The notes under the pieces: model-generated
The model's database searches: none
What the model was told of the DNA's origin: nothing
What the model saw: only the letters and a program-made list of their open reading frames with translations
Translations under genes and position numbers: made by a program
Part shown: piece by piece, positions 1 to 48,644 of the stretch
Position numbering within the stretch: position 1 is the first letter of the stretch
Layout of the letters: each line of letters begins with the position of its first letter
Assembly: GCF_016903815.1 (NCBI RefSeq)
Contig: NZ_CP069971.1
Reading direction: 5' to 3' (one strand)
Source: Escherichia coli
Lineage (GTDB): Bacteria > Pseudomonadota > Gammaproteobacteria > Enterobacterales > Enterobacteriaceae
DNA: 48,644 bases

Positions 1-738
1 ATCTCCGGCCAGTAACTCTTTGGCTTCGCTTTCTGTAAACCTGAGATCGATTAATGCAGAAAGCTGCTGTAATTGGTCTTTTTTGTATTTGCGAATGGCC
101 TTATTTGCGGCCTTCATTTTGACGTGTGACTTCATGCAGCCTTGCAGCTTACGAAGCAACTTAAATAGCGCATCAGGATCATCAGACGAAATTCCATTAC
201 GACCAACACCTGCGGCTTTGCTCTCGTAGTGTGATGCTTTACTTTCGCATTCAACAAACGCTTTTCTTAATAACGCATCAGCTTTAGACAAACGGCGGCG
301 ATGGCCTTTCGCGCTATAATGGTCAACTAAAATCGGCTGGCCTAACGGGATCACATCCAACAGGTCATGCGCTCGCTTATGCGCTACCGCACCTTCTTTT
401 CTGGCTTTTTCTGCACGAGCAATATATCGGGCAAGACGCGCGTTCTGGCGTTCCTGATAGGTGTTTACGTAATCATCTCCGCGCTGCTGCTGTTCAAGCC
501 ATGCTTTGCGCAGATCTTCTGTTACGTCCACCAGCTCCGCAGGGATACAACCAGTTTGGGCTTCATAAGAGTAACCATCCTCATAGATACGCCCATCATC
601 TTCAACAAAGAAAAAGGTTTCGTGCTCATCGCTTTTGACCATACGACCATTAACATGGCGTAATAGGTAGCCAGTATCAGTGCTTAACAAGCTGTTAGGG
701 TTGTTGATCCAGTCAGAAATAATTACTTGTTTATTCAT
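1..738 (-). CDS. hypothetical protein, 5' portion only within window (possibly DUF3560-like); ORF runs off the window start
   Basis: Minus-strand ATG at 736-738 preceded by GGAGA; reverse translation is open to position 1 (MNKQVIISDWINNPNSLLSTDTGYLLRHVNG...). Not in the ORF track because it has no stop in the window. Family assignment is from memory only. Confidence 0.5.
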   Translation of the reverse strand, partial: MNKQVIISDWINNPNSLLSTDTGYLLRHVNGRMVKSDEHETFFFVEDDGRIYEDGYSYEAQTGCIPAELVDVTEDLRKAWLEQQQRGDDYVNTYQERQNARLARYIARAEKARKEGAVAHKRAHDLLDVIPLGQPILVDHYSAKGHRRRLSKADALLRKAFVECESKASHYESKAAGVGRNGISSDDPDALFKLLRKLQGCMKSHVKMKAANKAIRKYKKDQLQQLSALIDLRFTESEAKELLAGD

Positions 739-855
739 CAGATTTCTCCGGTTTAACCAGGGCGGGTATCGCTCGGTTTCGGGTATAACCTTAGGAAATT
801 TTTTCCCACCTGTAAAGCACTTTTTATATAAATCTATAATTATATATTTATAGAT
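739..855 (-). promoter_or_regulatory. conserved promoter-leader cassette, copy 1 (sigma70-like -35 TTTACA on minus strand, AT-rich palindrome upstream, ~45 nt leader)
   Basis: About 103 bp identical to 10174-10285 and near-identical to 41876-41987; sits immediately upstream of a minus-strand start codon in all three copies. Confidence 0.6.
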
Positions 856-907
856 TTTCGATGTTCCCGATATCTACACACCATCAAAACAGCTCAAAAT
901 GACACTT

Positions 908-1285
908 TTACTCTCTTCGCTTTTTCAAATAGTCGACAACATACGCCCTGGCTTTTGCCAGCTTCCGGCGATACTGTCTGAGACTAAGAGAAAGGGCGTG
1001 GGCTTTATCAATATGCGGTGCATTTATGTCGAGGCCCCGAATCTCCCACGCCCCGTATTCAATTCGGACAACCAGCGCCGCAGTCTCATCAACTACCGTG
1101 AGGGCCGTCACCGCTCCCTCGATACTGGTTTCCAGTGAGTCATTTGGTGCGCCGCCCCCTCCGGTAAACTGGCAGCGCGTAACCATCATCATTTCTAACA
1201 TCGACGCGAAACCGCTACGGGCGTTGCAGCCATTGCGCACCCACAGCGCCCATAGCTCAAACAAGCTATCCAGATCGCGTCTCAC
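908..1285 (-). CDS. putative late-gene antiterminator (Q-like, QuuD-type small family)
   Basis: 125 aa; N-terminal LFELWALWVRNG...SGF resembles the LERWGAWA...GF start of small Q-family antiterminators; sits at the end of a nin-like gene string. Confidence 0.45.
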   Translation of the reverse strand: MRRDLDSLFELWALWVRNGCNARSGFASMLEMMMVTRCQFTGGGGAPNDSLETSIEGAVTALTVVDETAALVVRIEYGAWEIRGLDINAPHIDKAHALSLSLRQYRRKLAKARAYVVDYLKKRRE

Positions 1286-1288
1286 TGT

Positions 1289-1621
1289 TCAGATCTCCCG
1301 TATCGTGACGGGATAAAGCGCCTCTACCTGCTTTTTCTTCATGATGTAGACGTCTGTTCGCACACCTTTAGTGTCGACACAATCAATCGTCCCATCGTCA
1401 TAAAACACCATGAAATCAAGTTTATAAACGACACCACCTGGCAGATGAAAAGGCACCTGCATAAGAAACGTCACAACGCGGCCAGCTTTTCTCAGTAGCT
1501 TCAGTTCGCAGTAGTAATCAGCCTCTTTTTTGCTATCAAAAGAGATATCATCGACAACAGTTTTTTTATTGCCGTATTTGCTTTTCCTGGTCGCTGGTTT
1601 GCGAAAGCCGGTATATCTCAT
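1289..1621 (-). CDS. DUF1064-like phage protein
   Basis: 110 aa with KYGNKKTVVDDISFDSKKEADYYCELKLL...VPFHL...DTKGVRTDVY..KKK...YPVTIREI, the characteristic DUF1064 pattern. Confidence 0.65.
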   Translation of the reverse strand: MRYTGFRKPATRKSKYGNKKTVVDDISFDSKKEADYYCELKLLRKAGRVVTFLMQVPFHLPGGVVYKLDFMVFYDDGTIDCVDTKGVRTDVYIMKKKQVEALYPVTIREI

Positions 1622-2022
1622 TTGGTATCCCCTGGTACTTCACCAAGACTAAGATCAAACCCAATTTCGTCTTTAACTGACTGCGGCAACAGCTCCCACG
1701 TCTGCGCACACAAAAATTCATCGGTGCCATAACGCTCAACAAAGCGAGCACAATTACTCAGGGGAGGGTGACGAACGGCAATATGCGGAGGCACGCGCCC
1801 ACCACCAGGCACAACACCGCGATGATGTGGTGCGCACAACCCAAAGCTATGGAAGTGGCAATTCTCATCAACGCTGCCGTAATCAGGATCGTGATGTAGC
1901 TCCGTCCACAGCTCTGGATTCTCAATTTCACGGCCATCAATAATGCAAGCTATGCAACCCACGTGAGTGAGCACCGCTTGTATATAAAGTTTCTCTTTCT
2001 TCGTTGGTGTACGTCCGTTCAT
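1618..2022 (-). CDS. Cys/His-rich putative zinc-binding protein (possible nuclease), function unknown
   Basis: 134 aa; GCIACIIDG...CHFHSFGLCAPHHRG cluster; 4-nt overlap with the downstream gene. Confidence 0.4.
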   Translation of the reverse strand: MNGRTPTKKEKLYIQAVLTHVGCIACIIDGREIENPELWTELHHDPDYGSVDENCHFHSFGLCAPHHRGVVPGGGRVPPHIAVRHPPLSNCARFVERYGTDEFLCAQTWELLPQSVKDEIGFDLSLGEVPGDTK

Positions 2023-2255
2023 CAGCGCCCCTTACCATTGATAAAGAGGTTGAACTCGTTGATTAACTGGACATACATGCTTCTGGCCGCGTAGTTCTTT
2101 GCCAGCTCTTTACGGGATGAGATCCCGCAAAACTCACGCAGAATCACAGAGGCCTCAGAACTGTTTGAAACGTTCTTCCCTGTTTTACTGGTCAGAAAGC
2201 GCCAGAATTGGGGATTCTGGCAATGCATCGCAGCACCGCGAACATAACTACTCAT
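2022..2255 (-). CDS. hypothetical small protein
   Basis: 77 aa ORF that overlaps its neighbours' start/stop codons within the minus-strand operon. Confidence 0.35.
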   Translation of the reverse strand: MSSYVRGAAMHCQNPQFWRFLTSKTGKNVSNSSEASVILREFCGISSRKELAKNYAARSMYVQLINEFNLFINGKGR

Positions 2256-2767
2256 TGATGGCCCCCGTCATTTCTGGTGCTTTTCACCGTGCGGCTTCTT
2301 AAAAACCTGCCATCACGAACAACAGACACTTCTCGTTTACCCAACCTCATTTCACGGCGGTAACATTCAGAAAATGCCTCGTCCGGCATCATATAAATGC
2401 GACGCTTCGCCTCCGTATCCAGAAGGGAACGGCTTGGGGTTACATATAAAAACGACTCATCAATAGGGACAAAACCACGAGCAAGAATTGCTGGCAGAAT
2501 GCCAGGAAGAACGCAGAAAACAGCTCCACGATGCAGCAACATCTGGTACTCCATGACCTCCGTTATCCCCGTGACTACTGTTACGGTGTCACGTCTGTTA
2601 CGGCTGGCAACCAGTCGCTGCACACGTCCAATTTTCTGATCTACAGATAGATGTTTGCTATCGTTATCAATATGATCGATAGCAAATCCTTTAATCGTTT
2701 GATCAAGGTAGTGCACCACCTTCGATTGAATCTGGTGATTATCACCAAAGAAGGCCAGAATCATCAT
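2252..2767 (-). CDS. hypothetical protein
   Basis: 171 aa ORF; start overlaps the Cro-like gene stop by 4 nt. No family recognised. Confidence 0.4.
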   Translation of the reverse strand: MMILAFFGDNHQIQSKVVHYLDQTIKGFAIDHIDNDSKHLSVDQKIGRVQRLVASRNRRDTVTVVTGITEVMEYQMLLHRGAVFCVLPGILPAILARGFVPIDESFLYVTPSRSLLDTEAKRRIYMMPDEAFSECYRREMRLGKREVSVVRDGRFLRSRTVKSTRNDGGHQ

Positions 2768-3258
2768 TCCTCAAGCCTCCCAAGTGCTGAACGCCGGGCG
2801 TTGCTAATCTCCTTATGAATCAGCTCGATATCGCTGGAATCTTTATTCTTAAGCTCCAGCACGGTAATCGCATCACGAACCTCTGAAACGGTTACGTGTG
2901 AGTGTTTCCAGCGAGCAATGAATCGCGGACCGCGTAGATTGCAACGCTCCGCAGGCATCCCCAACTCAGAGAAAACCGCTTTCAGCCTTGATAAGCAGTT
3001 AACAGGGAGATTCCCTTTGATCTTGTTCTGCCGAACCGATGTGCCATCGCTACGCTGGCGCTGACGTTCGGCAAAATCTGCCGCCCATTGCTGGACGTTA
3101 ATCCGGCCTTCCGAATACGCCACCAGCAGCGTCAGGTTATCCGCACGAGGGAATCTCTCGAAGCGATACCAGGCACCAATCAGTGATGACGTAAAGCCAA
3201 ACTTTCTGGCAACACCAATTTGGCCTCCATTTTCGTCAACCCACTCCTGAAAGGTCAT
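2764..3258 (-). CDS. Cro-like HTH regulator with C-terminal extension
   Basis: 164 aa; N-terminal GGQIGVARKFGFTSSLIGAWYRFERFPRADNL resembles Cro/YdaS-type HTH; divergent from the CI-like gene across an operator cluster. Confidence 0.5.
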   Translation of the reverse strand: MTFQEWVDENGGQIGVARKFGFTSSLIGAWYRFERFPRADNLTLLVAYSEGRINVQQWAADFAERQRQRSDGTSVRQNKIKGNLPVNCLSRLKAVFSELGMPAERCNLRGPRFIARWKHSHVTVSEVRDAITVLELKNKDSSDIELIHKEISNARRSALGRLEE

Positions 3259-3274
3259 TTAACGAACTCCAGTT

Positions 3275-3400
3275 AAAACCACGATATGTGGTATTAAAAC
3301 CACATATCGTGAGTTTTTCAATGGGCAAAACAAAAAATAACCTTCTATTTGTGGTCCACCTCTCGTCTTACCATGTGAAAACCACTAAATGTGGTAATGT
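3275..3400. promoter_or_regulatory. divergent promoter/operator region with ACCAC-N5-GTGGT operator sites
   Basis: Cores at 3278-3292 (ACCACGATATGTGGT), 3299-3313 (ACCACATATCGTGAG, the mirror of the first) and 3381-3395 (ACCACTAAATGTGGT), plus a GTGGTCCAC element at 3351-3359. Confidence 0.6.
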
Positions 3401-3432
3401 ATAAATAACCCACCATTCACGATTGATGAGAC

Positions 3433-4089
3433 ATGAAAAGCAACGACGAGAACATCAAGAAAGAAATAGGTCTGCGCATTCAGACTCTACGGAAACAATC
3501 CGGCATGACTGCCGGAGATCTCCAGCAAGTCACTGGAATAGGCTTAAGCACCTTGCAGAACTATGAGGCCGGATTAAGACAACCATCTATACCTGCCATC
3601 AAGAAAATCGCGCACGCCCTGAAAGCATCAGCGCCTTATATCGCGTGCTTAACAGATAACCCGTTCCCACCCCAGAATACTAACGCTCCTGTTATTCCTG
3701 GGCTTGTAGCTATAAAAAATGACATAGCATCGCACGCCGGAGAAAAGCCAGTGCTGGCGATAGAACAGGAGATTCTACGAAGCAAGAACATCAACCCATC
3801 GTCTCTGTCAGTTCTCCAGAGCAACGATGAGTTAATGTCACCAACAATATCCCCTGGCTCCCAAGTCCTGATTGATACAGACGATACAGAGATTCATGAG
3901 GGGATCTATGCCCTTGAAGACAGAAATGGCCTGGTTGTTTTGAGGCACTGTAGAGTCATACCGGGTGACAATGCTGTTATGCTGTCAACCGAAAGGGATG
4001 CTGAAATGAACACTAAGCATCTGAATAACGAGGAATTTAAGCGTTATAAAGTTCTGGGCCGCGTAGTTAGTGTTGTCAACTGGTTATGA
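3433..4089 (+). CDS. CI-like repressor (N-terminal HTH, C-terminal LexA/S24-type autopeptidase domain)
   Basis: 218 aa; HTH GLRIQTLRKQSGMTAGDLQQVTGIGLSTLQNYEAG; C-terminal ...VVLRHCRVIPGDNAVMLSTERD...YKVLGRVVSV resembles S24 peptidase. Confidence 0.75.
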   Translation: MKSNDENIKKEIGLRIQTLRKQSGMTAGDLQQVTGIGLSTLQNYEAGLRQPSIPAIKKIAHALKASAPYIACLTDNPFPPQNTNAPVIPGLVAIKNDIASHAGEKPVLAIEQEILRSKNINPSSLSVLQSNDELMSPTISPGSQVLIDTDDTEIHEGIYALEDRNGLVVLRHCRVIPGDNAVMLSTERDAEMNTKHLNNEEFKRYKVLGRVVSVVNWL

Positions 4090-4131
4090 TACACAGCACG
4101 GCGAAAGCCGTGCATTTCTACGCTCAAAAAA

Positions 4132-4146
4132 ACCACATTTTGTGGT
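4132..4146. promoter_or_regulatory. operator site ACCACATTTTGTGGT next to a TTGACA element
   Basis: Perfect 7-5-7 palindrome AAACCAC-ATTTT-GTGGTTT directly upstream of the 4182 ORF. Confidence 0.55.
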
Positions 4147-4181
4147 TTTGACAACATGTGAAAGTATAAAAGAGGCTACGC

Positions 4182-4556
4182 ATGGAATTACATACAGCCA
4201 ATAAAAACGAAACTCTGATCACTGCTGGAATCGAAATCCAAGCGTTGAACATAGCGATTGAGTGTATGTTATGCCAAATCATTGATAATGAGAAAGATAT
4301 CGACTGGATATCATCTACCCTTCATCTTGCTTACGAGCAAAAAGCCTGCCTCAAAACAGCCTTACAATACGATGTGCCTTCTGTATCAAAGCTGTGCCAG
4401 TCATTGATGGCATATAACAGAGCTATCATTTCTGTATGCCTCATGATTCTCGATGAGAATACCCCTCTTAGCGACCGCTCAGAAGCAGCTCTAACCCTCT
4501 CACGTAAACAGCGACAGCTAGCAAATCAACTGATATCAACGATAGCTGACCTCTGA
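4182..4556 (+). CDS. hypothetical protein (operator-controlled orphan gene)
   Basis: 124 aa ORF with an upstream GAGG RBS; flanked by an operator upstream and a hairpin terminator downstream. Confidence 0.45.
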   Translation: MELHTANKNETLITAGIEIQALNIAIECMLCQIIDNEKDIDWISSTLHLAYEQKACLKTALQYDVPSVSKLCQSLMAYNRAIISVCLMILDENTPLSDRSEAALTLSRKQRQLANQLISTIADL

Positions 4557-4560
4557 CTGC

Positions 4561-4585
4561 AAGCGGGCTAACGCCCGCTTATATG
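4561..4585 (+). terminator. intrinsic terminator hairpin
   Basis: AAGCGGGC-TAAC-GCCCGCTT followed by a T-rich stretch. Confidence 0.5.
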
Positions 4586-4589
4586 ATTA

Positions 4590-4683
4590 TAGATTTATAT
4601 AATTATATAAAACGCTTTTCATCCGCCAAAAAGTTGGTTATGCTTACCTCGTTCTATAAATATAGATTTATAGAATTATATAA
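4590..4683. repeat. two AT-rich composite sites (ATAGATTTATA + TATAATTATATAA) upstream of parA; candidate centromere/operator
   Basis: 4590-4610 ...tagatttatataattatataa and 4661-4683 tatagatttatagaattatataa. Confidence 0.5.
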
Positions 4684-4706
4684 CCAAACACATGGAGTCT
4701 CGACAA

Positions 4707-5360
4707 ATGACTATCTCTGTAGGTATTTTCAACGGAAAAGGCGGCGTAACCAAATCAACAATTGCCCGTGCTTTAGCAGTTGCTTATGCAAAGGCTGGCT
4801 GGAATGTATGCCTGATCGATATGGATGTGCTTAACGGAACGGTAACGCGTTGGGTACAACGCAGAATGGCCAACAATATCGAACCAGCAATCGCGGCGCA
4901 GCCGTGCGGCACACCATCACAAGTCCAGAAAATCATCGAATCAGAAGTATACGACCTGGTTATCGTCGATGGCGGTGCCTACGCATCTGAATCAGTACCG
5001 AAGCTCTCTGAATTTCTGGATATGGTTATTTTGCCAACCAGATTCTCTACCGATGACCTGGAAACCACCGTTAACACAGCTCACGGCATCGTTAAAAAGG
5101 GTGTACCAATCAAGAAAATTTGCATGGTGTTTTCCGGCGCGGCTGAAAACGAAGCTGACTATATTGAAGCCCAAGAGTACCTGGCTAATACGCCATACTT
5201 TGTTGTCGATAAGTACATTCCCCACAAGCCAGCTCTGAGCAAAGCTCAGGATAAGGGCTTAAGCCTTATTGAGTGCTCATACGTTGCGCCACGCAAAAAG
5301 GCAGACGATGTTATCCAGGGGATTATCAATCAGCTTGAGGCTCTGACTACTGCCGCGTAA
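4707..5360 (+). CDS. parA: ParA-family partition ATPase (deviant Walker A)
   Basis: MTISVGIFNGKGGVTKSTIA...CLIDMD; GGAG RBS about 10 nt upstream of the ATG at 4707 (the ORF track starts at an upstream in-frame ATG, 4692). Confidence 0.8.
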   Translation: MTISVGIFNGKGGVTKSTIARALAVAYAKAGWNVCLIDMDVLNGTVTRWVQRRMANNIEPAIAAQPCGTPSQVQKIIESEVYDLVIVDGGAYASESVPKLSEFLDMVILPTRFSTDDLETTVNTAHGIVKKGVPIKKICMVFSGAAENEADYIEAQEYLANTPYFVVDKYIPHKPALSKAQDKGLSLIECSYVAPRKKADDVIQGIINQLEALTTAA

Positions 5361-5391
5361 TATATAATTATAGTTTTATAGATTTATATAA
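5361..5391. repeat. AT-rich palindromic site between parA and the ParG-like gene
   Basis: tatataattatag ttt tatagatttatataa, the same motif family as at 4590-4683. Confidence 0.45.
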
Positions 5392-5403
5392 AAGGGGATA
5401 CAC

Positions 5404-5652
5404 ATGGCCGCACCATCAAAACCACCGAAAAAGAACAGCAAAGGCGTACCGCCATCAATCGAACAACCGCAGGTTTTCGACCCGACTGAAACGCCGACCA
5501 GAACCAAATCAGGTGGGGCACAAATGGCGTTTAACGTCGACCCTGAATTTAAACGCGAGTACAAAACGTTCGCCAGCTCAATGGATATGTCATTGAAAGA
5601 AGTGCTGACAAAATCTTTTGAGTTACTCAAGGCTCAATACAACCAGAAGTAA
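5404..5652 (+). CDS. small partition/centromere-binding protein, ParG-like (predicted ribbon-helix-helix)
   Basis: 82 aa; flexible basic N-terminus and C-terminal MAFNVDPEFKREYKTFASSMDMSLKEVL, RHH-like; immediately downstream of parA. Confidence 0.55.
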   Translation: MAAPSKPPKKNSKGVPPSIEQPQVFDPTETPTRTKSGGAQMAFNVDPEFKREYKTFASSMDMSLKEVLTKSFELLKAQYNQK

Positions 5653-5714
5653 GAGAAGGTGACGGCCTCCAGCGCCAACTGTTGGCCGTCGCGACACAAC
5701 AAGGGGAATTTGTT

Positions 5715-5864
5715 ATGTCCGAGCAACAATATACACGGTTACTGAAAACTCGTCTAACCGACCTCAAACGGCTGCAAGCTGGTTGCTTATTTGCCCTGCT
5801 ATCTACCAGGCCAGAATGGGTACGTGAAGCAGTTCTGAAAGGTTTAATGCGCTCCAGCGTTTAA
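5715..5864 (+). CDS. hypothetical small protein (49 aa from ATG 5715)
   Basis: AAGGGG RBS 8 nt upstream of ATG 5715; the track ORF at 5682 begins with TTG. Confidence 0.3.
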   Translation: MSEQQYTRLLKTRLTDLKRLQAGCLFALLSTRPEWVREAVLKGLMRSSV

Positions 5865-5874
5865 ATTCAACCAT

Positions 5875-5900
5875 AAAAAAGGCCCCCGAAGGGGCCTAAT
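5875..5900 (-). terminator. intrinsic terminator (GGCCCC-CGAA-GGGGCC, T-run on minus strand)
   Basis: Perfect GC hairpin flanked by an A6 run on the plus strand, i.e. T6 on the minus strand; lies between convergent genes. Confidence 0.65.
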
Positions 5901-5902
5901 CG

Positions 5903-6022
5903 CTACTTGCTGCTAATGTTTATCGTCACATTCAGAGCGTTATCAGTAATCTTCCAACCCTCCCCATGTGGCGTAAACAAAGCTCCAGTAACAACGATAA
6001 AAATACACATACAGTATTTTTT
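5903..6022 (-). CDS. small hydrophobic peptide (about 40 aa), function unknown
   Basis: MKKYCMCIFIVVTGALFTPHGEGWKITDNALNVTINISSK with an AGGG RBS, ending at the terminator hairpin. Confidence 0.3.
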   Translation of the reverse strand, partial: KKYCMCIFIVVTGALFTPHGEGWKITDNALNVTINISSK

Positions 6023-6423
6023 CATTGTATGGCCCTTACAGGCCGTTTCACGGCATCCCCACCGACGAAAACAACGCGAGAGCAAGCACGGCTGCTTGTG
6101 CTTGCATGTACGGCAACGGAGAATCCTCCCCTAAAGTCGGTGCCCGGGTGCGAATCGGCGGGAAGGTCCACAGGTATTTTACGATTATTTTAAGATTAGT
6201 TATAGGAAAGAAATTAAACGAAAAAACTCGTTTATTTTCACAAAATCAGTAACCTACCCACAATCTGTGAGTTTGCAGGCACAACAAGAACCACAATTTT
6301 ATGAAGCATAATAGTGGACTATTATTACCTTTTGGGTAAAATTAACTTGCTGCTTGTGCTTGCGTGGTTGTTTATACAACAACGTAATGCTGAAAGGACC
6401 GCGAATCCGATCAGCACGAAAGA

Positions 6424-6449
6424 ACCGTCCTCAATAGGGCGGTTTTTTT
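6424..6449 (+). terminator. intrinsic terminator/attenuator in the antirepressor leader
   Basis: ACCGTCCT-CAAT-AGGGCGGT followed by T7. Confidence 0.6.
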
Positions 6450-6468
6450 GTTTCTGCCTACCAATAAA

Positions 6469-6483
6469 CCCACACTATGTGGT
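6469..6483. promoter_or_regulatory. operator-like site CCCACACTATGTGGT (ACCAC-N5-GTGGT family)
   Basis: One mismatch to the operator consensus seen between the CI-like and Cro-like genes. Confidence 0.5.
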
Positions 6484-6593
6484 TGTCTCTGTTAAAATCC
6501 CGCCGTATTGACATAAATGCGCCATTGGTGGACACTTTCCTAGCCGTAGCAAAATCTACGGTCGGGATTGGAACCCCGTAGACACAATGGCGC

Positions 6594-6616
6594 ATACCGC
6601 GTTAGCGGTTTTTTTA
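6594..6616 (+). terminator. second terminator-like hairpin in the antirepressor leader
   Basis: ACCGC-GTTA-GCGGT followed by T7. Confidence 0.45.
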
Positions 6617-6781
6617 TGCGTAAAGCACTGCTACACCCAAATTATGGTGGGGCGTGCGGGGGAGTCGTAAGACTCGCCGGTTCGTCATTGTGTCCGGTAG
6701 TTCCAACCCTGCACGTCTCACCACCCAATGATTGGAACCTGACGGTGGTGAGTATCCTTAACCTTTAAGGGAATCATCACA

Positions 6782-6973
6782 ATGACAAACCTACCCCATG
6801 ACTATTACGTCAACCTCGTAAAGATCCTTCTCAAGAAAGCCTCATACGCCGATAAATTCCGCCTGGCTGAAATAATCGAGCGCGAAGCTATGCGCATCGC
6901 CAGCAACGATAACGCTGTTTCTGTCGCAAAAATCTCCCTCGTAACCAAAGTAGTTATGGGAGGTGCAAAATGA
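6782..6973 (+). CDS. small protein translationally coupled to the antirepressor gene
   Basis: 63 aa; its stop overlaps the ATG of the next gene (ATGA overlap at 6970). Confidence 0.45.
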   Translation: MTNLPHDYYVNLVKILLKKASYADKFRLAEIIEREAMRIASNDNAVSVAKISLVTKVVMGGAK

Positions 6974-8151
6974 AAACGCTTCCGACCGTTAACACCCTAC
7001 AGCCTATCCTGCATAACCAGATCCCCGTTATCACTACTGAACTACTGGCGCAATTGTATGGAACCGAGCGCCAACGTCTGACGAACAATTTCAATAGAAA
7101 CAAGGAACGTTTTATAGAAGGTAAACACTTTTTTAGGATAGAAGGTAAAGAGTTACGAGAGTTGAAGAACAAAAACTCTTTAAGAGTTCCTGTGAGAGTA
7201 GTTAACGAACCATCTTTAAGAGGGTTACAAATTCCCCCGAAAGTTCGCTCCCTCATCCTCTGGACAGAACGCGGGGCTGCACGTCACGCCAAAATGCTTG
7301 AAACTAACCAAGCGTGGGATGTGTTCGAACGGCTGGAAGACTGCTATTTCAGCCAGAACGCGCAAACGGCCGCGACCGTAACCGTCTCGCCAAGCAATGC
7401 TCGTGAGGTTGTTGATACGCTCAACGCCAAACCAATGTATTACGTTAAGGTGTGCAATAACGAGCCACTCACAACCTCAGCCGATGTTGCCCAGGCATTC
7501 AGCACCACAAACAATTCCATCGTTATGGCCATCGATGCGTTACGCATTCCTCGCACAGCTGCGGCGCGTCATTTCTTTAAAGAGCAACGACCGTTGGAAG
7601 GAAGCGACCGCGAAATAACAATCTATCGCATGACAAAAGACGGATTTACCTTGCTCATGGAAAGTATCGACGGTCCAAGCGTGAAGGATATCAAGCTGGC
7701 CTACATTGAAGCTTTTAACGCTATCAGCAGCGTGTTAAAGGCAGAATACGAGCGAATACTATACAACCGACTGTATCAGGAAACAAAGATTATCCGAACG
7801 GCAACAGAACATCATCGGCTATTAACGGAACCAAACTACCGCAAGACACTAATCAAAGAGTTTGACAAAGCGACGGAGAAAACTAAAGCGGCACTAAATC
7901 TACCAACAATGACTAAGGATGATGTGATATCAGCCTTACTTCTTGATCTACTCAGAAACGCCAGAGCACTTATAAGCTTTGACGAAAACCTGAATCCTCA
8001 GCTCAAGCTACTACCACCGACAGGCAAAGTAGTCGACCAGGCTGATCACAACAGCATACTCAGCGTTCTGGATGCAAACCTGCCAGCCAGGACACTACAG
8101 GAACTGATAAAAATATCTGCGGATAAACTGGCCGCAGGTGCAAAACCATAA
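6970..8151 (+). CDS. antirepressor-like protein (ORF6N/KilA-type N-terminal domain)
   Basis: 393 aa; N-terminal ...NNFNRNKERFIEGKHFFRIEGKELRELK...LILWTERGAARHAKMLETNQAWDVFERLEDCYF matches the ORF6N-type antirepressor pattern as I recall it. Confidence 0.6.
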   Translation: MKTLPTVNTLQPILHNQIPVITTELLAQLYGTERQRLTNNFNRNKERFIEGKHFFRIEGKELRELKNKNSLRVPVRVVNEPSLRGLQIPPKVRSLILWTERGAARHAKMLETNQAWDVFERLEDCYFSQNAQTAATVTVSPSNAREVVDTLNAKPMYYVKVCNNEPLTTSADVAQAFSTTNNSIVMAIDALRIPRTAAARHFFKEQRPLEGSDREITIYRMTKDGFTLLMESIDGPSVKDIKLAYIEAFNAISSVLKAEYERILYNRLYQETKIIRTATEHHRLLTEPNYRKTLIKEFDKATEKTKAALNLPTMTKDDVISALLLDLLRNARALISFDENLNPQLKLLPPTGKVVDQADHNSILSVLDANLPARTLQELIKISADKLAAGAKP

Positions 8152-8155
8152 AACA

Positions 8156-8176
8156 AAGCGCCCGATTTGGGCGCTT
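8156..8176 (-). terminator. hairpin terminator between convergent genes
   Basis: AAGCGCCC-GATTT-GGGCGCTT with a T-rich flank on the minus strand. Confidence 0.5.
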
Positions 8177-8185
8177 CTTCAATTC

Positions 8186-8821
8186 TTAATATTTCGGTGT
8201 AATCAGTAGCGATACATGCCCTGATTTGTCACGAGAAACGTAATACTCGCCTCTCTTAGTCTTGAACTCAGCTTTCTGCATATCAGATTTAACAATCTGC
8301 TCTAACTGCGCAATCACGGTGTCTCTTTCACTTGACGCATCCAAGACTTCAACTGCTACGGCCATAGAAAGCAAGGAATCAGAGTTAGGCTTGGATACTC
8401 GCCATAATAACTCAGAAATCTTCCCATCCTTATCAACTCTAGCCCGACCGTTAACAGATGAGTTGATGGCAAATTCAACGGTGTTGTTACCTTGTTTAAC
8501 AGACTTAATTCTTATAGTGGAGGTGGCTTTTCCTGATGTAGCGATGCCTTCAAGGTCATCATTATATAACTTCTTAAACTTATCTACGGTCACACCATCA
8601 AAAGCAGCTCCGGTAGTAGCCGCAGTGTTGGAGTCTTCTGGGATCAAGGTCACAGCCGCAAGAGTATTAACAACTACAAAAGTTGCAATCCCGAGAAAGC
8701 CACTCACTAAAACAGCTTTGAACTTACCACCAGAAGACGAGGCACATTGTTTCCGATATGCGCCACGAACTACGAAGAAACACAAAATCAGGCTAATAAT
8801 AAACGCCACCAGCATCCCCAT
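8186..8821 (-). CDS. membrane protein with two N-terminal TM helices, function unknown
   Basis: 211 aa; MGMLVAFIISLILCFFVV and AVLVSGFLGIATFVVVNTLAAV hydrophobic segments, then a soluble domain of about 150 aa. Confidence 0.55.
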   Translation of the reverse strand: MGMLVAFIISLILCFFVVRGAYRKQCASSSGGKFKAVLVSGFLGIATFVVVNTLAAVTLIPEDSNTAATTGAAFDGVTVDKFKKLYNDDLEGIATSGKATSTIRIKSVKQGNNTVEFAINSSVNGRARVDKDGKISELLWRVSKPNSDSLLSMAVAVEVLDASSERDTVIAQLEQIVKSDMQKAEFKTKRGEYYVSRDKSGHVSLLITPKY

Positions 8822-9386
8822 AGAAATCTCCTTTTAGATATAAGGGTAAAGCAATATCGTATTAGATCTTCCTTAAGACACAACCCCCCCTCCCCCCATA
8901 CAGGGTGCCCTTTACCGGAGTTCCGGCCCCTTCTCAAAAGCATCAAAAAAAGCTCGAGATCGAGTACCGGAACTCATGCCACCAGATAGCTCCACATCGT
9001 TTCCAATGCTTCGCCGCCGTGTGCGCCCTGTGACCCACAATCATGCCATTGGTCGTCTGATATACCTTCTTCTGCTCATAGAGCACAGGCGAGTTGTCGC
9101 ACTCCTGCCTTTCTCAGACTCGACTTAGTTTAGATCGCTGTTCCTGGCTTGCGTCAGCACACTTTCCCCTTGTACGCATACCCGCGCGCCACTTCGCCCA
9201 AAAACACCGAACCCAACGAAGTAGCAAAGACAACGACGCGAGCGTGAGTCTGAAACGTGCACCAGTAAAAAAGGGGTTGCAGGCGCAAAAAGATTTGATT
9301 ATCTTTAGACGCAAGAAAGCCGCCCCAATCAAGAGGTGTCTTTTTAAATCCAGCCTACCAAGCAAGATTTAAATTTCAGACTGAAA

Positions 9387-9408
9387 ACCGCCCGGCAAGG
9401 CGGTTTTT
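9387..9408. terminator. bidirectional intrinsic terminator
   Basis: ACCGCC-CGGCAA-GGCGGT with T-runs on both strands. Confidence 0.65.
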
Positions 9409-9456
9409 GTCTTTCTGGCGCTTACATTACACCACCAGAAAACGATCCGTAAAGGA

Positions 9457-9729
9457 TCATTTGATCCCTTGTTCCAATTCTGACGACACTTTAACCTTTT
9501 CCCATACAAGGGTTTGCAGCCTTAACAGAATCGCGTCTTTATCAAGGCGTGAAAGATCCTTAACCATATCGTCAAATGACAGAACGCGAATGGCCATCTC
9601 AATGACCCTCGGCGGCTCCCCCTTCTCATATCGCTTATATGTAGCCAACGATATCCCAAATTCTTCGGCGGCTCGCTCCTGCGTCCAGTTCATCCCACGA
9701 CGCCATAATTTCAATTCATAACCCGTCAT
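9457..9729 (-). CDS. XRE-family HTH DNA-binding protein
   Basis: MTGYELKLWRRGMNWTQERAAEEFGISLATYKRYEKGE; GAGGAGG RBS before the ATG at 9729 (the track ORF starts further upstream). Confidence 0.6.
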   Translation of the reverse strand: MTGYELKLWRRGMNWTQERAAEEFGISLATYKRYEKGEPPRVIEMAIRVLSFDDMVKDLSRLDKDAILLRLQTLVWEKVKVSSELEQGIK

Positions 9730-9740
9730 AGCATCCTCCT

Positions 9741-9790
9741 CGCACAATACTAACACTCGCAAAGTGTCAAAATGACACTTTGCGTATTGT
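9741..9790. promoter_or_regulatory. long nested palindrome (GCAAAGTGTCA-TTT-TGACACTTTGC flanked by CACAATAC/GTATTGTG)
   Basis: Perfect 11-bp arms with imperfect outer arms, between the 126-aa gene stop and the HTH gene RBS. Confidence 0.6.
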
Positions 9791-9792
9791 GT

Positions 9793-10173
9793 TTACTTAA
9801 CGAGGAATAAAAATGGTTTATTGTTCGGCGGTGTAATCGGGGCTGGCTCGCTTTTGCTCATGCGATCAGTGTACCAAGCCAACTCCTTGTCAAAGTAAGC
9901 CTGATTAAAATAGGCCATGAATGTAGTTTCAAATCCATAACGACCGCTAATACGCAGCATCTGATTGCCGTTCTCTGTTTCCAGATATACCTGGGCACGT
10001 TCCTGATTCTCCTTCAGCCAGGTTAAAGCCTCATCGCATGAGGACACACGATACTCATCATCGTAGCCGTCATCGATGCGGCTTGAGGAAGAACGGCAAA
10101 TCACGCCAACAGAACCAGCCAGGATAGTTTGAATTTTAAGGAAAGCGTTTTTGCGGATTTTAATCATGCTCAT
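9793..10173 (-). CDS. hypothetical protein (126 aa), first gene downstream of cassette copy 2
   Basis: ORF with a GGAGA RBS supplied by the conserved leader; no family recognised. Confidence 0.5.
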   Translation of the reverse strand: MSMIKIRKNAFLKIQTILAGSVGVICRSSSSRIDDGYDDEYRVSSCDEALTWLKENQERAQVYLETENGNQMLRISGRYGFETTFMAYFNQAYFDKELAWYTDRMSKSEPAPITPPNNKPFLFLVK

Positions 10174-10285
10174 CGGGTTATCTCCGGTTTAACCAGGGCG
10201 GGTATCGCTCGGTTTCGGGTATAACCTTAGGAAATTTTTTCCCACCTGTAAAGCACTTTTTATATAAATCTATAATTATATAAAT
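10174..10285 (-). promoter_or_regulatory. conserved promoter-leader cassette, copy 2
   Basis: Identical to copy 1 over about 103 bp. Confidence 0.6.
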
Positions 10286-10374
10286 AATAGTAACTGGTGT
10301 TTTTTTAGGCGAAGCATTAAACATTTTTGTTTAGCTTATTGGCAAGGTCTTGAAAAAGACATTTCAGCAATGCT

Positions 10375-10393
10375 ATACCATTGAACATGGTAT
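10375..10393. promoter_or_regulatory. operator-like perfect palindrome ATACCAT-TGAAC-ATGGTAT
   Basis: Lies about 50 nt upstream of the 10441 start codon, next to a TTGAAA -35-like element. Confidence 0.5.
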
Positions 10394-10440
10394 CGGCTGA
10401 ATTTTGTAATTAACACATTTTAAACAATTTGAGGTGCCAA

Positions 10441-10725
10441 ATGGCTAAACAAAAATCTGAAATTGATGCTATTCGAGCATTAACAGAAGTAACAATTAAA
10501 GGTTTTGAGCAGGTTGCTCAGGCATTAGTTGATATGAGAGAAGCTCAGGGAAAAGTCGTACGAGCAACATATAATGGATTAACCTCCTCAGGAAAATCTC
10601 GCTATGTTGCATCGCTAGTAGAGGAAGTAGGATCACAAGCTGAAGTAAGCCGCATGTTAAATATCACACCAGGGCGCGTTAGCCAGCTTATGAAGTCCGA
10701 AAAAAACCGCAAAAATGGAAAGTAA
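10441..10725 (+). CDS. small protein with a C-terminal HTH-like segment
   Basis: MAKQKSEIDAIRAL...GSQAEVSRMLNITPGRVSQLMK; GAGGTG RBS; the track ORF at 10429 begins with TTG. Confidence 0.45.
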   Translation: MAKQKSEIDAIRALTEVTIKGFEQVAQALVDMREAQGKVVRATYNGLTSSGKSRYVASLVEEVGSQAEVSRMLNITPGRVSQLMKSEKNRKNGK

Positions 10726-10731
10726 ATAAGT

Positions 10732-10750
10732 AAGGCCCCAATGGGGCCTT
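10732..10750. terminator. hairpin terminator between convergent genes
   Basis: AAGGCCCC-AAT-GGGGCCTT. Confidence 0.5.
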
Positions 10751-10758
10751 ACATTATG

Positions 10759-11058
10759 TTAGACATGGAACGCTACTCGCTTTCCTGTAGGAAGCTCAAC
10801 ATCCAGGCTTAATTTGCCTCCCATAGCTTCAACGTAACGCTTTAATGTCGCCAGCTTTAAATCATTTCCGCGCTGCTCCAGCTTTGTTACTGCTGGCTGG
10901 CTTATACCCATCGCCTCAGCAACCTGTTTTTGTGATAACTGGAGTTCTTCACGCATCATCTGCAAGCCGACCTCAAGAATCATCTCATCTGCCATTTCTT
11001 TAATTCGCGCCTGGCTTTCAGGTGAACGGCTGGCAATCACCTCATCTAATGTTCTCAT
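10759..11058 (-). CDS. HigA-like antitoxin (XRE-family HTH)
   Basis: 99 aa; ...LQLSQKQVAEAMGISQPAVTKLEQ...; 1-nt start/stop overlap with the upstream toxin-like gene. Confidence 0.6.
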   Translation of the reverse strand: MRTLDEVIASRSPESQARIKEMADEMILEVGLQMMREELQLSQKQVAEAMGISQPAVTKLEQRGNDLKLATLKRYVEAMGGKLSLDVELPTGKRVAFHV

Positions 11059-11411
11059 TACTTGCTCTCCAGTGTGTTCAGATGTGCTGCAAACTCATCC
11101 TCAGCTATACGCACCAGTTTTTCATAAAACCGTTTATCGTTACTTTTGTCTCCTGCACAAAGAACGATGGCCCGGCGAATCGGATCGAACGCATAAAAGG
11201 CTCTTATCGGACGGCCAGAAAACTGAACGCGAAGCTCTTTCATATTTTTGTACCGAGAACCTTTTACGGTATCGGCATATGGCCTGGGTAACTCAGGTCC
11301 GTAAACCTGTAGCTTTTTCAAATCAGCCAAAACCTTTTCCTGAAGAGCGTCTTCTTGCTCATTTAGCCAGTCGTCAAATCGCTGGCTAAAAAGTACCGTC
11401 CACATGCTCAA
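11058..11411 (-). CDS. RelE/HigB-family toxin-like protein (Gp49-type)
   Basis: 117 aa; ...VKGSRYKNMKELRVQFSGRPIRAFYAFDPIRRAIVLCAGDKSNDKRFY... matches the addiction-module killer pattern. Confidence 0.6.
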   Translation of the reverse strand: MSMWTVLFSQRFDDWLNEQEDALQEKVLADLKKLQVYGPELPRPYADTVKGSRYKNMKELRVQFSGRPIRAFYAFDPIRRAIVLCAGDKSNDKRFYEKLVRIAEDEFAAHLNTLESK

Positions 11412-11414
11412 TCC

Positions 11415-11460
11415 TATAACCTGTAGTTTATATCACTAACTATATAACCTGTGAGTTATA
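11415..11460. promoter_or_regulatory. two TATAACCTGT(G)AGTTATA repeats upstream of the toxin-antitoxin pair (candidate operators)
   Basis: 11415-11432 and 11443-11460; the second has palindromic arms TATAAC/GTTATA. Confidence 0.5.
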
Positions 11461-11649
11461 ATTTCAAGAAAAACGGGGCTATTTAACATAATGGACGTTA
11501 TCGGCACCACCGGATCACCGTTCATTGTCGGATCTAAAAAATCCGCTCAAAAGATCATGTTTTCCTGGGCGTTTTCCACCGTTTTTTATGTTGCTTATTT
11601 GTTAATGAAATCTCGTTTTCAGTTTCGCCTCATTTTCGACGCGAAAGCC

Positions 11650-11940
11650 CTATTTTTGTGACTTTACTCCTGGCATATGGACTTCCCAGCGACGAATCCC
11701 CATAGCTGCGCAAAAATCAGCCACATAATTCAATCCCGCCCATTCGCGGATACCACCACGGGCTTTTTCAATGAAAACGGCAATCCCTTTTTTATTGAGA
11801 GCAAAAAGCCGCCAGCTTTTTGTCACTTCGTCCTGGGTAGCCACAACACAAGTGAAAGCTCCCATGCGATACAGGTCCAAGAACTCTTTGCGTGTTTTGC
11901 GTACAAGTTCCATAACAAACCTCATATTTGCATGTTTCAA
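11650..11940 (-). CDS. hypothetical protein
   Basis: 96 aa ORF overlapping the upstream gene by 4 nt. Confidence 0.4.
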   Translation of the reverse strand: MKHANMRFVMELVRKTRKEFLDLYRMGAFTCVVATQDEVTKSWRLFALNKKGIAVFIEKARGGIREWAGLNYVADFCAAMGIRRWEVHMPGVKSQK

Positions 11941-12236
11941 ACATCTGTTTTGTTATCAATGAAGATTAACCCTAACCCAGCGAAGTAACACAGCAGCGCC
12001 CAGGCTGCATACGGAATGCTGGATCTGGATGTGGACTCCTTTAACATCTGCCAGTTGCGAACATTGCGACTATCTTTTAAGCCAAGTTTTTTGGCCAACT
12101 GCGATCCGCTCATTCCGGTCAGGCCAATGACTGCCCGAACTTCTCCACATGTAGGAGATTCCCATTCATCCGCTTTTTTTAAACAAGCCGGATTCAACAT
12201 TTTTAAAACAGTATCTTTATCCATAACCATCTCCAT
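11937..12236 (-). CDS. hypothetical protein with HTH-like segment
   Basis: 99 aa; ...IGLTGMSGSQLAKKLGLKDSRNVRNW... Confidence 0.4.
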   Translation of the reverse strand: MEMVMDKDTVLKMLNPACLKKADEWESPTCGEVRAVIGLTGMSGSQLAKKLGLKDSRNVRNWQMLKESTSRSSIPYAAWALLCYFAGLGLIFIDNKTDV

Positions 12237-12599
12237 TTATTATATCTACGATGGTAGGAAATCTTTTCCTATGTGGCAATAGAAATTTACTACATTGCGT
12301 ATAAGACAAGTTTTCTATGTCTAATAGGAAATGATGTTTCTTACGTTTTATCGCGTTCTGATGGCTACTGTGTGCGTATTTATCGATGTTTATTGATAAG
12401 GCTCGCCCCTTCCTCCTGCAAAGCCCGGCCGTAGGCCTTATTTCGGCCTTATATAAATTGATTTTGTATAGTTCGAAACGCGCCGTTTCGAAAAGGATGA
12501 TCAGGCTGCTCCATGCCTCCGGCAAGTGCCGGAGGAGGTATATTTGAGCGTAGCGACTCGAACCGGCGCGAGCTTTAGCTCGCTGCAAGGGCGAACATA

Positions 12600-12745
12600 T
12601 TCACAGGCAAAGCCTGCGTAAGTTAAATAAAGAAAGTTTTAATAAAAGAAAGTGATTTTGCATTTATTTGTTTAGTGCATCTATTATAAAAAACCATTTG
12701 CATATACATATCAAAACTGTGGATAACTTTATTATCCGATGCCTG
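12600..12745. other. oriR-like region: AT-rich tract plus inverted DnaA-box pair (TGTGGATAA 12718-12726; TTATCCGAT 12732-12740)
   Basis: Downstream of the repA stop, preceded by a GC-rich multi-hairpin segment (12380-12600). Confidence 0.5.
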
Positions 12746-12867
12746 TAAAGGCGATATTTTTGCTGTGTTCAGGTTTAGAGAAAATTAATTTAGATTGTTT
12801 TTTGAACAGATATTTTATTGCGACGTAGATAATCCTCCGGTAAAACCGGATTCATCATTCAGGTGGG

Positions 12868-13848
12868 TTAATGTTGGAGTGATTTCCAGGTCTTTCTTAG
12901 CCTGTTATAACGCTGCTCAACGAGGGAGCGTAAATATGCAAGGTCAGCACCAGGATACATGCCATCAGCAAATTCCTGGCTAACCTCTCTAGTGATTTGA
13001 TGACGAAGTTCGGCCTCTCCCTTTTCCTGAACAAGACGCGCAGCTCTCTCCGCTGCTTTCTGTTTTGCCTTTATCTCTCTGGCCGTCTTCCTCTGACGCC
13101 ATACATTCTCCATCTGCTCCTGAATAACAATACGCTTATAATCAGCCTCCGTTATCGCTTTTTTAAGCCGTTCGCTATTCTTCGCATTGAAGTAATTAAG
13201 TTTCTGGCTAACCGCACGTCTCCATGCTTGTTCAGTAATACCAACTGTTTCCAGCAGTTGATCACGAATCTCGATTTTCGCTGGCCAATACTGTTTATTC
13301 ACCCGATCCCAGCGACGTTCATAATCAATAAAACCTAACTCTTTCAGTTGCGACAACGCCCTTGTACAGCGCGTTATAGACTTGTTCCCAGCTTCGGATA
13401 CGGTAGACAGGCCGCAAAAATCAGCCAACGCCTCAGCACTGGCCAGAACCCGCTTAGAAATGATGTTTACATGGTGCAAAATCGCAGCAATCACAGCATT
13501 AATCGCCCGACGACGATGCTCGTTTATCCGGCGTTTCCGCTCTGACGGTTGATTAACGTAGAACGCAACCTCACACGTAAGATCACGACCATTAATGCGC
13601 TGTAAAGCATCAGATAACACCAGCGGCAGCTTGTGCGTATGGTGCTTTGGAGGCTGGAACTCCGGCGACAAATTACAAACGTAAGCTGAACGTAGAGACG
13701 GCATTGGTCTATCCATATGTTCGCTCTTGCGTCCACGGAAAACCAACGTATAATGGGAGTTGTCGAGGCGCCCATGGATTGTTGTTGTTGGTTTTCCGTG
13801 GATGTCGCAAGAAGCCCGCAGATTTATCTGCGGGCTTTTTGTTTCCAT
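12868..13848 (-). CDS. repA: replication initiator RepA (IncFII RepA-like); may include a leader ORF, with an alternative internal start near 13716
   Basis: ...CGLSTVSEAGNKSITRCTRALSQLKELGFIDYERR... resembles the conserved core of IncFII RepA1 (recalled, not searched). Confidence 0.65.
   Translation of the reverse strand: METKSPQINLRASCDIHGKPTTTIHGRLDNSHYTLVFRGRKSEHMDRPMPSLRSAYVCNLSPEFQPPKHHTHKLPLVLSDALQRINGRDLTCEVAFYVNQPSERKRRINEHRRRAINAVIAAILHHVNIISKRVLASAEALADFCGLSTVSEAGNKSITRCTRALSQLKELGFIDYERRWDRVNKQYWPAKIEIRDQLLETVGITEQAWRRAVSQKLNYFNAKNSERLKKAITEADYKRIVIQEQMENVWRQRKTAREIKAKQKAAERAARLVQEKGEAELRHQITREVSQEFADGMYPGADLAYLRSLVEQRYNRLRKTWKSLQH
13762..13840 (+). ncRNA. CopA-like antisense RNA opposite the repA 5' region (putative)
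   Basis: Plus-strand promoter TTGCGT (13727-13732), 16-nt spacer, TATAAT (13749-13754); terminator AGCCCGCAGAT..ATCTGCGGGCT + T-run at 13813-13840, antisense to the first repA codons and RBS. Confidence 0.5.
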
Positions 13849-14055
13849 ATCTGGTCATTTTCCAACCAGACACCCACAATCATAACCACGTTACGTGGTT
13901 TTAAGAGAACTCTACCACAACACTTTCGGTCATGCACGAAGTCTCTCACTGATCGAACGATAATCCACCAGTAAAAGGATCTAAATTGGATCTCGTTTTG
14001 CGAGCATCATACTACTGGCCTAACTCCAGTCAATGATGAACATAACAACACTCCT

Positions 14056-14583
14056 TTATTCTGGTTTGTCTGGCCATTCGGGGTTTGCTGTGTCCACGCG
14101 ACTGACAAGAACACTGTAACGTTCCCAGGCTTCCAGTCGGATACGCTCCTCATCTGTTGCCATGCTCAGCCTGACAGCGCGTTCCAGCGGCCGGATAACT
14201 GATTCAGCTTCGGAAAGTAACGTGGCCTTTTGTGATTCGGCCTGTTGTTGCTGTTCGCCTGCCGTATAAATCCGCTTAATCACGGCACCATCCTTAAACA
14301 TCCATTTACCTGAGTCATCAGCACGTCGGTTGGAGGTAATATCAGGAACCTCAACAACGCTAAAACCTTCAGGATTAAGCGTTGAAGCATCTCTGGTGAT
14401 AGCGACAATAATATTATTTTCATCGTAAACAATCTTTATTGTGTCTGGCTGAAAGTTCTTCACTTCCTCATACCAGTTTTTCCCGTCTTCAGTGTAAAGC
14501 CAGATGACTCCGTGCTTCTTTGTTAACTCATACTGTTCCAGTGTTTTAGCGTTACCCGCTTTTATGTTCTTTAAGTGCATCAT
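14056..14583 (-). CDS. tail fibre assembly protein (Tfa-like)
   Basis: C-terminal ...[27 protein letters not shown], the Tfa signature. Confidence 0.75.
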
Positions 14584-14584
14584 A

Positions 14585-15625
14585 TTAAACGCTCGCTACA
14601 TTATACCAGGTGCCATTTATATACTTTTGAACGGGTCTGTAATAAACGCCCGCTATATTATCGGCAGAGTTGGACCCTGTATCCTGAACATTAATACCAG
14701 ACAATACATGACCTGACGGGCACTGGAAATTCCATGTTTGCCAGTTATTCACTCCATAATATTGCTGTGAACCAAGTCGAACATCTTTCACATATCTGGA
14801 ATCAAAATTGCCATAGTTGCCGGGAATAACTTGCGAGCCGCAAAGCCAATTCCCGTTATTATCCATGTACGCCTGACCATCGGTGCCATTTTCTGTCCTT
14901 GAATTATTAATCATGTAGATGCCAAATTGCTTATTCCCCAGACCACCAATCATAAATTTGCGATCAGCATGGTCCTGACGTAACAATGCCTGAGCACCAT
15001 CGGTGGATACCACATTACGTCCGAAAATAACATTCTGGTCACGCATATTTATCCACATGCCGGTACTGCTATTAATTGCCAAACGATTTGCATATACCCA
15101 AGCATTGGTTCCTATATCACCAGTAACATTGAGTCCATTACCGATAGAAACAGCGCCATTGGCGTTATTAATGGCAAACGGCCTTAAACTACTCCATGTT
15201 CCCAGGCTGTCTCCCGAATTGGTCAACATGAAGTATGTGTTTGAACCATCGTTTCGGATAAAGAATCCATAGTTGCCATAGGCAATACGCAGACCATTCG
15301 CCGATTTGGAAATAATCTCGCCATCAGCCGTTAAACCGCCGGTAAGAGTTCCTCCCGTTATTGGCAATGCACCAATATTTTTCGGCGTCAGGTTAATATC
15401 TGATGTTCCATCAAACGAAACGTTATTAATTTTACGGGCTGTTTTCAGCTTTGTAGCCGTTGAGGCATTGCCGGACAGCTCACCAGAAATGCCACCAACA
15501 ACTGTTAGATCACCAGTTATTGTGCCGCCTGAAATTTCCAGTTTTTTAGCAACATTACTCTTAATAGAGTCGATTTCATTTTTCAGATTAGTTATATCTG
15601 CTGGTATTGTTGTCACTGTTGCCAT
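14585..15625 (-). CDS. tail fibre protein (second, shorter variant)
   Basis: Contains [28 protein letters not shown], a motif shared with the 792-aa fibre; followed by the Tfa gene. Confidence 0.7.
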
Positions 15626-15634
15626 ATTAATTCC

Positions 15635-15913
15635 TTACGCCCATTCCCGCAGCGGTTGTTCTAATTGAACTTCAAAACCATCAAACATTTGTTGTTTCAA
15701 ACTGTCGTTTAAAATACGAACATTAACAAAGAAGCCATCATTTTTAATCACTGTTGGTTCTTCGTTCTCGCCGTTTGGTATTTCGGTATATGTAATACCT
15801 ACAACATCAAGAAGGATGTTGTTTTGCAGTTCTTCATTATCGTGCCAGGATATACTCTCTAAAAAAGAGTCGTATTCTGCTCTGTCTCTGAATTTCAACG
15901 TAATATCTTTCAT
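15635..15913 (-). CDS. hypothetical protein, possibly a fibre chaperone
   Basis: 92 aa; start overlaps the fibre gene stop (TAATG). Confidence 0.35.
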   Translation of the reverse strand: MKDITLKFRDRAEYDSFLESISWHDNEELQNNILLDVVGITYTEIPNGENEEPTVIKNDGFFVNVRILNDSLKQQMFDGFEVQLEQPLREWA

Positions 15914-18291
15914 TAAATAACCTCAGCCATTTGTTGGTCTGTTAATGCTTTATGCCATATTCTGAAATTCCTGATATGACCAAATAAATGACGTAAGCCT
16001 GCTGTAGTCTGGCCTCCAATACGGATGGTTGCAGAGTTCTGAATATAGGACCACGTAGTCTTTGTTTCGCTGGATATGCGCCCGTTACTTACTGAGCACG
16101 TAGACTGATCTGATTTTACACGCATCCCCATAACCATTTTTTCAAGCGATGCGTTTTCGTTTACCCGTCTGTTAGCTCCTCCAATATTGCAATAAGGAAA
16201 TCCGTCGTAATCTGTTGAACGACCGAAGCCAAGAATAATAGCCGCTCCGGTTTGATGACCGCCTGTATCAAAAACACGCGGCGCTGCATTTGGCGTTTTA
16301 TACCAGTTCTTATGTACCTCACAAAGAACCGTAAAAGGAAGATTATAAAGATTATTATTAATTGGAACTGTAACTATATCGCTTGCGCGGGTAGCCGCCG
16401 TCGTTCCTGAGATAATAAAAGATGATGCACACGAACCATCCTCAACCTGAGGGGTGGCCAGATAAATATAGTCTCCAGATACGGTTGCTCCGCCCTGCTT
16501 AGGAGAATACTGTATCTGAGATCCTATTTTTAACTCATCATCAATTGCCAGGATTGTTGCCTCTGCAAAAATCCATCCGGTAGCTTCGTCCTTTCTGACT
16601 CTCGCTGTAATCCTTGAGGCCGCGCCACCTGTCATATTAATTTCAAGCGTTTGTGTATCAATATATGCATCACCAAGAAAAGTTGTTGCACTACCGTCAT
16701 ATTTATCAAAGCGGATACGCAACCTTACCTGTCGTTCTGTTTTAAAACGACATGAGGTTGTCACGTACTTGTTATCGCCTGAAACATCAACTGACTTTGT
16801 AGCAGCAATTGATGCCATATTAATGGCTGACGTTTGCCCAATCAGAGAATCGTTACAGACAAACTTTCCATAGGTAAAACCAAAACTATCAGTCCCGGTT
16901 TCGGGAACATCCATATTTGACGATCGCCCCCAACTGGCAGGGTTTTCCGAATTGAGCATGTAGTTTGTTCGTTGTCCCTCAATAAGCAGGCCATCACGTT
17001 CAAATCGTGGCTCGTCAATGGCAGCCTCTGTAAGCACACCAGATTTATTAATATAGGTTGCTTTCGATGCGCGTTTAAACTTAACAACCTTGTCGCCAGG
17101 CATTGTTATTTCGTCGTCGCCAATAACAATCTTTTTATATGATGGCGAAAAGCCCGTAATCATATCCAGCGAATCGTTAAACGGTATCCACACATCAGGT
17201 AGCGGTTGAATAATCTTCCGGGCATCCTCCAGTGACAATGCTTCGATATCCGAGGCTGTTAAAGTAATATCTGACGAACCGTCAAATGAAACGTTGTTAA
17301 TCTTCCGTGCGGTTTTTAATTTCGTTGCGGTGTCGGCGTTCCCCGTCAGTGCGCCGTTGAGTCCGCCGTTGAAAGTCTGGCGTTCACTCCATGTGTTAGC
17401 CGTGCTCAACAGGGGGATCTTTTCACCGCTTGTGCCGAGTTCTCTTAAACCAAGGTACTGGATAACAGCAAGGACACTTGTTTTAGCCAGAATATTACGG
17501 CCGACTGACGTTAAATCAGCCAGGGCTACTGTGTCTTTACCGGTAAAGTACGGCAATTTATTTGCAGCCGTCGCAAGTCCTGCCAGAGCGGTGAGCGTAT
17601 CATCTGCTGGTTGTTTTTGCTTTGCTAGGTCAAACACTTCTTTGACGGCTTTTGGCGTTGCTGCGCGCGTTTCAGAGGTACTGTTAGTGTCACTACTGAG
17701 TTGAACAATGCCTTTTGAGGTTAAAGTTGCATCAGGATGATTACGTGATTGCTCATGTTTTACAATGGCTTGCTTAAGTCGCTTTGCTGAAACAGCTAGG
17801 GAATCATCTGTACCTGCATCAATTTCTTGTTCATTAGCAAATCTTGCTACTCCAACAACAGTTTCGGTTGCGGGAGGGTTAATAAACTCAACATCACCAA
17901 ATGTAATGTTTTTAGTATCAAGATTTTTAATTGCTATATCACTTGATATTAAAGCAATTGTAGAAGATGCTTTATTTATTATTACTTGTTCTTGCGAGTA
18001 TACAGCAAACAATGTTCCTTTATTTGTATACAAACCTATTGTATGGACAACATACTCATCTTTACTATCATCCTTCGCAGTTACATGAATGGTATCAGGA
18101 GAAACGACTTTGCCTCCTATTGTGGTAAGTCGCTTTATTTCATCTGTTATTTTTGTTTGTGTGGTTGATGTGACATAATATCTACTACCTAAACCAACAG
18201 AAACGATCTCAACTTTATTTGTTCCAGTCTTGTTGGCATTAACCAGCTCCTGACGCCCGGCGTCAGTCATCGTAAATAATAATTTACTCAC
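15913..18291 (-). CDS. tail fibre protein (long)
   Basis: 792 aa; [28 protein letters not shown] motif; directly downstream of the baseplate genes. Confidence 0.75.
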   Translation of the reverse strand: MSKLLFTMTDAGRQELVNANKTGTNKVEIVSVGLGSRYYVTSTTQTKITDEIKRLTTIGGKVVSPDTIHVTAKDDSKDEYVVHTIGLYTNKGTLFAVYSQEQVIINKASSTIALISSDIAIKNLDTKNITFGDVEFINPPATETVVGVARFANEQEIDAGTDDSLAVSAKRLKQAIVKHEQSRNHPDATLTSKGIVQLSSDTNSTSETRAATPKAVKEVFDLAKQKQPADDTLTALAGLATAANKLPYFTGKDTVALADLTSVGRNILAKTSVLAVIQYLGLRELGTSGEKIPLLSTANTWSERQTFNGGLNGALTGNADTATKLKTARKINNVSFDGSSDITLTASDIEALSLEDARKIIQPLPDVWIPFNDSLDMITGFSPSYKKIVIGDDEITMPGDKVVKFKRASKATYINKSGVLTEAAIDEPRFERDGLLIEGQRTNYMLNSENPASWGRSSNMDVPETGTDSFGFTYGKFVCNDSLIGQTSAINMASIAATKSVDVSGDNKYVTTSCRFKTERQVRLRIRFDKYDGSATTFLGDAYIDTQTLEINMTGGAASRITARVRKDEATGWIFAEATILAIDDELKIGSQIQYSPKQGGATVSGDYIYLATPQVEDGSCASSFIISGTTAATRASDIVTVPINNNLYNLPFTVLCEVHKNWYKTPNAAPRVFDTGGHQTGAAIILGFGRSTDYDGFPYCNIGGANRRVNENASLEKMVMGMRVKSDQSTCSVSNGRISSETKTTWSYIQNSATIRIGGQTTAGLRHLFGHIRNFRIWHKALTDQQMAEVI

Positions 18292-18321
18292 GCTTAATTC
18301 CTTGGATTAACAAATCGCAAA

Positions 18322-18903
18322 TTAGCACTCACCAATTAATCGTACATAAGACACAGGCTGGAAAGCACCGACAATACCAACACCACCTGAAACATTGGTT
18401 GCTTGCGAAAATGTAAATAGTGTTCTTGCCGACTTTGCACTCTTGATACTTCTTAACGTATCCTCCAACATCTCTTTCGAAGGAACAGCACCATCAAAAG
18501 AGTTAATCGAAGCAACAATTGAGGCTGTATATGGTTCGCCAGGTGGTGATGTTTCAAACCATTCTGTTATGTTTACCTCTCCACCCAAGCTATTTACTAC
18601 ATCTTCAACCGCTGCCCTTGTACCCTTTATTCGCTTTGTTCGTATTATTGATTTAAAAACAGAACGCTTTAACGATACAGGCCAACTATCCCTCCATGTA
18701 TCAGCATTCCATTGCCAAGCTAAATGATCGAGAACAACTGAGTCCAGGTTATCAACAACGCTATATATTTCTGTCTTATATATTAAATTGTTAATTGCTT
18801 GTAGTTCATCATCAATAGCTTTCGACATAGCTATCACGTTGGGATCTCTAGCTAAGTTAGGAGGTAAAACATCCAACAAGCTAACATTAAAGATATCAGC
18901 CAT
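18322..18903 (-). CDS. baseplate protein, P2 gpI-like
   Basis: ...LAWQWNADTWRDSWPVSLKRSVF...NITEWFETSPPGEPYTASIV... parallels P2 gpI. Confidence 0.7.
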   Translation of the reverse strand: MADIFNVSLLDVLPPNLARDPNVIAMSKAIDDELQAINNLIYKTEIYSVVDNLDSVVLDHLAWQWNADTWRDSWPVSLKRSVFKSIIRTKRIKGTRAAVEDVVNSLGGEVNITEWFETSPPGEPYTASIVASINSFDGAVPSKEMLEDTLRSIKSAKSARTLFTFSQATNVSGGVGIVGAFQPVSYVRLIGEC

Positions 18904-20020
18904 CCTCTACCCCCGCATACTGGCAATTTATATTTCTCTCTCTGGCGACCTGCGTCTCTCCAACTACAGTAAATACAGGACTTGATATTTCTAATCTTTT
19001 AGCCCCAGCATTTTTTAAACGTTGAATAATTTCATCTGGATTTATATCTCTTCCCATAACCGAACGTTGCCATTGTTTATACTCATCAAGAGCTTTCTCA
19101 ACCTCACTTTGAATTAACGTTGTTCTGTTTTTGTCCGATGAGTTAATCCAGTATTTAATTATTATATCGTATTCAATGCTATCTGGTTTCTTAACAAGAA
19201 CTTTATCTGTGAATGGTCGAATATTAGTTGCAGAGAGAACGCTATTTATCTGCTCTAATAGTTCATCAGAAGGTATATCTCCGTTCTCTAACAAAGAACG
19301 GATTTCTACAGTTCCGGGCGATGGTGTATATACATTCACATCTTTTATATTCTGATTGGCTGTTCTTGTCCAATATTTATAAGAATCCTCCGGCCCTGCT
19401 GTAGACAGTTTTTCCGGCGACAGTTTTATTCTTTCAGCATAATTATCATCTGACTCTGTATCAGCACCAGAATTAGATGTTGTTAGATTCCTTACGCTGG
19501 AAACATACGGCAACGGAGTCACCAACTCGTTTATTTGCCCAGGTAAAAAGCCATTCCCCGATAAGCCAGGTATAACAGCATATCCTGAGACTGTACCAAC
19601 TGTTTTCCCAGCTGGTATTTCCAACAAAACATCTGTTTGGAAAATAACACTATTTCCAGTTGAAATTTGAGTGCCAGCAGGTATTGTATATATCCCCGAT
19701 AATTTTGTTGACAGATTAAACTCAAATGTAGTCAAGGCAGATTGAGCTTCCAGCCTGGGCGTATCCGTCAGATAGCCTATATGGTCGAGATATTCACCCC
19801 CACCATATGTAAGAAGGTTTTGTTTTGCAGAAAAATCGATAGCTTTTCTTTGCTGTATAATAATCTCACACAATGACAAGATGAATAATCTACGTGGATC
19901 AGCAGGTGCTAATGTTTCACCTGTTATACTCTCAAAAGCCCTGATTGAACGAGTTGTTATATCAGTCGGGTTAGAATCTGCGAAAGTAATATCTGGCAAA
20001 CCACCGCGCGGCAACGTCAT
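18896..20020 (-). CDS. baseplate assembly protein J-like
   Basis: 374 aa; position and size match between the gp25/W-like and gpI-like genes. Confidence 0.7.
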   Translation of the reverse strand: MTLPRGGLPDITFADSNPTDITTRSIRAFESITGETLAPADPRRLFILSLCEIIIQQRKAIDFSAKQNLLTYGGGEYLDHIGYLTDTPRLEAQSALTTFEFNLSTKLSGIYTIPAGTQISTGNSVIFQTDVLLEIPAGKTVGTVSGYAVIPGLSGNGFLPGQINELVTPLPYVSSVRNLTTSNSGADTESDDNYAERIKLSPEKLSTAGPEDSYKYWTRTANQNIKDVNVYTPSPGTVEIRSLLENGDIPSDELLEQINSVLSATNIRPFTDKVLVKKPDSIEYDIIIKYWINSSDKNRTTLIQSEVEKALDEYKQWQRSVMGRDINPDEIIQRLKNAGAKRLEISSPVFTVVGETQVARERNINCQYAGVEDG

Positions 20021-20337
20021 TCTCTAACTCCTATCACAAGTTTTGGCCTAATAAAACCATCAGAAACGTCCGTTCTTTCAAAAGTAACAGAATGGATAAT
20101 CGCTCTAGGCTCAAACTCACTAATTTTTTGAATTATTTCTCGTGTTGCTGTAGCAATAAAAATTGGGCTGGGGCTATCAACAAGACTTGAATTAACTCCT
20201 AATTTTCTGGCATATGGTACAGTGCCAATCTGAGTATTAATAATAGTAGAGACATTTTGCAAAACTTCTTCTACAACTGTTTTTGGCGACCAATCAATCG
20301 AGTAAGAAGGTGATGATATGGTAAACGTATTATTCAT
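20017..20337 (-). CDS. baseplate wedge protein (gp25/gpW-like)
   Basis: 106 aa; ...YARKLGVNSSLVDSPSP...ISEFEPRAII... Confidence 0.65.
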   Translation of the reverse strand: MNNTFTISSPSYSIDWSPKTVVEEVLQNVSTIINTQIGTVPYARKLGVNSSLVDSPSPIFIATATREIIQKISEFEPRAIIHSVTFERTDVSDGFIRPKLVIGVRE

Positions 20338-20801
20338 AATAATTTACCTAACGCACTTCTGGTTTTTGACTCTATATTGCCAGCAATATCAACTAATGCT
20401 TCTTTCAGAGAGGTCTGTCCGACTTCCTGTAATTTAATGCCGACGATAATCACTCGTGGATTCCCAGTTGGACCGAAATAAGTCCATGATTCCTCTATAT
20501 CTGTAATTATAAAATTACCAAAATACTGAATACCAATTACAACAGGATTTACTTCCTGAATTGATTGCATTGTCCTAAGTAATGAAAGCGCAGCCAATGG
20601 AACAATGCCAAGTGTTGTATCCAACCGCATATTAAAACTAACTTCATCCAGATCTGGACCTATATCCTCCAGAACAGGTTTAAGCCCAATAACATCATGG
20701 CGCGCTACACGACGCTTTGACGTCCTTTTAAAATTGTTGAACGTATTCACCACTATTGATGAGGCAACAAAAGGCATTGTACCAAGCATACCCACAATCA
20801 T
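20334..20801 (-). CDS. baseplate-associated protein (Mu gp46-like position)
   Basis: 155 aa between the spike and gp25-like genes. Confidence 0.45.
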   Translation of the reverse strand: MIVGMLGTMPFVASSIVVNTFNNFKRTSKRRVARHDVIGLKPVLEDIGPDLDEVSFNMRLDTTLGIVPLAALSLLRTMQSIQEVNPVVIGIQYFGNFIITDIEESWTYFGPTGNPRVIIVGIKLQEVGQTSLKEALVDIAGNIESKTRSALGKLL

Positions 20802-21418
20802 GCCTGAGCCTCCGTTGTCGGAGCGTATTCCCCCTGAGCTGTGTGATGGTGGCCTTTAGATTTAATCCCATCAACATCTATATCACCACCAACAACCTTA
20901 ACATCCCCAGAAATTGTAGCTGCAACACCTCCAGCAGAAGATCCTTTCATTCCACCTTTGAAGGTTAGTAATCCTTCAACTGTAGCATTTCCGGTAATGA
21001 TGGTTTCTGGAGCATCAATAGTTACGGTTCCTGTAGCCTTAACGGTTACATCTCCGACAGCATCAACAAGGAGTAAATTAGATTCTCTGTCTACCTCAAT
21101 ACGAGTTCCGTTATTAAATCTAATGACGCGTTTATTAACAGTATTAGATGGCGGCTTCTGTGTTTCATCATAAAAACTACCAAGAATAAAACCTTGTTGC
21201 GGCCCTGCGGGATGAAAGATACACAAAACTTGCTCACCAATATCTGGCATCCAGTAATCAGCATTCTTATCCGTATTTTTCACAATAACTGATAACTTTG
21301 CCGAAGTGACGTTATCCTGATCATCGAAAGTAACTCTTGCTGTAACATCACCATCATCAATATCAGAAACAACGCCAACTCTTATAGTCTGACGTAATAA
21401 TGTTTCTAAATCATTCAT
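20798..21418 (-). CDS. baseplate spike/hub protein (gpV-like)
   Basis: 206 aa; ...KLSVIVKNTDKNADYWMPDIGEQVLCIF... Confidence 0.7.
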   Translation of the reverse strand: MNDLETLLRQTIRVGVVSDIDDGDVTARVTFDDQDNVTSAKLSVIVKNTDKNADYWMPDIGEQVLCIFHPAGPQQGFILGSFYDETQKPPSNTVNKRVIRFNNGTRIEVDRESNLLLVDAVGDVTVKATGTVTIDAPETIITGNATVEGLLTFKGGMKGSSAGGVAATISGDVKVVGGDIDVDGIKSKGHHHTAQGEYAPTTEAQA

Positions 21419-21420
21419 AA

Positions 21421-22422
21421 TTAATACCCATTAATTACTCTTCGGACATCAATCGAGGTGGTATAACCACTAGCCCCAATTGAATGCACAGCTTTCGATA
21501 TAAGATATTTTCCAGAAAATGAACCGAATCTGTCCAGATTTATAGTTACACCAGCTACCAATCTGGTGTCTCCAACCAATACTAAAGATCCTGTATTTTG
21601 ATATCTATTTTTAAGCCGCAAAGCAGCCTTTGCCTTACGTTTTGCTTCATCTAAATTAGCTACCAGTTTTCTTATCTTAAGATTCGACCCTTCTTCTACG
21701 GATGGATCTACCCAAGTATACGAAAGCGACTTTCTTTTTTTAGGTACGCGATATTTGCACGTGCAACTTTTATACAAATCTGTAGATTGTGTGCTAAAGC
21801 TATATCTGATTATCTCATCAATACCTAACGTAAGCGTAGCGATAGGATCTTTTTGCTCAAACATCTCTTGAGCAAATATTATTAATTGGCTATCAGTGAC
21901 CTTTAACGACAACCCTTCATCCTGGCAAAGTCGATGGAGAAATTTTAAATCGCTTTCCTCCATTTGATCTTCACGCGCATAATATGGATTACTATCACCA
22001 TCAATAAGAAACAACAGTTCAAGGTTAGCTAATTTAGCTATAGAGGTTGCTATATCTTTAAGAGTTGTTTTTTCCCATGCATTACTTTTTAAATCACGTC
22101 TAATGCCTGATGAAACAGGAACAGAAACAGCAGTCACCTCAACAACAGAAGGTGGTCCAGAGCAAGTTATGCCATCTACCTGGAATTTCCCGCACTCAAG
22201 GACGATTTGATTTATAGGCTTAAAGCTCAAATCAATAAAATCACCCTTTTTAGGTGTCCAGTCTCCAGACCATTTCCCATCATCATTTTTTAATATAATA
22301 GAAATATCATCGACCTGACCATCTTCATTATCTGTATAAGACATTGACAAAACATCAGGTGACATATGAGCGGTAATATTTACATTCTGATATATAACAT
22401 CAAAAAGCGTTTTACGTAACAC
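21421..22422 (-). CDS. tail protein D-like (late control gpD family, baseplate hub)
   Basis: 333 aa; C-terminal ...SKAVHSIGASGYTTSIDVRR. Confidence 0.7.
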   Translation of the reverse strand: MLRKTLFDVIYQNVNITAHMSPDVLSMSYTDNEDGQVDDISIILKNDDGKWSGDWTPKKGDFIDLSFKPINQIVLECGKFQVDGITCSGPPSVVEVTAVSVPVSSGIRRDLKSNAWEKTTLKDIATSIAKLANLELLFLIDGDSNPYYAREDQMEESDLKFLHRLCQDEGLSLKVTDSQLIIFAQEMFEQKDPIATLTLGIDEIIRYSFSTQSTDLYKSCTCKYRVPKKRKSLSYTWVDPSVEEGSNLKIRKLVANLDEAKRKAKAALRLKNRYQNTGSLVLVGDTRLVAGVTINLDRFGSFSGKYLISKAVHSIGASGYTTSIDVRRVINGY

Positions 22423-22630
22423 TATTGCGTCTCCAAGGAGGCAAATTGTTTACTGATATTGGCATAACCGGAGCATCAGGAACTTTAAGAATAATTCCCG
22501 CAGAAAAAAGCACCGTAAAGCGGTGCTCAGTATTAGCATCAATAAGAAGATAAGACAGGTACTCATTACCATACAACTTTAACGCGATACTATCCCATGA
22601 GTCCCCTTGAACCGTTCTATAATCATCCAA
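22412..22630 (-). CDS. tail protein X-like (LysM-like)
   Basis: 72 aa; MDDYRTVQGDSWDSIALKLYGNE... Confidence 0.7.
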   Translation of the reverse strand: MDDYRTVQGDSWDSIALKLYGNEYLSYLLIDANTEHRFTVLFSAGIILKVPDAPVMPISVNNLPPWRRNSVT

Positions 22631-25415
22631 AACTTAATCTCCGTTGTTGGAACATATGAGCACTCAATTTCTTCTCAAAATCAGAATATCCCGCATCTAA
22701 TGCTCTTTTAGCTGCCGCCTCAGTTTCCTTTGGTGAACCAGCCGGAAGATTGATTACAGGTGAATAGGTTATTCCACCAGTCACAGCATTAACGTTCTGG
22801 CGAGGTCCAGAAGTCCCGGCGGCAGATATCCCGTGAGGTGATAAATTTGATTGCCCGAACTTGGTTGCTATTGCATTCTGTAAGCTGTTATTCCTGCTAA
22901 CGCCTGATGCCAGAGTAGTCATTATTGCACCACCTGACTTTGTTAGCTGTGAGAATGGACCTTTTTTCGCGTCAGAGAACGGTAAATACTCACGTACAGA
23001 AGAAAAAACGCCTTTCACTTCATTAATTAAAGCATTTGCTTTTGATTTTATCCCAGTGATTAACGTCTCAATTATTTTTGCGCCTGACTCACTCCAGTTT
23101 ATTCCAGACAAATAAGCCGTTACAGATTGGAATGCTCTTATAAAGAGTCCAACTGGTGAAAAACGCATAAAAACAGATACCAGTGTATCTATGATTTTCT
23201 TTCCTGTTTCGCTCCAGTTAATACCAGAAAGGTAATTTATTGTAAGTTTAAATGCTTTAATTAAGAACGGAAGCGGAGACATCCATTTAAAAGCACTAAT
23301 TAATGTACTGTAAATTCTTACTCCTGCCGAACTCCAGTTTATGTTGGAAAGATAATCCCATGCTTTACCAAACATAGATATAATCCATCCATTGAGATCA
23401 AAGTTTAAGATAAAGTTTTTTATAGCTTCAAACGATTTAACTGTATATTCCTTAACAGAAGGCCAAACTCTGACAGCATAATCTCTGATCTTATCCCAGT
23501 TCTGATAGAGCAATATTCCTGCGGCAACCAGCGCAGATATAGCCATCTGAATCCACCCGAAGGGTGTTAGCTTTGTCGCTACAGATAAAGCCAGCATAGC
23601 TACCCTACACGCTATAACCACACTTTTCATGGTTAGAAACGCACCTGCCGCCATCACAATCTGAGACACAAAATTGGGGTTGTTAGCTACAAATTCACTA
23701 ATTTTTGTAATCAGCGGAACCAAAACACTAAGCGCGGCATTCAAAGCAGGTTGCAAGGCCTGACCAAAACTTAATGATGCATTGCTAGCCTGAATACGTA
23801 ATTGTTTCAATCGCTCCGCATTGTCTTTCGTTATGTTGGCAAAATCGCGGTCAATAACAGCACTTCCAGCACCAAGAGATGTTGCTTTGATTCTCTGGTA
23901 TTCCTTCCAGTTTTGAATCATCGGACGAACAAAGTTCTGAACCTGCATATCGCCAAATAGCTCACCAAGTAACTTCTGATCTCCGTTCTTAGTCATTTTC
24001 ATGACAGAATGCATTGCAGCTTCGAATGGATTCTTCCCTTTTTTCTGCGCTGTTGTGACAATTTTATATAAATCTACACCGAAATTTTTCTTTGCTTTTT
24101 TTAGTGTTTCAGGGGAAAGTATTTTCGCCAAAAAGTTGTTCATATTATTAGCAGCCTCATCCGAAGTTGCAGCACCTTTGCGAGCTATCTGCAAAGCTGC
24201 CCCCATCGTCGCGGCGGCTTCTTTACCTCCCATTTTTAATGCCTGGAACTGGGCACCAAGCACAGGAAGATTTTTGGCCATATCTTTAAATTCAAAGTTT
24301 CCCTCTTTCCCTGCCTGAACCAGAATCCCCATTGCAGACTTCATTTGAGATGGATCAATCTTCAATGAGTCACTTAATGTAAATGATGCTTTCGAGACAT
24401 CGAGGATATCAGAGCCAGTAGCTGTAGCTGTTCGCCCAATAGTTAGTAGATTCGCCTGAGCCTCTTTATAATCCTGCCCAGCAGCGACGAGAAAACCCTG
24501 AGCAGCCTGAATATCAGATGCAAACTGGTTGGTAGCCGTTCCGGTAACAAGCATCGCCTGCCCCATCGCCTGAACTTCTTCCGGCTTCATATCTGCCGTA
24601 AGACCAATCATTTTGTTTTCACGATTGAAATTTGCTGCATTGTTAGCAGCAGCAAATGCACCAGCCGCTACAGCACCAGTTTGTAATCCTGACCTTACAA
24701 GTTGACTCTTTGCCTCACCAAGATGCTCTCGCTTCAATTCACGCTGCCTTTCCAACGCGCGGTTTAACTCCTCCTGAGCACGTTTTACTGCAAGAACATT
24801 TTTCCGTGCTTCAGCCAACGCATTTTTATAGCTGTTAATTTTATCAATACGTTGTTTTTCTAATGCCCGGTTAAGTTCCTCCTGCTGTTTTTTCACTTGC
24901 TGAACATTTGCTCTGGCTAAAGCCAAAGCCGTTCTGTAGCGGTTAACCTGCTCAACGCTACGGACCTGAGCCTCACGATTACGATCAATGCTGGCTTTAA
25001 GCTCTTTCTCTCTTGAGGCCAAAGCTCTGGCAGATGTATCAGCTCCCTGATAGGCAGACTTTAAAGCGGCCAGTTCTTCACGCTGAGAACGTAGTGATGC
25101 TCGTAAATTCGATGAATGTGTTTTTGCCTTCTCAAAGTCACGAAGCATCGCTCTGGTTGGATTGGCCGTGTTTTTTATTTGCTTCTGTAACTCTTCAACG
25201 CGAGCGGCAGCTTTATGATATTCGAGGGCAGTCTGTCCAACCTTTACTTTTACAGATTGTAGCTTTTGAATTTCCCCATGTTCTTTCGTTAATCCAGCAA
25301 GCTCGGCATTTAATTTAGCAACAGCCTGATTAGCTGTAGTAAAACTTTTGGGGAGAGAGGCGGCAACTTTGCCGCCAATTTCAAAAGCCAGCTTAAAGTT
25401 CTTATTGCTGGCCAT
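22623..25415 (-). CDS. tail tape measure protein
   Basis: 930 aa; coiled-coil N-terminal half, hydrophobic middle segments. Confidence 0.85.
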   Translation of the reverse strand: MASNKNFKLAFEIGGKVAASLPKSFTTANQAVAKLNAELAGLTKEHGEIQKLQSVKVKVGQTALEYHKAAARVEELQKQIKNTANPTRAMLRDFEKAKTHSSNLRASLRSQREELAALKSAYQGADTSARALASREKELKASIDRNREAQVRSVEQVNRYRTALALARANVQQVKKQQEELNRALEKQRIDKINSYKNALAEARKNVLAVKRAQEELNRALERQRELKREHLGEAKSQLVRSGLQTGAVAAGAFAAANNAANFNRENKMIGLTADMKPEEVQAMGQAMLVTGTATNQFASDIQAAQGFLVAAGQDYKEAQANLLTIGRTATATGSDILDVSKASFTLSDSLKIDPSQMKSAMGILVQAGKEGNFEFKDMAKNLPVLGAQFQALKMGGKEAAATMGAALQIARKGAATSDEAANNMNNFLAKILSPETLKKAKKNFGVDLYKIVTTAQKKGKNPFEAAMHSVMKMTKNGDQKLLGELFGDMQVQNFVRPMIQNWKEYQRIKATSLGAGSAVIDRDFANITKDNAERLKQLRIQASNASLSFGQALQPALNAALSVLVPLITKISEFVANNPNFVSQIVMAAGAFLTMKSVVIACRVAMLALSVATKLTPFGWIQMAISALVAAGILLYQNWDKIRDYAVRVWPSVKEYTVKSFEAIKNFILNFDLNGWIISMFGKAWDYLSNINWSSAGVRIYSTLISAFKWMSPLPFLIKAFKLTINYLSGINWSETGKKIIDTLVSVFMRFSPVGLFIRAFQSVTAYLSGINWSESGAKIIETLITGIKSKANALINEVKGVFSSVREYLPFSDAKKGPFSQLTKSGGAIMTTLASGVSRNNSLQNAIATKFGQSNLSPHGISAAGTSGPRQNVNAVTGGITYSPVINLPAGSPKETEAAAKRALDAGYSDFEKKLSAHMFQQRRLSFG

Positions 25416-25420
25416 TAGTA

Positions 25421-25603
25421 TTAATCCTCATTAAACACATCAATCCATGCGACGATTCGCCTCAACCGAAGCGAAAGCCAGTAGGATATAGGTGTTGATT
25501 GAGATGATTGAGATAGAGAACTCGCGGCCCTCATTATTTGCTTATCAATAGGTTTTTGCTCATCAAAACCTACGAGAGCAAAAAATTCTGTACCTTTTGA
25601 CAA
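25421..25603 (-). CDS. frameshift extension of the tail assembly chaperone (E+E'-like product via -1 shift)
   Basis: Overlapping ORF in the -1 frame; the slippery site TTTTTTG (minus strand, plus-strand A6 at 25580-25585) links the two frames. Confidence 0.55.
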   Translation of the reverse strand: MSKGTEFFALVGFDEQKPIDKQIMRAASSLSQSSQSTPISYWLSLRLRRIVAWIDVFNED

Positions 25604-25851
25604 ACTTTAACAAAGTCTTTCGCTGGCAATCCATTCAGATACTCTATTGGACGGCCAATACAGCGAGCAGCCAAGGCTGCATGGACTTTATTATCAAGTG
25701 ATGTTTGAACTGAAACATGCCCTTGAGATTGCAGTAAGTCCGATACCTCTAAAATATCACTGCCTTTTAGGTTGTCTAAATCAAGGTTGAGTTCAGTCAC
25801 CGGCTCAAAGTCTTCAAAACGATATTCTTTACTTAATTTAACAGTTTCCAT
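25570..25851 (-). CDS. tail assembly chaperone (gpE-like)
   Basis: 93 aa, immediately upstream of the tape measure gene; ends in a T6 slippery run. Confidence 0.65.
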   Translation of the reverse strand: METVKLSKEYRFEDFEPVTELNLDLDNLKGSDILEVSDLLQSQGHVSVQTSLDNKVHAALAARCIGRPIEYLNGLPAKDFVKVCQKVQNFLLS

Positions 25852-25860
25852 TTTGTCACC

Positions 25861-26382
25861 TTATAAACCTAAATCATCACGAACGCTTTTTAATATATCT
25901 TCACCATCAAAGATACAAATAAAGTTCAACTTATCAATTTCCAGGACTTCTTTTCCATCAATAAATAATTTGATATAGAGAACTTCAAATTCATTCTCTG
26001 AATCAGTAGCCTTTGCCACCTGTAGCGAACCTAAATCCAGTTTCTTAGGGTTTAGCTTCATTGAAGCCCGAATAGGAACCGTTTTATATTTTCCTGTTCC
26101 TGCATCATAAACCTGCTGGCTACCGCGAAAATCTACCTGATGCGATGAGGATAGAAATAATTTTGTACCAGCAGAGGTAAGAGTTCGCCATTTAAGAGAG
26201 ACAGTCATTGGTTTGAAATGCCCCAGAGTTCCGCTCTCAAGCTCTCCAGCGATACCTGCACCACTAACAGTTTCTGTCATCATCTCAATTGATGGCAGCT
26301 TTGCGTCAGCAACACCGATAATACGGTTTCCCTCACCGTATACTGTAAAGTTAATAAGTCTCTCAGGAATTTGATTGCTCAA
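25861..26382 (-). CDS. tail tube protein
   Basis: 173 aa; downstream of the sheath gene. Confidence 0.75.
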   Translation of the reverse strand: MSNQIPERLINFTVYGEGNRIIGVADAKLPSIEMMTETVSGAGIAGELESGTLGHFKPMTVSLKWRTLTSAGTKLFLSSSHQVDFRGSQQVYDAGTGKYKTVPIRASMKLNPKKLDLGSLQVAKATDSENEFEVLYIKLFIDGKEVLEIDKLNFICIFDGEDILKSVRDDLGL

Positions 26383-26398
26383 AGCAACCTCCTATTAT

Positions 26399-27862
26399 TT
26401 ATTCAGAAAACAAGTTCAGCAGATAATCAGGATTATATTCCATGACGAACTCTATATCTCTGGCAGGTGAGAATGGTGTCATTTTTACATGGAATTTAAC
26501 AATCCCGTCCATCAATGACGTAATCGTGTTTTCAGACTGATCAAAGGTAACAACACCACCTGCAATATCCTGATTACCTGTGAGGCCGTTAAGCCAAATA
26601 TTCGCACTTGTAACAATCGATTCAATTAATCGACGGTTTGCAGGATTGTCTATTTTTGACCAATGCGAAAGAATTAACGTATTACCCACCCAGTTAAACA
26701 TACGTCGGCAAACACGAAATGCGTCTTTGGGGTCTGTAGATGTTGGATAAATAGCATTACGGTTTCCCCATGATTTCCAACCATCAAAATTAAGGCTTGT
26801 TACAATCCCCTGTCCATTTAAGTAGTTTGCCTGGCTAATGTTAAGCCATACTTCACTGCCATCTTTACGTACAGCACCGTCCATCTGTAGTTTTATATTT
26901 GACGGAGAACGTGATGGAATATCACCATACTGACTATCCAGCAAGCATGTTGCGGCCGCTAAATGGGTTGAGTGATGGTAAATATTGTCACCAAGTTTCA
27001 CCATCGGCCAGCACACTGTCTGGTTAGCGGCCATGTGATTATTGTTCTGTTTCCATTCAGGAACAGCCGAGTAATCACTGATAGTAGATTTATCGGTCGG
27101 TGCATCAGTTATGGCTTCTGCTTTGAACAATTCACTAATCAACGCGGCTTTAGCCGCCATTAGCTGACCAACTTCACTATCAGAACTAAATCCAGGCGCA
27201 ATCACTTGTCCAGGAACCAACTTGAAGCGGGGATACACATCAGACAGTAACTCAAGCCCTGTATTGGCTTTAGTGTTGGAATCCACACCACCGATAATGT
27301 CATTTTTAGTTACGGCACCGGGATCAAGATGCGTATAACTAACCTTAAGAGTAGCGTCTTTTTCGGTAATTTTTCCTCCGCTAATAGCGGTAATGACCGT
27401 ATAGCCATTATCATCCAGCGCCAGCACATAATCGGTATCAACCGTTAATCCTGCAGAATCACCATCTGCTTTTTTCACAACAACAGATTTATATAAGACA
27501 CCATCGTTAGAGAGCGTACCTTTCCCGCCAGAAAGTTTTACTACCTCATCAGTTACGTCTTTCTTATGCTTTGCTGGATCAAGCACATTGATAAATACAA
27601 CTGGCGCAACACCATATATTCCAAATGCGACTTTAATTACTTCGCTTAAAGTATATTTCTCGAAGTTTGTGCTATATCCTATTTTAGATACGGCCTCTGC
27701 GTATGTATAAGCAATGATAGGTTTATTTACCGCTGAGGCTGGATCTTCCAACTGATTAACAGGAGCTGTACCAAATGCGACAATCAACCCAGCACTAACT
27801 TGTACTGGAGGAGTTATATATGTAGCCAGCTCAGATATATAAATACCGTGGCGATATCCCAT
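26399..27862 (-). CDS. tail sheath protein
   Basis: 487 aa; MGYRHGIYISELATYITPP... typical contractile-sheath start. Confidence 0.85.
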   Translation of the reverse strand: MGYRHGIYISELATYITPPVQVSAGLIVAFGTAPVNQLEDPASAVNKPIIAYTYAEAVSKIGYSTNFEKYTLSEVIKVAFGIYGVAPVVFINVLDPAKHKKDVTDEVVKLSGGKGTLSNDGVLYKSVVVKKADGDSAGLTVDTDYVLALDDNGYTVITAISGGKITEKDATLKVSYTHLDPGAVTKNDIIGGVDSNTKANTGLELLSDVYPRFKLVPGQVIAPGFSSDSEVGQLMAAKAALISELFKAEAITDAPTDKSTISDYSAVPEWKQNNNHMAANQTVCWPMVKLGDNIYHHSTHLAAATCLLDSQYGDIPSRSPSNIKLQMDGAVRKDGSEVWLNISQANYLNGQGIVTSLNFDGWKSWGNRNAIYPTSTDPKDAFRVCRRMFNWVGNTLILSHWSKIDNPANRRLIESIVTSANIWLNGLTGNQDIAGGVVTFDQSENTITSLMDGIVKFHVKMTPFSPARDIEFVMEYNPDYLLNLFSE

Positions 27863-28152
27863 TATTTAATCTCCATGATAGAAGAAGAAACTCTAGAGTA
27901 CATTACATACTCGACACTGGTTTTATCAGAAAGTCTTTTTTCTGCATCTGCAAAATCACTGGTTGCCACAAACAAACACTTTGCACCAGGAATATGTGAT
28001 ATTAATTTTTCACACTCTGGAGATAAGCCATTCTTAAATAGTTTATGCTTCAAAATTGAGAGTTGAGGGATTGTTGGTCCTATATATACAAATGTTTGAG
28101 CAACATCTTCCTTCTTTTCTATATCTTCTTTACTACTTTTCTTATTAGACAT
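27862..28152 (-). CDS. hypothetical protein
   Basis: 96 aa ORF coupled to neighbours. Confidence 0.4.
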   Translation of the reverse strand: MSNKKSSKEDIEKKEDVAQTFVYIGPTIPQLSILKHKLFKNGLSPECEKLISHIPGAKCLFVATSDFADAEKRLSDKTSVEYVMYSRVSSSIMEIK

Positions 28153-28638
28153 TTAGATAAACTCCTGAGACTGAATATTCTGAGGCTTTAATACTAGCCA
28201 CGTTCCAGTTGCTTCCGTTATCCAATATGGATATGGTTGATCATCAAACATTCGCCATCTGATATCACCCTGAAAGAGAAATTTCTCTTCAAGTAAAGGC
28301 TTCTCCTGGAAATGAAACATCATCCTTTCAAGAAGAGCCATTACCCATTCATATCCAGTATGGTCCTCACAAAAACCACCTAGAAGAAACTTAACCTTAA
28401 CTTCATCCGTTTCAGGCTGCATTCCTCCTTCCGTTGGTCTGATAATCACATGAGGAAATTCTGGCGATTTATCTGGAGATGGTTGTGATTTAGGAGGCAA
28501 GTACCCTTTAAATATTGTTGGAACAAACAATTTAATATCGCTGTCTGTTTCATCATAAGGAGGCCCCTGCACTAATAAATCATGGAAAACCTCATGTTCC
28601 AACCGATTTTTTATTGCATCTATCAAAAGATTAATCAA
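28153..28638 (-). CDS. putative neck/tail completion protein
   Basis: 161 aa; position between head and tail modules. Confidence 0.4.
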   Translation of the reverse strand: MINLLIDAIKNRLEHEVFHDLLVQGPPYDETDSDIKLFVPTIFKGYLPPKSQPSPDKSPEFPHVIIRPTEGGMQPETDEVKVKFLLGGFCEDHTGYEWVMALLERMMFHFQEKPLLEEKFLFQGDIRWRMFDDQPYPYWITEATGTWLVLKPQNIQSQEFI

Positions 28639-28979
28639 ATCGGCATTCCTCTGTTAGTATTAACAGTGAGAGTTATTTCCAATACACCAACATTATCTGA
28701 TACTTCATCAACAATATAATTTTTACCGTTGATTTTCATTGACTGGTCTTTGACAGGGAGAACAGGAAAATCTTTTCTTGAAACAAATAATATTATTTGC
28801 CCCTGATTTATTCCCTCTGCAAACTCAGCATATGAGCGTTTATTACGCTCATGAATAAGGTCTGTATCAATAACGGCAAGGATATCCTTGCCGTCTATGT
28901 TATATGTATCGGCAAACTCTTTTTCATTGAGGAATATTGCAGAAATATCTTGCGCTATAACCTCTTTGAAGGAGTTCAT
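28635..28979 (-). CDS. putative head-tail connector/head completion protein
   Basis: 114 aa; position only. Confidence 0.4.
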   Translation of the reverse strand: MNSFKEVIAQDISAIFLNEKEFADTYNIDGKDILAVIDTDLIHERNKRSYAEFAEGINQGQIILFVSRKDFPVLPVKDQSMKINGKNYIVDEVSDNVGVLEITLTVNTNRGMPI

Positions 28980-29371
28980 TACTTCTTATTACCTTTTTTT
29001 TGTGTTGATTTTTTCGCATTACTGGTATCAGAAGTAGCTACAGATTCAGATGAATCATCAGCAACCATTTCCTCATTGCCGCCATCATCCTCAAACTCAA
29101 CCTCGAATACACAGCTACCCGCCTCCGTTCGCGTAATCAACCCCGCGTCCACAGCATCATTAACAGCAGATGCGTATCCATGCTCAAAAGCTAACTTAGC
29201 AGCATCATAGCCCCCAGCCGATGCCAAATCACCATCCTCTTCGGTGGCAATAGCATGTCCTGACGCAATCAGTTCGGCAATTCTGGAGTTATCCATTAGC
29301 CCATTAAGCAAACGGCCCGCTTTTAGCGAGCCGTGGCTTATCGTATCAATGTTTTTAATCAGTCTGGCCAT
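28979..29371 (-). CDS. hypothetical acidic protein downstream of the major capsid gene
   Basis: 130 aa. Confidence 0.4.
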   Translation of the reverse strand: MARLIKNIDTISHGSLKAGRLLNGLMDNSRIAELIASGHAIATEEDGDLASAGGYDAAKLAFEHGYASAVNDAVDAGLITRTEAGSCVFEVEFEDDGGNEEMVADDSSESVATSDTSNAKKSTQKKGNKK

Positions 29372-30415
29372 TTAAACCACCTTAGCCACCAGATAGGCAT
29401 CAGCCACACCAGGATTAGGCAGTGGAGATGACTTCATGGCAACATAACGGCCAGCCGGCTTACGAGTTACCCAGGTGTCTGGAACTCGTGGCGACTCAAC
29501 AATCGTTAGAGTCTTTTCGGCGTCATCTACAAGCTCTACAGCACCATACAGCATCGTTCCTCGACCAGGAGAGCCAAAGAGGATCTTATCTTCCGGTACT
29601 AATGGTTCTGGTTTTCCTGTTTTATCATTGCGAATAAGTTCGTCGTAACCATAAAAATCGACACCTTCAAGATTGCCATAATGAGTTACGCCTTCTTCTA
29701 ACTCCTTAGGCTCAATATACCCAAGCTCTTTTCGGCGATTATCAAGATATTTAGTTACTGCTTCATTTTTAACGAAGGCATCAACAACTTTTGCGCCCAT
29801 TACGGCAACACGAGGTGTAAAACCTGAAGTTAGTGATACCCGACGTTTCCAGTTGCGAACATTGACCAACGGATCTGATTTTGCTGCACTCCATAAATCA
29901 TCACCTGTCAGTTCAAGATATGGTTTATCTCCTTCCTCTTCAGGCCAAAAATAAACTGTGTCATCCACTCCTTCACCAACAATATCAACCTGCCCCGTAA
30001 ACAAGACTTGTGCACACATCCATTCTTCACGGCGGTTAACCATTTCATCAAGCTCAAGCAAATCTTTACCTAATTGCTCGGCGGCTCGTTCTGCTGGCGA
30101 TTTTGCGTTGTAAATATTCTCACCCGGAAGCCTGTTTAAAAGCAGCTCGGCTGTTGTTACCAAATCAGGTGCAACAAGTGGTGGCTCCAGAGTTCTCGTT
30201 ACAAAGCCGCGTCGCTCAACGGTTTTTGAGCCAAAACCTTTACCAACAAACGGAGCCATAGTACGGCCACCGCGAACAAAATCCAGATCAACTTTCTTTG
30301 TATTAAAGGTCTGAACACCAGGAAAAAAGGTACGAAGAAGAAAACGACGAGCCTTGAAATTCTGAATAACAGGCTCAAGCATTGTACGTCGTTCAAAAAT
30401 ATCAATATTCGGCAT
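29372..30415 (-). CDS. major capsid protein (lambda gpE-like)
   Basis: 347 aa; gene order decoration-capsid as in lambda. Confidence 0.75.
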   Translation of the reverse strand: MPNIDIFERRTMLEPVIQNFKARRFLLRTFFPGVQTFNTKKVDLDFVRGGRTMAPFVGKGFGSKTVERRGFVTRTLEPPLVAPDLVTTAELLLNRLPGENIYNAKSPAERAAEQLGKDLLELDEMVNRREEWMCAQVLFTGQVDIVGEGVDDTVYFWPEEEGDKPYLELTGDDLWSAAKSDPLVNVRNWKRRVSLTSGFTPRVAVMGAKVVDAFVKNEAVTKYLDNRRKELGYIEPKELEEGVTHYGNLEGVDFYGYDELIRNDKTGKPEPLVPEDKILFGSPGRGTMLYGAVELVDDAEKTLTIVESPRVPDTWVTRKPAGRYVAMKSSPLPNPGVADAYLVAKVV

Positions 30416-30435
30416 AAAAATACGACCTCTTTATA

Positions 30436-30819
30436 TTATGCAGATGGATTTTGTTGTGCGGTATTAAGGAATATCCCAACCTTCCGGCAAGCCAGATATA
30501 CATCGGCAATCTTTGCTGATTCAGGAAGGACAACCGCATGTGCATTGAACATTCCGGTCAGCCATGCTGTTCCAACTTGCGCTGAATCAGTCGCATCAAT
30601 ACTATGTTGAGCGATACAATACGGTTCTTTTGCCACCCCCTCACCAGAGAGATTTATTGGTGCCACAGTGACAACATTTGTTGTCTGATCAATACTGACA
30701 AAAGCAAGTAACTCACCCCGTTTTACTTTACCGCTGGCAAGTTTAATACTTGTTGGAATTGCTGGCATACCACCAGAAATAATCAGATTATCTGGTTCAA
30801 ATGAAAAAGACTCTCGCAT
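30436..30819 (-). CDS. head decoration protein (gpD-like)
   Basis: 127 aa directly upstream of the capsid gene. Confidence 0.65.
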   Translation of the reverse strand: MRESFSFEPDNLIISGGMPAIPTSIKLASGKVKRGELLAFVSIDQTTNVVTVAPINLSGEGVAKEPYCIAQHSIDATDSAQVGTAWLTGMFNAHAVVLPESAKIADVYLACRKVGIFLNTAQQNPSA

Positions 30820-30828
30820 AAACTCACC

Positions 30829-31917
30829 TTAATTTTTATCGCGGTTTTTAAATACTGACCCAATAACATTTTTTACTGCTTCAGCCTGTTTGTTGCCGTT
30901 GTTTTCTGGTTGATTAACATCAACTGAATCATTCACCTCACTTGCGTCTTCTTGCCGTTGATTAAGAAAGTTTTTGTTACGCGCTCGCTCTGCATTCATA
31001 ATTTCCAAAGCAAGTTCAGCCGCAGAAACTCCTGTTTTGAATTTTGCATTCTTAACCAGGTCGTCATGACCTGGAATTACGCTATTCTCGATTGTTTCAA
31101 TGCGCTCGCGTTCTGATTTAACGCCCTCGTCTTTACCAGCATTAAAAACCTGATTGTATAATTCTGGATGTTTATTTTTTAATTCATCAAGAGTCACAAC
31201 ATCGTCCTCATTTTGTTCATTTAATTCAGTAGATAATTCATTTTTATTTTGTGGCAACTTTGCGAGCGAATCAGGTAATTTTGAAAACCTTGATGCTTCA
31301 AAAGTTATTCCATTGAGCGAAAGCATCCCTTCCTTTATAGAAGCGGATAAGCGCATTGGTTTTTCAACTTCGTCAGCAAATCCAAGCTCTACAGCCTCTT
31401 CTGCATTTAGCCATGTTTCCTGATCCATTAGTTCAATTAATTTATCCTCAGAAAGCCCTGTTTTCTCCTTATATGCAGATAAAATACTATCTCGTATCTT
31501 ATCCATCATCTCAGCAATATCACGTAGTTCATCTGCATCACCAGCAGCAAATGTCCACGGATTATGGATCATCATCATAGCATTAGATGGGATAACAACT
31601 TTATCACCTGCCATTGCAATAATGGTTGCAGCCGATGCAGCAATACCATCAATATAAACAGTAATATTAGCCTTATGACGTTTTAATGAAGAAAGAATAG
31701 CTTGAGCAGTAAAAACAGAACCACCATAACTATTAATTTTTACGTTGATAGCATTTGATGATATATTCTTTAATTTATTAACTATGTCAGAAGAAGAAAC
31801 CTCATCAAATTCGCCAATATATCCGTAGATTAAAAGTTCAGCCGGAGAGTCATCTTCACCCGTGCTATTTTTTATTTCCCACCAATTAGCCATCATCTGT
31901 CTCCATATTTTGTTCAT
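30829..31917 (-). CDS. prohead protease, ClpP-like (S14) with C-terminal scaffold-like acidic region
   Basis: ...INSYGGSVFTAQAI...YIDGIAASAATIIAMAGDKVVIPSNAMMMIHNPW. Confidence 0.75.
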   Translation of the reverse strand: MNKIWRQMMANWWEIKNSTGEDDSPAELLIYGYIGEFDEVSSSDIVNKLKNISSNAINVKINSYGGSVFTAQAILSSLKRHKANITVYIDGIAASAATIIAMAGDKVVIPSNAMMMIHNPWTFAAGDADELRDIAEMMDKIRDSILSAYKEKTGLSEDKLIELMDQETWLNAEEAVELGFADEVEKPMRLSASIKEGMLSLNGITFEASRFSKLPDSLAKLPQNKNELSTELNEQNEDDVVTLDELKNKHPELYNQVFNAGKDEGVKSERERIETIENSVIPGHDDLVKNAKFKTGVSAAELALEIMNAERARNKNFLNQRQEDASEVNDSVDVNQPENNGNKQAEAVKNVIGSVFKNRDKN

Positions 31918-33460
31918 TTACCTCAGAAACAGGAGGCGTAATCAGCCCCAACTCACGGCGAGCATTCTCTTCTCTGCCACAAATTTGTGCTGTTTCTTCC
32001 CAGTTAAGACCTGACATTTCAGCCGCTTCCTTTTCACGGGTAGAGAATGTTTCCTCAACACGCAGTTTTGCAGCTTTGACTTCTTTAAGGGGATCTAATT
32101 GGCCTTGTGATGGGCCATACCATTGAGCGCCACTCCATGCAGCGCGATATTCAGGCCCATAAAAAAAACCAGGGGCAATAACACGACCTTTAGCAACGGC
32201 TTCGGCCAACCATTCCTCATAGATCGGTTGGCAAAATGACTGAACCATCCAGTCACGTCGCATACGGAACATTTTCCAGGCTTCAAGTAATGCGGCCCTG
32301 CTTGCGCTATAACTTGCTGTAAAATGCTTTACCAAGAGTTCGTAAGGGAGTTCTAAAGCAGCCCCAATTTGACGGCATATGGCGACAACAAAACCATCAA
32401 ATGCCGTATTTGGTCGCCCGGGATTTGCTGTATCTATCGACTCACCTTCACCCAAACTTACTATGGAGCCATTCCCCATTTCTTGGGTGTTATCATCATG
32501 GTTATCGATCTGCTCGTACTGAGGGATACCCGATTCACCGACTGGCCCATCAGGAGCGTCTGTTTTAATAAAGACAGTAAACATCCCTGACACAACCGCA
32601 GCAACCAATTCAGCATCGGTGTATCGTCCTAACTGCTTCAATGCTTCAATTACAGGAGCAAGGACAGGAACGCCACGGCGTTGCCCAGGCCTTTCAAAAT
32701 CCTGCATGACATGCAGAATATTTCTTCTTCCTGTTTTACTCCCATATGCGGGAATACGTTCCCACTTGCGGGTTACAAAACCAGAAGTCCCGGCTGGGTG
32801 ATGTTTTGCAACCCAGTACGCCACAGGCTCGCTAAATTCACCAACCTCTACGCCACCGTAAAGATTTGGTATAAAACGATCCTCTGGATTGCAAACACGA
32901 TCACCTTCAATTAAATAGACGCACAAATCATATATAACACCCTTACGCTTAATAACTGGTAGCGCAGCAAATATATCGCCAGATGTTAACGCAGATATTT
33001 GGACCAATGATTGCAATTGTCCAAAAGTACACATTCTTGATGCATCACAATTTGGAGAATCAGCCCATAATCTAAACTCACGCTCAACATGCTTTTCCCA
33101 TGCTCGCGCTTCTTCCTGCGTCATCCCCAAGAAATCGGCATCAATGTTCGCATTTAGTTTTAAACCGGAACCAACAACGTTTGTCCTGATAGTTTTTATT
33201 GCGCCAACCGATAGCGGGTTTCCCATGAAGAGATCACGAGAACGCTCACGCAATTTATCTATATTTTTAACAATATCATCATCAGGGGAACCAGCTTTAC
33301 TAAACCAACCCCTTAATGATTTTTTATGAGTGCTTGCACCATGACGTGAATATCCAAGGTTATTAATACCTTCAAGTGCTTCTAACCGTTTTCTTGCCAA
33401 AGCTCGATTTAATGCCCTCTGAGGTGAAAACGGCGCAATAACTCGATCAAGAATATTCAT
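31886..33460 (-). CDS. portal protein (lambda gpB-like)
   Basis: 524 aa between the gpW-like and protease genes. Confidence 0.75.
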   Translation of the reverse strand: MNILDRVIAPFSPQRALNRALARKRLEALEGINNLGYSRHGASTHKKSLRGWFSKAGSPDDDIVKNIDKLRERSRDLFMGNPLSVGAIKTIRTNVVGSGLKLNANIDADFLGMTQEEARAWEKHVEREFRLWADSPNCDASRMCTFGQLQSLVQISALTSGDIFAALPVIKRKGVIYDLCVYLIEGDRVCNPEDRFIPNLYGGVEVGEFSEPVAYWVAKHHPAGTSGFVTRKWERIPAYGSKTGRRNILHVMQDFERPGQRRGVPVLAPVIEALKQLGRYTDAELVAAVVSGMFTVFIKTDAPDGPVGESGIPQYEQIDNHDDNTQEMGNGSIVSLGEGESIDTANPGRPNTAFDGFVVAICRQIGAALELPYELLVKHFTASYSASRAALLEAWKMFRMRRDWMVQSFCQPIYEEWLAEAVAKGRVIAPGFFYGPEYRAAWSGAQWYGPSQGQLDPLKEVKAAKLRVEETFSTREKEAAEMSGLNWEETAQICGREENARRELGLITPPVSEVNEQNMETDDG

Positions 33461-33696
33461 AAATCTCTTATCACCACTCGTTTAATTCGTGGGCCTCGGC
33501 GTATACCTGCTGATAATCTTTCTACTTCATTACGCCAGTAATCCATCTCTTTTCTGACTTCTGATAAATCCGCACGAGTTAACTGCCGCGTACCAAATTT
33601 ATATGACTGACCGCCAATAGCAATAGCGCGATATGCTTCCCGCCAGACAGATAACATCTCTCTGGCTTCAGTCAGAGAAAATGCTTCATTGTTCAT
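33457..33696 (-). CDS. head-tail joining protein (gpW-like)
   Basis: 79 aa between large terminase and portal, as in lambda. Confidence 0.6.
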   Translation of the reverse strand: MNNEAFSLTEAREMLSVWREAYRAIAIGGQSYKFGTRQLTRADLSEVRKEMDYWRNEVERLSAGIRRGPRIKRVVIRDL

Positions 33697-33707
33697 TTAT
33701 ATTTCCT

Positions 33708-35564
33708 CTATATGGTTACGCCTTTACTTATAACTCTACGGCGTCTTCTACGTATACCTGACGAGTTCTGCACATACACATTACCTCGCATTTCCTGTTC
33801 GGCAAGCCAGTTAAAATTAGGGTTCAGAATTTCCATCGCGGCAGTTGCATAGTTACGGCAATCAAGAGGCTCGTTACGCTCGTAGACTTTCACCCACTTT
33901 TCTTTTGTCTGCCCATTTTTATATTCAAATATTTTTTTCTCTGATAATAATCCTTTAAAGTATTCGGTATCATATCCTCTGTCAGAATCTAATGGGAAAT
34001 GCATATAACCAGGACCAGGATCATGTAGTTTAATTCTTGCCATGATGGTCCCTTTACCATCATCAACCCCCAAATTAAACAACATAGCACCCACACGGTT
34101 ATTATTACTTGGCTTTCCTATAAATGGTAAACCTACCCCACCACGCCCCCTGATAGAGTATATTCGCCTTGATTCTCTCGGCTTAGTAAAGCGATATACC
34201 TCTGTCGTAAAATGCCCACCAGAGTCAATACAAACGGAAGAAATCTGTAATTTTCGACCGTCACGGAATGACCAGCTACGGAGTAAGTATTCATCAAGTT
34301 GTTTCCAGACAACATCTTGTGCGGGATCACCTGGGAATATTTTATATTCTATCCCCCATGACTCCTTACCTTTTCCCCAACCGACCAATTCACAAACTAA
34401 ATACGTGTCCTGTACGTCAACACCAGCACTTAACAATAAAACATCATCTGGTAAAAACTCTTCAAACCTTATTCTGCGTTGCAACAAGTATTCAGGATCG
34501 ATATCGTCTTTAGCATCCTCTTTCCATGGCTCACCCAGCTTAAGGTTAATAAACTCCATTAATCCATTTTTATCGCGGTTTCTGGTTGCTTCCGTAAATT
34601 CTTCAACCAGCTCTGACAATGCAACCCACGGGGAGTAAAGACTGTTAATATGAAAACCAACAATACCTTTAACTCCAGTATGTTCAGCTATCCATACCCC
34701 CTTCGCCAACCAATCAACGTCTGGTTTACCAGATCCGCGCATAATCCCGCCGCACTCACAGCACTCATATCTGGCCGTTTCCGGTAACGCCTCACCTGAA
34801 TCGCTCTTATCCCATCTGACTTGCGACCATTTCATCACCTGCATGGTGCCACAACATGGGCAAGGAACATGGTAGTAACGCTGATCGGAGAGCTTAAACC
34901 ACTTGTGGATTTTGCTCGTTTCCTCCAAAACAGGAGTAGAAACAAAAACTTTCTTACGATTATGAAAGTTGGTAGTACGCTGAATACCTAGTTTTAGTGG
35001 GTCGCCCTCCTGCGTCACACCGTAACGATCAATCTCATCAGCTAACAGTATTCGAATTGGCCTGGATGCAAGACCTGCTGGGGAATTAGCACCAACAAGT
35101 GCTATATATCCACCAGCGTAATGCTTCATACGTATAGTCGTGCTGGACTTTTTGGCTGCACCGCGCCCCTCTTTCCCTTCATGCAGCTTGTGTTTCAAAC
35201 CAGGGGAATATTTGAACGTCGGATCAATACGCTCCTTTGAAAAAGCCTCAGCCGCCTCTACCGTTGGATAAATCATCAACTGAGGAGATGGCTCCTGATC
35301 TGCAAAGTAACCCATAACATTTAGCTGTAATTCGGATTTACCAATTTGTGAGCTACATTGCATCACTACTGTTTCTGTATCAGCGTCACCAATAACATCC
35401 ATTGGTTCACGTAAATATGGCACTCGGCTTGTACGCCACGGCCCTGGCTCTGGAGACGTTCCCGGCGCTACATGACGATACTTATCAGCCCATTCGGAAA
35501 CAGTTAGCCGTGATTTAGGGCGAAGCGCACGGAAAAAAGCGGTGCTCCATACTGTTTCGCCCAT
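33708..35564 (-). CDS. terminase large subunit (lambda gpA-like)
   Basis: 618 aa; ...YHVPCPCCGTMQVMKW...RYECCECGG... Cys cluster and overall size. Confidence 0.85.
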   Translation of the reverse strand: MGETVWSTAFFRALRPKSRLTVSEWADKYRHVAPGTSPEPGPWRTSRVPYLREPMDVIGDADTETVVMQCSSQIGKSELQLNVMGYFADQEPSPQLMIYPTVEAAEAFSKERIDPTFKYSPGLKHKLHEGKEGRGAAKKSSTTIRMKHYAGGYIALVGANSPAGLASRPIRILLADEIDRYGVTQEGDPLKLGIQRTTNFHNRKKVFVSTPVLEETSKIHKWFKLSDQRYYHVPCPCCGTMQVMKWSQVRWDKSDSGEALPETARYECCECGGIMRGSGKPDVDWLAKGVWIAEHTGVKGIVGFHINSLYSPWVALSELVEEFTEATRNRDKNGLMEFINLKLGEPWKEDAKDDIDPEYLLQRRIRFEEFLPDDVLLLSAGVDVQDTYLVCELVGWGKGKESWGIEYKIFPGDPAQDVVWKQLDEYLLRSWSFRDGRKLQISSVCIDSGGHFTTEVYRFTKPRESRRIYSIRGRGGVGLPFIGKPSNNNRVGAMLFNLGVDDGKGTIMARIKLHDPGPGYMHFPLDSDRGYDTEYFKGLLSEKKIFEYKNGQTKEKWVKVYERNEPLDCRNYATAAMEILNPNFNWLAEQEMRGNVYVQNSSGIRRRRRRVISKGVTI

Positions 35565-35569
35565 GAGGT

Positions 35570-36121
35570 TTATTCTTCCTGCTTAATAAATCGGGATTCC
35601 TGGAGCGCCTGAAGCGCAAAATTAATCTCGTCTTCAATAATGCGTTCGATCTCCCTGGCTGTTTTGCCTTCACAACGGGGAGCTGCTCTTGGAGCAATAC
35701 TAAATAAGCGGCTACGCAATTCATTAGCTGCCAGAAATGCATCATCCCTGACCGCATCTTTAGCGATGAGAGAGCCTTCCTTTTCTTCAAATTCAAGGCG
35801 TTTCAGCTTTGCCTGATAAATTTTTTCTGCGGTCTTAGCCTTGTTGAATTGCACCGCAACACCGGAAGTACCACCAGCTAATCCGGCATCATCAGCGGGT
35901 AACTCTGGTTGTTCCGAAGATATCCCATGCCCTCTTTTTCCATTTTCAGCAGATACCTCACGACCAACCTGTCGGCTCGCTTCATAAGCCGCACTGGCTT
36001 TATCAAAATCCAGCTTGCCGCTTTTCAGCACTGGAATGCGACCGGAACGACAGAGCTTCGTAACCATTGCCGGAGAAATACCTTTCCGGCGGGCAAACTC
36101 TGACTTACTGACGATGGCCAT
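35570..36121 (-). CDS. terminase small subunit (Nu1-like)
   Basis: MAIVSKSEFARRKGISPAMVTKLCRSGRIPVL... HTH N-terminus; ATG overlaps the upstream gene stop (TAATG). Confidence 0.7.
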   Translation of the reverse strand: MAIVSKSEFARRKGISPAMVTKLCRSGRIPVLKSGKLDFDKASAAYEASRQVGREVSAENGKRGHGISSEQPELPADDAGLAGGTSGVAVQFNKAKTAEKIYQAKLKRLEFEEKEGSLIAKDAVRDDAFLAANELRSRLFSIAPRAAPRCEGKTAREIERIIEDEINFALQALQESRFIKQEE

Positions 36122-36711
36122 TACTTGCAACCATTGGCAAGATACTGAACAAATCCCTCATGCGTTTCATGCGCGTCGTGGTACTGACGATAAACATCCA
36201 GCAACAATGCAATTTCCATATCCGTCGCGGGAATACGTTCTTTATCAATAGCCAGGTACTTAATTTGAACAACAGGGGAAGAATTATCGTCTTCTTCCTG
36301 CGGCTGTTCATCGCTTAACATTTCGTCAAGCTCTGCATCATTAAACCCAAGCAGATCAATATCAAAATCATCATCCATTAACTCTTTGACTTCTTCGGCC
36401 AGAAGCTGCATATCCCAGCCAGCATTTAAGGCCAGCTTGTTATCTGCAATCCTGTACGCCTTCTTCTGTTTTTCAGAAAGGTTACTCAACCGAATCGCCG
36501 GAACTTTATCCATTTCCAGAATTTCGGCTGCTGCAAGCCGCCCATGCCCCGCAATCAGTTCATTCTTTTCATCGATCAGCACAGGATTAGTGAAACCGAA
36601 CTCACGGATACTGTTCACCAACTGTTCAACTTGCTCATCTGAATGAGTCCGTGAATTTTTGGCATATCTGAGCAGCTTACCGACTGGTAAATATTCGATT
36701 TTTAGAGCCAT
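36121..36711 (-). CDS. ParB-like N-terminal domain (ParB/Srx fold) protein
   Basis: 196 aa; ...LIDEKNELIAGHGRLAAAEIL...; paralog of 39378-40001. Confidence 0.7.
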   Translation of the reverse strand: MALKIEYLPVGKLLRYAKNSRTHSDEQVEQLVNSIREFGFTNPVLIDEKNELIAGHGRLAAAEILEMDKVPAIRLSNLSEKQKKAYRIADNKLALNAGWDMQLLAEEVKELMDDDFDIDLLGFNDAELDEMLSDEQPQEEDDNSSPVVQIKYLAIDKERIPATDMEIALLLDVYRQYHDAHETHEGFVQYLANGCK

Positions 36712-37268
36712 TTTTTAACCGCCATAACACAACAGGTTAAAGAAAACTGTTTAACTTATTGATACTAAAAGAGAAAAATGACGATCTTTTTACTCATAAA
36801 AAATCACACAAACCAGCATAATCATCTGATTTTATTAAGTTTTTATAAGTAAAAAGGATCTTGCGATGGTTTTTTGGTTAAAAGATTGGATGTATTTGCA
36901 TGATTTATAACGATTTTTATCAGAACAACATCACATTGGTTAAAGATCTGCGCGTATCTTGATGATCTAAAAGAAAATTTTCTACTTTCTTTTTACCAGC
37001 ACAAGCACAGCAAAAAATCACGTTTTCCCAATATTTTTCAATGAGATGAGTAAATTTCTTTTACCGCAACTTTTAACCTAACTTTTTTCACGTTTAGCTA
37101 GCCGAACATCGGGGTTCGAATGACCCGCATCCAACGCTTTTGTCCAGAAGGACCCAATTCTGCCGGACGATGAAACGATGCTCGTGCACCCCCACAGACA
37201 GCCAGCGAGCGACGCTACAGAACACAGTGAATACACTCTGCATAACAACACCATCAACCACACGATGA
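36712..37268. other. AT-rich non-coding region with clustered GATC sites; candidate cos/packaging and late-promoter region
   Basis: About 550 bp without a credible ORF, upstream of the terminase operon. Confidence 0.35.
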
Positions 37269-37988
37269 TTAACGAGAGAAGGTCTTGGAAAGAATGTCAT
37301 CAATAGCCTTTGTGACTTCATCAGCAAACGCATCCTCACCAGCACGCAGCGCCACGCCATGCCAATCAAGACGCTGCGAATAGTTAGGTTGCTGGATAAA
37401 CGTAAGGATCAACGTAGGACGCCGCCCAACGCGCTGCCAGACGCCTGGTTGAAGCGGGTTACTTGTACCAGGTCGAACAACAAAAAACTCCGTAGGCTTG
37501 CCCTGACGGCGATTTTGATGCGCATCTCGCTGAACTCTTAGGCCAGATAAGACCTGCTGTAATTGCCCCCGCGAAATATTCCCGTATTTGTCCAGCTTTG
37601 CGCCGGGACCAGGAGCAATCTGCCAGCCGTTAGGCAAATATCCACCAGCCCTTAGCGCCCCTTCTGAGCGTTTGTACTGTCGTTGGCCACCTTCGATTTG
37701 CGGAGTCAACGTTACAGGGGCTGGCGTTCCTCCCCATTCACGAGCATACACAATGGCTGTAGGATCACTCTTCTTTGCGGCCAAAACGTAAGTAGAGTTC
37801 TGAATCCACGGCGTGGGCCTGTCAAATACCCGATTAATTTCATTCTTAATCGCAGCCTGAGAAGCCTTTGCCGTTCTGGTTGCCGCAAGCGCCATTGCGA
37901 ACGGCAATTCGCGTTCTTCAAGGCGCTGGAGTTGTCGTTGAATATCCTGAGAAGAAAAATCCATCTTTATCTCAATTCTGTCAGCCAC
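37269..37988 (-). CDS. hypothetical protein (239 aa)
   Basis: ORF downstream of the ParB-methyltransferase fusion gene. Confidence 0.5.
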   Translation of the reverse strand: MADRIEIKMDFSSQDIQRQLQRLEERELPFAMALAATRTAKASQAAIKNEINRVFDRPTPWIQNSTYVLAAKKSDPTAIVYAREWGGTPAPVTLTPQIEGGQRQYKRSEGALRAGGYLPNGWQIAPGPGAKLDKYGNISRGQLQQVLSGLRVQRDAHQNRRQGKPTEFFVVRPGTSNPLQPGVWQRVGRRPTLILTFIQQPNYSQRLDWHGVALRAGEDAFADEVTKAIDDILSKTFSR

Positions 37989-38004
37989 CAGCGCCTCCTA
38001 CACA

Positions 38005-39384
38005 CTACTTAATCAACGGCCGGAAAGCCGCCAGCACATCATCAGATCGTCCGATTGTTGAACCACCAGGCAACGGCAACTCAAACTCAAAACGAACAGC
38101 TTTCTCCAGACTCGCCCAACTAAGGGAATCATCGTTAATGACGTGCAAATACCAGCTCTTACAGTTGAATATTGACCGCTTAATCCTGAAACCATGTACA
38201 CGACACAACTGCTTCACTTCCTCATCAGAGTGAAACTTCTGGTAAAACCAGTGCCCCTTCCGGTACAACGCGGTAAAACCGTCATGATCAATAAAATAAA
38301 GCCGGCTTTTGGAACTCGCCGCTTGTGTTTGCTTCAGGACTGTTTCCAGTTCTCCACGGCTACGGCCAGAAAAGAATATTGACCCACCAGCTTTACACAG
38401 GCCTTTCAGAACCGTCAGAACGGACCATTCAGCCTCGACACTATCGACCGAGTTCAAAACGCTATCGCAAATCACGTAGTCGTAACGCCCTCGCGTTTTT
38501 AAGTCGTCCACCAGCGTATCAATCATCCGGTTTGTTGCGGCCCTATCCAGAGTGTTTCCAGCGCCCTTACGGCGGAAAAGCTCGAGATCATGCAGGTTAT
38601 ATCCCTTTGCCCTGAGCATTCGCGCGTAGTCTCCCTGCCCCGAACCAAAATCAATTCCTCTTGGCGTCTTGGCAATGATCGGGAGGATCAACGACTCATA
38701 CAGATTTGATTTCAGGCTGCCACCATTACGCAACCGCATAAGCTGCGCATACGTCTGGATGTATGTTGTTTTCTCCAGATGAGAATACTCAAATACACCA
38801 TAAGTTTTATTCAGATAACTTTGGTATTTTTCCTTCTCAACATCAGGGATCACAAACACCGTTAGCGGTGTGCGCGTCATTTTCGCTGCTAATGCATACT
38901 GAGCACAGTGAATAACCTCACCAGACTGAGTAGCAACACAACCACCCCACGGACCATACTTGATAACCAGTTCCGCTATGTTCTTTCGAACATATGCCAT
39001 TTTCGCGCGCATATTGCCTGAGATCTGGCTTGCCGATACCTGAACAAAACCATGCTTATCTTCCAGACCGGACACCCTGCAACGCTCATCTCCGCTATCA
39101 AAATCCGTTCCGTTATGCAGTTGGTTAAACCGTACTTCGTCGTATACCGTCGTTTCACAGGGCAACACATACACCGCAGCACGCGTTATTCCCAACTTAC
39201 GTAGCGCCTTCGTCCTTTGGTGTCCCGCCACCAGCAAATCGCCGCGCACTATCAATGGCTTCACAAGCCCCAGCTCCCTGACGCTTTCCGCCAGCCTCGC
39301 AAGATCATCCTCACCGATAAAACGCGGGTTATATTCCGCGCCGCGTAGGTGCGTTATGTCGTAATTGAGGTGAAGCATCAGCAC
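38005..39384 (-). CDS. fusion protein: ParB-like N-terminal domain + class-I SAM-dependent methyltransferase-like C-terminal domain
   Basis: N-terminal ...LIVRGDLLVAGHQRTKALRKLG...; C-terminal GIDFGSGQGDYARML, DYVICDSVL, LCKAGGSIFFSG motifs; no DPPY/NPPY motif seen. Confidence 0.65.
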   Translation of the reverse strand: MLMLHLNYDITHLRGAEYNPRFIGEDDLARLAESVRELGLVKPLIVRGDLLVAGHQRTKALRKLGITRAAVYVLPCETTVYDEVRFNQLHNGTDFDSGDERCRVSGLEDKHGFVQVSASQISGNMRAKMAYVRKNIAELVIKYGPWGGCVATQSGEVIHCAQYALAAKMTRTPLTVFVIPDVEKEKYQSYLNKTYGVFEYSHLEKTTYIQTYAQLMRLRNGGSLKSNLYESLILPIIAKTPRGIDFGSGQGDYARMLRAKGYNLHDLELFRRKGAGNTLDRAATNRMIDTLVDDLKTRGRYDYVICDSVLNSVDSVEAEWSVLTVLKGLCKAGGSIFFSGRSRGELETVLKQTQAASSKSRLYFIDHDGFTALYRKGHWFYQKFHSDEEVKQLCRVHGFRIKRSIFNCKSWYLHVINDDSLSWASLEKAVRFEFELPLPGGSTIGRSDDVLAAFRPLIK

Positions 39385-40001
39385 ACCTCCCCAGCCAGCA
39401 ATGCGGATACAAATCCGATATAGCTGCCATTATCATCAACATAACGAGACACCGCGCAGTCAAAACGATCCGCTTCCTCATCCGTTGCCGGGATTTTATG
39501 ACCTCCAAATGACAGGTACTGAACTTTTACGCCTGATTTGGCCTCATCCTTCTCAAATGGGATATCCATACCCTCTGTGTCATCGTAGACTGCCGCACTC
39601 AATAAGTTATCCAGTTCGCGCTGAGTAAAACCAATTGAGTCCAGAGCAAAATCATCGGCCGCAAGATCTGCAAGCTCCGCGCTTAACAACTCTTCATCCC
39701 AACCAGCATTCAGCGGAATACGGTTGTCGGCCAGACGATATGCCTTCTTCTGATTCTCCGTTAGCCCAGCCAGAACAATGCAGGGAACATCATCCATCCC
39801 CAACTGAGTGGCCGCAGCAATTCGACCATGACCAGCAATTACAACGTTGTTCTCGTCTATCAGGATCGGATTAGTCCATCCGTACTCCTGTATGCTGGCA
39901 ACAATCTGATCTACCTGCTCCACGGAGTGTGTGCGAGCGTTCTTTTCATAACCAATCAACACAGAAAGTGGTAAAGAAACCACATTAAGATGTTTTGTCA
40001 T
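39378..40001 (-). CDS. ParB-like N-terminal domain protein (paralog)
   Basis: 207 aa; aligns by eye with 36121-36711 over most of its length. Confidence 0.7.
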   Translation of the reverse strand: MTKHLNVVSLPLSVLIGYEKNARTHSVEQVDQIVASIQEYGWTNPILIDENNVVIAGHGRIAAATQLGMDDVPCIVLAGLTENQKKAYRLADNRIPLNAGWDEELLSAELADLAADDFALDSIGFTQRELDNLLSAAVYDDTEGMDIPFEKDEAKSGVKVQYLSFGGHKIPATDEEADRFDCAVSRYVDDNGSYIGFVSALLAGEVC

Positions 40002-40235
40002 GCCGTTTATCCGCTAAAATCCCCTCGCTTGTGCAAGCAAGTGGGCCTCGGTTTGTATCCACGGCACCCTGTGGGTATGAATGACTGTCGTCAGGTCGCA
40101 ACTGACGGCGGTCGCCCACCTTCCAGTAATAAAAAAGCCACCAGCATTAACTCCACAGCGAGCAGGAGTTAATGAGGCAGCTTTGGTTTGCGCATTATCG
40201 CAGCCCCTGATTAGCACAAGAGCTGCTGTAATGCG

Positions 40236-40646
40236 TTACGCAGGGATCAAACAGATGTGGCCGTTATTTACCTCAATACGGGAATATTCCGGCTTACCAT
40301 CCACGATTCCGGTAATGACAAGTTCGCCATCAGGCGACCATTCTTCTTTGTCGTCTTCAAGTACCGCGCCTTCTGGCAAATCAATACAGGCAAAAACAGG
40401 GCAGCCAGGATGACGTTTATCCTCCATCGCAATCAGCATCGACTCACCGAACCACTCTGTGGTAGCACGGCCATCAGCCGCCTGATAGTGAATCAGATAC
40501 TGGTTTTCGCCATTTGCATACTGAGCACGGGCTTGAACTTCTCCCCACTCTTCACTGATACGCATTGTTACCAGTTGGGATAATTCAAACTTAAACGGAA
40601 CAGACTCTGCACCAATGGCAATCGGTTTATCTTCTTTCTTTTCCAT
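40236..40646 (-). CDS. hypothetical protein (about 136 aa from ATG 40646)
   Basis: AGGTGA RBS before MEKKEDKPIAIG...; a hairpin terminator lies just upstream. Confidence 0.45.
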   Translation of the reverse strand: MEKKEDKPIAIGAESVPFKFELSQLVTMRISEEWGEVQARAQYANGENQYLIHYQAADGRATTEWFGESMLIAMEDKRHPGCPVFACIDLPEGAVLEDDKEEWSPDGELVITGIVDGKPEYSRIEVNNGHICLIPA

Positions 40647-40844
40647 AACATCACCTGAAAATAAAAAGCCCCGCGACACCGCGAGGCTGTAAGAGTTACT
40701 TTCGATATAAATCAAGGCGCATTTGCTCCCGCTTAAGCCGAAAAGCCCTCTGCGCCACTAAGATGCGCCACAGGACACCAGCGATAACCACCAGCGAGAT
40801 ACAAAAACACACGGCCACAACCATCAGAAAAATGCCAACACCAT

Positions 40845-41057
40845 TCATGAAACTATCCATTCTTCAATGAATATCTCCAGTAATGTCAAGAGATACGCCG
40901 TCCCCAGCGCGGTTCCTACCGATATAGCTAAGACAAACCTCAAAGATAACGAGGTGTCTTTCGCTTTTCTCCAGACGTAAGCGCCAGCTAGAAATACCAA
41001 CAAATCTCTTATTGGAAGCGGAAACCAGAACAAATCACTCGGCATAAGCACGATCAT
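40845..41057 (-). CDS. small membrane protein
   Basis: 70 aa with two hydrophobic segments. Confidence 0.4.
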   Translation of the reverse strand: MIVLMPSDLFWFPLPIRDLLVFLAGAYVWRKAKDTSLSLRFVLAISVGTALGTAYLLTLLEIFIEEWIVS

Positions 41058-41334
41058 CTTCCGCTGCTGATTTACATGCCGCAGTTACTGATATATTGAT
41101 AACCGGTGCGCTAATCGTGATGGACGACGCTGTCGGTTGACGCGATATAACTGAACGATGGCTATCAATGAAGTCCACAATCTCATTCAGGCACTCTTTA
41201 GCTGCCTCATCGTGACTTTTTCCGTATGCTTCATGGAGGACTTTCATCCTCATCATTGCTCCGTCACATATAGTCGAAAGCGCGTAAAGCACATCACTAA
41301 CCGCCATTTCTTTTTTGGTGCTTGTCGAAGGCAT
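41035..41334 (-). CDS. hypothetical protein
   Basis: 99 aa; AAAGGAGAA RBS. Confidence 0.45.
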   Translation of the reverse strand: MPSTSTKKEMAVSDVLYALSTICDGAMMRMKVLHEAYGKSHDEAAKECLNEIVDFIDSHRSVISRQPTASSITISAPVINISVTAACKSAAEDDRAYAE

Positions 41335-41408
41335 CCCATGTTCTCCTTTGTCTGGATGTAAAAAAGCCCCGGCAATTGCCGAGGCTCGTTGTTCGTTATC
41401 GTTACGGT

Positions 41409-41609
41409 TTAATGCTCGCGTCGTCCGGCGACAACTTCGGATTTGTATTTCAGGTCGCCCAGCAAGAATTGCAGTTTAAGCATCTTTGCCGCCGTGTAGT
41501 TTCCTGATTCCACAACCTCTTTCATGAGGTCATAAACGGCCGCAACATCATCAGCCAGGAACTCTTTGCGTTGCTGCTCAGTCGCACGTTTGAAGGAAAT
41601 ACGCATCAC
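41409..41609 (-). CDS. hypothetical small protein
   Basis: 66 aa, coupled to the upstream gene (4-nt overlap). Confidence 0.4.
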   Translation of the reverse strand: MMRISFKRATEQQRKEFLADDVAAVYDLMKEVVESGNYTAAKMLKLQFLLGDLKYKSEVVAGRREH

Positions 41610-41875
41610 TCATCATCTCCTGCCGCACATACAACCTCACAAAAAACATCAGCGGAATGTTTCTTTTTGAATGAATGGCGCTCAAAACCGCACTCAATAT
41701 CAGGCGCAAAAACATCCACCACATACGGTCTTTCAGAATGTTTGTTTTCCCAACGATAAACCGTAGTGACGTTGAAATGTTTTAACGCTTCACGGTACTC
41801 AACGCTGCCCGTCAGGTTTTTTGAGGTCAGGTATTGCAGGAGGTTTTTTACTACTTCACGGTCTTGTACTTTCAT
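41606..41875 (-). CDS. hypothetical protein, first gene downstream of cassette copy 3
   Basis: 89 aa; RBS supplied by the conserved leader. Confidence 0.45.
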   Translation of the reverse strand: MKVQDREVVKNLLQYLTSKNLTGSVEYREALKHFNVTTVYRWENKHSERPYVVDVFAPDIECGFERHSFKKKHSADVFCEVVCAAGDDE

Positions 41876-41987
41876 CGGGTTATCTCCGGTTTAACCAGGG
41901 CGGGTATCGCTCGGTTTCGGGTATAATCATAGGAAATTTTTTCCCACCTGCAAAGCACTTTTTATATAAATATATAATTATATAATT
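41876..41987 (-). promoter_or_regulatory. conserved promoter-leader cassette, copy 3 (four substitutions relative to copies 1 and 2)
   Basis: tatctccggtttaaccagggcgggtatcgctcggtttcgggtataatcataggaaattttttcccacctgcaaagcactttttatataaatatataattatataa. Confidence 0.6.
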
Positions 41988-42575
41988 CTATGCCACTTGC
42001 CAGAGAGCATCATGCAACTGGATACCTCCATTGCACTGGTTGCCCCAGCCATGCCAACCATCAGGTAAATCACCGCGAGCAAACAGCTCAATACGAGGAA
42101 CATCACCTAACAGCCTTACCAGCTTGTCACGAACCACATCAGGCTTCCGAGAATGCTCCAGACGAGGCGATGTAAACGACTGAATGATCCCCGCATCAAG
42201 GCGGGTCGGCAATTTGCCTTTTACCGCAAACAAGCAATCTTCACTGTTTGCACGAGTCATATGCCCCATCCCCATCACCAGCTTATCTGGTTGTCGGCTA
42301 CCACATTTGTTCCATGTGAAGCCCTTCATGGTCATAAGCCTGAATCCCCATGCTTTCACCACCAGCAACGCTTCTTCTGGCTGAGTCGGAACCCACCACA
42401 TGGCCAACAAACACGATTCAGGATTAGCAAGCTGCCAGACAGGAATACGAGCAATATCCTCAGCTTTCATCGTTGGATACTTAAAACCAGCTCCACGATT
42501 CCCATCCTTACACTTATCTTTGTATTCCCAGGGGGGATCTGCATAAATCAGATTAAACAATGCAATTGCCTCCAT
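41988..42575 (-). CDS. MT-A70-family DNA N6-adenine methyltransferase
   Basis: 195 aa; LIYADPPWEY and ...SRKPDVVRDKL... motifs. Confidence 0.75.
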   Translation of the reverse strand: MEAIALFNLIYADPPWEYKDKCKDGNRGAGFKYPTMKAEDIARIPVWQLANPESCLLAMWWVPTQPEEALLVVKAWGFRLMTMKGFTWNKCGSRQPDKLVMGMGHMTRANSEDCLFAVKGKLPTRLDAGIIQSFTSPRLEHSRKPDVVRDKLVRLLGDVPRIELFARGDLPDGWHGWGNQCNGGIQLHDALWQVA

Positions 42576-42883
42576 GTTAGTTGTGCCTCCGGCGCTGATC
42601 TCCGGCAGTCATAACGCTGGCCAGCTCTACAGCAGACACAACGAAAAGGGCACTAACCAGACTGATTAATGCCCTTGCCTGTTGTGTGCCGGATATCGCC
42701 CGACAACGCTGTTTTGGTAACACGGCTACAGTTCCGTGCCGCTCCAGCTTTTACCCCTTTGCGGATAACAGGCCCTGCCTGTAACTTAGCCCCACGTTCG
42801 CCCGAAATGCGCACCAGGCACGCATAAAGATGAGCACGAAGGAAGTAACTCCACCGCGCTTATCTTTATGTGTGAGAGTGAAT

Positions 42884-42959
42884 TGGTGGCCCCTACCGGA
42901 TTTGAACCGATGACCGTGCGATTATGAGTCGCCTGCTCTAACCACTGAGCTAAGGGGCC
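42884..42959 (-). tRNA. tRNA with CAU anticodon (Met or Ile2-type)
   Basis: 76 nt; GGCCCCTTAGCTCAGTGGTTAGAGCAGGCGACTCATAATCGCACGGTCATCGGTTCAAATCCGGTAGGGGCCACCA; cloverleaf folds by eye, encoded CCA end. Confidence 0.8.
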
Positions 42960-43100
42960 ATATTTGATCTGTTTGTCTGGTGTGGCGCCGCGCACGAAAA
43001 TCCCAGCCAATAAATTCAGGATTTTTGGGCGCGGCGGCATATCAGACAAACATGGTTGATGCGTGCGCCCATGAGAAAAGCGCATAGAATGTTGTAACTA

Positions 43101-43130
43101 TATATTTATATAATTATAGAAATATATATT
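43101..43130. repeat. AT-rich palindromic site (tatataattatag) upstream of the tRNA
   Basis: Same motif family as at the par locus and the cassettes. Confidence 0.45.
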
Positions 43131-43338
43131 ACTTTCGGCAGTTGATTTCCCATGCCCTGTTATGAGCCAGAATATCTTTCTTTGTCTGGCGGTCCATAAC
43201 ATCGATGTCGTGATCAGTCAGGTAGATGGGCTTTACCCAATCACAGGCGGTATCAACCACCACCGGGACGCTTCCACGACTCCCGCAGCTCGCGATCAAC
43301 ATCGTCATCAGCCATATGGTTAACACTCTGCTGTACAT
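43129..43338 (-). CDS. o-spanin-like lipoprotein (Rz1-like)
   Basis: 69 aa; lipobox-like LIASCGS; overlaps the 3' end of the i-spanin-like gene in another frame. Confidence 0.5.
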   Translation of the reverse strand: MYSRVLTIWLMTMLIASCGSRGSVPVVVDTACDWVKPIYLTDHDIDVMDRQTKKDILAHNRAWEINCRK

Positions 43339-43531
43339 TCCCCACCTCTTTTGTCACTTCTATACGCCGCTCCGCAGTGGCTTTTACAGCGGCTGCATTC
43401 TCATTAATGCGCTGCTTTTCAGCTTCATCTTCGGCCTTTTCTCGCCCCTTCATACGACCAAAACCAAACGCACCGAATGCAACCAATATAACGGTGCCGA
43501 TAAATGACAAAACGGCTTTCAAACCAGTCAT
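43253..43531 (-). CDS. i-spanin-like protein (Rz-like)
   Basis: 92 aa; N-terminal TM helix then a charged coiled-coil-like segment. Confidence 0.55.
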   Translation of the reverse strand: MTGLKAVLSFIGTVILVAFGAFGFGRMKGREKAEDEAEKQRINENAAAVKATAERRIEVTKEVGNVQQSVNHMADDDVDRELRESWKRPGGG

Positions 43532-44070
43532 ACCACCACTCGCTCTTTCATCCAGCCGTAGACAAACGACTCATTAGCCTCGCGCTTCTCCGCCAGCTCC
43601 AGATAGCGTTCGCCCTGCGTACAGTTCAGCGACGTCAGCATCACCCGTTCGCCGTCTTTTCCCCGATTCCCAAGATAAGCACGTAGCGCATTAATGGTAC
43701 GTGGACCGATTCGTCCGTCTGCATCCAAATCGGGATACAGCTTCCCGCGCAGGTTGAACACATTCAGCCAGCGTTGAAGCATTTTTGACGCCACTGTTGG
43801 CCCCATGTTCACCCCCGTGTCACACAGCTCTGCGGCAATATCAGAGGATAATGCGGCCACCTGATCAAAGCGTGGTCCGTACCAGTAATCAGCCTCAAGG
43901 ATTTCCAGTGCCTGTTCGCGGGTTAAATCGCGCATATCGCCACGGTATCCATGAGCACGGGCAGTGTTCTGAGTAATGCCCCACTTTGTTGGGCCTCCCT
44001 TGTCGTCAGGGTGATCCACATAGCCGCCCTCTTTTCCAAGAACGCTGTTAAAAATCTCATCTTTGGTCAT
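43528..44070 (-). CDS. endolysin, glycoside hydrolase family 108-like
   Basis: ...VLGKEGGYVDHPDDKGGPTKWGIT... N-terminal motif. Confidence 0.75.
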   Translation of the reverse strand: MTKDEIFNSVLGKEGGYVDHPDDKGGPTKWGITQNTARAHGYRGDMRDLTREQALEILEADYWYGPRFDQVAALSSDIAAELCDTGVNMGPTVASKMLQRWLNVFNLRGKLYPDLDADGRIGPRTINALRAYLGNRGKDGERVMLTSLNCTQGERYLELAEKREANESFVYGWMKERVVV

Positions 44071-44353
44071 GATTAAACCCTAATGCGTCAACTATCCGCG
44101 CCAGATTGCCCCTGAAATACAGAACAACGATGCAGATAATCAGATTTCCAATAACCACCAGCCAGTGGGATTCTTGATAAAGACCGAACACATAACGGAA
44201 GGGAACATTGGCGTATACAATGACGTAGATATAAGCCAGAAAGGAAACAAATGGACGATGCCTGGAGTCTTTCCGTCGATAAAGCATCAGCGCCATTACT
44301 ATTACTGTGCAAAGCACCGCATTAATCAGTGCTGACGGGTCACTGCTTACCAT
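44057..44353 (-). CDS. holin/antiholin-like membrane protein
   Basis: Hydrophobic segments; sits between holin and endolysin. Confidence 0.4.
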   Translation of the reverse strand: MVSSDPSALINAVLCTVIVMALMLYRRKDSRHRPFVSFLAYIYVIVYANVPFRYVFGLYQESHWLVVIGNLIICIVVLYFRGNLARIVDALGFNHDQR

Positions 44354-44735
44354 TTGAACCCCCTCCACGTAAGCGGGAAAGCATTCCAAAGATGCTACCG
44401 AGATCCTGGCTGTTTACGAACGTGAGGATTTTAATTGTCAATGCAGCCACAATAACCGCACCAAGTGCATCAAGAGGACGATCGTTGTAGCTGGTCCATT
44501 TGGCAAGAAATGAGCCAACTAACGGCGCTCCAATCACTCCAACAATGAACGATGTAAAGAAATAGCCAATCAGCTTGAGACGGCTAATATTCACCGCTGT
44601 AGCAACATAGAAAACAGCGCCAGCAAATGCCCCGAATACAACGCCGTAATCAATACCAGTTGCAATACCAAAAACGCTGGCCCCCATCAGGCCACCAGCA
44701 GCAACGGCCGTACCGGAAATTGGTTCTGCTGACAT
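44340..44735 (-). CDS. holin
   Basis: 131 aa with several TM segments; GAGGA RBS; first gene of the lysis cassette. Confidence 0.65.
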   Translation of the reverse strand: MSAEPISGTAVAAGGLMGASVFGIATGIDYGVVFGAFAGAVFYVATAVNISRLKLIGYFFTSFIVGVIGAPLVGSFLAKWTSYNDRPLDALGAVIVAALTIKILTFVNSQDLGSIFGMLSRLRGGGSNGKQ

Positions 44736-44748
44736 TGAAATCCTCGTT

Positions 44749-44782
44749 AAAAAAAAAGCCCCGCCGAAAAAGGCAGGGCTTC
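44749..44782 (-). terminator. intrinsic terminator immediately upstream of the holin RBS
   Basis: Minus strand GAAGCCCTGCC-TTTTTC-GGCGGGGC followed by T9. Confidence 0.6.
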
Positions 44783-45121
44783 ATAAAGCAACAAATTACG
44801 CGGTAATCGCTTAACGCAGTTTTACTACGTTAAATGAAACACTACACCCAGTTACCACCTAAAACAAGGTTTCCCCATAAAAAAACCTTCATATCGTGGT
44901 TAATCGATCAATAAAAAATCAATGTTCAACTTTTTACCAACCGAACATCCCGACCAGGACTTCCATAATATTCGCCGATATGCCACTGCTTAAGTTGAGT
45001 AATCTTCTCCAACTTAACTCCCATAGAGTCCAGTTTCTGCCATGTTTTCGGTTGTATGTGCTTCATTACCCGCTCTGAATATCTGAATACTGCTCGTAAG
45101 CGCATGGTTTCTCACTACAGC

Positions 45122-45529
45122 TTATATATGTTCACGACTGGACTTCCAGAATATCCACGCCAGATCAACATTCGGGTCCTGGTAATTCATCCCTTCGTTG
45201 GCACGAATCAATAATGTTTCATGGTTTTTATCACCCGCATGAAACCTGACAAGTGCTTCGAACTTTTCGCGCCCATCATCCGGCACTACCACCGTTGGCG
45301 GCGCGGAGAATAGAGGTTTAGGTGATATTTCCGCACGTTTTGCGTATGCTTCAACTGTGTCAGGGTTAAACAGGATTATGTTTTCACCGCATTCCCACGC
45401 TACCGGCTCTGCTTCCAGTGATGCCAGAGCAATTTCATAAGCACGGCGCTCAATATTGTCTCGGACGTCCAGGCTGCCTATGCGCTCTTTGATTTCTTTA
45501 ATCAGTTCTTTGTCGGTTAAAGTGGTCAT
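45122..45529 (-). CDS. hypothetical protein
   Basis: 135 aa ORF. Confidence 0.45.
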   Translation of the reverse strand: MTTLTDKELIKEIKERIGSLDVRDNIERRAYEIALASLEAEPVAWECGENIILFNPDTVEAYAKRAEISPKPLFSAPPTVVVPDDGREKFEALVRFHAGDKNHETLLIRANEGMNYQDPNVDLAWIFWKSSREHI

Positions 45530-45735
45530 TTGTTAATCCTCAAAACTTTATGCCCGGGCGCAAAAGCACGCGTTTTGTCGGCGCTTATTCGCCACCCATC
45601 TTTACGTGCCTCTTTTGCACAGCCAGCCCATGACGTACCGATATATTCACCGAAGTCTGGTACTGGATATACACCTTCCGTACACTGGCGGCAGTCACAA
45701 TAGAGATGCATGGTGTAACTTGCGGCAACAGCCAT
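45526..45735 (-). CDS. small Cys-rich protein (69 aa from the internal ATG)
   Basis: AAAGGAGAG RBS before MAVAASYTMHLYCDCRQC... Confidence 0.4.
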   Translation of the reverse strand: MAVAASYTMHLYCDCRQCTEGVYPVPDFGEYIGTSWAGCAKEARKDGWRISADKTRAFAPGHKVLRINK

Positions 45736-46100
45736 ATCACTCTCCTTTAGTACGCAAGTGGTTTTTCCAGCGGTTTTGCGCCGCGCTGCGCTTATCTTTG
45801 ACTCCCTCTCTGGCAATTCCAGAAAATGAAAACAACACCACACGGCGATTGCTAACTCTCAACCACTGGCTGGGGTAGCAAAGTCTGTATACACGGGAAA
45901 TAAGCATCTTTGCTTTACGGTTTTTCATCGCTTTGCTCTCCTGCGTCTCTTTGCTGCTCGTCGTGCCGCTGCAATACCGGTATGGCGGCGCTTTGGTGCC
46001 GGGATGATGTTGTCAGCCATCAGGACATGTGGCTTTGCAATTAGCGCAGAAGCCCAAAAACGAGTCGGGTACGGTAACAAGCCGATACATGCCACACGCA

Positions 46101-46736
46101 TTACTCACCTCCTTTGATGCGAATGCCAGCGGCGCGTGGCACATTAACTTCCACGATACGCACTGTTGGTTTGTACATCTCAATCGCTGTCAGCCAGTCA
46201 GCTCCTGTCATGCGCTTTTCCGCATCGCCATTAGTCCACTGAACCGGTACACCAATAGCCTTCATCGCGATTTCTATTTCCCCGGCGATGGCGCTTTTTC
46301 CGCAACCAGTAAAACCAGAAACAACGACAAGAACTTCACCTTTGGCTGGTTTTATTTCCCGCGCTTCCAGTTCTGCTATGCGCTTACTTCCATCCGCGAT
46401 TACTCCCTCGTAATACTCGCGTTGCTCGTTGAGTTTTGATTTTGCTTCCTCAAGCTCAACACGCAGCTTCCCTACCGTTAGCGCAATATCCTCGTTCTCC
46501 TGGTCGCGGCGTTTGATGTATTGCTGGTTTCTTTCCCGTTCATCCAGCAGTGCCAGCACGGTTTCTGGTCCGGTCAGAAATTTGAAGGCGTTGAGCGCAT
46601 CAATATCCACACCGTAATCTTTAAGTTCCTGTTCACTTAACAAGTCATCATCAGCTGGCAACATTAACAGGCGTTCCATTGCTGGAGTTGCACGTTCCGC
46701 CACCTCACGCAGTGCCTGGTAATTAATTTCGCTCAC
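46101..46736 (-). CDS. hypothetical coiled-coil protein (possibly Ea22-like)
   Basis: 211 aa; MSEINYQALREVAERATP...; family guess from memory. Confidence 0.4.
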   Translation of the reverse strand: MSEINYQALREVAERATPAMERLLMLPADDDLLSEQELKDYGVDIDALNAFKFLTGPETVLALLDERERNQQYIKRRDQENEDIALTVGKLRVELEEAKSKLNEQREYYEGVIADGSKRIAELEAREIKPAKGEVLVVVSGFTGCGKSAIAGEIEIAMKAIGVPVQWTNGDAEKRMTGADWLTAIEMYKPTVRIVEVNVPRAAGIRIKGGE

Positions 46737-47007
46737 TGGCTGCCTCCTGCTTTTCTGCCTTCAACACCATGCGAGAACCATCATCCAGCTCCCACACTAT
46801 CTCACCACCTTCAGCCATGACCAGTTGCCACACCAATTGAGCAGCCTCATTGGTAACATCACGACCTGGATCATTGCCAACGCGCATACGTCCACCTTCA
46901 ACATCGCGCATTTTTGCCAGCATGATAGTTTTTGATAGCGGTGAAAAACCAAGCTGTAGCCGTGCGGAATTACTCACTGGTTGCCCCCTGAATACGTTTA
47001 AACTCAA
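46723..47007 (-). CDS. hypothetical small protein
   Basis: ORF overlapping both neighbours; start uncertain. Confidence 0.3.
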   Translation of the reverse strand: MSLNVFRGQPVSNSARLQLGFSPLSKTIMLAKMRDVEGGRMRVGNDPGRDVTNEAAQLVWQLVMAEGGEIVWELDDGSRMVLKAEKQEAASERN

Positions 47008-47576
47008 TTACCCATACCCACGGGTTAGATAGCCAGTTCTCTTGCCCGTAAATACCGCGCCAGATATCACCAAAGCCAACGCGATAAACCGCTTCCGGCG
47101 GTGTAATCTTGTACGTCGCCGGAGATGCGCCTTCCGCTTTAGCATCTGCCTCGCTCATGTCATGCAGCCGTTCCACACGCACGTCGGTAATTTCCAGCAA
47201 AATACGCGAAGCCCAGCGCGGCATGTGAATCGACGGGGTCCAGCCCTCAGCTGGCTTGCTACTATCGGAGTAATCAGCCTTGTAATCACACAGTTCAGAA
47301 GCCAGAGAGACACCATCTTTGATTTCCTGAATGACATCGTTATCCAGCCAAAAAGCGTTGAATGTTTCACGGACCCATATGCGATCACCAACGTTACCGA
47401 ACGGGCATAAACCATGTTCCGGTGCATCCATAACGTGGGTATAGACACCATTGCGTTTCTTTGTCGGTTTACGGATAACCAGGCAGTTATCGGCCCTGAC
47501 ATTTTTTACAGGTCGGCGAGTCTGCGTTTTCCTTCCTTCGAGGATGGCTCTGACCATCTCATCATTAAAAATCATG
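46970..47576 (-). CDS. hypothetical protein, possibly ASCH/PUA-like
   Basis: MIFNDEMVRAILEGRKTQTRRPV...; AAAGAG RBS before ATG 47576. Confidence 0.4.
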
Positions 47577-47595
47577 CCGCGCTCTTTCACCTTGC

Positions 47596-47961
47596 TCACT
47601 TCAACTCCTCCCGACGACGTTCCTGAAGCTCTAGCATTGCGGCTCGGAAATCCTGCCACCACTCCTCATCTGCAACGGGGGTGTTCCGCTCCAGCACCTT
47701 GTCCGCATCTGCGATCAGATTTGCCAGACTCTTGTCTGAAATCTTCGTTACCGGAGTCGTTGGTTGCTCAACCTGCCCGATAGGTTTTATCGTGCTCAAA
47801 AGGAGGCGACGGCTGGAAAGTGGCGACCCACAACGGCGCCCATCTTCCTTGCGATATGTTTCTTTCGGACCAACACACCAAGTTGTCGGCGTTTCGCGTA
47901 ACTTCACTTTTTTCTCACCATCAATGGTGATGATTATTCCGGTATGGGTTTTGATGCTCAT
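47596..47961 (-). CDS. hypothetical protein
   Basis: 121 aa ORF. Confidence 0.4.
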   Translation of the reverse strand: MSIKTHTGIIITIDGEKKVKLRETPTTWCVGPKETYRKEDGRRCGSPLSSRRLLLSTIKPIGQVEQPTTPVTKISDKSLANLIADADKVLERNTPVADEEWWQDFRAAMLELQERRREELK

Positions 47962-48260
47962 GCCACAGCCCCTCTCAACGGCTTAACTTTGGCTAATAAG
48001 GTGTTAAACAACATGGAGTTAGGGTTCATGCCAAATGGCAATTCCGGTTTAGCGGAGTAGTACAGGCAACCATTTATTTTCCTGGTTGTTATCTGTCCTT
48101 CGGCAACCATGCTTCTCAGTCTGCAACGCATAGAGTTCTGCGACACACCAATGTGCTCCGCGATTACGTCCACTTTTGAACATGGGTGATCGGTCAGGAA
48201 ATTAATCACATCTTGGGGGTTAATAATTTTGCGTTTCATTGTCGAGGCGTCCTTATACAT
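47958..48260 (-). CDS. putative winged-helix DNA-binding protein (PapI/FaeA-like)
   Basis: ...INFLTDHPCSKVDVIAEHIGVSQNSMRCRLRSMVAEGQITTRK... Confidence 0.4.
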   Translation of the reverse strand: MYKDASTMKRKIINPQDVINFLTDHPCSKVDVIAEHIGVSQNSMRCRLRSMVAEGQITTRKINGCLYYSAKPELPFGMNPNSMLFNTLLAKVKPLRGAVA

Positions 48261-48261
48261 T

Positions 48262-48285
48262 TATATAAATATATAATTCTATATA
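48262..48285. repeat. AT-rich palindromic site (tatataaatatataattctatata)
   Basis: Same motif family as the other seven copies. Confidence 0.45.
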
Positions 48286-48306
48286 CGGCGGGAGACATCC
48301 CGCCGT
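48285..48306. terminator. hairpin ACGGCGGGA-GACA-TCCCGCCGT
   Basis: Perfect 9-bp stem between two minus-strand genes; no clear T-run. Confidence 0.4.
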
Positions 48307-48316
48307 AGGCTTACTG

Positions 48317-48644
48317 TCAGGCTTTCAATAGCGATTCTTTCAGATATCGGGCATCAGCCAGGGCATTTGGAGTAATTTTGCGAATCCATGCATTACGGGT
48401 TGGACTCCACTTAAAGGCGCGTGATTTAAGCAGCGAACGAATGTTTGCCTCTGGTTTGCCAGGGAAATAAAACAGGATGCGGTTATCCTCTGGATCTATC
48501 TCCATAGAAAAGTCGTCGTATTCTTCGCGCTGTGCTCCTGTTACAGACTTGACCGATTCAAGCTCCTTAATACGGCTCTGTAGTCGTTTGATCTCGGCGT
48601 TATTGTTGCTCAGTACGTATGAAGGGAATCCGATGCGCCCAGAA
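48317..48644 (-). CDS. hypothetical protein, 5' end beyond the window
   Basis: The reading frame stays open from 48505 to the window end. Confidence 0.4.
   Translation of the reverse strand, partial: SGRIGFPSYVLSNNNAEIKRLQSRIKELESVKSVTGAQREEYDDFSMEIDPEDNRILFYFPGKPEANIRSLLKSRAFKWSPTRNAWIRKITPNALADARYLKESLLKA

Follow-up and report, generated by a model that had tools for sequence, protein, structure and literature searches.

We analysed a 48,644-nucleotide stretch of Escherichia coli DNA (the window) and find that its region 12380-14033 is almost certainly the replicon of a circular phage-plasmid of about 48 kb. Opposite the leader of its repA gene a real antisense RNA is quite probably encoded, judging from conservation and base-pairing patterns. 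We propose, with confidence just short of even, that this RNA would act by refolding the repA leader from one hairpin (SL-II) into another (SL-III) enclosing the repA start; the explanation as a whole, combining replicon, antisense RNA and refolding, is the one we moderately favour. Gene content, conservation, covariation and the extrachromosomal state of the element are direct observations of the analysis.

The window is a circular permutation of the circular E. coli plasmid NZ_CP103765 (48,945 bp, about 48.9 kb), in which the window ends abut and which is 98-99.7% identical to it over the aligned blocks, confirming the circular, plasmid-like source suspected in an earlier reading made from the letters without database searches (the sequence-only reading). 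The plasmid is annotated with terminase, portal, capsid, tail tube, tape measure, baseplate, tail fibres, holins and endolysin, i.e. a full myovirus virion set with lysis genes included and with P2-like baseplate and tail genes, and in addition with RepA, ParA and a RelE/ParE toxin-antitoxin pair. The proposal of a replicon inside a phage genome thus holds, with a plasmid-type theta replicon (repA followed by the origin) lying beside the virion genes. The integrase missing from the window is missing beyond it as well, none being annotated anywhere in the element according to the annotation of this near-identical complete plasmid. RepA is the sole annotated replication initiator on the plasmid, and one replicon may for this reason serve both prophage maintenance and lytic replication.

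Of 5,426 complete E. coli genomes, 70 (about 1.3%) carry the replicon, among them the widely used reference strain ATCC 25922 with its plasmid CP009073 (98.7% identical here), and all 81 places in these 70 genomes are on plasmids and none on a chromosome, in agreement with the extrachromosomal lifestyle that had been suggested. The region is also present on 61 PLSDB plasmids, the records being circular and 47-50 kb in size, and MOB-suite typing in PLSDB leaves the replicon untyped. Three GenBank phage isolates deposited as complete genomes and propagated on Y. pestis EV76 are 98-99% identical to the element, as are two partial E. coli phage records. Among 50,697 GenBank phage records, relatives of RepA (E<=1e-5) are confined to the three Yersinia isolates of this same element. 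Our literature search returned no paper on vB_YpM_39/41/44 or on the ATCC 25922 plasmid replicon. Two candidate relatives were rejected: pSLy3 belongs to an SSU5-type group of about 100 kb, and the 'pseudolysogenic' Yersinia phage HQ103 is unrelated since the HQ103 primers are missing in the window.

The minus-strand repA-like gene recognised in the sequence-only reading is borne out by a match of the annotated ORF to Pfam PF02387 (IncFII_repA; E 6.7e-44, model positions 2-272 of 275). We define the gene as follows.

12868-13704, minus strand: repA, 278 aa (282 aa if translation begins in frame at 13716)

The ORF annotated by PGAP (12868-13848, 326 aa) is over-extended: the Pfam match begins only at its residue 53, homologues are annotated as 277 aa from the ATG equivalent to 13704, the ATG at 13848 is missing in the Salmonella homologues, and the frame upstream of 13704 is broken in relatives by frame-shifting indels (1 nt, or other lengths that are no multiple of three). 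RepA is thus mis-annotated with a 48-codon non-coding extension, and the conserved start, judged from these homologues, is ATG 13704 (or 13716). The Shine-Dalgarno sequence and exact start are uncertain between 13716, which is preceded by AAGAG, and 13704. As to its family, RepA passes the NCBIfam model NF040977 (RepA_IncFII_LM; 233.1 bits versus a cut-off of 70) but fails the strict IncFII model TIGR03474 (incFII_RepA; 82 bits versus the curated cut-off of 446.9), and it is about 32% identical to an annotated IncFII RepA over 45% of the protein. By these profile matches RepA falls within the broad family of IncFII/L-M initiators and is not a strict IncFII initiator, so that the label 'IncFII-type' stands in the broad sense only.

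Downstream of repA we identified the following elements of a candidate origin.

12836-12850, minus strand: small conserved hairpin, 18 nt past the repA stop codon
12718-12726, minus strand: perfect DnaA box TTATCCACA, an exact match, 142 nt downstream of repA
12600-12717, both strands: AT-rich origin core with candidate RepA-binding/unwinding sites ATGCA/TGCAT at 12659-12663, 12676-12680 and 12699-12703
12546-12593, both strands: conserved G+C-rich hairpin block beyond the AT-rich region

The homologues fall into a group 1 and a group 2, the latter with RepA 60% identical, wholly different flanks and unrelated hairpin arms. The small hairpin is kept in both groups and in L006, a plasmid relative with 63% RepA identity, and carries a pairing-preserving change (CCGGT/ACCGG versus CCAGT/GCTGG). 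Most homologues in groups 1 and 2 have the DnaA box at this same position. The inverted pair of DnaA boxes proposed earlier is thereby reduced to this one conserved box, as the second (TTATCCGAT, 12732-12740) matches at 6 of 9 positions and is not conserved in the homologues. The AT-rich tract is confirmed, with 26-31% GC at 12600-12800 compared to about 48% in the flanks; past the repA gene, conservation across groups 1, 2 and L006 is highest in the blocks TATGCAAATGG, GATGCAC and AAATGCAAAATCAC, and the direct repeat D5 spans two of the ATGCA motifs. The G+C-rich block is conserved in all homologue groups and shows 84-94% identity with pKPC_UVA01-type, Yersinia and Pantoea plasmids, there too downstream of repA; it may represent a priming signal. 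The DnaA box, the three ATGCA motifs and the AT-rich tract together support a putative origin just downstream of repA, which RepA would presumably open.

Upstream of repA, the replicon extends further than the right end of about 13848 assigned to it before, which proved too short, and reaches the repA promoter.

14006-14033, minus strand: probable repA promoter, TTGACT, 16-nt spacer, TATGAT; predicted transcription start near 13998
13705-13998, minus strand: untranslated, highly structured repA leader of about 290 nt; fold -118.3 kcal/mol, z -7.7
13850-13870, minus strand: conserved leader hairpin just upstream of SL-I (13812-13837), predicted in the leader fold

The promoter is the best promoter-like site of the region (10 of 12 positions matched), is kept in group-1 homologues as TTGACT...TAT(C/G)AT and lies 23 nt past the tail-fibre assembly gene with no ORF between; no copB gene is present. 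The part of the leader at 13705-13848 is counted as coding in the PGAP ORF, whose ATG is unconserved and whose frame is broken in relatives. The hairpin at 13850-13870 is retained in homologues with differing sequences.

Within this leader we predict an antisense RNA on the plus strand with the following features.

13727-13754, plus strand: antisense promoter, -35 TTGCGT at 13727-13732, 16-nt spacer, -10 TATAAT at 13749-13754
13761-13844, plus strand: predicted antisense RNA of about 84 nt, with a 5' tail, SL1 (13767-13806), the terminator hairpin SL2 (13812-13837) and a U-tail
13812-13837, both strands: palindromic hairpin, on the plus strand the antisense terminator and on the minus strand SL-I of the repA leader
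13779-13794, plus strand: hypervariable stretch, corresponding to the SL1 apical loop in the antisense RNA and to the 5' part of the SL-II apical loop in the mRNA

The perfect TATAAT had been noticed before and is indeed there; the same applies to the plus-strand-only terminator, in which the G+C-rich hairpin 13812-13837 is followed by TTTTTGTTT, providing a T-run on the plus strand only. The RNA of about 80 nt postulated from these two signals is well supported as a prediction by conservation and covariation. The plus-strand RNA 13758-13846 folds into two hairpins (-41.1 kcal/mol, z -5.9), and this two-hairpin architecture of 77-87 nt is predicted in all 12 homologue types. In the antisense-strand alignment 99.4% of cells are paired, three pairs are changed on both sides, and the covariation score is higher than in any of 500 shuffles. 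The invariant G.U pairs of SL1 would be C.A mismatches on the other strand. The terminator hairpin shows compensatory changes from AGAT/ATCT to GGAT/ATCC in group 1 and to CTAA/TTAG in group 2, and together with its T-run is conserved down to 60% RepA identity. Covariation counts are small because group 1 comprises only 8 distinct sequences from about five lineages, and many paired positions are invariant and are also constrained by the promoter and by the opposite strand.

These observations have to be weighed against the reading that no functional antisense RNA exists and that the hairpin serves just to separate the late tail-fibre operon from repA as a terminator or insulator, with a fortuitous TATAAT. 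TATAAT occurs in the window at chance level (37 versus 35 expected), the antisense -35 matches the consensus at only 3 of 6 positions, for which reason the generic promoter scan gave no call, and the tail-fibre assembly gene is located about 215 nt upstream of the hairpin. However, the T-run is confined to the plus strand, which has no gene upstream of it, and the repA promoter sits between the tail gene and the hairpin, so that a minus-strand terminator at this position would also stop repA. Moreover, the -10 and the first transcribed bases form the most conserved leader block across lineages with diverged flanks, the -10 and the following CTCGACAAC block being nearly invariant in group 1 and kept in group 2, and the G.U pairs of SL1 are strand-specific. 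We regard this reading as very improbable. As for the DnaA box, with a TTATNCACA count of 2 in the window versus 2.4 expected, the frequency of the motif is at or near chance, and it is conservation in homologues that lifts both features above it. A pattern scan for the antisense-promoter block in genome contigs returned only chance matches in unrelated MAGs, and in metagenomes the same pattern gave 15 true loci, mostly of the E. coli lineage. We infer from these features that the RNA is transcribed and that its effect on repA is negative.

Within the E. coli lineage, sequence variation is concentrated in one place: a comparison of 12 distinct leaders (about 394 nt) gives 26 variable columns, 11 of them in a 17-column hypervariable stretch whose variants include indels of 1-5 nt. 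This loop may set incompatibility specificity. The tetraloops of SL2 and SL-I are poor kissing partners.

The antisense RNA had been expected to cover the start codon and ribosome-binding site of repA. This is not the case, as ATG 13848 is the unconserved one and the real start at 13704/13716 lies 46-58 nt beyond the 5' end of the RNA; direct occlusion of repA initiation is therefore not the mechanism. The likeness to CopA was likewise overdrawn if taken as family membership: a search of 12200-14100 at E<=10 and one of the whole window at the gathering threshold both gave no match to Rfam CopA (RF00042), whereas the true IncFII control L036, in which tap is annotated and a 'replication regulatory protein' gene is present, scores 99.2 bits. 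The only Rfam matches at E<=10 in the region are terminator-like partials (Thr_leader, CsrC, trpB), the terminator-type ones falling at the hairpin 13812-13837.

A CopA/tap-type control, in which the antisense RNA would stop a leader ORF from being translated, a step needed for the coupled opening of the repA start, would fit the distant relationship of RepA to IncFII RepA and a minus-strand ORF (13879/13858 to 13709) whose candidate start adjoins the 3' end of the antisense RNA and whose TAG lies 4 nt before ATG 13704. Yet ATG 13858 is CTG in the Yersinia phage, both ATGs are gone in Salmonella, the leader stretch shows length differences of 1, 2, 3, 5 and 7 nt between relatives whose repA is intact, so that no frame is kept, and the stop positions vary. 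No tap-like ORF with conserved start, frame or stop was found when three frames were compared in four and then twelve homologues. A tap-like peptide is rejected on these grounds, and with Rfam CopA being absent here and found together with an annotated tap in the control, we consider this type of control improbable. A different leader peptide, starting at an invariant ATG in the SL-II loop (MGAS... frame), was also rejected, having no Shine-Dalgarno sequence, being absent in group 2 and ending inconsistently. In overall layout the region resembles the IncFII basic replicon of R1/R100 (copB, copA/CopT, tap, repA, oriR): RepA belongs to the same Pfam family, promoter, long leader, repA and downstream origin follow in the same order, a perfect DnaA box marks the repA-proximal origin end, and a two-stem-loop antisense RNA of about 80-90 nt lies within the leader (here predicted). 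It differs in the RepA sequence, which shares its 32% identity over less than half of the protein and fails TIGR03474, in having no Rfam CopA, tap or copB, in the position of the antisense promoter within a leader-hairpin loop and in the proposed action, which would be refolding and not a leader-peptide block.

Control of the IncB/I/L-M type, in which a pseudoknot between a leader stem-loop and a site adjacent to the ribosome-binding site activates translation and the antisense RNA prevents its formation, draws support from the closest plasmid relatives. RepA passes the RepA_IncFII_LM model, and the nearest non-phage relatives carry Rfam PK-repBA (RF01089) directly upstream of repA (L006, 63% RepA identity, 49.3 bits; L005, 37%, 56.7 bits). 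Here, in contrast, PK-repBA is matched neither in 12200-14100 at E<=10 nor, at the gathering threshold, in L003, L009, L010, L012 or L013; the SL-I loop has only 4 nt, inspection by eye revealed pseudoknot partners neither for it nor for the conserved loop sequence GGGCGCC, to which nothing near the repA start is complementary, and there is no conserved repB/repY-like leader ORF. We judge a pseudoknot mechanism to be extremely improbable for this element. Compared to the IncB/IncI-alpha/IncL-M replicons (RNAI or Inc RNA, repB/repY, activating pseudoknot), which likewise direct a short countertranscript against the leader, the RNA here has two hairpins, and this phage-plasmid clade seems to have exchanged its control region for another.

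The reading we prefer involves two alternative leader structures.

13726-13811, minus strand: SL-II, large leader hairpin with arms 13811-13787 and 13747-13726 and the antisense -10 in its apical loop
13702-13748, minus strand: SL-III, alternative hairpin between the SL-II 3' arm and the repA initiation region, including ATG 13716 and ATG 13704

SL-II is present in the MFE structure of the leader, and in alignment A3 97.3% of its cells are paired, four pairs are changed on both sides and the covariation score again surpasses that of all 500 shuffles. Group 2 forms a hairpin of SL-II architecture from unrelated arm sequences, with one group-2 variant introducing a C.A mismatch. All folds are thermodynamic predictions. 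In constrained folding, SL-III appears over the start codons when the antisense-covered region is blocked, and the predicted unpaired probability of the start region in the window drops from 0.57 to 0.14; in group 1 the accessibility decreases from 0.55-0.61 to 0.09-0.40. SL-III was compared by per-sequence folds and a partner table, as indels shift the initiation region out of register and make a column-wise covariation count impossible. By this comparison it is predicted in 7 of 7 group-1 types despite differing initiation-region sequences and indels, with two both-sided compensatory changes. The duplex between the arm and the start region in group 1 has z-scores of -2.6 to -5.3 and is better than 195-200 of 200 shuffles. 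In group 2, support for the switch is not significant (duplex z +0.4 to -1.0; accessibility 0.53-0.64 to 0.36-0.49).

These predictions are consistent with a model in which repA is transcribed on the minus strand from 14033-14006 through the structured leader of about 290 nt, and in which copy number would be set by the constitutive plus-strand RNA of about 84 nt (13761-13844), starting from the promoter in the SL-II apical loop and ending at the intrinsic terminator. In the free mRNA, SL-II would be formed and the repA start region would stay largely open. In the bound mRNA, the antisense RNA would pair with SL-I and the SL-II 5' arm, and the freed 3' arm would pair with the repA initiation region as SL-III, hiding the start codon so that no RepA is made. 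The SL-II 5' arm would thereby correspond to a 'pre-emptor' as in pT181 and pSK41, with translation as its output, because its occupation releases the 3' arm for SL-III.

A real and negatively acting antisense RNA could also work without SL-III, through duplex-triggered RNase III cleavage and mRNA decay or through transcriptional interference of the convergent promoters. In R1, RNase III cleaves CopA-CopT-type duplexes; conservation of the antisense RNA gene is independent of the switch, and the switch finds weak support in group 2. On the other hand, this would leave unexplained why SL-III, with the start codon in its stem and with compensatory changes, is found in all group-1 types despite their indels. 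We consider such a mechanism rather unlikely, though deserving more weight than the two leader-based controls discussed above.

The refolding proposed here follows the same logic as that of the staphylococcal RepA_N plasmid pSK41, whose RNAI has about 83 nt and two stem-loops and acts about 100 nt upstream of the start (PMC5703833). The pSK41 RNAI induces a stem-loop sequestering the rep initiation region, while in the free mRNA a pre-emptor holds one of the arms, and pre-emptor logic also underlies the pT181 attenuator (PMC5703833). The likeness is one of mechanism only, as initiator families are unrelated, the hosts are Gram-positive and there is no sequence similarity; in addition, pT181 acts via transcription termination, whereas no terminator follows SL-III here. 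If antisense RNA and switch hold true, pre-emptor logic of the pSK41/pT181 type would extend to an enterobacterial theta replicon, a handle on copy number and incompatibility of this phage-plasmid group would be at hand, and control cassettes would be swapped as modules before homologous repA genes, given the use of the PK-repBA pseudoknot by relatives whose RepA is 63% identical. As a tentative wider reading, the clade might have exchanged CopA/tap or RNAI-pseudoknot-leader-peptide cassettes for a leader-peptide-free refolding device undescribed in enterobacteria, in which the hypervariable loop may govern incompatibility and a single replicon may suffice for both phases of the life cycle. 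The group is common but unstudied, and better annotation and replicon typing of phage-plasmids would be a practical outcome.

Like P1/P7, N15 and SSU5/pHCM2, the element appears to be a temperate phage kept as a plasmid with its own rep and par functions; it differs from these in its size of about 48 kb combined with P2-like baseplate and tail genes. We see no sign of membership in the ten typed phage-plasmid groups, the accessible part of the tyPPing preprint text making no mention of the element. The partition functions map to one locus.

4692-5652, plus strand: partition locus with parA (4692-5360) followed by an 82-aa ORF (5404-5652)

Of the ParA/ParG-like genes proposed before, ParA is retained, being called 'ParA family protein' in the near-identical plasmid and staying under the NF041546 cut-off (78.5 bits versus 180), and ParG is not, since the 82-aa ORF has no match to ParG or to any other Pfam or NCBIfam family. 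As a separate observation, the window also contains a P1-type C4 antisense RNA, located upstream of an antirepressor-like gene.

The replicon is most aptly classed within the IncFII/L-M RepA family, as one under countertranscript control that has neither of the two classical control cassettes; its carrier is a little-studied phage-plasmid. BLAST of the whole window shows a circular permutation of the circular plasmid NZ_CP103765 (48,945 bp; window position 1 corresponds to plasmid position 42087, window position 48641 to 42093). NZ_CP103765 is annotated with terminase, portal, protease, capsid, tail tube, tape measure, P2-like baseplate, tail fibres, holins and endolysin alongside RepA, ParA and a RelE/ParE toxin-antitoxin pair, and the annotation of this complete circular plasmid contains no integrase, which answers in the negative the sequence-only reading's refuting condition of flanking att sites and an integrase beyond the window. 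Three circular E. coli plasmids of 48.2-48.9 kb match the region 12200-14050 at 100% identity, and about 55 further plasmids match it at 95-99%. The Yersinia phages vB_YpM_39, 41 and 44 ('complete genome' records) match it at 98-99%, and the window's structural half shows 98% identity to the phage isolates. The replicon is present in 70 of 5,426 complete E. coli genomes, all 81 places being plasmid-borne and none chromosomal. Plasmid-only occurrence, circularity, the combined phage and plasmid gene set and the lack of an integrase make the extrachromosomal prophage proposed in the sequence-only reading well supported. The element is already in databases as annotated plasmids and phages; our literature search found no publications on its phage-plasmid group or its replication control, PLSDB gives no replicon type for it, and among 50,697 phage records its RepA family is encoded by the element's own three isolates only.

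The control region comprises the following features:
12868-13848, minus strand: annotated repA ORF, 326 aa
14033..14006, minus strand: probable repA promoter from a promoter scan (TTGACT, 16 nt, TATGAT), conserved in homologues
complement of the antisense terminator, minus strand: SL-I, second-last hairpin of the repA leader
13811-13787 and 13747-13726, minus strand: arms of SL-II, last leader element, with the antisense -10 in its apical loop
13727-13732 and 13749-13754, plus strand: antisense promoter read from the sequence (TTGCGT, 16-nt spacer, TATAAT)
13812-13837, plus strand: antisense terminator hairpin read from the sequence, then TTTTTGTTT

The designation as IncFII-type holds for the broad family, the protein passing NCBIfam RepA_IncFII_LM (NF040977; 233 bits, cut-off 70), but not for strict IncFII, as it fails the equivalog TIGR03474 (82 bits, cut-off 447). 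In a comparison with 72,556 plasmids, the protein aligned with true IncFII RepA proteins across 45% of the length at about 32% identity. The 326-aa ORF matches Pfam IncFII_repA (E 6.7e-44) only from residue 53 onward, and the annotated homologues in Salmonella, Klebsiella and others are 277 aa long. The length differences of a leader stretch between relatives with intact repA (1, 2, 3, 5 or 7 nt), together with the absence of ATG 13848 in the Salmonella alignment, indicate that the first 44-48 annotated codons are leader RNA and not coding. With 13705-13848 (minus strand) annotated as RepA coding, the start site is systematically misplaced; ATG 13704 is the conserved start, and in the E. coli lineage ATG 13716, preceded by AAGAG, is in frame with repA. 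The 326-aa RepA of RefSeq/PGAP belongs to cluster P0001, which has 525 member sequences.

The control RNA had been called CopA-like. Within 12200-14100 neither CopA nor PK-repBA gave an Rfam match even at E<=10, while CopA scored 99 bits in a true IncFII replicon, beside annotated tap and copB genes; at gathering level both were absent from the whole window and the phage-plasmid homologues. Start, frame and stop are not conserved for any leader ORF among the homologous leaders compared, and the repA promoter follows the tail-fibre assembly gene with no gene in between. Failing on the RepA model, CopA, a leader ORF and the copB position, four defining features, the replicon is rejected as a member of the IncFII control family; membership in the broad RepA family holds. 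IncB/L-M pseudoknot control is likewise rejected, PK-repBA being absent in the window although found directly upstream of repA in two non-phage plasmids, L006 (2869-2989; RepA 63% identical to the window's) and L005 (2355-2469; 37%). Plasmid and phage-plasmid lineages therefore have different control cassettes before homologous repA genes.

Taken alone, promoter and hairpin are weak evidence for the antisense RNA of about 80 nt; TATAAT occurs in the window at chance frequency (37 versus 35 expected), and the generic promoter scan does not list the site. The predicted fold of RNA 13758-13846 combines a 5' hairpin with the terminator hairpin (-41.1 kcal/mol, z -5.9). Leaders gathered from plasmid, phage, assembly and metagenome records form two groups, group 1 with RepA 62-100% identical and leaders alignable throughout, group 2 with RepA at about 60% identity, longer leaders and hairpin arms of unrelated sequence. 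Both groups keep the antisense -10 and first transcribed bases (CTCGACAAC-CC-ATTATA, mRNA sense) as well as the terminator hairpin and plus-strand T-run. The predicted antisense RNAs of homologues measure 77-87 nt, all consisting of a 5' tail and two hairpins, SL1 and SL2. In the antisense-strand alignment 99.4% of cells pair, 3 pairs are changed on both sides and the covariation score lies above that of all 500 shuffles. Covariation evidence in this analysis comes from 8 distinct sequences of about 5 lineages. In SL1, several G.U pairs that never vary become C.A mismatches if read on the mRNA strand, which argues that selection acts on the structure of the plus-strand RNA. Of the 26 variable columns in 12 distinct E. 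coli-lineage leaders, 11 lie in the 17-column SL1 apical loop. The conserved promoter and terminator and the covariation support the claim, and the predicted antisense RNA very probably exists.

The repA leader of about 290 nt is predicted to be unusually structured (z -7.7). SL-II shows 97.3% pairing and 4 doubly changed pairs, its covariation score being reached by 0 of 500 shuffles, and group 2 has a hairpin of the same architecture and different sequence. The antisense RNA is complementary to SL-I, the SL-II 5' arm and half of the SL-II loop. Mimicking the bound RNA by forbidding pairing in this leader segment, the freed SL-II 3' arm is predicted to pair with the repA initiation region as SL-III (13748-13702), taking in both candidate start codons. 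SL-III is predicted in all seven group-1 types despite initiation regions differing in sequence and length, with the start codon in or beside its outer stem in every type and 2 pairs compensated on both sides; positions -12 to +3 are predicted to be unpaired with a probability that drops in group 1 from 0.55-0.61 to 0.09-0.40, and the complementarity of arm and start region exceeds that of 195-200 of 200 dinucleotide shuffles. From these thermodynamic predictions we infer each mechanistic step past sequence conservation: SL-II would form in the free mRNA, leaving the start region more accessible, antisense RNA binding to SL-I and the SL-II 5' arm would release the 3' arm, and this arm would capture the initiation region in SL-III, hiding the start codon. 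The same logic has been described for pSK41 RNAI and the pT181 pre-emptor (PMC5703833). In group 2 the accessibility and complementarity effect is weak and not significant, which speaks for the main alternative, an antisense RNA working via duplex cleavage and decay or transcriptional interference; the SL-II to SL-III switch has a chance close to even of being the mode of action.

The related replicons L010, L007 and L011, with RepA about 60% identical to the window's, carry a 158-162-aa ORF between antisense module and repA (L010 2528-3004, L007 2516-3004). It has the place of the window's repA directly after SL-II, with a good Shine-Dalgarno, overlaps the repA start (ATGA) and is a truncated paralogue of the RepA N-terminal half (27% identity, E 4e-10, NF040977 40-46 bits).

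Four origin elements follow repA, conserved and in the same order in both groups and the more distant L006:
12836-12850: small hairpin, 18 nt after the repA stop codon
12726..12718, minus strand: DnaA box TTATCCACA
within a 26-31% GC tract: three ATGCA-containing blocks
12546-12593: G+C-rich hairpin block

The proposed inverted DnaA-box pair is not upheld, since the second box agrees at 6 of 9 positions and is not conserved in homologues. The G+C-rich block presumably lies at the place of R1's primase-dependent priming site. In pKPC_UVA01-type and other plasmids, too, it lies downstream of repA, and it may be a signal shared across this RepA family, for priming or otherwise associated with the origin. 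The order of repA, DnaA box, putative RepA sites and AT-rich DNA agrees with that described for R1 oriR (PMC5883639). Copies of the 12546-12593 block with 84-94% identity occur in otherwise unrelated plasmids of Klebsiella, Enterobacter, Citrobacter, Pantoea, Serratia and Yersinia.

The partition locus contains one recognisable gene:
4692-5360, plus strand: parA, small ParA-type ATPase (78.5 bits, below the equivalog cut-off)

This bears out the ParA part of the suggested ParA/ParG-like pair; the 82-aa ORF after it matches no Pfam or NCBIfam family and is a ParG candidate by position only. Just downstream, an Rfam ryfA match (5875-6171, minus strand; 142 bits, gathering 80) is overlain on the plus strand by three overlapping 75-aa ORFs. 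Gathering-level matches to isrK (6543-6615) and C4 antisense RNA (6640-6728, 77.8 bits), both on the plus strand, lie upstream of a 393-aa ORF (6970-8151, plus strand), named ORF6N-domain protein in the near-identical plasmid; 6543-8151 resembles the immI (c4-ant) immunity module of P1/P7, although the myovirus here is not P1-like. On NZ_CP103765 RepA is annotated as sole replication initiator, with no helicase or primase, and several ParB/Srx-domain proteins, a Ref nuclease and an MT-A70 methyltransferase are also annotated. In most relatives the stretch directly upstream of the repA promoter holds a gene for a DNA-invertase (hin/pin-type recombinase) and an invertible segment of the tail fibre (L002 7831-8385, L003 2856-3443; window about 14037-14056); the window and a few plasmids have no invertase and a tail-fibre assembly gene there instead, and the likeness of the window to most relatives stops at about 14037. 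The phage-plasmid also carries a tRNA-Met gene (anticodon CAT; 42884-42959, minus strand).

Follow-up and report, generated by a model that had tools for sequence, protein, structure and literature searches.

Tandem tail-fibre genes of an E. coli phage-plasmid and their probable assembly into one composite fibre

Four intact genes at the fibre locus

The window, the 48,644-nucleotide stretch of DNA analysed here, is a ~48-kb E. coli phage-plasmid. Directly downstream of a single phage tail protein I homologue we found four intact, tightly packed open reading frames on the minus strand, encoding proteins of 792, 92, 346 and 175 aa; repA directly follows the last of them (Table 1). The positions and integrity of these reading frames confirmed the original prediction of two tandem fibre genes with different distal parts. 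Shine-Dalgarno-like sequences precede three of the four starts (AAGGA at the 792-aa and 346-aa genes, GAGG at the 92-aa gene), and the 92-aa gene is translationally coupled to the proximal fibre gene. No obvious Shine-Dalgarno-like sequence was seen at the start of the 175-aa gene, and we found no convincing internal terminator within the four genes.

Table 1. Features of the fibre locus, in window coordinates
Feature	Position	Strand	Basis or remark
Proximal fibre gene, 792 aa	15913-18291	-	ORF; GTG start
Phage tail fibre repeat, Pfam PF03406 (792-aa residues 189-228)	17608-17727	-	i-E = 4.7e-18
Relic cix/gix-type crossover site, TTCTCTTAAACCAAGGTACTGGATAA	17440-17465		Sequence match; in YLGLREL codons of the 792-aa gene
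Shared motif, copy 1 (792-aa residues 309-354)	17230-17367	-	BLASTP; DNA repeat D1
Conserved hub, QPLPDVWIPFNDSLDM...GLLIEGQRTN (792-aa residues 363-449)	16945-17205	-	Column conservation
Lectin-like beta-sandwich 1 (792-aa residues ~450-619)	16435-16944	-	Resembles RcGTA head-spike fibre
Lectin-like beta-sandwich 2, LamG/ConA-like (792-aa residues ~640-792)	15916-16374	-	Pfam, Foldseek
92-aa accessory gene	15635-15913	-	ORF; start overlaps 792-aa stop as TAATG
Distal fibre gene, 346 aa	14585-15625	-	ORF; ATG start, 9 nt past 92-aa stop
Putative docking peptide (346-aa residues 1-24)	15554-15625	-	Invariant N-terminal positions
Shared motif, copy 2 (346-aa residues 44-89)	15359-15496	-	BLASTP; DNA repeat D1; overlaps Pfam Gp34_trimer match (residues 57-152)
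Mu S-type receptor-binding tip (346-aa residues 97-345)	14591-15337	-	PDB 5YVQ_A
Tail fibre assembly gene (Mu U type), 175 aa	14056-14583	-	ORF; 1 nt past 346-aa stop
Junction where relatives hold the invertase and inverted U' and Sv' genes (~2.1 kb absent from the window)	14038-14054		L005 alignment

Purifying selection acts on all four genes, and therefore none of them is a remnant. Neither fibre gene is a frameshifted or unexpressed copy, with dN/dS values of 0.08 for the 792-aa gene (compared with a 96%-identical plasmid) and 0.24 for the 346-aa gene (compared with L008; 0.23 compared with L002). The 175-aa gene gave 0.07, and its value and the 0.24 of the 346-aa gene were measured across 4-6% DNA divergence. 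All four genes were intact and equal in length in five complete plasmids of the family, of which three were 100% and two 96.4% identical. The central junction region was present at a coverage of at least 80% in 18 of 5,426 complete E. coli genomes.

The coupled small gene predicted behind each fibre gene held as a layout, and the second of the two is of the Tfa type, as had been proposed. The 175-aa protein matched PHROG 136 (E = 4.8e-78) and, at the level of identity and over its full length, Mu U (PDB 5YVQ_B, E = 2.9e-99); judged by sequence, it is a true tail fibre assembly protein. The 92-aa protein belongs to PHROG 1361 (E = 5e-36), a family without known function, and showed no homology to tail fibre assembly protein families, so the idea that its gene encodes a Tfa-type chaperone was rejected. 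Its homologues occurred in 187 phage records, every one beside a fibre gene. AF2 gave a confident alpha/beta model of this protein (pLDDT 91), for which we found no informative structural match.

Modules of the two fibre proteins

Alignment by blastn and at the protein level divided the 792-aa protein into the family's own baseplate-proximal part (residues 1-226), a P1-like shaft segment (residues 233-354) and an imported module of hub and lectin-like domains (residues 363-792). PHROG 1419 matched over residues 350-792 (E = 6e-235), and homology to the invertible-type relatives L003 and L005 ended at 17612-17621, just past the PF03406 repeat. Column conservation in the hub was 0.85, with 24 invariant columns, compared with about 0.5 in the lectin-like domains (alignment A6, 24 members), and the AF2 monomer model of the hub had a pLDDT of about 30. 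Its conservation, the highest in the module, and the poor quality of its monomer prediction make the hub a candidate joint surface.

The first beta-sandwich matched NCBIfam NF048003 (53.5 bits, cutoff 36) and PDB 6TB9 (E = 2.7e-5) and was modelled by AF2 with a pLDDT of about 90. The second gave a weak Pfam Laminin_G_3 match, and Foldseek returned entries for the phage Pa193/E217 baseplate/tail-fibre complex, pentraxins, CBM40 and botulinum toxin Hc. The protein then ends in a conserved tail (...RHLFGHIRNFRIWHKALTD). From these sequence and fold resemblances, the two lectin-like domains are probably a glycan-binding module. Sequence of the lectin module was found in 678 of the 5,426 complete E. 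coli genomes.

The 346-aa protein contains no baseplate-attachment domain, and a peptide of ~15-24 residues is its sole conserved N-terminal feature. Among 28 distinct second-fibre N termini with unrelated bodies, M1, T3, T5, I7, P8, D10, I11, L14 and K15 were invariant; beyond the ~15-24 conserved N-terminal residues, the distal bodies fall into at least six unrelated types. This peptide (M-T-T-IP-DI--LK) is invariant across siphoviruses, T5-like and P1-like phages, whose baseplates are unrelated, and in every case this type of proximal-fibre module and the 92-aa gene precede it. That it tracks the proximal module across unrelated baseplates argues for a distal half that would plug into the 792-aa fibre, not for an independent fibre. 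The C-terminal part of the protein matched Mu tail fibre protein S (PDB 5YVQ_A, E = 4e-106, chain residues 265-503) and is near-identical to the C terminus of the single fibre of relative L003. Residues 65-175 matched the C-terminal region of T4 gp34 (PDB 4UXE, E = 4e-20; Pfam Gp34_trimer).

When the two fibres were aligned by BLASTP, one 46-residue stretch was significantly similar (33/46 identical, E = 4e-16), with no further similarity between them. At the DNA level the two copies form the direct repeat D1, with 73% identity over 85 nt and a separation of 1871 nt. This shared motif is a common fibre-shaft unit, and the P1-like alternative fibre S' alone has at least four copies.

Mosaic origin and absence of the inversion switch

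That unrelated phages exchange fibre modules was already recognised in the early 1990s. Comparison with relatives showed that this fibre locus is a mosaic. Most plasmid relatives have one Mu/P1-type fibre, an invertible Sv-U/U'-Sv' segment and an invertase. Positions 17612-19000 of the window are 94% identical to these invertible-type relatives, and the native tip and Tfa of the relatives match positions 14055-15324 at 85% identity. Positions 14799-17592 are 94.5% identical to the P1-like plasmid pAVS0578-B, in which the counterparts of these fibre genes sit inside the invertible C segment, and positions 15891-17208 are 93% identical to the lambda-like siphovirus Tritos. The only relative isolated as a phage, Yersinia phage vB_YpM_39, has the invertible arrangement; the window's phage-plasmid is known from its genes.

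The original prediction had taken the shared motif for a plausible recombination junction, which is borne out in part. Those breakpoints that could be measured against relatives lie outside the motif: residues ~226-233 and ~361 in the 792-aa protein and residue ~275 in the 346-aa protein. However, the imported segment is flanked by the two motif copies. P1-like relatives have the motif next to cix, at the inner border of the C-segment inverted repeat, and this lends some support to the motif as a mark of the constant/variable junction.

The cix-type site was matched once in the window at up to three mismatches and never in shuffled sequences. Relative L003 has a gix-like site at the same coding position, and the C-segment inverted repeat of the P1-like L002 spans the homologous codons. 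We found no second inverted crossover site in the window at up to three mismatches, only a half-site-like inverted copy at 13892-13912, and a tblastn search of the whole window with a relative's invertase found no serine invertase (best E = 0.35). Alternative tip and chaperone genes in the opposite orientation, present in L003, L005, L006 and L007, are absent from the window. At the junction, window 13801-14037 aligns with L005 2302-2538, and the alignment resumes from window 14055 and L005 4684 onward. The inversion switch is absent, and the window's fibre arrangement is fixed.

In the history that we propose, a segment of a P1-like C segment, itself bearing a siphovirus-type cassette, would have recombined into the fibre gene of the 48-kb phage-plasmid. 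The native Mu-like tip and chaperone would have been kept, and the invertase, alternative tip and alternative chaperone lost. A phase-variable, either/or host-range switch may in this way have become a fixed fibre that shows two binding modules at once.

A probable composite fibre and its alternatives

The window holds all three sequence features of a lectin-type two-part fibre cassette: the lectin-type end of the first fibre in the 792-aa protein (hub PLPDVW...GLLIEGQRTN, two beta-sandwiches and ...HLFGH.RN.R.W tail), a PHROG 1361 gene and a second fibre, the 346-aa gene, with a docking-type N terminus after a 9-nt gap. This cassette, in which a proximal fibre with the hub and two variable lectin-like domains is followed by the ~92-aa protein and a distal fibre, stays linked in T5-like, Nonagvirus, Drexlerviridae, lambda-like and P1-like phages. 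The hub motif was present in 73 of 75 upstream ORFs, and a second fibre starting M[AVT]T.T.IP.DI..LK lay 9-12 nt past the small gene in 74 of the 81 loci with enough downstream sequence; these counts are redundant, since many loci are near-identical prophages, and co-inheritance alone would also produce such linkage. For the homologous IrisVonRoten genes, AlphaFold-Multimer predicted that Gp24, the distal fibre, is attached to the proximal fibre, Gp22, and the galectin-like domain at the C terminus of Gp22 may serve as an additional receptor-binding domain (PMC11990801). In T5-like phages and small siphoviruses, lateral fibres are known to consist of two or more proteins (PMC8594841).

The second fibre is missing or decayed at some loci. 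At five of them the lectin fibre and small gene stand without any second fibre, and one T5-like contig (L022) has the second fibre only as a decayed copy. In an rV5-like phage the small gene is divergent and a docking-type fibre is lacking. Holding the second fibre is therefore not the sole purpose of the small protein, and the proximal fibre can act alone.

We consider it fairly probable that the products of the four genes are a single composite tail fibre, built of two segments, and its helpers. The 792-aa segment would attach to a P2/Mu-type baseplate through the N-terminal ~226 residues common to relatives and end in the conserved hub, from which the two variable lectin-like domains would project. 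We infer a joint between the two segments: the 346-aa segment would plug into the hub by its invariant N-terminal peptide and display the Mu S-type tip. The 175-aa Mu U-type chaperone would fold this tip in the manner of the Mu S-U complex, whose structure has been solved, and the 92-aa protein would belong with the lectin-type proximal fibre, as an assembly chaperone or as part of the joint.

It is unlikely that the locus instead encodes two independent fibres, each attached to the baseplate with its own small chaperone, as parallel sets for a broader host range. Two genes with different distal parts and a small coupled gene behind each would fit such an arrangement, and the 92-aa gene holds the position that tfa has after stf in lambda-like prophages, which makes a chaperone role plausible. 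However, the 346-aa protein has no similarity to the 226 baseplate-proximal residues used by all relatives, its N-terminal peptide follows the proximal-fibre module and not the type of baseplate, and a single tail protein I homologue lies directly upstream. What survives of the predicted dual receptor-binding set is a different candidate module on each fibre (lectin-like and Mu S tip), both intact; the independence of the two fibres is its less likely part.

We give an equally low probability to the lectin module being a structural joint only, with the Mu S tip as the single specificity and the cassette lengthening or articulating the fibre. The strong conservation of the hub and C-terminal tail is in line with this. 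By contrast, variability within the module is highest in the sandwich domains (column conservation 0.5 against 0.85), which resemble carbohydrate-binding folds and the RcGTA head-spike fibre, and the lectin fibre is the sole lateral fibre in the five loci mentioned above. Very improbable is that the 346-aa gene and Tfa are unused leftovers of an ancestral tip severed by insertion of the lectin cassette: the tip and Tfa are the relatives' native Sv and U genes, and the loci that function with the lectin fibre alone and the decayed second fibre of L022 would agree with disuse, but the 346-aa gene has its own ATG and AAGGA ribosome-binding site, keeps an intact reading frame in P1-like plasmids as well as in two 48-kb lineages, evolves with Tfa at a dN/dS (0.24 and 0.07 across 4-6% DNA divergence) that speaks for use, and has acquired a conserved docking-type N terminus that a random cut would not provide.

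A bolder form of the composite-fibre model, which we offer tentatively and regard as possible but doubtful, is that the hub, the 92-aa protein and the peptide form a universal plug-and-socket joint that takes any distal fibre onto a lectin-bearing proximal one in all three tail morphotypes and that here replaced the inversion switch, giving simultaneous dual specificity. If this is true, the joint would accept distal fibres with either a Tfa-dependent tip or an intramolecular chaperone, and the 92-aa protein would represent a new class of factors for fibre joints or assembly. Should the docking model be true, the ~20-residue peptide would let any distal fibre join a hub-bearing proximal fibre, and peptide and hub would make a transferable connector with which phages, or delivery particles derived from them, could be retargeted.

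Set beside known systems, the locus is real and functional but largely ordinary, and it does not overturn current understanding. The gp22-gp23-gp24 locus of IrisVonRoten (Bas32, T5-like) and the loci of Nonagvirus, Drexlerviridae and lambda-like phages such as Tritos, where the genes are gp19-21, have the same three-gene layout and spacing. Identity to the window's hub and lectin module is 64% for IrisVonRoten and 93% for Tritos; the 92-aa homologues in IrisVonRoten, Nonagvirus, Drexlerviridae and lambda-like loci are 48-64% identical, and the invariant second-fibre peptide is also alike. However, IrisVonRoten-type phages have non-contractile tails, whereas the window's phage-plasmid is contractile-tailed, with a proximal N terminus of the P2/Mu-baseplate type. 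Their distal fibres end in an intramolecular S74-type chaperone domain and do not require a Tfa, whereas the window has a Mu S tip and a separate U/Tfa.

In the branched fibres of the T5-like phages DT57C and DT571/2 (LtfA/LtfB) and of phiEco32 (gp14/gp15), the first fibre holds a second one, which lacks a tail-attachment domain, by the N-terminal ~45 residues of the second. Genetic evidence gives LtfA and LtfB separate receptor specificities (PMC4728585), and in DT530 an in-frame deletion between repeated sequences fused the two branched-fibre genes. No 92-aa gene has been described between the two genes of the DT57C and phiEco32 fibres. phiEco32 gp15 and IrisVonRoten gp24 have a T-shaped distal body in common, but gp15 lacks the invariant peptide: it starts MARELMPK, unlike the window's MATVTTIP, and its N terminus did not match that of gp24. 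gp14 lacks the lectin module, and neither gp15 nor gp14 gave a significant match to the 346-aa and 792-aa proteins of the window. In phiEco32, then, the proximal partner differs and the second-fibre N terminus differs too.

The last two genes of the locus resemble lambda Stf-Tfa and P2 H-G in being a fibre gene followed by a coupled assembly gene, but this pair lacks a virion-attachment domain and lies behind another fibre gene. The likeness to T4 gp34-gp35-gp36-gp37 and the chaperone gp38, with proximal and distal products end to end and a tip chaperone, is one of architecture only, and the window has no homologue of the hinge proteins gp35 and gp36. Among invertible segments, Mu G (S-U/S'-U', Gin) and P1 C (Cin) are the counterparts: the window's tip and chaperone are Mu S and U (PDB 5YVQ), and its cix-type site, in the 792-aa gene, lies at the usual constant/variable boundary. 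The window differs from them in having no invertase, second inverted site, alternative tip or alternative chaperone, and the full switch is present in most family plasmids and in the P1-like donor. The locus also allows two host-range strategies to be compared naturally inside a single phage-plasmid family: the phase-variable switch that most members have and the window's fixed bivalent fibre.

Organization and protein modules of the fibre locus

The sequence represents most of a circular ~48-kb E. coli phage-plasmid. Its fibre region is shared at 100% identity with three plasmids, one of them pMB9880_3, and two further plasmids match it at 96.4%. A P2/Mu-like contractile-tail module adjoins the RepA replicon, and on the minus strand baseplate J and a P2 gpI-type protein are followed by four fibre-locus genes, among which we found no convincing internal terminator. 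The 346-aa and 792-aa proteins have only one segment in common (33/46 identical, E = 4e-16), which in the DNA is a direct repeat with 73% identity and copies 1871 nt apart. These four open reading frames and their single common segment bear out the original prediction of tandem fibre genes, each followed by a small gene. None of the four genes changes length or frame in a 96.4%-identical plasmid, against which dN/dS was 0.08 (792-aa), 0.24 (346-aa) and 0.07 (175-aa); against the P1-like plasmid pAVS0578-B, over the common parts only, it was 0.14 (792-aa), 0.38 (92-aa) and 0.23 (346-aa). Intact frames and low dN/dS argue against the possibility that either fibre gene is a decayed remnant. The plasmid-maintenance part of the element contains genes for a RelE/ParE-type toxin and a helix-turn-helix antitoxin.

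Features of the fibre locus and adjoining replicon (positions in the window)
Feature	Position	Strand	Details
792-aa gene (proximal fibre)	15913-18291	minus	GTG start, AAGGA ribosome-binding site
92-aa gene	15635-15913	minus	start overlaps 792-aa stop (TAATG)
346-aa gene (distal fibre)	14585-15625	minus	9-nt gap after 92-aa gene, AAGGA ribosome-binding site
175-aa gene (Tfa)	14056-14583	minus	1-nt gap after 346-aa gene
792-aa residues 1-226	17612-19000		best match invertible-type relatives, 94%
792-aa residue 233 to 346-aa residue 275	14799-17592		best match P1-like plasmid pAVS0578-B, 94.5%
Relatives' native tip and Tfa	14055-15324		best match invertible-type relatives, 85%
Site of missing shaft repeats	17592-17612		792-aa residues ~226-233
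Relic cix-type site	17440-17465		TTCTCTTAAACCAAGGTACTGGATAA
Junction lacking invertase, alternative tip and alternative chaperone	14038-14054		
Sigma-70-like promoter	14006-14033	minus	TTGACT-16-TATGAT
Inverted cix half-site	13892-13912		TACGTGGTTTTAAGAGAACTC
GC-rich hairpin and T-run	13808-13850	plus	CAAGAAGCCCGCAGAT / ATCTGCGGGCTTTTTG
repA	12868-13848	minus	
Toxin and antitoxin genes	10759-11411		

The 175-aa protein matched phage Mu protein U over its full length (PDB 5YVQ_B, E = 3e-99), and residues 97-345 of the 346-aa protein matched the Mu S receptor-binding tip (5YVQ_A, E = 4e-106); its residues 57-175 also matched the T4 gp34 C-terminal trimerisation region. The 792-aa protein contains a Pfam tail fibre repeat (PF03406) at residues 189-228, and its last ~430 residues constitute PHROG 1419. 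An AF2 model of this module has two beta-sandwich domains, the first matching the RcGTA head-spike fibre (NCBIfam NF048003 above cutoff; PDB 6TB9) and the second being LamG/ConA-like, with Foldseek matches to phage Pa193/E217 baseplate/tail-fibre complex entries, pentraxins, CBM40 and botulinum toxin binding domains. The motif common to both fibres (792-aa residues 309-354, 346-aa residues 44-89) is not Pfam Phage_fiber_2, which maps to 792-aa residues 189-228; in the 346-aa protein it lies under Gp34_trimer.

The 92-aa protein belongs to PHROG 1361, a family without assigned function, and yielded a confident alpha/beta model for which a search for structural neighbours returned no informative match. 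The family profile also matched giant PKD-repeat proteins (P0049, P0052, P0059-P0061, P0071 and P0078) in 3-9 stretches each, with E values down to 3e-11. Because the predicted fold is alpha/beta and not a PKD sandwich, we treated this kinship as spurious; the matches probably arise artefactually from composition or from a motif (Y.VNVR..D vs Y.V.VRV.DD).

A putative two-segment fibre and its linkage across phages

Our best reading is that the locus would encode one two-segment fibre. A trimer of the 792-aa protein would be anchored in the baseplate, and the N-terminal peptide of a 346-aa trimer would plug into the conserved hub of the 792-aa protein. Of the two candidate receptor-binding modules, the lectin domains would lie at the joint and the Mu S tip, with U as its folding chaperone, at the far end. 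We infer the attachment of the 346-aa to the 792-aa fibre, and a published AlphaFold-Multimer model of homologous T5-like genes agrees with a two-segment fibre (PMC11990801). Lateral fibres of such phages can comprise two or more proteins (PMC8594841).

The hub (792-aa residues 363-449) is the most conserved part of the proximal module (0.85, with 24 invariant columns, vs ~0.5 for the lectin domains), and AF2 predicted it poorly as a monomer. The 92-aa protein has homologues in 187 phage records, spanning T5-like, Queuovirinae, Drexlerviridae, Dhillonvirus, lambda-like and rV5-like phages, and in 40 plasmids (5 of the window's family, 7 P1-like and 28 others); lectin-module DNA is present in 678 of 5,426 complete E. 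coli genomes. A linkage survey that covered 80 IMG/VR loci together with loci from annotated phages found the hub motif in 73 of 75 upstream ORFs. Of the 81 loci whose downstream sequence extended far enough, 74 had a second fibre gene beginning 9-12 nt after the small gene. The second fibres vary in length (151-586 aa), their bodies are of at least six unrelated types, and most of them end in an S74-type intramolecular chaperone; the S-type body occurs only in the P1-like and 48-kb plasmid versions. All of them share the N-terminus M[AVT]T.T.IP.DI..LK, in which M1, T3, T5, I7, P8, D10, I11, L14 and K15 are invariant among 28 distinct sequences and conservation fades past residue ~24. A tblastn search with the 44-residue N-terminus returned Drexlerviridae only, the query being too short for a census independent of the small gene.

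The T-shaped body of phiEco32 gp15 is shared with IrisVonRoten gp24 (67% over 255 residues), but the two proteins differ in both N-terminus and proximal partner, and therefore the N-terminal peptide tracks the partner rather than the body. We considered the DT57C/phiEco32 docking type as an identical system and rejected it on the phiEco32 gp14/gp15 comparison.

A docking-type second fibre is absent from five loci, and from the rV5-like phages, that nevertheless carry the lectin fibre and the small gene; in a sixth locus (L022, below) it is present only as a decayed copy. The 92-aa protein would therefore primarily serve the lectin fibre. It may act as a chaperone or as a structural component of the joint; we slightly favour a chaperone because the gene occupies the place of tfa after stf.

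Several loci depart from the common pattern. In L022, a T5-like IMG/VR contig, the second fibre lacks the docking N-terminus, starts 118 nt downstream with MCVLLGPPPLAGDP and resembles a decayed copy. In locus L066 the upstream fibre is cut short inside the second lectin domain. In L011 (tunzivis) and other Drexlerviridae, the 'second fibre' is just 224-234 aa, comprising the docking peptide, a coiled coil and an S74-type chaperone domain, and some depositors label it 'putative lateral tail fiber chaperone'. Little of it would be left after self-cleavage, and it may thus function differently from a true distal fibre.

Mosaic origin and loss of an invertible switch

In most plasmids of the window's family, as in the isolated Yersinia phage vB_YpM_39, the fibre region is arranged differently: a single ~785-792-aa fibre, Tfa, an inverted Tfa' with an alternative tip, and a DNA invertase. 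These elements make up a switch of the Mu G-segment type, and the fibre gene itself contains a gix-like site. In pAVS0578-B (locus L002, 2683-8665), the C segment inverted by Cin contains the whole cassette (lectin module, 92-aa gene, 345-aa distal fibre, Tfa), with a 639-aa S' of conventional type plus U' standing opposite; judging from this layout, the phage would alternate between a composite and a simple fibre. From QPLPDVW onward, the lectin module shares 93% identity with the stf-like fibre of the lambda-like siphovirus Tritos, whose Ala-rich shaft is unrelated to that of the 792-aa fibre.

The fibre genes are mosaic (see table), and the window retains a single relic cix-type site. We found no DNA invertase in it and only one full crossover site, and rejected invertibility of the segment. 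The invertase, alternative tip and alternative chaperone are missing at the junction at 14038-14054, and repA follows directly. Compared with the 792-aa fibre of L003, a relative with the switch, ~210 residues of repeated shaft (extra PF03406 and collar-like repeats) are missing, and therefore the proximal segment is much shorter than the relatives' shaft.

The shared motif is a common shaft unit, present in at least four copies in the P1-like S' protein. The suggestion that it serves as a junction for module exchange held in part. Its two copies flank the imported siphovirus-type segment (792-aa residue ~355 to 346-aa residue ~44), and the C-segment inverted repeat of P1-like elements spans cix into the motif, so that the motif marks the start of the variable part; however, the measurable breakpoints against relatives fall outside it. 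At 73% DNA identity, the copies are a poor recombination substrate today. An in-frame fusion of the two genes would, by analogy, regenerate a single S-type fibre, and a fusion of this kind is recorded for DT530 (PMC4728585).

The cassette, two-part or branched fibres, the Mu/P1 switch and the Mu S-U pair are already known. We found no description of a lectin-type proximal fibre with a Tfa-dependent Mu S distal half replacing an invertible switch on a contractile-tail phage-plasmid, nor of a linkage across lineages between hub, 92-aa protein and N-terminal peptide. Literature searches covering variants of the P1 C segment, engineered lambda stf chimeras and the Yersinia 'vB_YpM' phages yielded no account of the cassette.

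Sequence elements near repA

Between repA and Tfa lies a half-site-like inverted copy of a cix arm. It is 100% conserved in relatives that retain the invertase and is thus not deletion-specific; its presence alongside a normal switch ruled it out as the cause of the deletion. A GC-rich hairpin followed by a T-run overlaps the first codons of repA and resembles an antisense-RNA terminator. Just upstream of repA is a good sigma-70-like promoter, and together the hairpin and promoter may be replication-control elements.

Follow-up and report, generated by a model that had tools for sequence, protein, structure and literature searches.

In the DNA analysed here (the window, 48,644 nucleotides in its full length), a phage-plasmid with a contractile tail, the gene for the tail assembly chaperone most probably uses programmed −1 ribosomal frameshifting, a reading to which, on the sequence evidence, we assigned a probability of roughly 88%. 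A slippery heptamer lies in register at the end of the chaperone gene, the N-terminal part of the product belongs to a known chaperone family, the site is conserved among relatives, and the region downstream is under selection at the protein level in the −1 frame. Frameshifts of this kind are already known, the P2-type and lambda cases being textbook examples, and what is new is a lineage in which the frameshift is not annotated.

The chaperone gene was located on the minus strand (25851-25570) and encoded in the 0 frame a protein of 93 aa (10.4 kDa), the analogue of lambda G and P2 E. Its ATG at 25851 was preceded by AAGGTG, 5 nt upstream, and its 3' end read AAG GTA CAG AAT TTT TTG CTC TCG TAG. 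Within this end, the heptamer T TTT TTG (25585-25579, minus strand; gene nt 267-273) fell in the X XXY YYZ register on the 0-frame codons AAT TTT TTG, with the T6 run at 25585-25580 and the G at 25579. The TAG stop (25572-25570) followed two codons past the heptamer. The −1 frame was open from 25606 to a TAA at 25423-25421, the two frames overlapping over gene nt 246-282. Read after a slip, the −1 frame gave GCT CTC GTA GGT TTT GAT..., with the first GCT at 25579-25577, and continued for 52 codons before the TAA (25579-25421, minus strand; the putative T/E′ analogue). This continuation filled the 154-nt gap before the tape measure gene, its TAA lying 5 nt ahead of the tape measure ATG (25415). 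The predicted fusion, complement(join(25421..25579,25579..25851)), comprises 143 aa and 16.2 kDa. The sequence-only reading had placed the end of the 93-aa ORF just after a minus-strand TTTTTTG (A6 at 25580-25585 on the plus strand) and had proposed that an overlapping ORF continues in the −1 frame; the coordinates and the register proved correct, and the second ORF was open over its whole length as described.

We infer that the slip is ribosomal. Most ribosomes would translate the 93-aa chaperone and stop at the TAG, and a minority would slip back by 1 nt on the heptamer. By standard tandem slippage, the P-site tRNA-Phe would move from UUU to UUU and the A-site tRNA-Leu from UUG to UUU. The slipped ribosomes would then read GCU CUC GUA GGU... 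and add 52 residues, resulting in the predicted 143-aa fusion (…VQNFL-ALVGFDEQKPIDK…NED). The residue at the junction is a prediction that differs between mechanisms: the tryptic peptide VQNFLALVGFDEQKPIDK, with Leu91, would be expected from tandem ribosomal slippage, and the peptide VQNFFALVGFDEQKPIDK, with Phe91, from P-site-only or transcriptional slippage. The efficiency of the slip and the binding partners of the two products are likewise predicted. If the products work as those of lambda G/GT and P2 E/E+E′ do, the N-terminal part common to both would bind the tape measure protein, and the tube protein would be brought in by the extension; a fixed slippage rate would set the product ratio needed for tail assembly, and neither product would be present in the virion.

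The gene order around the chaperone was that of a contractile-tail module. On the minus strand, the ORF list gave a sheath gene (27862-26399), followed by the tail tube gene (26382-25861; 173 aa; PF04985 Phage_tube, 151 bits, E 3.5e-44) directly upstream of the chaperone gene. Downstream of the chaperone were the tape measure gene (25415-22623; 930 aa; PF10145 PhageMin_Tail, 75 bits), a gpX-like ORF with a TTG start (22630-22412; 72 aa; PF05489 Phage_tail_X), and a gpD-like ORF (22422-21421) taken from the ORF list and profile search. Two overlapping ORFs, the chaperone and the −1 ORF, thus lay between the tube and tape measure genes, as expected of a frameshift chaperone pair. A promoter and terminator scan of the stretch from the chaperone to the tape measure gene revealed nothing pointing to a separate transcription unit. 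Farther along the module, the gpX-like ORF matched PF05489 at 21.1 bits, slightly below the cut-off of 22, and overlapped its neighbours on both sides, the tape measure gene at its end and the gpD-like gene at its start. This ORF was present in the annotation of the phage records and absent from that of the RefSeq plasmid NZ_CP070136.1.

Relatives of the locus came from Citrobacter, Salmonella, Klebsiella, Hafnia, Enterobacter, and read-archive assemblies, with 69-77% protein identity. The heptamer was unchanged and in the same register in all of the loci L001-L018 as well as in Vibrio phage X29, Pararheinheimera phage KLER1-1, and P2, and it was invariant across 7 distinct enterobacterial lineages covering 69-95% protein identity. 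The codons flanking it varied, being AAT, AGT, or CGT before and CTC, CTG, CTA, or TTG after. In the chaperone genes of 8 diverged relatives, 14/88 third-codon positions were invariant, and given this rate the invariance of all three third positions of the heptamer (3/3) corresponded to roughly P ≈ 0.004. The terminal G of the heptamer was kept while the −1-frame residue that it begins varied between Ala, Val, and Glu, which points to constraint at the nucleotide level. Two database homologues of the chaperone, P0013 and P0018 (the latter from a 48,395-bp E. coli plasmid), were frameshifted versions with aberrant C-terminal sequences, which seem to be assembly or gene-calling artefacts and not biological variants. 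The start of the record NZ_CP158145.1 cut through the chaperone gene.

A fusion of the same length, with Phe for Leu at residue 91, would also be produced by transcriptional slippage, in which RNA polymerase adds an extra U on the T6/A6 run. The site is indeed a homopolymer run of six, and one inserted base yields the same −1-frame product. In bacteria, however, transcriptional slippage is usually efficient only on runs of about 8-9 or longer, and this counts against a T6 run. Slippage by the polymerase would moreover need neither the register nor the terminal G, yet both the X XXY YYZ arrangement and the G were invariant in every lineage, and at the identical P2 site the frameshift is described as translational (PMC3091744, citing Christie et al. 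2002). We consider transcriptional slippage very improbable, and a ribosomal slip the preferred reading.

The family assignment of the products was examined with profile searches. The 93-aa chaperone matched PF10109 (Phage_TAC_7) over profile positions 1-78 of 79 with 25.4 bits (E 1.5e-5), a marginal match given the gathering cut-off of 25 bits, and the 143-aa fusion scored 23.7 bits, under this cut-off. The corresponding scores of the relatives X29 and KLER1-1 were 29.1 and 30.4 bits. The family is described in Pfam as 'tail assembly chaperone proteins E, or 41 or 14', that is P2 E and Mu gp41. Against phrog_3140, a 'tail assembly chaperone' family, the 93-aa protein gave an E-value of 8.7e-43 and the fusion one of 2.4e-47, the score rising from 147.7 to 162.7 bits, and residues 1-137 of the fusion aligned unbroken over the junction with positions 128-262 of the profile. 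The extension alone matched phrog_30074, a family of no assigned function, at 1.2e-33. NCBIfam held no family for the fusion of the window, nor for that of P2.

The AlphaFold model of the fusion was confident (pLDDT 87.3, pTM 0.80). In BFVD, the model matched best a 147-aa protein (37% identity, E 1.1e-9) and a protein annotated as a tail assembly chaperone (E 2.9e-4); hits below significance included one named 'tape measure chaperone' (E 0.017) and one named 'chaperone frameshift protein' (E 0.32). Comparison of the model with the PDB by Foldseek gave no match at E ≤ 0.001, and a sequence search of the PDB gave no match.

These matches also bear on whether the −1 ORF might be a separate small gene, translated from its own TTG start at 25603 into a free 60-aa protein with no frameshift. 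The ORF list holds such a 60-aa ORF with a TTG start (25603-25421), and phrog_30074 is the PHROGs family of stand-alone calls of the −1 ORF. Continuous alignment of the fusion, both with phrog_3140 and with the joined CDS annotated in X29, argues for one product instead, and a separate gene would leave the invariant in-register heptamer unexplained. The TTG at 25603 was the only candidate start, there being no ATG in the open −1 stretch; it had no Shine-Dalgarno sequence upstream and was replaced by CTG in three of the relatives (L009, L010, and L012). Independent initiation of the −1 ORF thus appeared unlikely from the sequences compared, and we see only a slim chance that the extension is made as a protein of its own.

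We further analysed whether the frame entered by the predicted ribosomal slip was maintained as coding sequence. The −1 frame was open for 52-59 codons in all enterobacterial relatives with full sequence; the sequence of one locus (L017) ends just past the 0-frame stop. The length of the extension and its motif TP(I/V)(S/P)YW were retained down to about 30% identity. Upstream of the heptamer, the numbers of variable columns at 0-frame codon positions 1, 2, and 3 were 40, 22, and 74, and downstream they were 16, 42, and 29, so that the most variable codon position switched at the heptamer, the second 0-frame position being the third of the −1 frame. Past the heptamer, pairwise dN/dS was 0.12-0.23 in the −1 frame, compared with 0.96-2.1 in the 0 frame and more than 2.6 in the +1 frame, and the −1-frame values stayed low across a synonymous divergence reaching about 2 substitutions per site. 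Low dN/dS in the −1 frame only indicated that the region is translated in that frame and is under purifying selection. The sequence-only reading had named a second ORF lacking conservation in related phages as part of what would speak against a frameshift; the −1 ORF was instead found to be conserved and selected in its own frame.

The TAG stop of the chaperone and the following G (TAGG, 25572-25569, minus strand) were also invariant in all of the enterobacterial relatives and in X29. This invariance arises because the −1 frame reads (G/A)TA GGN (Val/Ile-Gly) at these positions, the position of the 0-frame stop being fixed by the overlapping frame.

The heptamer was then compared with what the window would offer by chance. 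The string TTTTTTG was not enriched in the window, with 17 copies versus 22.6 ± 4.3 in shuffles, and the argument for the site therefore rests on its register, position, and conservation rather than on its frequency. Within the 82 putative genes of the window there were 68 in-register X XXY YYZ heptamers. The chaperone site had the longest −1 continuation of the 68 (52 codons), and its −1 frame extended furthest beyond the 0-frame stop (149 nt). The runner-up, a TTTTTTC at 47908-47914 on the plus strand, had a −1 continuation of 48 codons. Its ORF (47681-47986) runs across ORFs on the minus strand (47596-47961 and 47958-48260) and is unlikely to be a genuine gene. That the open −1 frame has no function and is left over, for instance, from an old frameshift mutation in a longer gene, with only the 93-aa protein being of importance, would fit the public records, which annotate the 93-aa gene alone, and a heptamer string common in an AT-rich window, but the −1-frame dN/dS at such divergence, the kept length and motif, and the rank of the site among the 68 leave this reading a negligible chance, and the selection analysis effectively refuted it.

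A close known counterpart in arrangement was E/E+E′ in the FETUD operon of P2, for which facts were taken from the P2 RefSeq annotation and PMC3091744. P2 carries the same heptamer, T TTT TTG, in the same register (AAG GTG GTC GGT TTT TTG), and in both P2 and the window it follows the same chaperone C-terminal motif, K-V-x-x-F-L. Both chaperones matched PF10109, P2 E at 47.8 and the window chaperone at 25.4 bits, and both genes lie between an FII-type tube gene (PF04985) and a tape measure gene. The sizes of the products are nearly equal (91/142 aa in P2 and 93/143 aa in the window). The −1 frameshift at T TTT TTG is annotated in P2, whereas the five phage records and the 12 plasmid records listed among the matches of the window carry no such annotation. 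The 0-frame stop follows the heptamer after 6 codons in P2 and after 2 codons in the window, and the P2 E′ ORF overlaps the start of the T gene by 8 nt, whereas the −1 ORF of the window stops 5 nt before the tape measure ATG.

The two fusions differed in their extensions. BLASTP detected no similarity between the fusion of P2 and that of the window, and P2 E′ matched PF06528 (Phage_P2_GpE) at 76.3 bits, whereas the extension of the window had no match to this family. Searching three extension sequences with the PF06528 profile gave no match at E ≤ 10, and hhalign comparison of the extension alignment with the GpE alignment was not significant (probability 0.8%, E 0.073, 17 columns). MAFFT lined up FL-A-x-(V/L)-G … P … P-x-S … L-x-x-L-x-x-W of the window fusion with P2, which is a hint only. 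With the Pfam scan and the profile-profile comparison both negative, homology of the extension to P2 E′ was dropped. The extension has no detectable PF06528 membership, and the pair is therefore E/E′-type in architecture and mechanism and not a P2 E′ orthologue by sequence. The earlier description of a classical E/E′-type arrangement upstream of the tape measure gene accordingly held for the position, chaperone family, heptamer, and register, and did not extend to the family of the extension.

The site also occurred in two phages more distant than the enterobacterial relatives. In Vibrio phage X29 (RefSeq NC_024369.2), the equivalent product is annotated as a joined CDS, YP_009091831.1 'lambda gpGT analog', next to the gpG analogue YP_009043921.1. 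The X29 fusion matched phrog_3140 at 6.1e-77, compared with 2.4e-47 for the window fusion, and the extensions of both belonged to phrog_30074. X29 has the same heptamer and register as the window and its TAG stop at the same offset. The host of X29 is Vibrio, and the identities to the window were 44% for the chaperone part and about 25% for the extension, where the motif TPIPYW corresponded to TPISYW of the window. Pararheinheimera phage KLER1-1, at about 30% identity, likewise had the same heptamer in the same register. Both phages have extensions of 57 codons with the motif TPIPYW(L/M)(S/T)(L/M)PL, compared with TPISYWLSLRL in the window.

Frameshifting tail assembly chaperone pairs as a class, including lambda G/GT and P2 E/E+E′, were reportedly described by Xu, Hendrix and Duda in 2004. 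Lambda differs from the window in its heptamer (G GGA AAG) and in the family of its chaperone, and its tail is non-contractile. Its likeness to the window is one of the logic of the arrangement, with no sequence relationship claimed. In lambda, G and GT are two products from one start, the −1 slip taking place shortly before the chaperone gene ends and upstream of the tape measure gene; tails assemble only if G and GT are made in a fixed ratio, and the major tail protein is bound by the T part (PMC5009743). Tandem ribosomal slippage has been described for both P2 and lambda (PMC3091744; PMC5009743). Phage Mu gp41 belongs to PF10109 by the Pfam description and, like the window chaperone, is encoded between the tube and tape measure genes. 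The annotated length of Mu gp41 is 144 aa, and in Mu about 144 nt ahead of the tape measure gene are without annotation.

Elements that might stimulate the slip were searched for on both sides of the heptamer. Downstream, folding gave a local hairpin of 9 bp (25575-25545, minus strand; core UAGGUUUU / AAAACCUA) that starts 6 nt after the heptamer. The hairpin was not significant, with z = −1.69 and 12/200 shuffles folding as well, and in per-locus folds it was found in the window and the close relative L007 and was not conserved in more distant relatives. The RNAalifold consensus of the relatives (−5.0 kcal/mol, covariation term 0.1) contained no conserved downstream structure, and an Rfam search gave no family, a chance match to mir-2 being below its threshold. 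A conserved stem-loop of the dnaX type, 5-9 nt after the heptamer, was not found among the relatives. A downstream stimulatory RNA was rejected as a defined part of the mechanism, the hairpin being neither significant nor conserved and having no Rfam family. Since P2-type sites are reported to be without downstream stimulatory structures (PMC3091744), the missing conserved structure counts only weakly against the frameshift reading.

Upstream of the heptamer, a Shine-Dalgarno-like AAGGT on the Lys-Val codons (25596-25592, minus strand) was identified from the sequence, the relatives, and the codon table. It lies exactly 6 nt upstream of the heptamer, and 'GGT' is equally distant in all relatives, X29, KLER1-1, and P2. 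The third base of the Lys/Arg/Ala codon before GGT was an invariant G. The (A)AGGT(G) coincides with a conserved Lys/Arg/Ala-Val pair, and its conservation could simply reflect the conserved K-V residues. For dnaX, the optimal spacing of the upstream Shine-Dalgarno sequence has been reported as 10-14 nt, and the 6 nt of AAGGT is shorter. From the comparison of relatives, we raise as a doubtful suggestion that (A)AGGU(G) may be conserved for pairing with the anti-Shine-Dalgarno sequence and may tune the rate of frameshifting instead of a downstream structure, and that the phrog_30074 extension may form a domain family of its own, distinct from P2 GpE and attached at the same slip site.

By its plasmid matches together with a full myovirus module, the window is a phage-plasmid. 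The stretch 20000-30000 was 95-100% identical to E. coli plasmids with sizes of about 48-50 kb, and in the best match, NZ_CP070136.1, which is plasmid unnamed4 of E. coli FDAARGOS_1281, genes for RepA, ParA, and a RelE/ParE toxin(-antitoxin) adjoined a complete myovirus module. An ORF of the window at 12868-13848 (minus strand) sits at the position of repA in this plasmid. Of 5,426 complete E. coli genomes, 70 had the chaperone region, in every case on a plasmid and in none on the chromosome. Over 25300-26000, a DNA identity of 97-99% was found to the Yersinia phages vB_YpM_39, vB_YpM_41, and vB_YpM_44 and to the E. coli phages vB_EcoM-613R2 and vB_EcoM-473R2. The pSLy3 phage-plasmid group was considered as the home of the element and no link was found, pSLy3 being described within the SSU5 supercommunity of SSU5-related elements. 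The single tRNA gene of the window (42884-42959, minus strand; anticodon CAT) was named tRNA-Met by ARAGORN, and PGAP named its counterpart in NZ_CP070136.1 tRNA-Ile; the latter naming would imply a lysidine-modified anticodon.

The public records of this lineage carry the chaperone and not the fusion. In the records of the 5 related phages, the 143-aa fusion was absent, and the features under the match were the short chaperone ORF, mostly as 'hypothetical protein', and its neighbours; the two of these records that were inspected annotated the 93-aa ORF alone. The frameshift product was also absent from all 12 RefSeq E. coli plasmid records among the matches listed, in which the features under the match were a short 'phage tail assembly protein', tube proteins, and tape measure proteins, one partial match having a hypothetical protein and a tape measure protein.

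The main value of the finding is for annotation, and no new biological question is opened by it. A joined CDS would close the 154-nt 'non-coding' gap and complete the gene set of the tail module. Beyond this element, very diverged myovirus lineages still carry T TTT TTG behind the K-V-x-x-F-L end of their TAC_7 chaperones, including lineages in which the extension after the slip site has lost recognisable similarity.

Follow-up and report, generated by a model that had tools for sequence, protein, structure and literature searches.

The window analysed here, the whole stretch of 48,644 nucleotides from Escherichia coli, carries virion genes that a first-pass annotation had described as a mosaic of a lambda-like head and terminase with a P2/Mu-like contractile tail, which raises the question of whether this locus is a recent hybrid, a defective remnant, or the virion module of an established phage lineage. 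All ORFs named in that annotation are present on the minus strand where it had placed them, and the virion block runs on this strand without interruption from 36711 to 14056, with all its ORFs intact and closely packed. It opens with genes for a ParB-like nuclease, TerS, a gpA-type TerL, a small adaptor, a lambda-family portal, a ClpP-related protease-scaffold, a gpD-type decoration protein and a gpE-type capsid, followed by four neck genes, sheath, tube, E/E' chaperones, tape measure, X, D, V, U, W, J, I, fibres and Tfa. Judged from these genes, the region 14056-36711 is very probably a full late (virion) operon belonging to a temperate myovirus that persists in Escherichia in the form of a circular plasmid of about 48.6 kb. 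The window aligns collinearly with a plasmid of E. coli ATCC 25922, and in the alignment its end joins its own start; it thus corresponds to the whole replicon. An IncFII RepA is encoded at 12868-13848, and a 97-99% identical record has annotated genes for ParA, a toxin-antitoxin pair and lysis.

The block had been taken to start at the terminase genes, but it begins further upstream, with the ParB-like nuclease gene and a candidate cos site. The packaging and head genes, assigned to families by Pfam and PHROGs profile searches, are as follows:

37114-37125 (-), candidate cosN (record ends and alignment with lambda cosN)
36735-36946 (-), candidate cosB-like TerS binding repeats, TCTTT(T)AACC, three copies (motif matches)
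36121-36711 (-), ParB-like nuclease gene, the first after cos (Pfam ParB_N 3.8e-8; phrog_620 4.6e-75)
35570-36130 (-), TerS, small terminase subunit (phrog_57 7e-42; N-terminal HTH-type matches only)
33708-35564 (-), TerL, large terminase subunit of gpA type (GpA_ATPase 7e-76; GpA_nuclease 1e-84)
33457-33696 (-), 79-aa head-tail adaptor in gpW position (DUF6148 8.7e-16; phrog_118 'head-tail adaptor' 1e-28)
31886-33460 (-), portal protein of the lambda family (Phage_portal_2 7e-101)
30829-31917 (-), ClpP-related head maturation protease, C-terminal half scaffold-like (CLP_protease 2e-32)
30436-30819 (-), head decoration protein, gpD family (phrog_49 2e-24; Pfam HDPD 0.0028, which is below the Pfam cut-off)
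29372-30415 (-), major capsid protein, gpE family (Phage_cap_E 1.5e-55)

The probable cohesive end at the cosN candidate comprises 12 nt (GGTCATTCGAAC, minus-strand reading), and the site and its flanks align with lambda cosN GGGCGGCGACCT. The record of Yersinia phage vB_YpM_41 begins exactly at 37114-37125 and that of vB_YpM_44 12 nt further on; a homologous 12-mer is found at both ends of Vibrio phage XM1, the ends of X29 are split there, and the record of Paenibacillus phage Lily begins there. These record ends suggest both the position of cos and the length of the overhang. All three matches to TCTTT(T)AACC in the whole window fall within one stretch of 212 nt that lies between cosN and the first gene, and X29 and XM1 show GTTAACA(C/G) repeats at the equivalent place; the repeats may act as cosB-like binding sites for TerS. 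The ParB-like nuclease is 59-62% identical to proteins encoded at the equivalent position in X29 and XM1, whereas lambda has no such gene between cos and TerS.

The claim of a lambda-family head held. In hhalign comparisons, which used family profiles of 3-7 sequences each, TerL, portal and capsid matched lambda A, B and E with P=100, 99.9 and 99.6, and the profile searches of the head genes that had been proposed as a check did not assign them to a non-lambda lineage. By BLAST, TerL and portal are 27-28% identical to their lambda counterparts (TerL 28% to lambda A), and the other head genes find no match in lambda. Among solved structures, the portal matches 8vhx (8e-50) and lambda gpB (8k38, 3e-41), and the best relative of the capsid is lambda gpE (7vi9, 6e-17). 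A T=7 head is presumed. Two of the more specific names did not find such backing. The 'Nu1-like' TerS, whose start is likely the ATG at 36121, was a positional call: its profile match is to phrog_57, Pfam Nu1 is not matched, and hhalign against lambda Nu1 gave P=11 over 31 N-terminal columns only. The 'gpW-like' adaptor likewise owes its name to position and predicted topology (AF2 model with pLDDT 81.7; helix, beta-hairpin, helix and disordered tail), with no confirmation from sequence profiles and no tie to lambda W in fold searches.

The ClpP-type protease had been singled out as a departure from lambda. The assignment itself is sound, but the departure is smaller than implied: the protein belongs to a common, named family (NF045542, 219 bits versus a cut-off of 120), its residues 26-357 align with the protease-scaffold part of NF045540, and weak alignments remain to lambda gpC (E 3e-4, 128 columns) and to S49/SppA models. 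An in-frame internal ATG at codon 198, preceded by AAGGAAGGG, might start a nested scaffold gene. The decoration protein matches its counterpart in Lily (E 1.6e-10), whereas a tblastn comparison with Exiguobacterium phage vB_EalM-137 gave no match; the decoration genes at the equivalent position in these two phages match HDPD at 1.6e-19 and 5.7e-19. The head gene order in lambda (TerS, TerL, adaptor, portal, protease/scaffold, decoration, capsid, neck genes) is that of the window, TerL, portal, capsid and decoration protein are homologous, a cosN-like site lies upstream of the terminase genes in both, and the genomes measure 48.5 and 48.6 kb. In contrast, the protease is ClpP-related (S14-like) in the window and of S49 type in lambda, homology of TerS, adaptor and the gene in FI position is unproven, and the window tail is contractile.

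The interval 28153-29371 had been counted among the head genes; it holds three neck genes, and a fourth lies between them and the sheath gene:

28979-29371 (-), 130-aa acidic protein in lambda FI position (phrog_5541 only)
28635-28979 (-), head closure protein (Hc1), gpFII-like (phrog_2551 3e-45; phrog_82 'Hc1' 3.6e-5)
28153-28638 (-), tail terminator (AF2 model with pLDDT 76.8 and Foldseek)
27862-28152 (-), 96-aa conserved protein upstream of the sheath gene (phrog_4089 1.4e-40)

The acidic protein occurs, among phages, in only five near-identical records; in a S. salamae plasmid it is 45% identical while its neighbours there reach 77-84%, and profile comparison with FI, Z, U and the neck proteins of P2 and Mu gave no match. 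The closure protein is kept in all relatives compared; against lambda FII hhalign returned E 0.0022 and P=12.8, and neither sequence nor fold tied TerS, adaptor and closure protein to lambda Nu1, W and FII. Foldseek matches of the terminator in the PDB are mostly neck, collar and tail-terminator chains, including the P74-26 neck (3e-5), lambda gpU, T4 gp15, the pyocin R2 collar and the Mu terminator. The 96-aa protein has counterparts with 31-33% identity at the equivalent position in X29 and XM1. A gene of the gpZ type is absent from the neck region of the enterobacterial clade and present in every distant relative.

The tail genes are the following (P values from hhalign):

26399-27862 (-), tail sheath (phrog_23 8e-95)
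25861-26382 (-), tail tube (Phage_tube 3.5e-44; P2 FII P=99.2)
25421-25851 (-), tail assembly chaperones E and E+E' (Phage_TAC_7 1.5e-5)
22623-25415 (-), tape measure, 930 aa (PhageMin_Tail 1e-20; phrog_28 9e-107)
22412-22630 (-), gpX-like baseplate protein (Phage_tail_X 2.3e-4; P2 X P=77)
21421-22422 (-), gpD-like baseplate hub (Phage_GPD 6.8e-9; P2 D P=99.5)
20798-21418 (-), gpV-like spike (Phage_base_V 3e-7; Phage_spike 4e-7)
20334-20801 (-), gpU-like tail protein between V and W (Phage_P2_GpU 2e-22; P2 U P=96)
20017-20337 (-), gpW/gp25-like wedge (GPW_gp25 7e-5; phrog_43 4e-20; P2 W P=92)
18896-20020 (-), Baseplate J (Baseplate_J 2e-54)
18322-18903 (-), Baseplate I (Tail_P2_I 3.9e-27; P2 I P=98.8)
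15913-18291 (-), tail fibre, 792 aa (Phage_fiber_2 1.9e-18; phrog_1419 6e-235, C-terminal half)
15635-15913 (-), 92-aa ORF following the fibre gene, perhaps a fibre chaperone given its position (phrog_1361 5e-36)
14585-15625 (-), second fibre ORF, 346 aa (Gp34_trimer 8e-28)
14056-14583 (-), tail fibre assembly protein, Tfa (Caudo_TAP 1e-35)

The components listed by the first-pass annotation for 14056-27862 are all there, although it had passed over the gpU gene. Its 'P2/Mu-like' label applies in its first half: for nine tail proteins hhalign finds P2 counterparts, namely FI, FII, X, D, V, U, W, J and I, with P=77-99.5, whereas resemblance to Mu is confined to the sheath-first order and to V and J, the only proteins that detect Mu homologues (V: P2 V P=99.2, Mu gp45 P=90.7; J: P2 J P=99.3, Mu gp47 P=93). 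The sheath found no match in Pfam; pyocin R2 sheath (3j9q, 6e-15) is its sole solved relative by sequence, and it matches P2 FI with P=98.5. These nine components are homologous to those of the P2 tail and R-type pyocins; identity to P2 is 26-32%. The E/E' genes contain a -1 slippery heptamer, T_TTT_TTG at 25579-25585, read directly from the sequence; X29 has the identical heptamer, and the frameshift is annotated in the records of both X29 and P2. Differences from P2 are the arrangement in a single contiguous block (FI-FII-E-T-X-D-V-U-W-J-I-H), which P2 spreads over three operons, a sheath about 90 aa longer (487 versus 396 aa), and a head without homologues of P2 N, O, Q and P. The second fibre ORF is 65% identical to the C-terminal half of Mu S, and Tfa is 87% identical to Mu U and P2 G. 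The distal fibre ORF of the window is unfused, and the fibre invertase of its relatives is missing.

The element is widespread. Of 5426 complete E. coli genomes, 71 carry the block, with 83 of 84 places plasmid-borne, and DNA 99-100% identical to it is found in about 60 public plasmids, one of them in ATCC 25922. Yersinia phages vB_YpM_39/41/44 (OR545053-55; deposited as phages with Y. pestis EV76-CN as stated host) and two E. coli prophage records are 98.9-99.4% identical; a literature search found no paper on these three phages. Phage-like plasmids of about 48-49 kb from E. coli, E. fergusonii and E. albertii (e.g. NZ_CP009073.1 from ATCC 25922; NZ_CP070136.1) and vB_YpM_39/41/44 are the same element, being collinear with the window over the whole genome, 98.9-100% identical in nucleotide sequence over 28153-36121, and equipped with the IncFII-type RepA. 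The window differs from them in its variable early region (45.1-47.6 kb) and in its distal fibre region, which lacks a Hin/Gin-type invertase and an inverted fibre segment.

Far beyond the enterobacteria, of the 23 genes that begin with the ParB-like nuclease and end with baseplate I, 21 are found in collinear order in X29 and XM1, with 24-66% amino-acid identity, as are 17 in Lily and 16 each in vB_EalM-137 and Fusobacterium phage Funu1; the module is also found on Anoxybacillus plasmid pBstUI51. In the Vibrio phages X29, phi 2, Rostov 7 and vB_VpaM_XM1 (proposed 'Weiviridae') collinearity starts at cos and the ParB-like nuclease gene and reaches baseplate I, and the slippery heptamer and a homologous cos sequence are shared. 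Electron microscopy shows these phages to be myoviruses: in X29, the head measures 64 nm and the tail 142 nm, and the genome ends are defined (PMC5690320), while the contractile tail of XM1 is 131 nm long (PMC11432961). At about 0.16 nm per residue for the X29 and XM1 tape measures (878 and 824 aa), the 930-aa protein predicts a tail of about 150 nm. Unlike the window, the Vibrio group has a neck gene of the lambda gpZ type (Pfam Minor_tail_Z 9.6e-15), different fibres and early genes and an unrelated post-capsid gene, and X29 carries integrases in place of an IncFII RepA. Lily (Lilyvirus), vB_EalM-137, Funu1 and pBstUI51, from Gram-positive or fusobacterial hosts, keep the gpZ-like gene and, with 24-55% identity, the order of genes running from TerL through baseplate I; their decoration proteins pass Pfam HDPD, and upstream of TerS either the ParB-like nuclease is missing or a larger methylase is encoded.

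These comparisons bear directly on the view that, in Enterobacteriaceae, a lambdoid head and packaging cassette and a tail cassette of the P2 or Mu kind recently recombined to give an unusual hybrid. Head genes in lambda Pfam families beside tail genes in P2 families would fit this view, two genes in common with Mu and P2, the distal fibre ORF and Tfa, are truly recent acquisitions, and a phage with the same tail but a different protease and capsid, FP_Epona, indicates that head and tail were exchanged at least once in the lineage, so that a head swap is possible. However, the low identities to lambda and P2 given above do not fit a recent event, and the same junction and gene order recur in elements of Vibrio, Paenibacillus, Exiguobacterium, Fusobacterium and Anoxybacillus, gene for gene in phages of three phyla, with head and tail diverging in parallel in the same rank order (X29/XM1 > Lily/vB_EalM-137 > Funu1). 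The alignment with ATCC 25922 is unbroken at the head-tail junction (27.9-28.2 kb), with no GC step there, and among 50,697 phage records we found neither an enterobacterial lambdoid phage more than 70% identical to the head genes only nor a P2-like phage more than 70% identical to the tail genes only. Recent recombination is therefore highly improbable; by sequence comparison, 'mosaic' is true in deep time only, head and tail resembling lambda and P2 at no more than 26-32% identity.

That the element is a cryptic, prophage-like plasmid cargo or tailocin-like device no longer making infectious phage is also quite unlikely. Most records are annotated merely as 'unnamed' non-mobilizable plasmids, and the missing gpZ-type gene, the missing invertase and the unfused fibre ORF could be read as decay. 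Against this, the ORFs of the block are without exception intact and densely arranged, the genes for head, packaging and lysis are present, and identity of at least 95% across 71 genomes points to purifying selection; moreover, near-identical records were deposited as phages, and two of these begin 12 nt apart at the predicted cos, as virion DNA would.

The reading as a complete virion operon of a functional myovirus suggests an assembly route whose order is taken from lambda and P2 biology. The gpA-type terminase would cut concatemers at the lambda-like cos just upstream of the operon, leaving cohesive ends of about 12 nt, and pump the DNA through the lambda-family portal into a gpE-type capsid formed around the ClpP-related protease with its scaffold tail and stabilised by the gpD-type decoration protein; the small adaptor and the gpFII-like closure protein would then seal the portal. 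The tail would be made separately from P2-type parts, namely hub (D, V, X, U), wedges (W, J, I), fibres with their chaperones, tube and sheath, around the tape measure with E/E' chaperones produced by -1 frameshifting, and be capped by the gpU/gp15-fold terminator before joining the head.

In summary, the element is already known and well sampled, and its pairing of a lambda-like head with a contractile tail of P2 type goes back far, is found widely and had been sequenced before; it is not a new mosaic. New details are the probable lambda-like cosN with a 12-nt cohesive end and the absence from the enterobacterial clade of the gpZ-type neck gene kept by all distant relatives, so that neck assembly is not directly transferable from those relatives. 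The lambda-type head and P2-type tail would thus represent an ancient virion-module lineage that has been inherited as a unit.

Over its full length the window can be aligned with the plasmid of E. coli ATCC 25922 (48,488 bp; 97-99% identity), and in this alignment its last bases run on into its first; it is the entire circular replicon. Near-identity to the annotated ATCC 25922 record indicates genes for ParA, holins, an endolysin, a RelE/ParE-type toxin and the matching antitoxin. As expected of a phage-plasmid, one and the same extrachromosomal replicon carries a plasmid replication and partition system and a complete set of phage genes, and all virion genes are located on the minus strand in a single unbroken run from 36711 to 14056. 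Some of its features are:

Selected features of the replicon
10759-11411 (-): RelE/ParE (HigB-like) toxin and HTH antitoxin pair, adjoining the replication region (correspondence with the ATCC 25922 and vB_YpM_41 records)
12868-13848: IncFII-type RepA (IncFII_repA, 5e-44)
26399-27862, minus strand: sheath, 487 aa (no Pfam match at E<=0.01)
28153-28638, minus strand: predicted tail terminator, 161 aa (predicted structure; PDB fold matches)
28979-29371, minus strand: acidic 130-aa protein, directly after the capsid gene (enterobacterial clade)
36121-36711, minus strand: ParB-like nuclease gene, conserved upstream of the small terminase subunit gene and part of the block by synteny

About 60 plasmids in PLSDB match the 7,969-bp interval 28153-36121 at 99-100% identity; the Yersinia phages vB_YpM_39, vB_YpM_41 and vB_YpM_44 and two E. 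coli prophage records match it at 98.9-99.4%. The block is present in 71 of 5,426 complete E. coli genomes, with 83 of its 84 places being on plasmids, and more divergent plasmid relatives are found in E. albertii and S. enterica subsp. salamae. Searching the literature by accession and name recovered no paper devoted to the element, the sole match being a prophage survey which lists vB_EcoM-613R2 without describing it. Membership of the 48-kb plasmids in the 'pSLy3' phage-plasmid group was considered and rejected: SSU5-type elements are about 100 kb in size, and pSLy3 is assigned to the SSU5 supercommunity by Pfeifer et al. 2021.

Several further features of the replicon lie outside the virion genes. 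A 114-nt direct repeat occurs in three copies with 92-100% identity (734-847, 10170-10283, 41872-41985) and, inverted and incomplete, at 5359-5404 and 43087-43128; its core is palindromic and AT-rich, its third copy ends in the ribosome-binding site and ATG of a minus-strand gene, and it is found at three places in the ATCC 25922 plasmid too. It looks like a reused promoter/operator-leader cassette. Rfam matches to isrK (6543-6615, plus strand) and the C4 antisense RNA (6640-6728, plus strand) are located just upstream of a 393-aa ORF (6970-8151, plus strand) labelled 'ORF6N domain-containing' in a near-identical record, an arrangement that we take to resemble the c4-ant immunity region of P1/P7. 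In addition, there is a full-length match to the ryfA sRNA family (5875-6171, minus strand; 142 bits against a gathering score of 80), and a tRNA-Met (CAT; 42884-42959, minus strand), also annotated in vB_YpM_41, is situated between the lysis genes and an MT-A70 methyltransferase gene.

The first-pass annotation had described 28153-36121 as a lambda-like head and terminase joined to a P2/Mu-like contractile tail. Profile searches against Pfam and PHROG confirmed its list of head and tail components, and the interval does contain the head and packaging genes, but it also takes in three neck genes. For direct comparison the lambda, P2 and Mu genomes were searched by tblastn and by hhalign with small family profiles; negatives from the latter are soft because these profiles held only 3-7 sequences. 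Matches to lambda in tblastn were limited to the large terminase subunit (TerL, 28%) and the portal (27%). The profiles extend this likeness: TerL matches the GpA ATPase (7e-76) and gpA nuclease (1e-84) families and lambda A (hhalign P=100), the portal matches the lambda family PF05136 (7e-101) and lambda B (P=99.9), with lambda gpB (8k38) as its second-best solved relative (3e-41), and the capsid protein matches the gpE family PF03864 (1.5e-55) and lambda E (P=99.6), its best PDB match being lambda gpE (7vi9, 6e-17). The decoration protein is recognized by PHROG (2e-24), stays below the cut-off of Pfam HDPD (PF02924; 0.0028, 18.2 versus 29.1 bits) and has no match in a PDB sequence search. 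Its membership in the gpD family rests on transitive homology, because it matches the decoration protein of Paenibacillus phage Lily (1.6e-10), which passes HDPD at 1.6e-19; the decoration gene of Exiguobacterium phage vB_EalM-137 passes at 5.7e-19, and both genes are found at the same position as here.

The protease is of ClpP type, as first annotated (Pfam ClpP, 2e-32; ClpP-related head maturation protease family NF045542, 219 bits against a cut-off of 120), and an S49 (gpC) protease with a nested Nu3 scaffold was not found, matches to S49 (3e-5) and lambda C (E 3e-4) being weak. The protease is nevertheless faintly similar to lambda gpC and to S49/SppA models, which marks it as an enzyme of a sister family occupying the same slot and not as an unrelated insert. 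Its C-terminal half can be aligned with the scaffold segment of fusion proteins that combine protease, scaffold and capsid, and a nested Nu3-like scaffold could be translated from an in-frame ATG at protease codon 198, behind AAGGAAGGG. The small terminase subunit (TerS) belongs to PHROG-57, and the label 'Nu1-like' could not be upheld: Pfam and NCBIfam gave no match and hhalign aligned only a 31-column N-terminal helix-turn-helix (P=11), which is at most what TerS may have in common with Nu1. The 79-aa adaptor is DUF6148 in Pfam and a 'head-tail adaptor' in PHROG; a sequence match to gpW was absent in hhalign with profiles of 3-7 sequences. Its AlphaFold model (pLDDT 81.7) consists of a helix, a hairpin, a helix and a disordered tail, presumably the layout of gpW, and fold searches with it were uninformative. 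More generally, hhalign comparisons of the small head and neck proteins, with the same 3-7-sequence profiles, were negative or weak against lambda Nu1, W, D, FI, FII and U, against P2 L, R and S, and against Mu gp31 and gp35-38.

The tail comprises sheath, tube, chaperone, tape measure, X, D, V, U, W/gp25, J, I, two fibre ORFs and a fibre assembly protein; the initial list of components was thus correct, apart from the gpU gene at 20334-20801, which it had overlooked. All nine P2 proteins FI, FII, X, D, V, U, W, J and I were matched by the family profiles in hhalign (P=77-99.5). For Mu, only two homologues were detected, V/gp45 (P=90.7) and J/gp47 (P=93); none were found by hhalign for Mu L, M, N, P, gp46 and gp48, and the likeness to Mu in gene order is limited to starting with the sheath. 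A Mu-type tail can therefore be rejected, and of the combined designation 'P2/Mu' the P2 part holds. The gene order differs from that of P2, in which three operons (V-W-J-I-H-G; FI-FII-E-T-U-D; X with the lysis genes) correspond to the single reordered block found here (sheath, tube, E/E', T, X, D, V, U, W, J, I, fibres), and the P2 head proteins N, O, Q and P have no homologues in the window. Expression of the E/E' chaperones via a -1 frameshift is indicated by a slippery heptamer T_TTT_TTG at 25579-25585, an overlapping -1 ORF extending to 25421 and a match to Pfam Phage_TAC_7 (1.5e-5); the heptamer is identical in Vibrio phage X29, where the frameshift is annotated in the record. In hhalign the E profile is only weakly similar to P2 E (P=0.8) and has P=19.8 with Mu gp41. 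Over its C-terminal 300 residues the sheath clearly matches PHROG 23, the pyocin R2 sheath (its sole solved relative by sequence) and P2 FI; comparisons with Pfam, PHROG, PDB and P2 assigned no family to the N-terminal 180 residues or so. The 161-aa protein is, judged from its structural model, the tail terminator, as the PDB matches of the model are mostly tail-terminator or neck proteins (lambda gpU, T4 gp15, pyocin collar, Mu terminator).

The fibre region (14056-18291) is unlike that of ATCC 25922 and vB_YpM_41, which carry a Hin/Gin-type invertase and an inverted fibre/Tfa segment. In the window the invertase is absent. The fibre gene (792 aa) and a 92-aa ORF precede a separate ORF of 346 aa, which shares 65% identity with the distal half of Mu S, and a Tfa gene, whose product shares 87% identity with Mu U and P2 G. 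These last two genes match the inverted copy of the relatives, but are forward-oriented and unfused to the fibre gene.

A lambda-type head next to a P2-type tail could have arisen by recent recombination between a lambda-like and a P2-like phage. However, from TerL to baseplate I the block is collinear with distant phages and identity is detectable for each gene, except for the one that follows the capsid gene and for the gpZ-like gene, which the window lacks. This collinearity extends gene for gene to the Vibrio phages X29 and XM1 (24-66% identity), Lily (27-55%), vB_EalM-137, Fusobacterium phage Funu1 and the Anoxybacillus plasmid pBstUI51. The relatives have the same rank order by head identity and by tail identity, and at the head-tail junction there is neither a break in the alignment with ATCC 25922 nor a step in composition. 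A recent lambda x P2 recombinant is rejected on these grounds; the parts of the initially proposed mosaic are correct, but they are no special feature of this element, and the block is mosaic in deep time only. Faecalibacterium phage FP_Epona shares tail, neck, TerL and portal with the window but has a short prohead protease and a 530-aa capsid protein unrelated to those of the window. It is a natural head-core swap within the lineage, and exchange therefore does happen, but rarely.

Among the relatives, pBstUI51 (NZ_CP064061.1) is a 51-kb circular plasmid of Anoxybacillus caldiproteolyticus, a thermophilic member of the Bacillota; its lambda-head/P2-tail block has a capsid protein with 42.7% identity, which suggests an independent plasmid-borne member of the lineage. 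In the S. salamae plasmid (CP053324.1; 2581-3647 and 6692-8145) two alignment segments each were obtained for the protease gene and the sheath gene, the latter being divided between two ORFs, owing either to frameshift mutations or to sequencing errors in this unannotated record.

A probable packaging site could be located from the ends of phage records. The vB_YpM_41 record begins at window position 37125 (minus strand) with GGTCATTCGAAC, and the vB_YpM_44 record starts exactly 12 nt past it. A homologous 12-mer, GGTGCTCGCGAC, is present at both ends of the XM1 record, the ends of the X29 record split within the homologous 12-mer, and the Lily record begins with GGTGCGCGTGAG; in all five phage records a start or an end falls on the homologous site. 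X29 has been reported with defined ends (PMC5690320). Alignment with lambda cosN (GGGCGGCGACCT) shows invariant positions in both flanks. The motif TCTTT(T)AACC occurs three times in the whole window, always between this site and the first gene, and X29 and XM1 have repeats of their own at the same place. We infer from the record ends that the site represents cosN with a 12-nt cohesive end and a cosB-like region; indirectly, this points to a cos site which, as in a lambda module, precedes the terminase genes and yields fixed cohesive ends. The packaging region and the stretch just upstream of it encode three separate proteins with a ParB/Srx-type N-terminal domain (36121-36711, 38005-39384, 39378-40001), one of them directly between cos and TerS.

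In the neck, the distant relatives X29, XM1, Lily, vB_EalM-137, Funu1 and FP_Epona all have a gpZ-type gene between the closure protein and terminator genes, whose product matches lambda Z (hhalign P=97.3) and in X29 passes Pfam Minor_tail_Z (9.6e-15). By tblastn no such gene was found anywhere in the window, nor in the S. salamae plasmid, and the closure and terminator genes flanking this slot overlap by ATGA (28635-28638). The acidic 130-aa protein occupies the same position as lambda FI and is of similar size (130 versus 132 aa); no copy was found in any phage outside the enterobacterial clade. It evolves faster than its neighbours (45% versus 77-84% identity in the comparison with the S. 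salamae plasmid). That it replaces gpZ is speculation. Taken together, a tentative scenario, which we consider rather unlikely to be right in all its parts, would be a single ancient virion lineage spanning at least three phyla and captured by plasmids more than once (IncFII-type in Escherichia/Salmonella, pBstUI51 in Anoxybacillus), in which the otherwise universal gpZ-type neck protein was lost from the enterobacterial branch and the acidic 130-aa protein assumed a function in the neck or in packaging.

X29 and XM1 have been identified as myoviruses by electron microscopy (PMC5690320; PMC11432961). In these two phages tail length relative to tape measure size is about 0.16 nm per residue, from which a tail length of about 150 nm is predicted for the element studied here. 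The element and its module type are already known: the sequence has been made public many times and Vibrio phages with this type of module have been both sequenced and imaged, so that the value as a discovery is small. The practical value lies in the annotation of common E. coli plasmids, among them that of the quality-control strain ATCC 25922. Such plasmids are best interpreted as complete temperate myoviruses that package DNA in the lambda-like cos manner rather than as cryptic plasmids, and the cos sequence in common with relatives and the lack of a gpZ-type neck gene represent small, testable points for research on phage-plasmids and neck assembly.

Follow-up and report, generated by a model that had tools for sequence, protein, structure and literature searches.

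A ParB-fold gene between cos and the terminase genes of an Escherichia coli phage-plasmid: a possible accessory of DNA packaging

What might a protein of the ParB fold do at the head of a DNA-packaging operon, in an element whose partition locus lies elsewhere? The window, that is, the whole 48,644-nucleotide stretch of DNA that we analysed, is an E. coli phage-plasmid of ~48.6 kb, which 73 complete E. coli genomes, ATCC 25922 among them, carry as a plasmid. An earlier note, made from the letters alone, had proposed that the gene, here called ParB1, acts in packaging, as a nuclease or DNA-binding partner of terminase, or else in DNA modification together with a paralogue. These two roles, packaging partner and DNA modification, are the two live hypotheses. 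The features around ParB1 are as follows.

36121 to 36711, minus strand: ParB1, a 196-aa open reading frame with an ATG start, encoding an orphan protein of the ParB/Srx fold
36119 to 36123, minus strand: the TAATG stop/start overlap of ParB1 and TerS, read directly from the sequence
35570 to 36121, minus strand: TerS, the terminase small subunit, 183 aa (PHROG 57, E 1.4e-41)
33708 to 35564, minus strand: TerL, the terminase large subunit, GpA type, 618 aa (open reading frame, and RefSeq annotation of the same gene)
36712 to 37113, minus strand: an AT-rich spacer between cosN and ParB1, ~30% GC, with clustered GGTWAAAAGA-type repeats in both orientations
37114 to 37125, minus strand: a probable 12-nt cohesive end (cosN core), GGTCATTCGAAC on the minus strand, placed by the circle openings in two phage records

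Direct reading confirms both the ParB1 reading frame and its overlap with the TerS start: the plus strand reads CATTA at 36119-36123, and the ParB1 TAA (36123-36121) and the TerS ATG (36121-36119) have one base in common. None of GGAG, GAGG or AGGA occurs within the 20 nt 5' of that ATG. Since 1-, 4- or 8-nt stop/start overlaps make up about half of the junctions in the late operon to which ParB1 belongs, this one is real but ordinary, and taken alone it says little about a partnership. The position at the head of the packaging operon also stands as first described, with ParB1 being the first gene, ~400 bp past the 12-nt cos end, followed by TerS, TerL and portal. TerS has a basic N-terminal HTH-like segment and a pI of 9.1, and its Pfam search returned weak HTH matches only. 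TerL is of the GpA type, a homologue in a related locus having GpA_ATPase and GpA_nuclease domains, and the portal gene lies downstream of it.

The combined cos and late-promoter region that had been suggested upstream of ParB1 survived in its first half. Two Yersinia phage records, OR545053 and OR545055, have their circles opened 12 nt apart, at window positions 37125/37126 and 37113/37114, and the block GGGTCATTCGAACCC at cos is identical in six relatives, down to the lineage at 59% identity. The late promoter is unsupported, a search of the spacer that separates cosN from ParB1 having given no sigma-70-like promoter. Two sigma-70 matches inside the ParB1 coding region, fewer than expected by chance, were set aside, and an Rfam scan gave no match in the spacer. 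Five of the 11 matches to the GGTWAAAAGA-type motif in the window fall in this spacer, which is partly conserved; judged from its repeats, it is a candidate cosB-like region to which TerS may bind.

The assignment of ParB1 to the ParB/Srx fold is borne out by the agreement of Pfam ParB_N (E 6e-8 over residues 15-86, the sole Pfam domain detected), PHROG 620 (E 4.6e-75) and an AlphaFold (AF2) model (pLDDT 81) whose Foldseek matches are the nucleotide-binding domains of Noc, PadC, ParB and KorB. The nucleotide-binding domain spans residues 1-98 (1-95 in the model) and is followed by an acidic helical segment at 99-133 (model helices at 101-132), a disordered acidic linker at 134-150 (pLDDT below 50 at 137-147) and, at 151-192, a beta-hairpin with two helices, a C-terminal domain that probably dimerises. 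The ParB1 subfamily shows no variation at N19, R21, H23, H56, G57, R58, D90 or N91, which line up with the QPR, GERR and EN boxes of ParB proteins, with N-S-R in place of QPR and GHGR in place of GERR, both likewise invariant. In the pocket, the residues that contact phosphate and base in ParB CTPases are retained (R21, S34, G39, R58 and N91), and both hydrolysis residues are replaced (Q by N19, E by H56); ParB1 may bind a nucleotide. With a pI of 4.5, a net charge of -19 and no DNA-binding domain of any kind, it is unlikely to be the DNA-binding partner of terminase that the earlier note had considered. TerS, TerL and the ParB-Methyltransf_23 protein described below are basic.

The plasmid lifestyle of the element (of 82 places matched in E. 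coli genomes, 79 are on plasmids) and the database name "chromosome (plasmid) partitioning protein" raise the question of whether ParB1 is a conventional partition ParB, working at a parS site to segregate the prophage-plasmid. This reading is close to refuted. The window has a separate partition locus at 4692-5652, in which parA (4692-5360, plus strand) is followed by its own 82-aa partner gene; ParB1 lies 31 kb from parA, on the opposite strand and in the late operon. RepA is also encoded in the window, away from ParB1. The canonical CTP-dependent clamps ParB, Noc and KorB share with ParB1 the N-terminal fold and the phosphate-binding Arg and Asn positions, but ParB1 lacks their HTH by Pfam, and the model has three short acidic helices where it would be. 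Against TIGR00180 it scores 40.1 bits, below the NCBIfam cut-off of 58.45, matching profile positions 22-98 only. The ParA-binding motif, defined as [LFI]G[KR]G[LFI] (PMC12704722), is absent from ParB1, the nearest string being VGKLL. The GHGR box instead of GERR, the N in place of Q and the acidity of the protein likewise set it apart from these clamps. The earlier note had named a conventional plasmid ParB as part of the outcome that would count against its proposals, and ParB1 is not one.

Upstream of cos, on the same strand, lie a paralogue of ParB1 and two candidate modification enzymes.

39378 to 40001, minus strand: ParB2, a 207-aa ParB1 paralogue of the same architecture (48% identity, E 5e-62)
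38005 to 39378, minus strand: a ParB_N-Methyltransf_23 fusion protein of ~457 aa (Pfam; PHROG 5475)
41988 to 42575, minus strand: an MT-A70 family methyltransferase, 195 aa (PHROG 359, E 1e-102; RefSeq name)

The paralogue, predicted in the earlier note, is real, and the similarity takes in the whole protein with its C-terminal domain. The TGA of ParB2 shares a base with the start codon of the gene that follows (TGATG), ParB2 relatives sit directly upstream of ParB_N-Methyltransf_23 genes, and the two genes form a cassette that is confined to a subset of relatives. The MT-A70 gene shares with this cassette a variable slot upstream of cos; among the best 80 of 562 matches, MT-A70 occurs in ParB1-bearing viral contigs alongside the ParB2 cassette only. 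These methyltransferase genes lie 1.3-5.9 kb upstream of ParB1, on the far side of cos, and many relatives lack them.

Some 23 loci, with proteins 76-100% identical, share the order p239, cos, ParB1, TerS, TerL, portal, p239 always being the gene before cos; of these loci, only four or five contain the MT-A70, ParB2 and methyltransferase cassette. ParB1 is intact in at least 15 contigs that have no methyltransferase or ParB2 between the lysis genes and p239, and in these cassette-less relatives it is under strong purifying selection. Compared with one orthologue, dN is ~0.09-0.13 with dS saturated, giving a dN/dS of ~0.04, and TerS and p239 give similar values. These data bear on the idea that ParB1 is mainly a translational leader, its overlap with TerS serving to bring ribosomes to a start that has no recognisable Shine-Dalgarno sequence, and the protein itself being dispensable. 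Selection acts at the amino-acid level, however, and homologues of 41-59% identity show no change in the residues critical to the fold or in those of the pocket, which makes a mere leader very improbable.

More distant comparisons separate the two paralogues. A first search recovered near-identical sequences only, and the diverse homologues come from a representative search and from viral loci. Adjacency of ParB and TerS genes is also present in lineages at 59% and 52% identity, and the three TerS-adjacent ParB sequences form one clade, the other family members of known context adjoining a methyltransferase. Two lineages that share only 59% identity both retain the two paralogues alongside one another, which implies that ParB1 and ParB2 have different jobs. 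In a relative with a 41%-identical p239, the order is p239, a small open reading frame, a GpA-like TerL and portal; it has no ParB gene, so any packaging role of ParB1 would be an accessory one. In another relative, an apparent natural exchange of TerS beside an unchanged ParB1 (48% identity) proved to be due to frameshifts in the contig and is uninformative.

The arrangement of ParB1 and TerS is not unusual, as it belongs to a known "ParB-terminase" neighbourhood that is common in phages. The nucleotide-binding module of ParB1 is 43-60% identical to thousands of phage proteins, whose genes are fused to DNA methyltransferases or have a Mom-, DpdA-, glycosyltransferase- or methyltransferase-like gene after them, and nearly always precede TerS/TerL closely; its closest relatives are all fused or adjacent to DNA-modifying enzymes. 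Among 21 assessable diverged viral loci, 18 have the ParB-module gene at most three genes upstream of TerS or TerL. The TerL proteins of such loci belong to at least five families, and the adjoining TerS proteins to non-homologous ones (PHROGs 57, 83, 309 and 1889), which speaks against a ParB-TerS contact being conserved from phage to phage. The "ParB-Tls" locus was recognised by comparative genomics (Iyer, Zhang, Burroughs and Aravind, NAR 2013). As that work is cited in PMC4738411 and PMC8256090, the ParB-fold gene there is co-oriented with, and just upstream of, the terminase genes of tailed phages, as ParB1 is, but DNA-modifying genes lie between or beside them, whereas nothing separates ParB1 from TerS. 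The prediction of Aravind's group was that ParB couples modification to packaging (PMC4738411; PMC8256090). In the literature, we found no experiment linking any ParB-fold or ParB-like protein to terminase or packaging.

Work on a phage ParB of similar build bears on the modification hypothesis. ParB176, a 5mYOX-associated phage ParB, activates a thymine dioxygenase, specifically on dsDNA (O'Toole et al., PNAS 2026, PMC13229309), and is the sole tested protein with a ParB1-like architecture. According to the same study, activation by this class requires both the nucleotide-binding domain and the C-terminal domain, ParB176 function survived mutation of nucleotide-binding residues, and ParBs of the class are fairly specific to their cognate enzymes. 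ParB176 resembles ParB1 in having a nucleotide-binding domain, short helices, a disordered linker and a C-terminal domain with no DNA-binding domain, in the pocket pattern N-x-R, S, R (N14/R16/S29/R56 in ParB176, N19/R21/S34/R58 in ParB1) and in lying in a phage neighbourhood with terminase genes; the likeness is one of residue pattern and described layout. The two differ in the linker (~17 aa in ParB1, ~50 in ParB176) and in context, as the window has no dioxygenase and the gene that follows ParB1 is TerS, not a cognate DNA-modifying enzyme.

It is conceivable, on this precedent, that ParB1 helps a DNA-modifying enzyme in trans (the Methyltransf_23 fusion, MT-A70 or a host enzyme), by activating it or by keeping it on duplex DNA, so that progeny DNA is modified before packaging and the adjacency to TerS reflects late-operon timing rather than physical contact. 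Both candidate clients in the window are encoded within 6 kb of ParB1, on the same strand. Residues 2-147 of ParB1 match (E 3.9e-52) the N-terminal module of the ParB-DNA methyltransferase fusions of PHROG 498, such as B. cereus Bce_0392, and nine fusions, which also lie directly upstream of TerS, were confirmed among the diverged viral relatives of the module (43-59% identity). Downstream of stand-alone ParB relatives likewise come Mom-like, DpdA-like, glycosyltransferase-like or methyltransferase genes, with TerS after these, and relatives with the ParB1-type C-terminal domain lie directly upstream of ParB_N-Methyltransf_23 genes. ParB-MT-A70 fusions also exist, PHROG 21315 matching both proteins, and the MT-A70 enzyme is a candidate trans client of ParB1. 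Help to modification appears to be the ancestral role of the ParB1 subfamily. ParB1 itself, however, lacks the C-terminal N6/N4 methyltransferase domain of the PHROG 498 fusions, having instead its acidic linker and an unrelated 45-aa C-terminal domain. The ParB2-type partners of ParB_N-Methyltransf_23 resemble ParB1 over the full length (48%) and have the same 1-nt stop/start overlap with the gene downstream, but they precede a methyltransferase, whereas ParB1 precedes TerS, falls in a separate clade and is kept without the cassette. The position of a dedicated partner is already filled by ParB2, and the retention of ParB1 where no such enzyme lies nearby, the different jobs implied for the paralogues and the cognate specificity of the tested class all weigh against a helper role in trans, which we regard as less likely than not but only a little less probable than the packaging reading favoured below. 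The proposal that ParB1 works together with its paralogue is disfavoured, ParB2 being the Methyltransf_23 partner in a cassette that is gained and lost, and ParB1 being kept in relatives that lack this cassette.

A further option is that ParB1 acts on its own, as an enzyme or conflict factor in an accessory hotspot beside the terminase genes, by nicking DNA or by binding or hydrolysing nucleotides, in anti-defence, superinfection exclusion or damage to host DNA, roles proposed for other ParB-like proteins of phages and plasmids; its location would then have nothing to do with packaging. As cited in PMC3592412 and PMC5512222, non-specific nicking of DNA is a property of the B. cereus ParB-methylase, and Osa is both an ATPase and a DNase; in these citing accounts, the B. 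cereus protein is the only ParB-methyltransferase fusion for which nicking is reported. Binding of CTP, ATP or GTP is described for orphan phage ParB folds, with a suggested part in anti-defence (PMC12704722). In ParB1, the invariant H23 and H56 stand in for CTPase-box residues, and one related locus has an Acb2/Tad1-like anti-defence gene beside the paralogous cassette. The ParB fold, however, offers no definable nuclease motif or sequence signature, ParB1 is very acidic with no recognisable DNA-binding surface, and its gene belongs to the conserved backbone of the element rather than to a variable slot. ParB176 also remained functional with its nucleotide-binding residues mutated. We consider a self-sufficient activity of ParB1 improbable.

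We favour, at a probability of roughly one in three, a reading in which ParB1 would be a non-catalytic, nucleotide-gated dimeric adaptor at the stage of DNA maturation and packaging. Such an adaptor would bind a basic DNA-handling partner and aid the work of that partner on duplex DNA. The best-fitting partner here would be terminase, with TerS, the product of the gene presumed to be co-translated with ParB1, and TerL assembling over the repeat-rich stretch that runs from cosN to the ParB1 start, and a helper role for DNA-modifying enzymes may persist beside it. Nucleotide binding, dimerisation, the contact with TerS and the effect on packaging are the parts of this reading that we infer. GpA-type terminases, such as that of lambda, work without a ParB1-like protein. 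A positional analogue of unrelated fold is HK97 gp74, which is also encoded by a small accessory gene beside cos and terminase; HNH endonucleases of the gp74 type are said to work with HK97-type terminases, a role reportedly demonstrated by Kala et al. in 2014. The gp74-type gene order beside cos and terminase is noted in PMC3592412.

A bolder version of the adaptor reading, which we consider a long shot, would divide the parts of a ParB between two proteins, with TerS giving site-specific DNA binding at cosB in trans and ParB1 giving nucleotide gating and dimerisation, so that the pair would clamp DNA at cos as ParB does. If this were so, the start of packaging would resemble ParB at parS or KorB holding KorA on DNA, and the ParB-terminase loci of other phages might recruit DNA-modifying enzymes to the same clamp. 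Should ParB1 serve terminase at all, packaging accessory factors would gain a new class and the ParB nucleotide switch a new use; should it not, the outcome would be no more than a routine annotation. ParB genes near terminase were flagged in 2013 and are routinely named "ParB-like nuclease domain protein". The element is a convenient test bed, being an inducible E. coli phage-plasmid with two paralogues in two contexts and with natural relatives that lack the cassette.

The gene on the other side of cos, p239 (37269-37988), was considered as a DNA-modifying client of ParB1, given its constant place before cos and the name "glycosyltransferase family 1" in one RefSeq plasmid. It was rejected on three grounds. 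It has no Pfam or PDB match, its PHROG match, 1924, is labelled minor tail protein, and a 27%-identical p239 homologue lies between capsid-sized and sheath-sized open reading frames, downstream of a portal remnant.

We show that ParB1, the ParB/Srx-fold gene preceding the terminase small subunit gene (TerS), is a real and constrained late gene located between cos and TerS, and that its product has a ParB fold devoid of DNA-binding or partition features. The minus-strand ORF at 36121-36711 has an ATG start and encodes 196 amino acids. Plus-strand positions 36119-36123 read CATTA, that is TAATG on the coding strand, which bears out the stop/start overlap described in the earlier note: the ParB1 TAA stop and the ATG of the ORF at 35570-36121 have one base in common. 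The latter ORF matches PHROG 57, a terminase small subunit family (E 1.4e-41), and is followed by a GpA-type large subunit (TerL, 618 aa), a DUF6148 gene, a lambda-type portal, a ClpP-like protease, and decoration and capsid genes. This overlap, while genuine, is ordinary for this genome, as about half of the gene junctions in the late operon have overlaps of 1, 4 or 8 nt. Since no GGAG, GAGG or AGGA is found in the 20 nt preceding the TerS ATG, translational coupling of TerS to ParB1 is plausible.

Out of 5,426 complete E. coli genomes, 73 have circular plasmids of about 48 kb that match the 4.6 kb around ParB1 at 99-100% identity, and the reference strain ATCC 25922 is one of the 73; 79 of the 82 matched places in these genomes lie on plasmids. 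Near-identical regions are also present in Escherichia phage vB_EcoM-613R2 and in three Yersinia phages of about 49 kb. In RefSeq, the ATCC 25922 plasmid is annotated with an IncFII-like RepA, a ParA family protein with an 82-aa ORF behind it, a toxin-antitoxin pair and a repressor, as well as lysis genes, contractile-tail genes and lambda-like head genes, and we confirmed this for the window. The window, having both plasmid-type and phage genes, is therefore a phage-plasmid with its late genes on the minus strand. Salmonella plasmids carry relatives of the element at about 80% identity. Rfam matches above the gathering score mark ryfA (5875-6171, minus strand), isrK (6543-6615, plus strand) and a C4 antisense RNA (6640-6728, plus strand); together with the ORF6N-domain gene directly downstream (6970-8151), the 5875-6728 cluster resembles the antisense-RNA and antirepressor immunity module of P1/P7-type elements. 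For the tRNA with anticodon CAT at 42884-42959, the Yersinia phage record and ARAGORN both give tRNA-Met, the RefSeq plasmid tRNA-Ile; it may be of the Ile2 (lysidine) type.

Two Yersinia phage records help to place cos. The vB_YpM_39 record starts with GGTCATTCGAACCCCG, at window position 37125 reading downward, while the vB_YpM_44 record ends with GGTCATTCGAAC and starts with CCCGATG, the circle having been opened 12 nt apart in the two assemblies, as expected from a 12-nt cohesive end.

37114-37125, minus strand: probable 12-nt cohesive end, GGTCATTCGAAC
36712-37113: spacer from cos to the ParB1 ATG, about 400 bp and about 30% GC, with clustered GGTWAAAAGA-type repeats in both orientations

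The cohesive end lies inside a block, GGGTCATTCGAACCC, that is unchanged in six relatives, one of them with a ParB1 only 59% identical. The spacer holds 5 of the 11 GGTWAAAAGA-type matches in the whole window and looks like a candidate cosB region. The earlier note had placed ParB1 downstream of a putative cos and late-promoter region; ParB1 is indeed the first gene to the right of cos, but the late promoter finds no support, as our search of the spacer yielded no sigma-70-like promoter. On the other side, p239 (37269-37988) is always the gene that immediately precedes cos. Neither Pfam nor PDB gives a match for it, and its PHROG family, 1924, is labelled 'minor tail protein'. A homologue with 27% identity lies past a portal remnant, between ORFs of capsid size and of sheath size, and this place among head-tail genes suggests that p239 is probably structural. 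The name 'glycosyltransferase family 1 protein', given to p239 in RefSeq plasmid NZ_CP044178, is supported by none of our analyses.

Pfam detects in ParB1 ParB_N alone (residues 15-86, E 6e-8). PHROG 620, 'ParB-like partition protein', matches ParB1 over its full length (E 4.6e-75) and PHROG 498, 'DNA methyltransferase', matches residues 2-147 (E 3.9e-52). The AlphaFold2 model (mean pLDDT 81) has four parts:

Residues 1-95: ParB/Srx domain
Residues 101-113, 118-121 and 125-132: helices
Residues 137-147: disordered segment
Residues 151-192: C-terminal beta-hairpin and two helices, modelled with confidence

Foldseek groups the N-terminal domain with Noc, PadC, ParB and KorB, and for many phage proteins about 200 aa long the alignment runs end to end. 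A role in partition is very unlikely indeed: ParB1 has neither a helix-turn-helix nor a ParA-binding motif, scores 40.1 bits against the 58.45 cut-off of the NCBIfam partition model, with only the N-terminal part of the model aligned, and belongs to the late operon, 31 kb from a parA gene that has a small partner of its own. The real partition locus (4579-5652) comprises:

4579-4610: four copies of TTATATAA
4692-5360: ParA-family gene, directly downstream of these copies
5404-5652: 82-aa ORF of PHROG 6024 (unknown function), probably the centromere-binding partner

ParB1, when aligned with solved structures of ParB and Noc and read against subfamily conservation, retains the positions contacting phosphate and base (R21, S34, G39, R58 and N91). 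Both hydrolysis residues are changed, Q to N19 and the E of GERR to H56 (the box reading GHGR); H23 and D90 are likewise invariant in the subfamily. Different members of this fold bind CTP, ATP or GTP (PMC12704722), and non-specific DNA nicking by a B. cereus ParB-methylase is cited in PMC3592412 and PMC5512222; that ParB1 is a self-sufficient nickase, NTPase or anti-defence factor appears improbable. ParB1 is strongly acidic (pI 4.5, net charge -19, of which -18 in residues 99-150), unlike TerS, TerL, p239 and the ParB-Methyltransf_23 protein, which are basic.

The association of ParB modules with terminase genes is deep and widespread. Our search of representatives returned 35,735 cluster representatives at E 1e-3 or better, and many proteins of 170-590 aa show 50-60% identity to residues 1-140. 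Viral contigs yielded 49 loci; in the 25 diverged ones (29-59% identity), three arrangements of the module are seen: fusion to a DNA methyltransferase (nine cases, all of them PHROG 498); a stand-alone gene with a Mom-like, DpdA-like (PHROG 6059), glycosyltransferase-like (PHROG 842) or methyltransferase gene after it; or a stand-alone gene with TerS directly next (locus L052). Same-strand TerS and TerL lie at most three genes downstream in 18 of the 21 sufficiently long diverged loci, and their families vary (TerL of PHROGs 2, 9, 38 and 3717 and of the GpA type; TerS of PHROGs 57, 83, 309 and 1889). In cultured phages, the ParB1 homologue is often gene 1 or 2 of the record or lies no more than a few kb from its end.

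The window holds a paralogue, ParB2 (39378-40001), 48% identical to ParB1 over the full length, whose TGA stop overlaps the ATG of a downstream ParB_N-Methyltransf_23 fusion gene (TGATG). Among 15 homologues having the C-terminal domain in common, all those of known context outside the ParB1 clade lie directly upstream of a ParB_N-Methyltransf_23 gene (four intact, one truncated). In a neighbour-joining tree without bootstrap, the TerS-adjacent proteins, namely ParB1 and relatives P0123 (59% identity) and P0125 (52% identity), form a clade nested inside this methyltransferase-partner family. The P0123 contig has the whole window arrangement (ParB2-like, methyltransferase, p239, gap, ParB1-like, and two ORFs at the TerS and TerL positions); that of P0125 has 105 bp in front of the ParB gene, after which come TerS, GpA TerL and portal. 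In the simplest history, a methyltransferase-partner ParB was duplicated once, and one of the two copies became established between cos and TerS.

The order p239, cos, ParB1, TerS, TerL, portal is retained in about 23 close loci (76-100% protein identity), of which only four or five have the cassette of ParB2, methyltransferase and MT-A70; relatives that lack it have, in the upstream 5 kb, an endolysin, a spanin and one or two unrelated ORFs, then p239. Their ParB1 proteins retain every pocket residue, with dN of 0.09-0.13, saturated synonymous sites and a dN/dS of about 0.04 against the related locus L008, similar to that of TerS and p239. ParB1 therefore functions independently of the cassette. 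It is very unlikely that the ORF is purely a leader. A more distant relative (p239 41% identical) has p239, a 177-aa ORF, a GpA-like TerL and portal with no ParB gene, and ParB1 is therefore no universal requirement of this terminase type.

We found no experiment in the literature on a terminase-adjacent ParB in packaging. The closest precedent is a phage ParB with the same layout as ParB1 (nucleotide-binding domain, short helices, disordered linker and C-terminal domain, with no DNA-binding domain), which activates a neighbouring thymine dioxygenase in a manner that is specific for dsDNA and requires both terminal domains (PMC13229309). Mutants in its putative nucleotide-binding residues N14, R16, S29 and R56, corresponding by pattern to N19, R21, S34 and R58 of ParB1, did not abolish activity (PMC13229309). 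We take ParB1 to be most likely a nucleotide-gated dimeric adaptor that would, when DNA is packaged, help a basic DNA-handling partner in its action on duplex DNA. We favour the terminase as its client in this lineage, with a probability of about 0.35, because ParB1 belongs to the packaging backbone, is kept without the methyltransferases, and groups with TerS-adjacent proteins in a clade separate from the methyltransferase partners. The main rival, for which homology and the only experimental precedent speak, is that ParB1 helps a modifying enzyme in trans, a tentative possibility that we hold only somewhat less likely. The neighbourhood has been published, the domain class surveyed and similar genes annotated as routine; with both paralogous contexts and natural cassette-less relatives at hand, this E. 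coli element is convenient for settling what ParB1 does.

Phage fusions of the fold to N6/N4 methyltransferase and Methyltransf_23 domains are reported in a survey (PMC12704722), and PHROG 21315 (415 positions) matches ParB1 with its N-terminal part and the window MT-A70 with its C-terminal part, so ParB-MT-A70 fusions exist. That MT-A70 protein (41988-42575, 195 aa) lacks the N-terminal third of typical members, as its alignment to the PHROG 359 profile (329 positions) covers positions 121-305 only. The ParB_N-Methyltransf_23 methyltransferase has a GxGxG SAM motif and no DPPY-type motif. Together with a stand-alone ParB it forms a widespread two-gene cassette with the TGATG overlap (window 38005-40001; relatives' loci L058, L060, L063 and L064), which in non-enteric phages, including those of marine metagenomes, is followed by a third conserved gene, absent from the window, for a 142-160-aa Cys-rich protein (motifs HCA+CL, YLCGVS and TCRNFQFG). 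In the relative at 59% identity, the ParB2-like gene is directly preceded by a gene with an Acb2/Tad1 hairpin domain, of the anti-CBASS/Thoeris sponge family (L055, 490-774); the slot before the terminase also gathers anti-defence genes.
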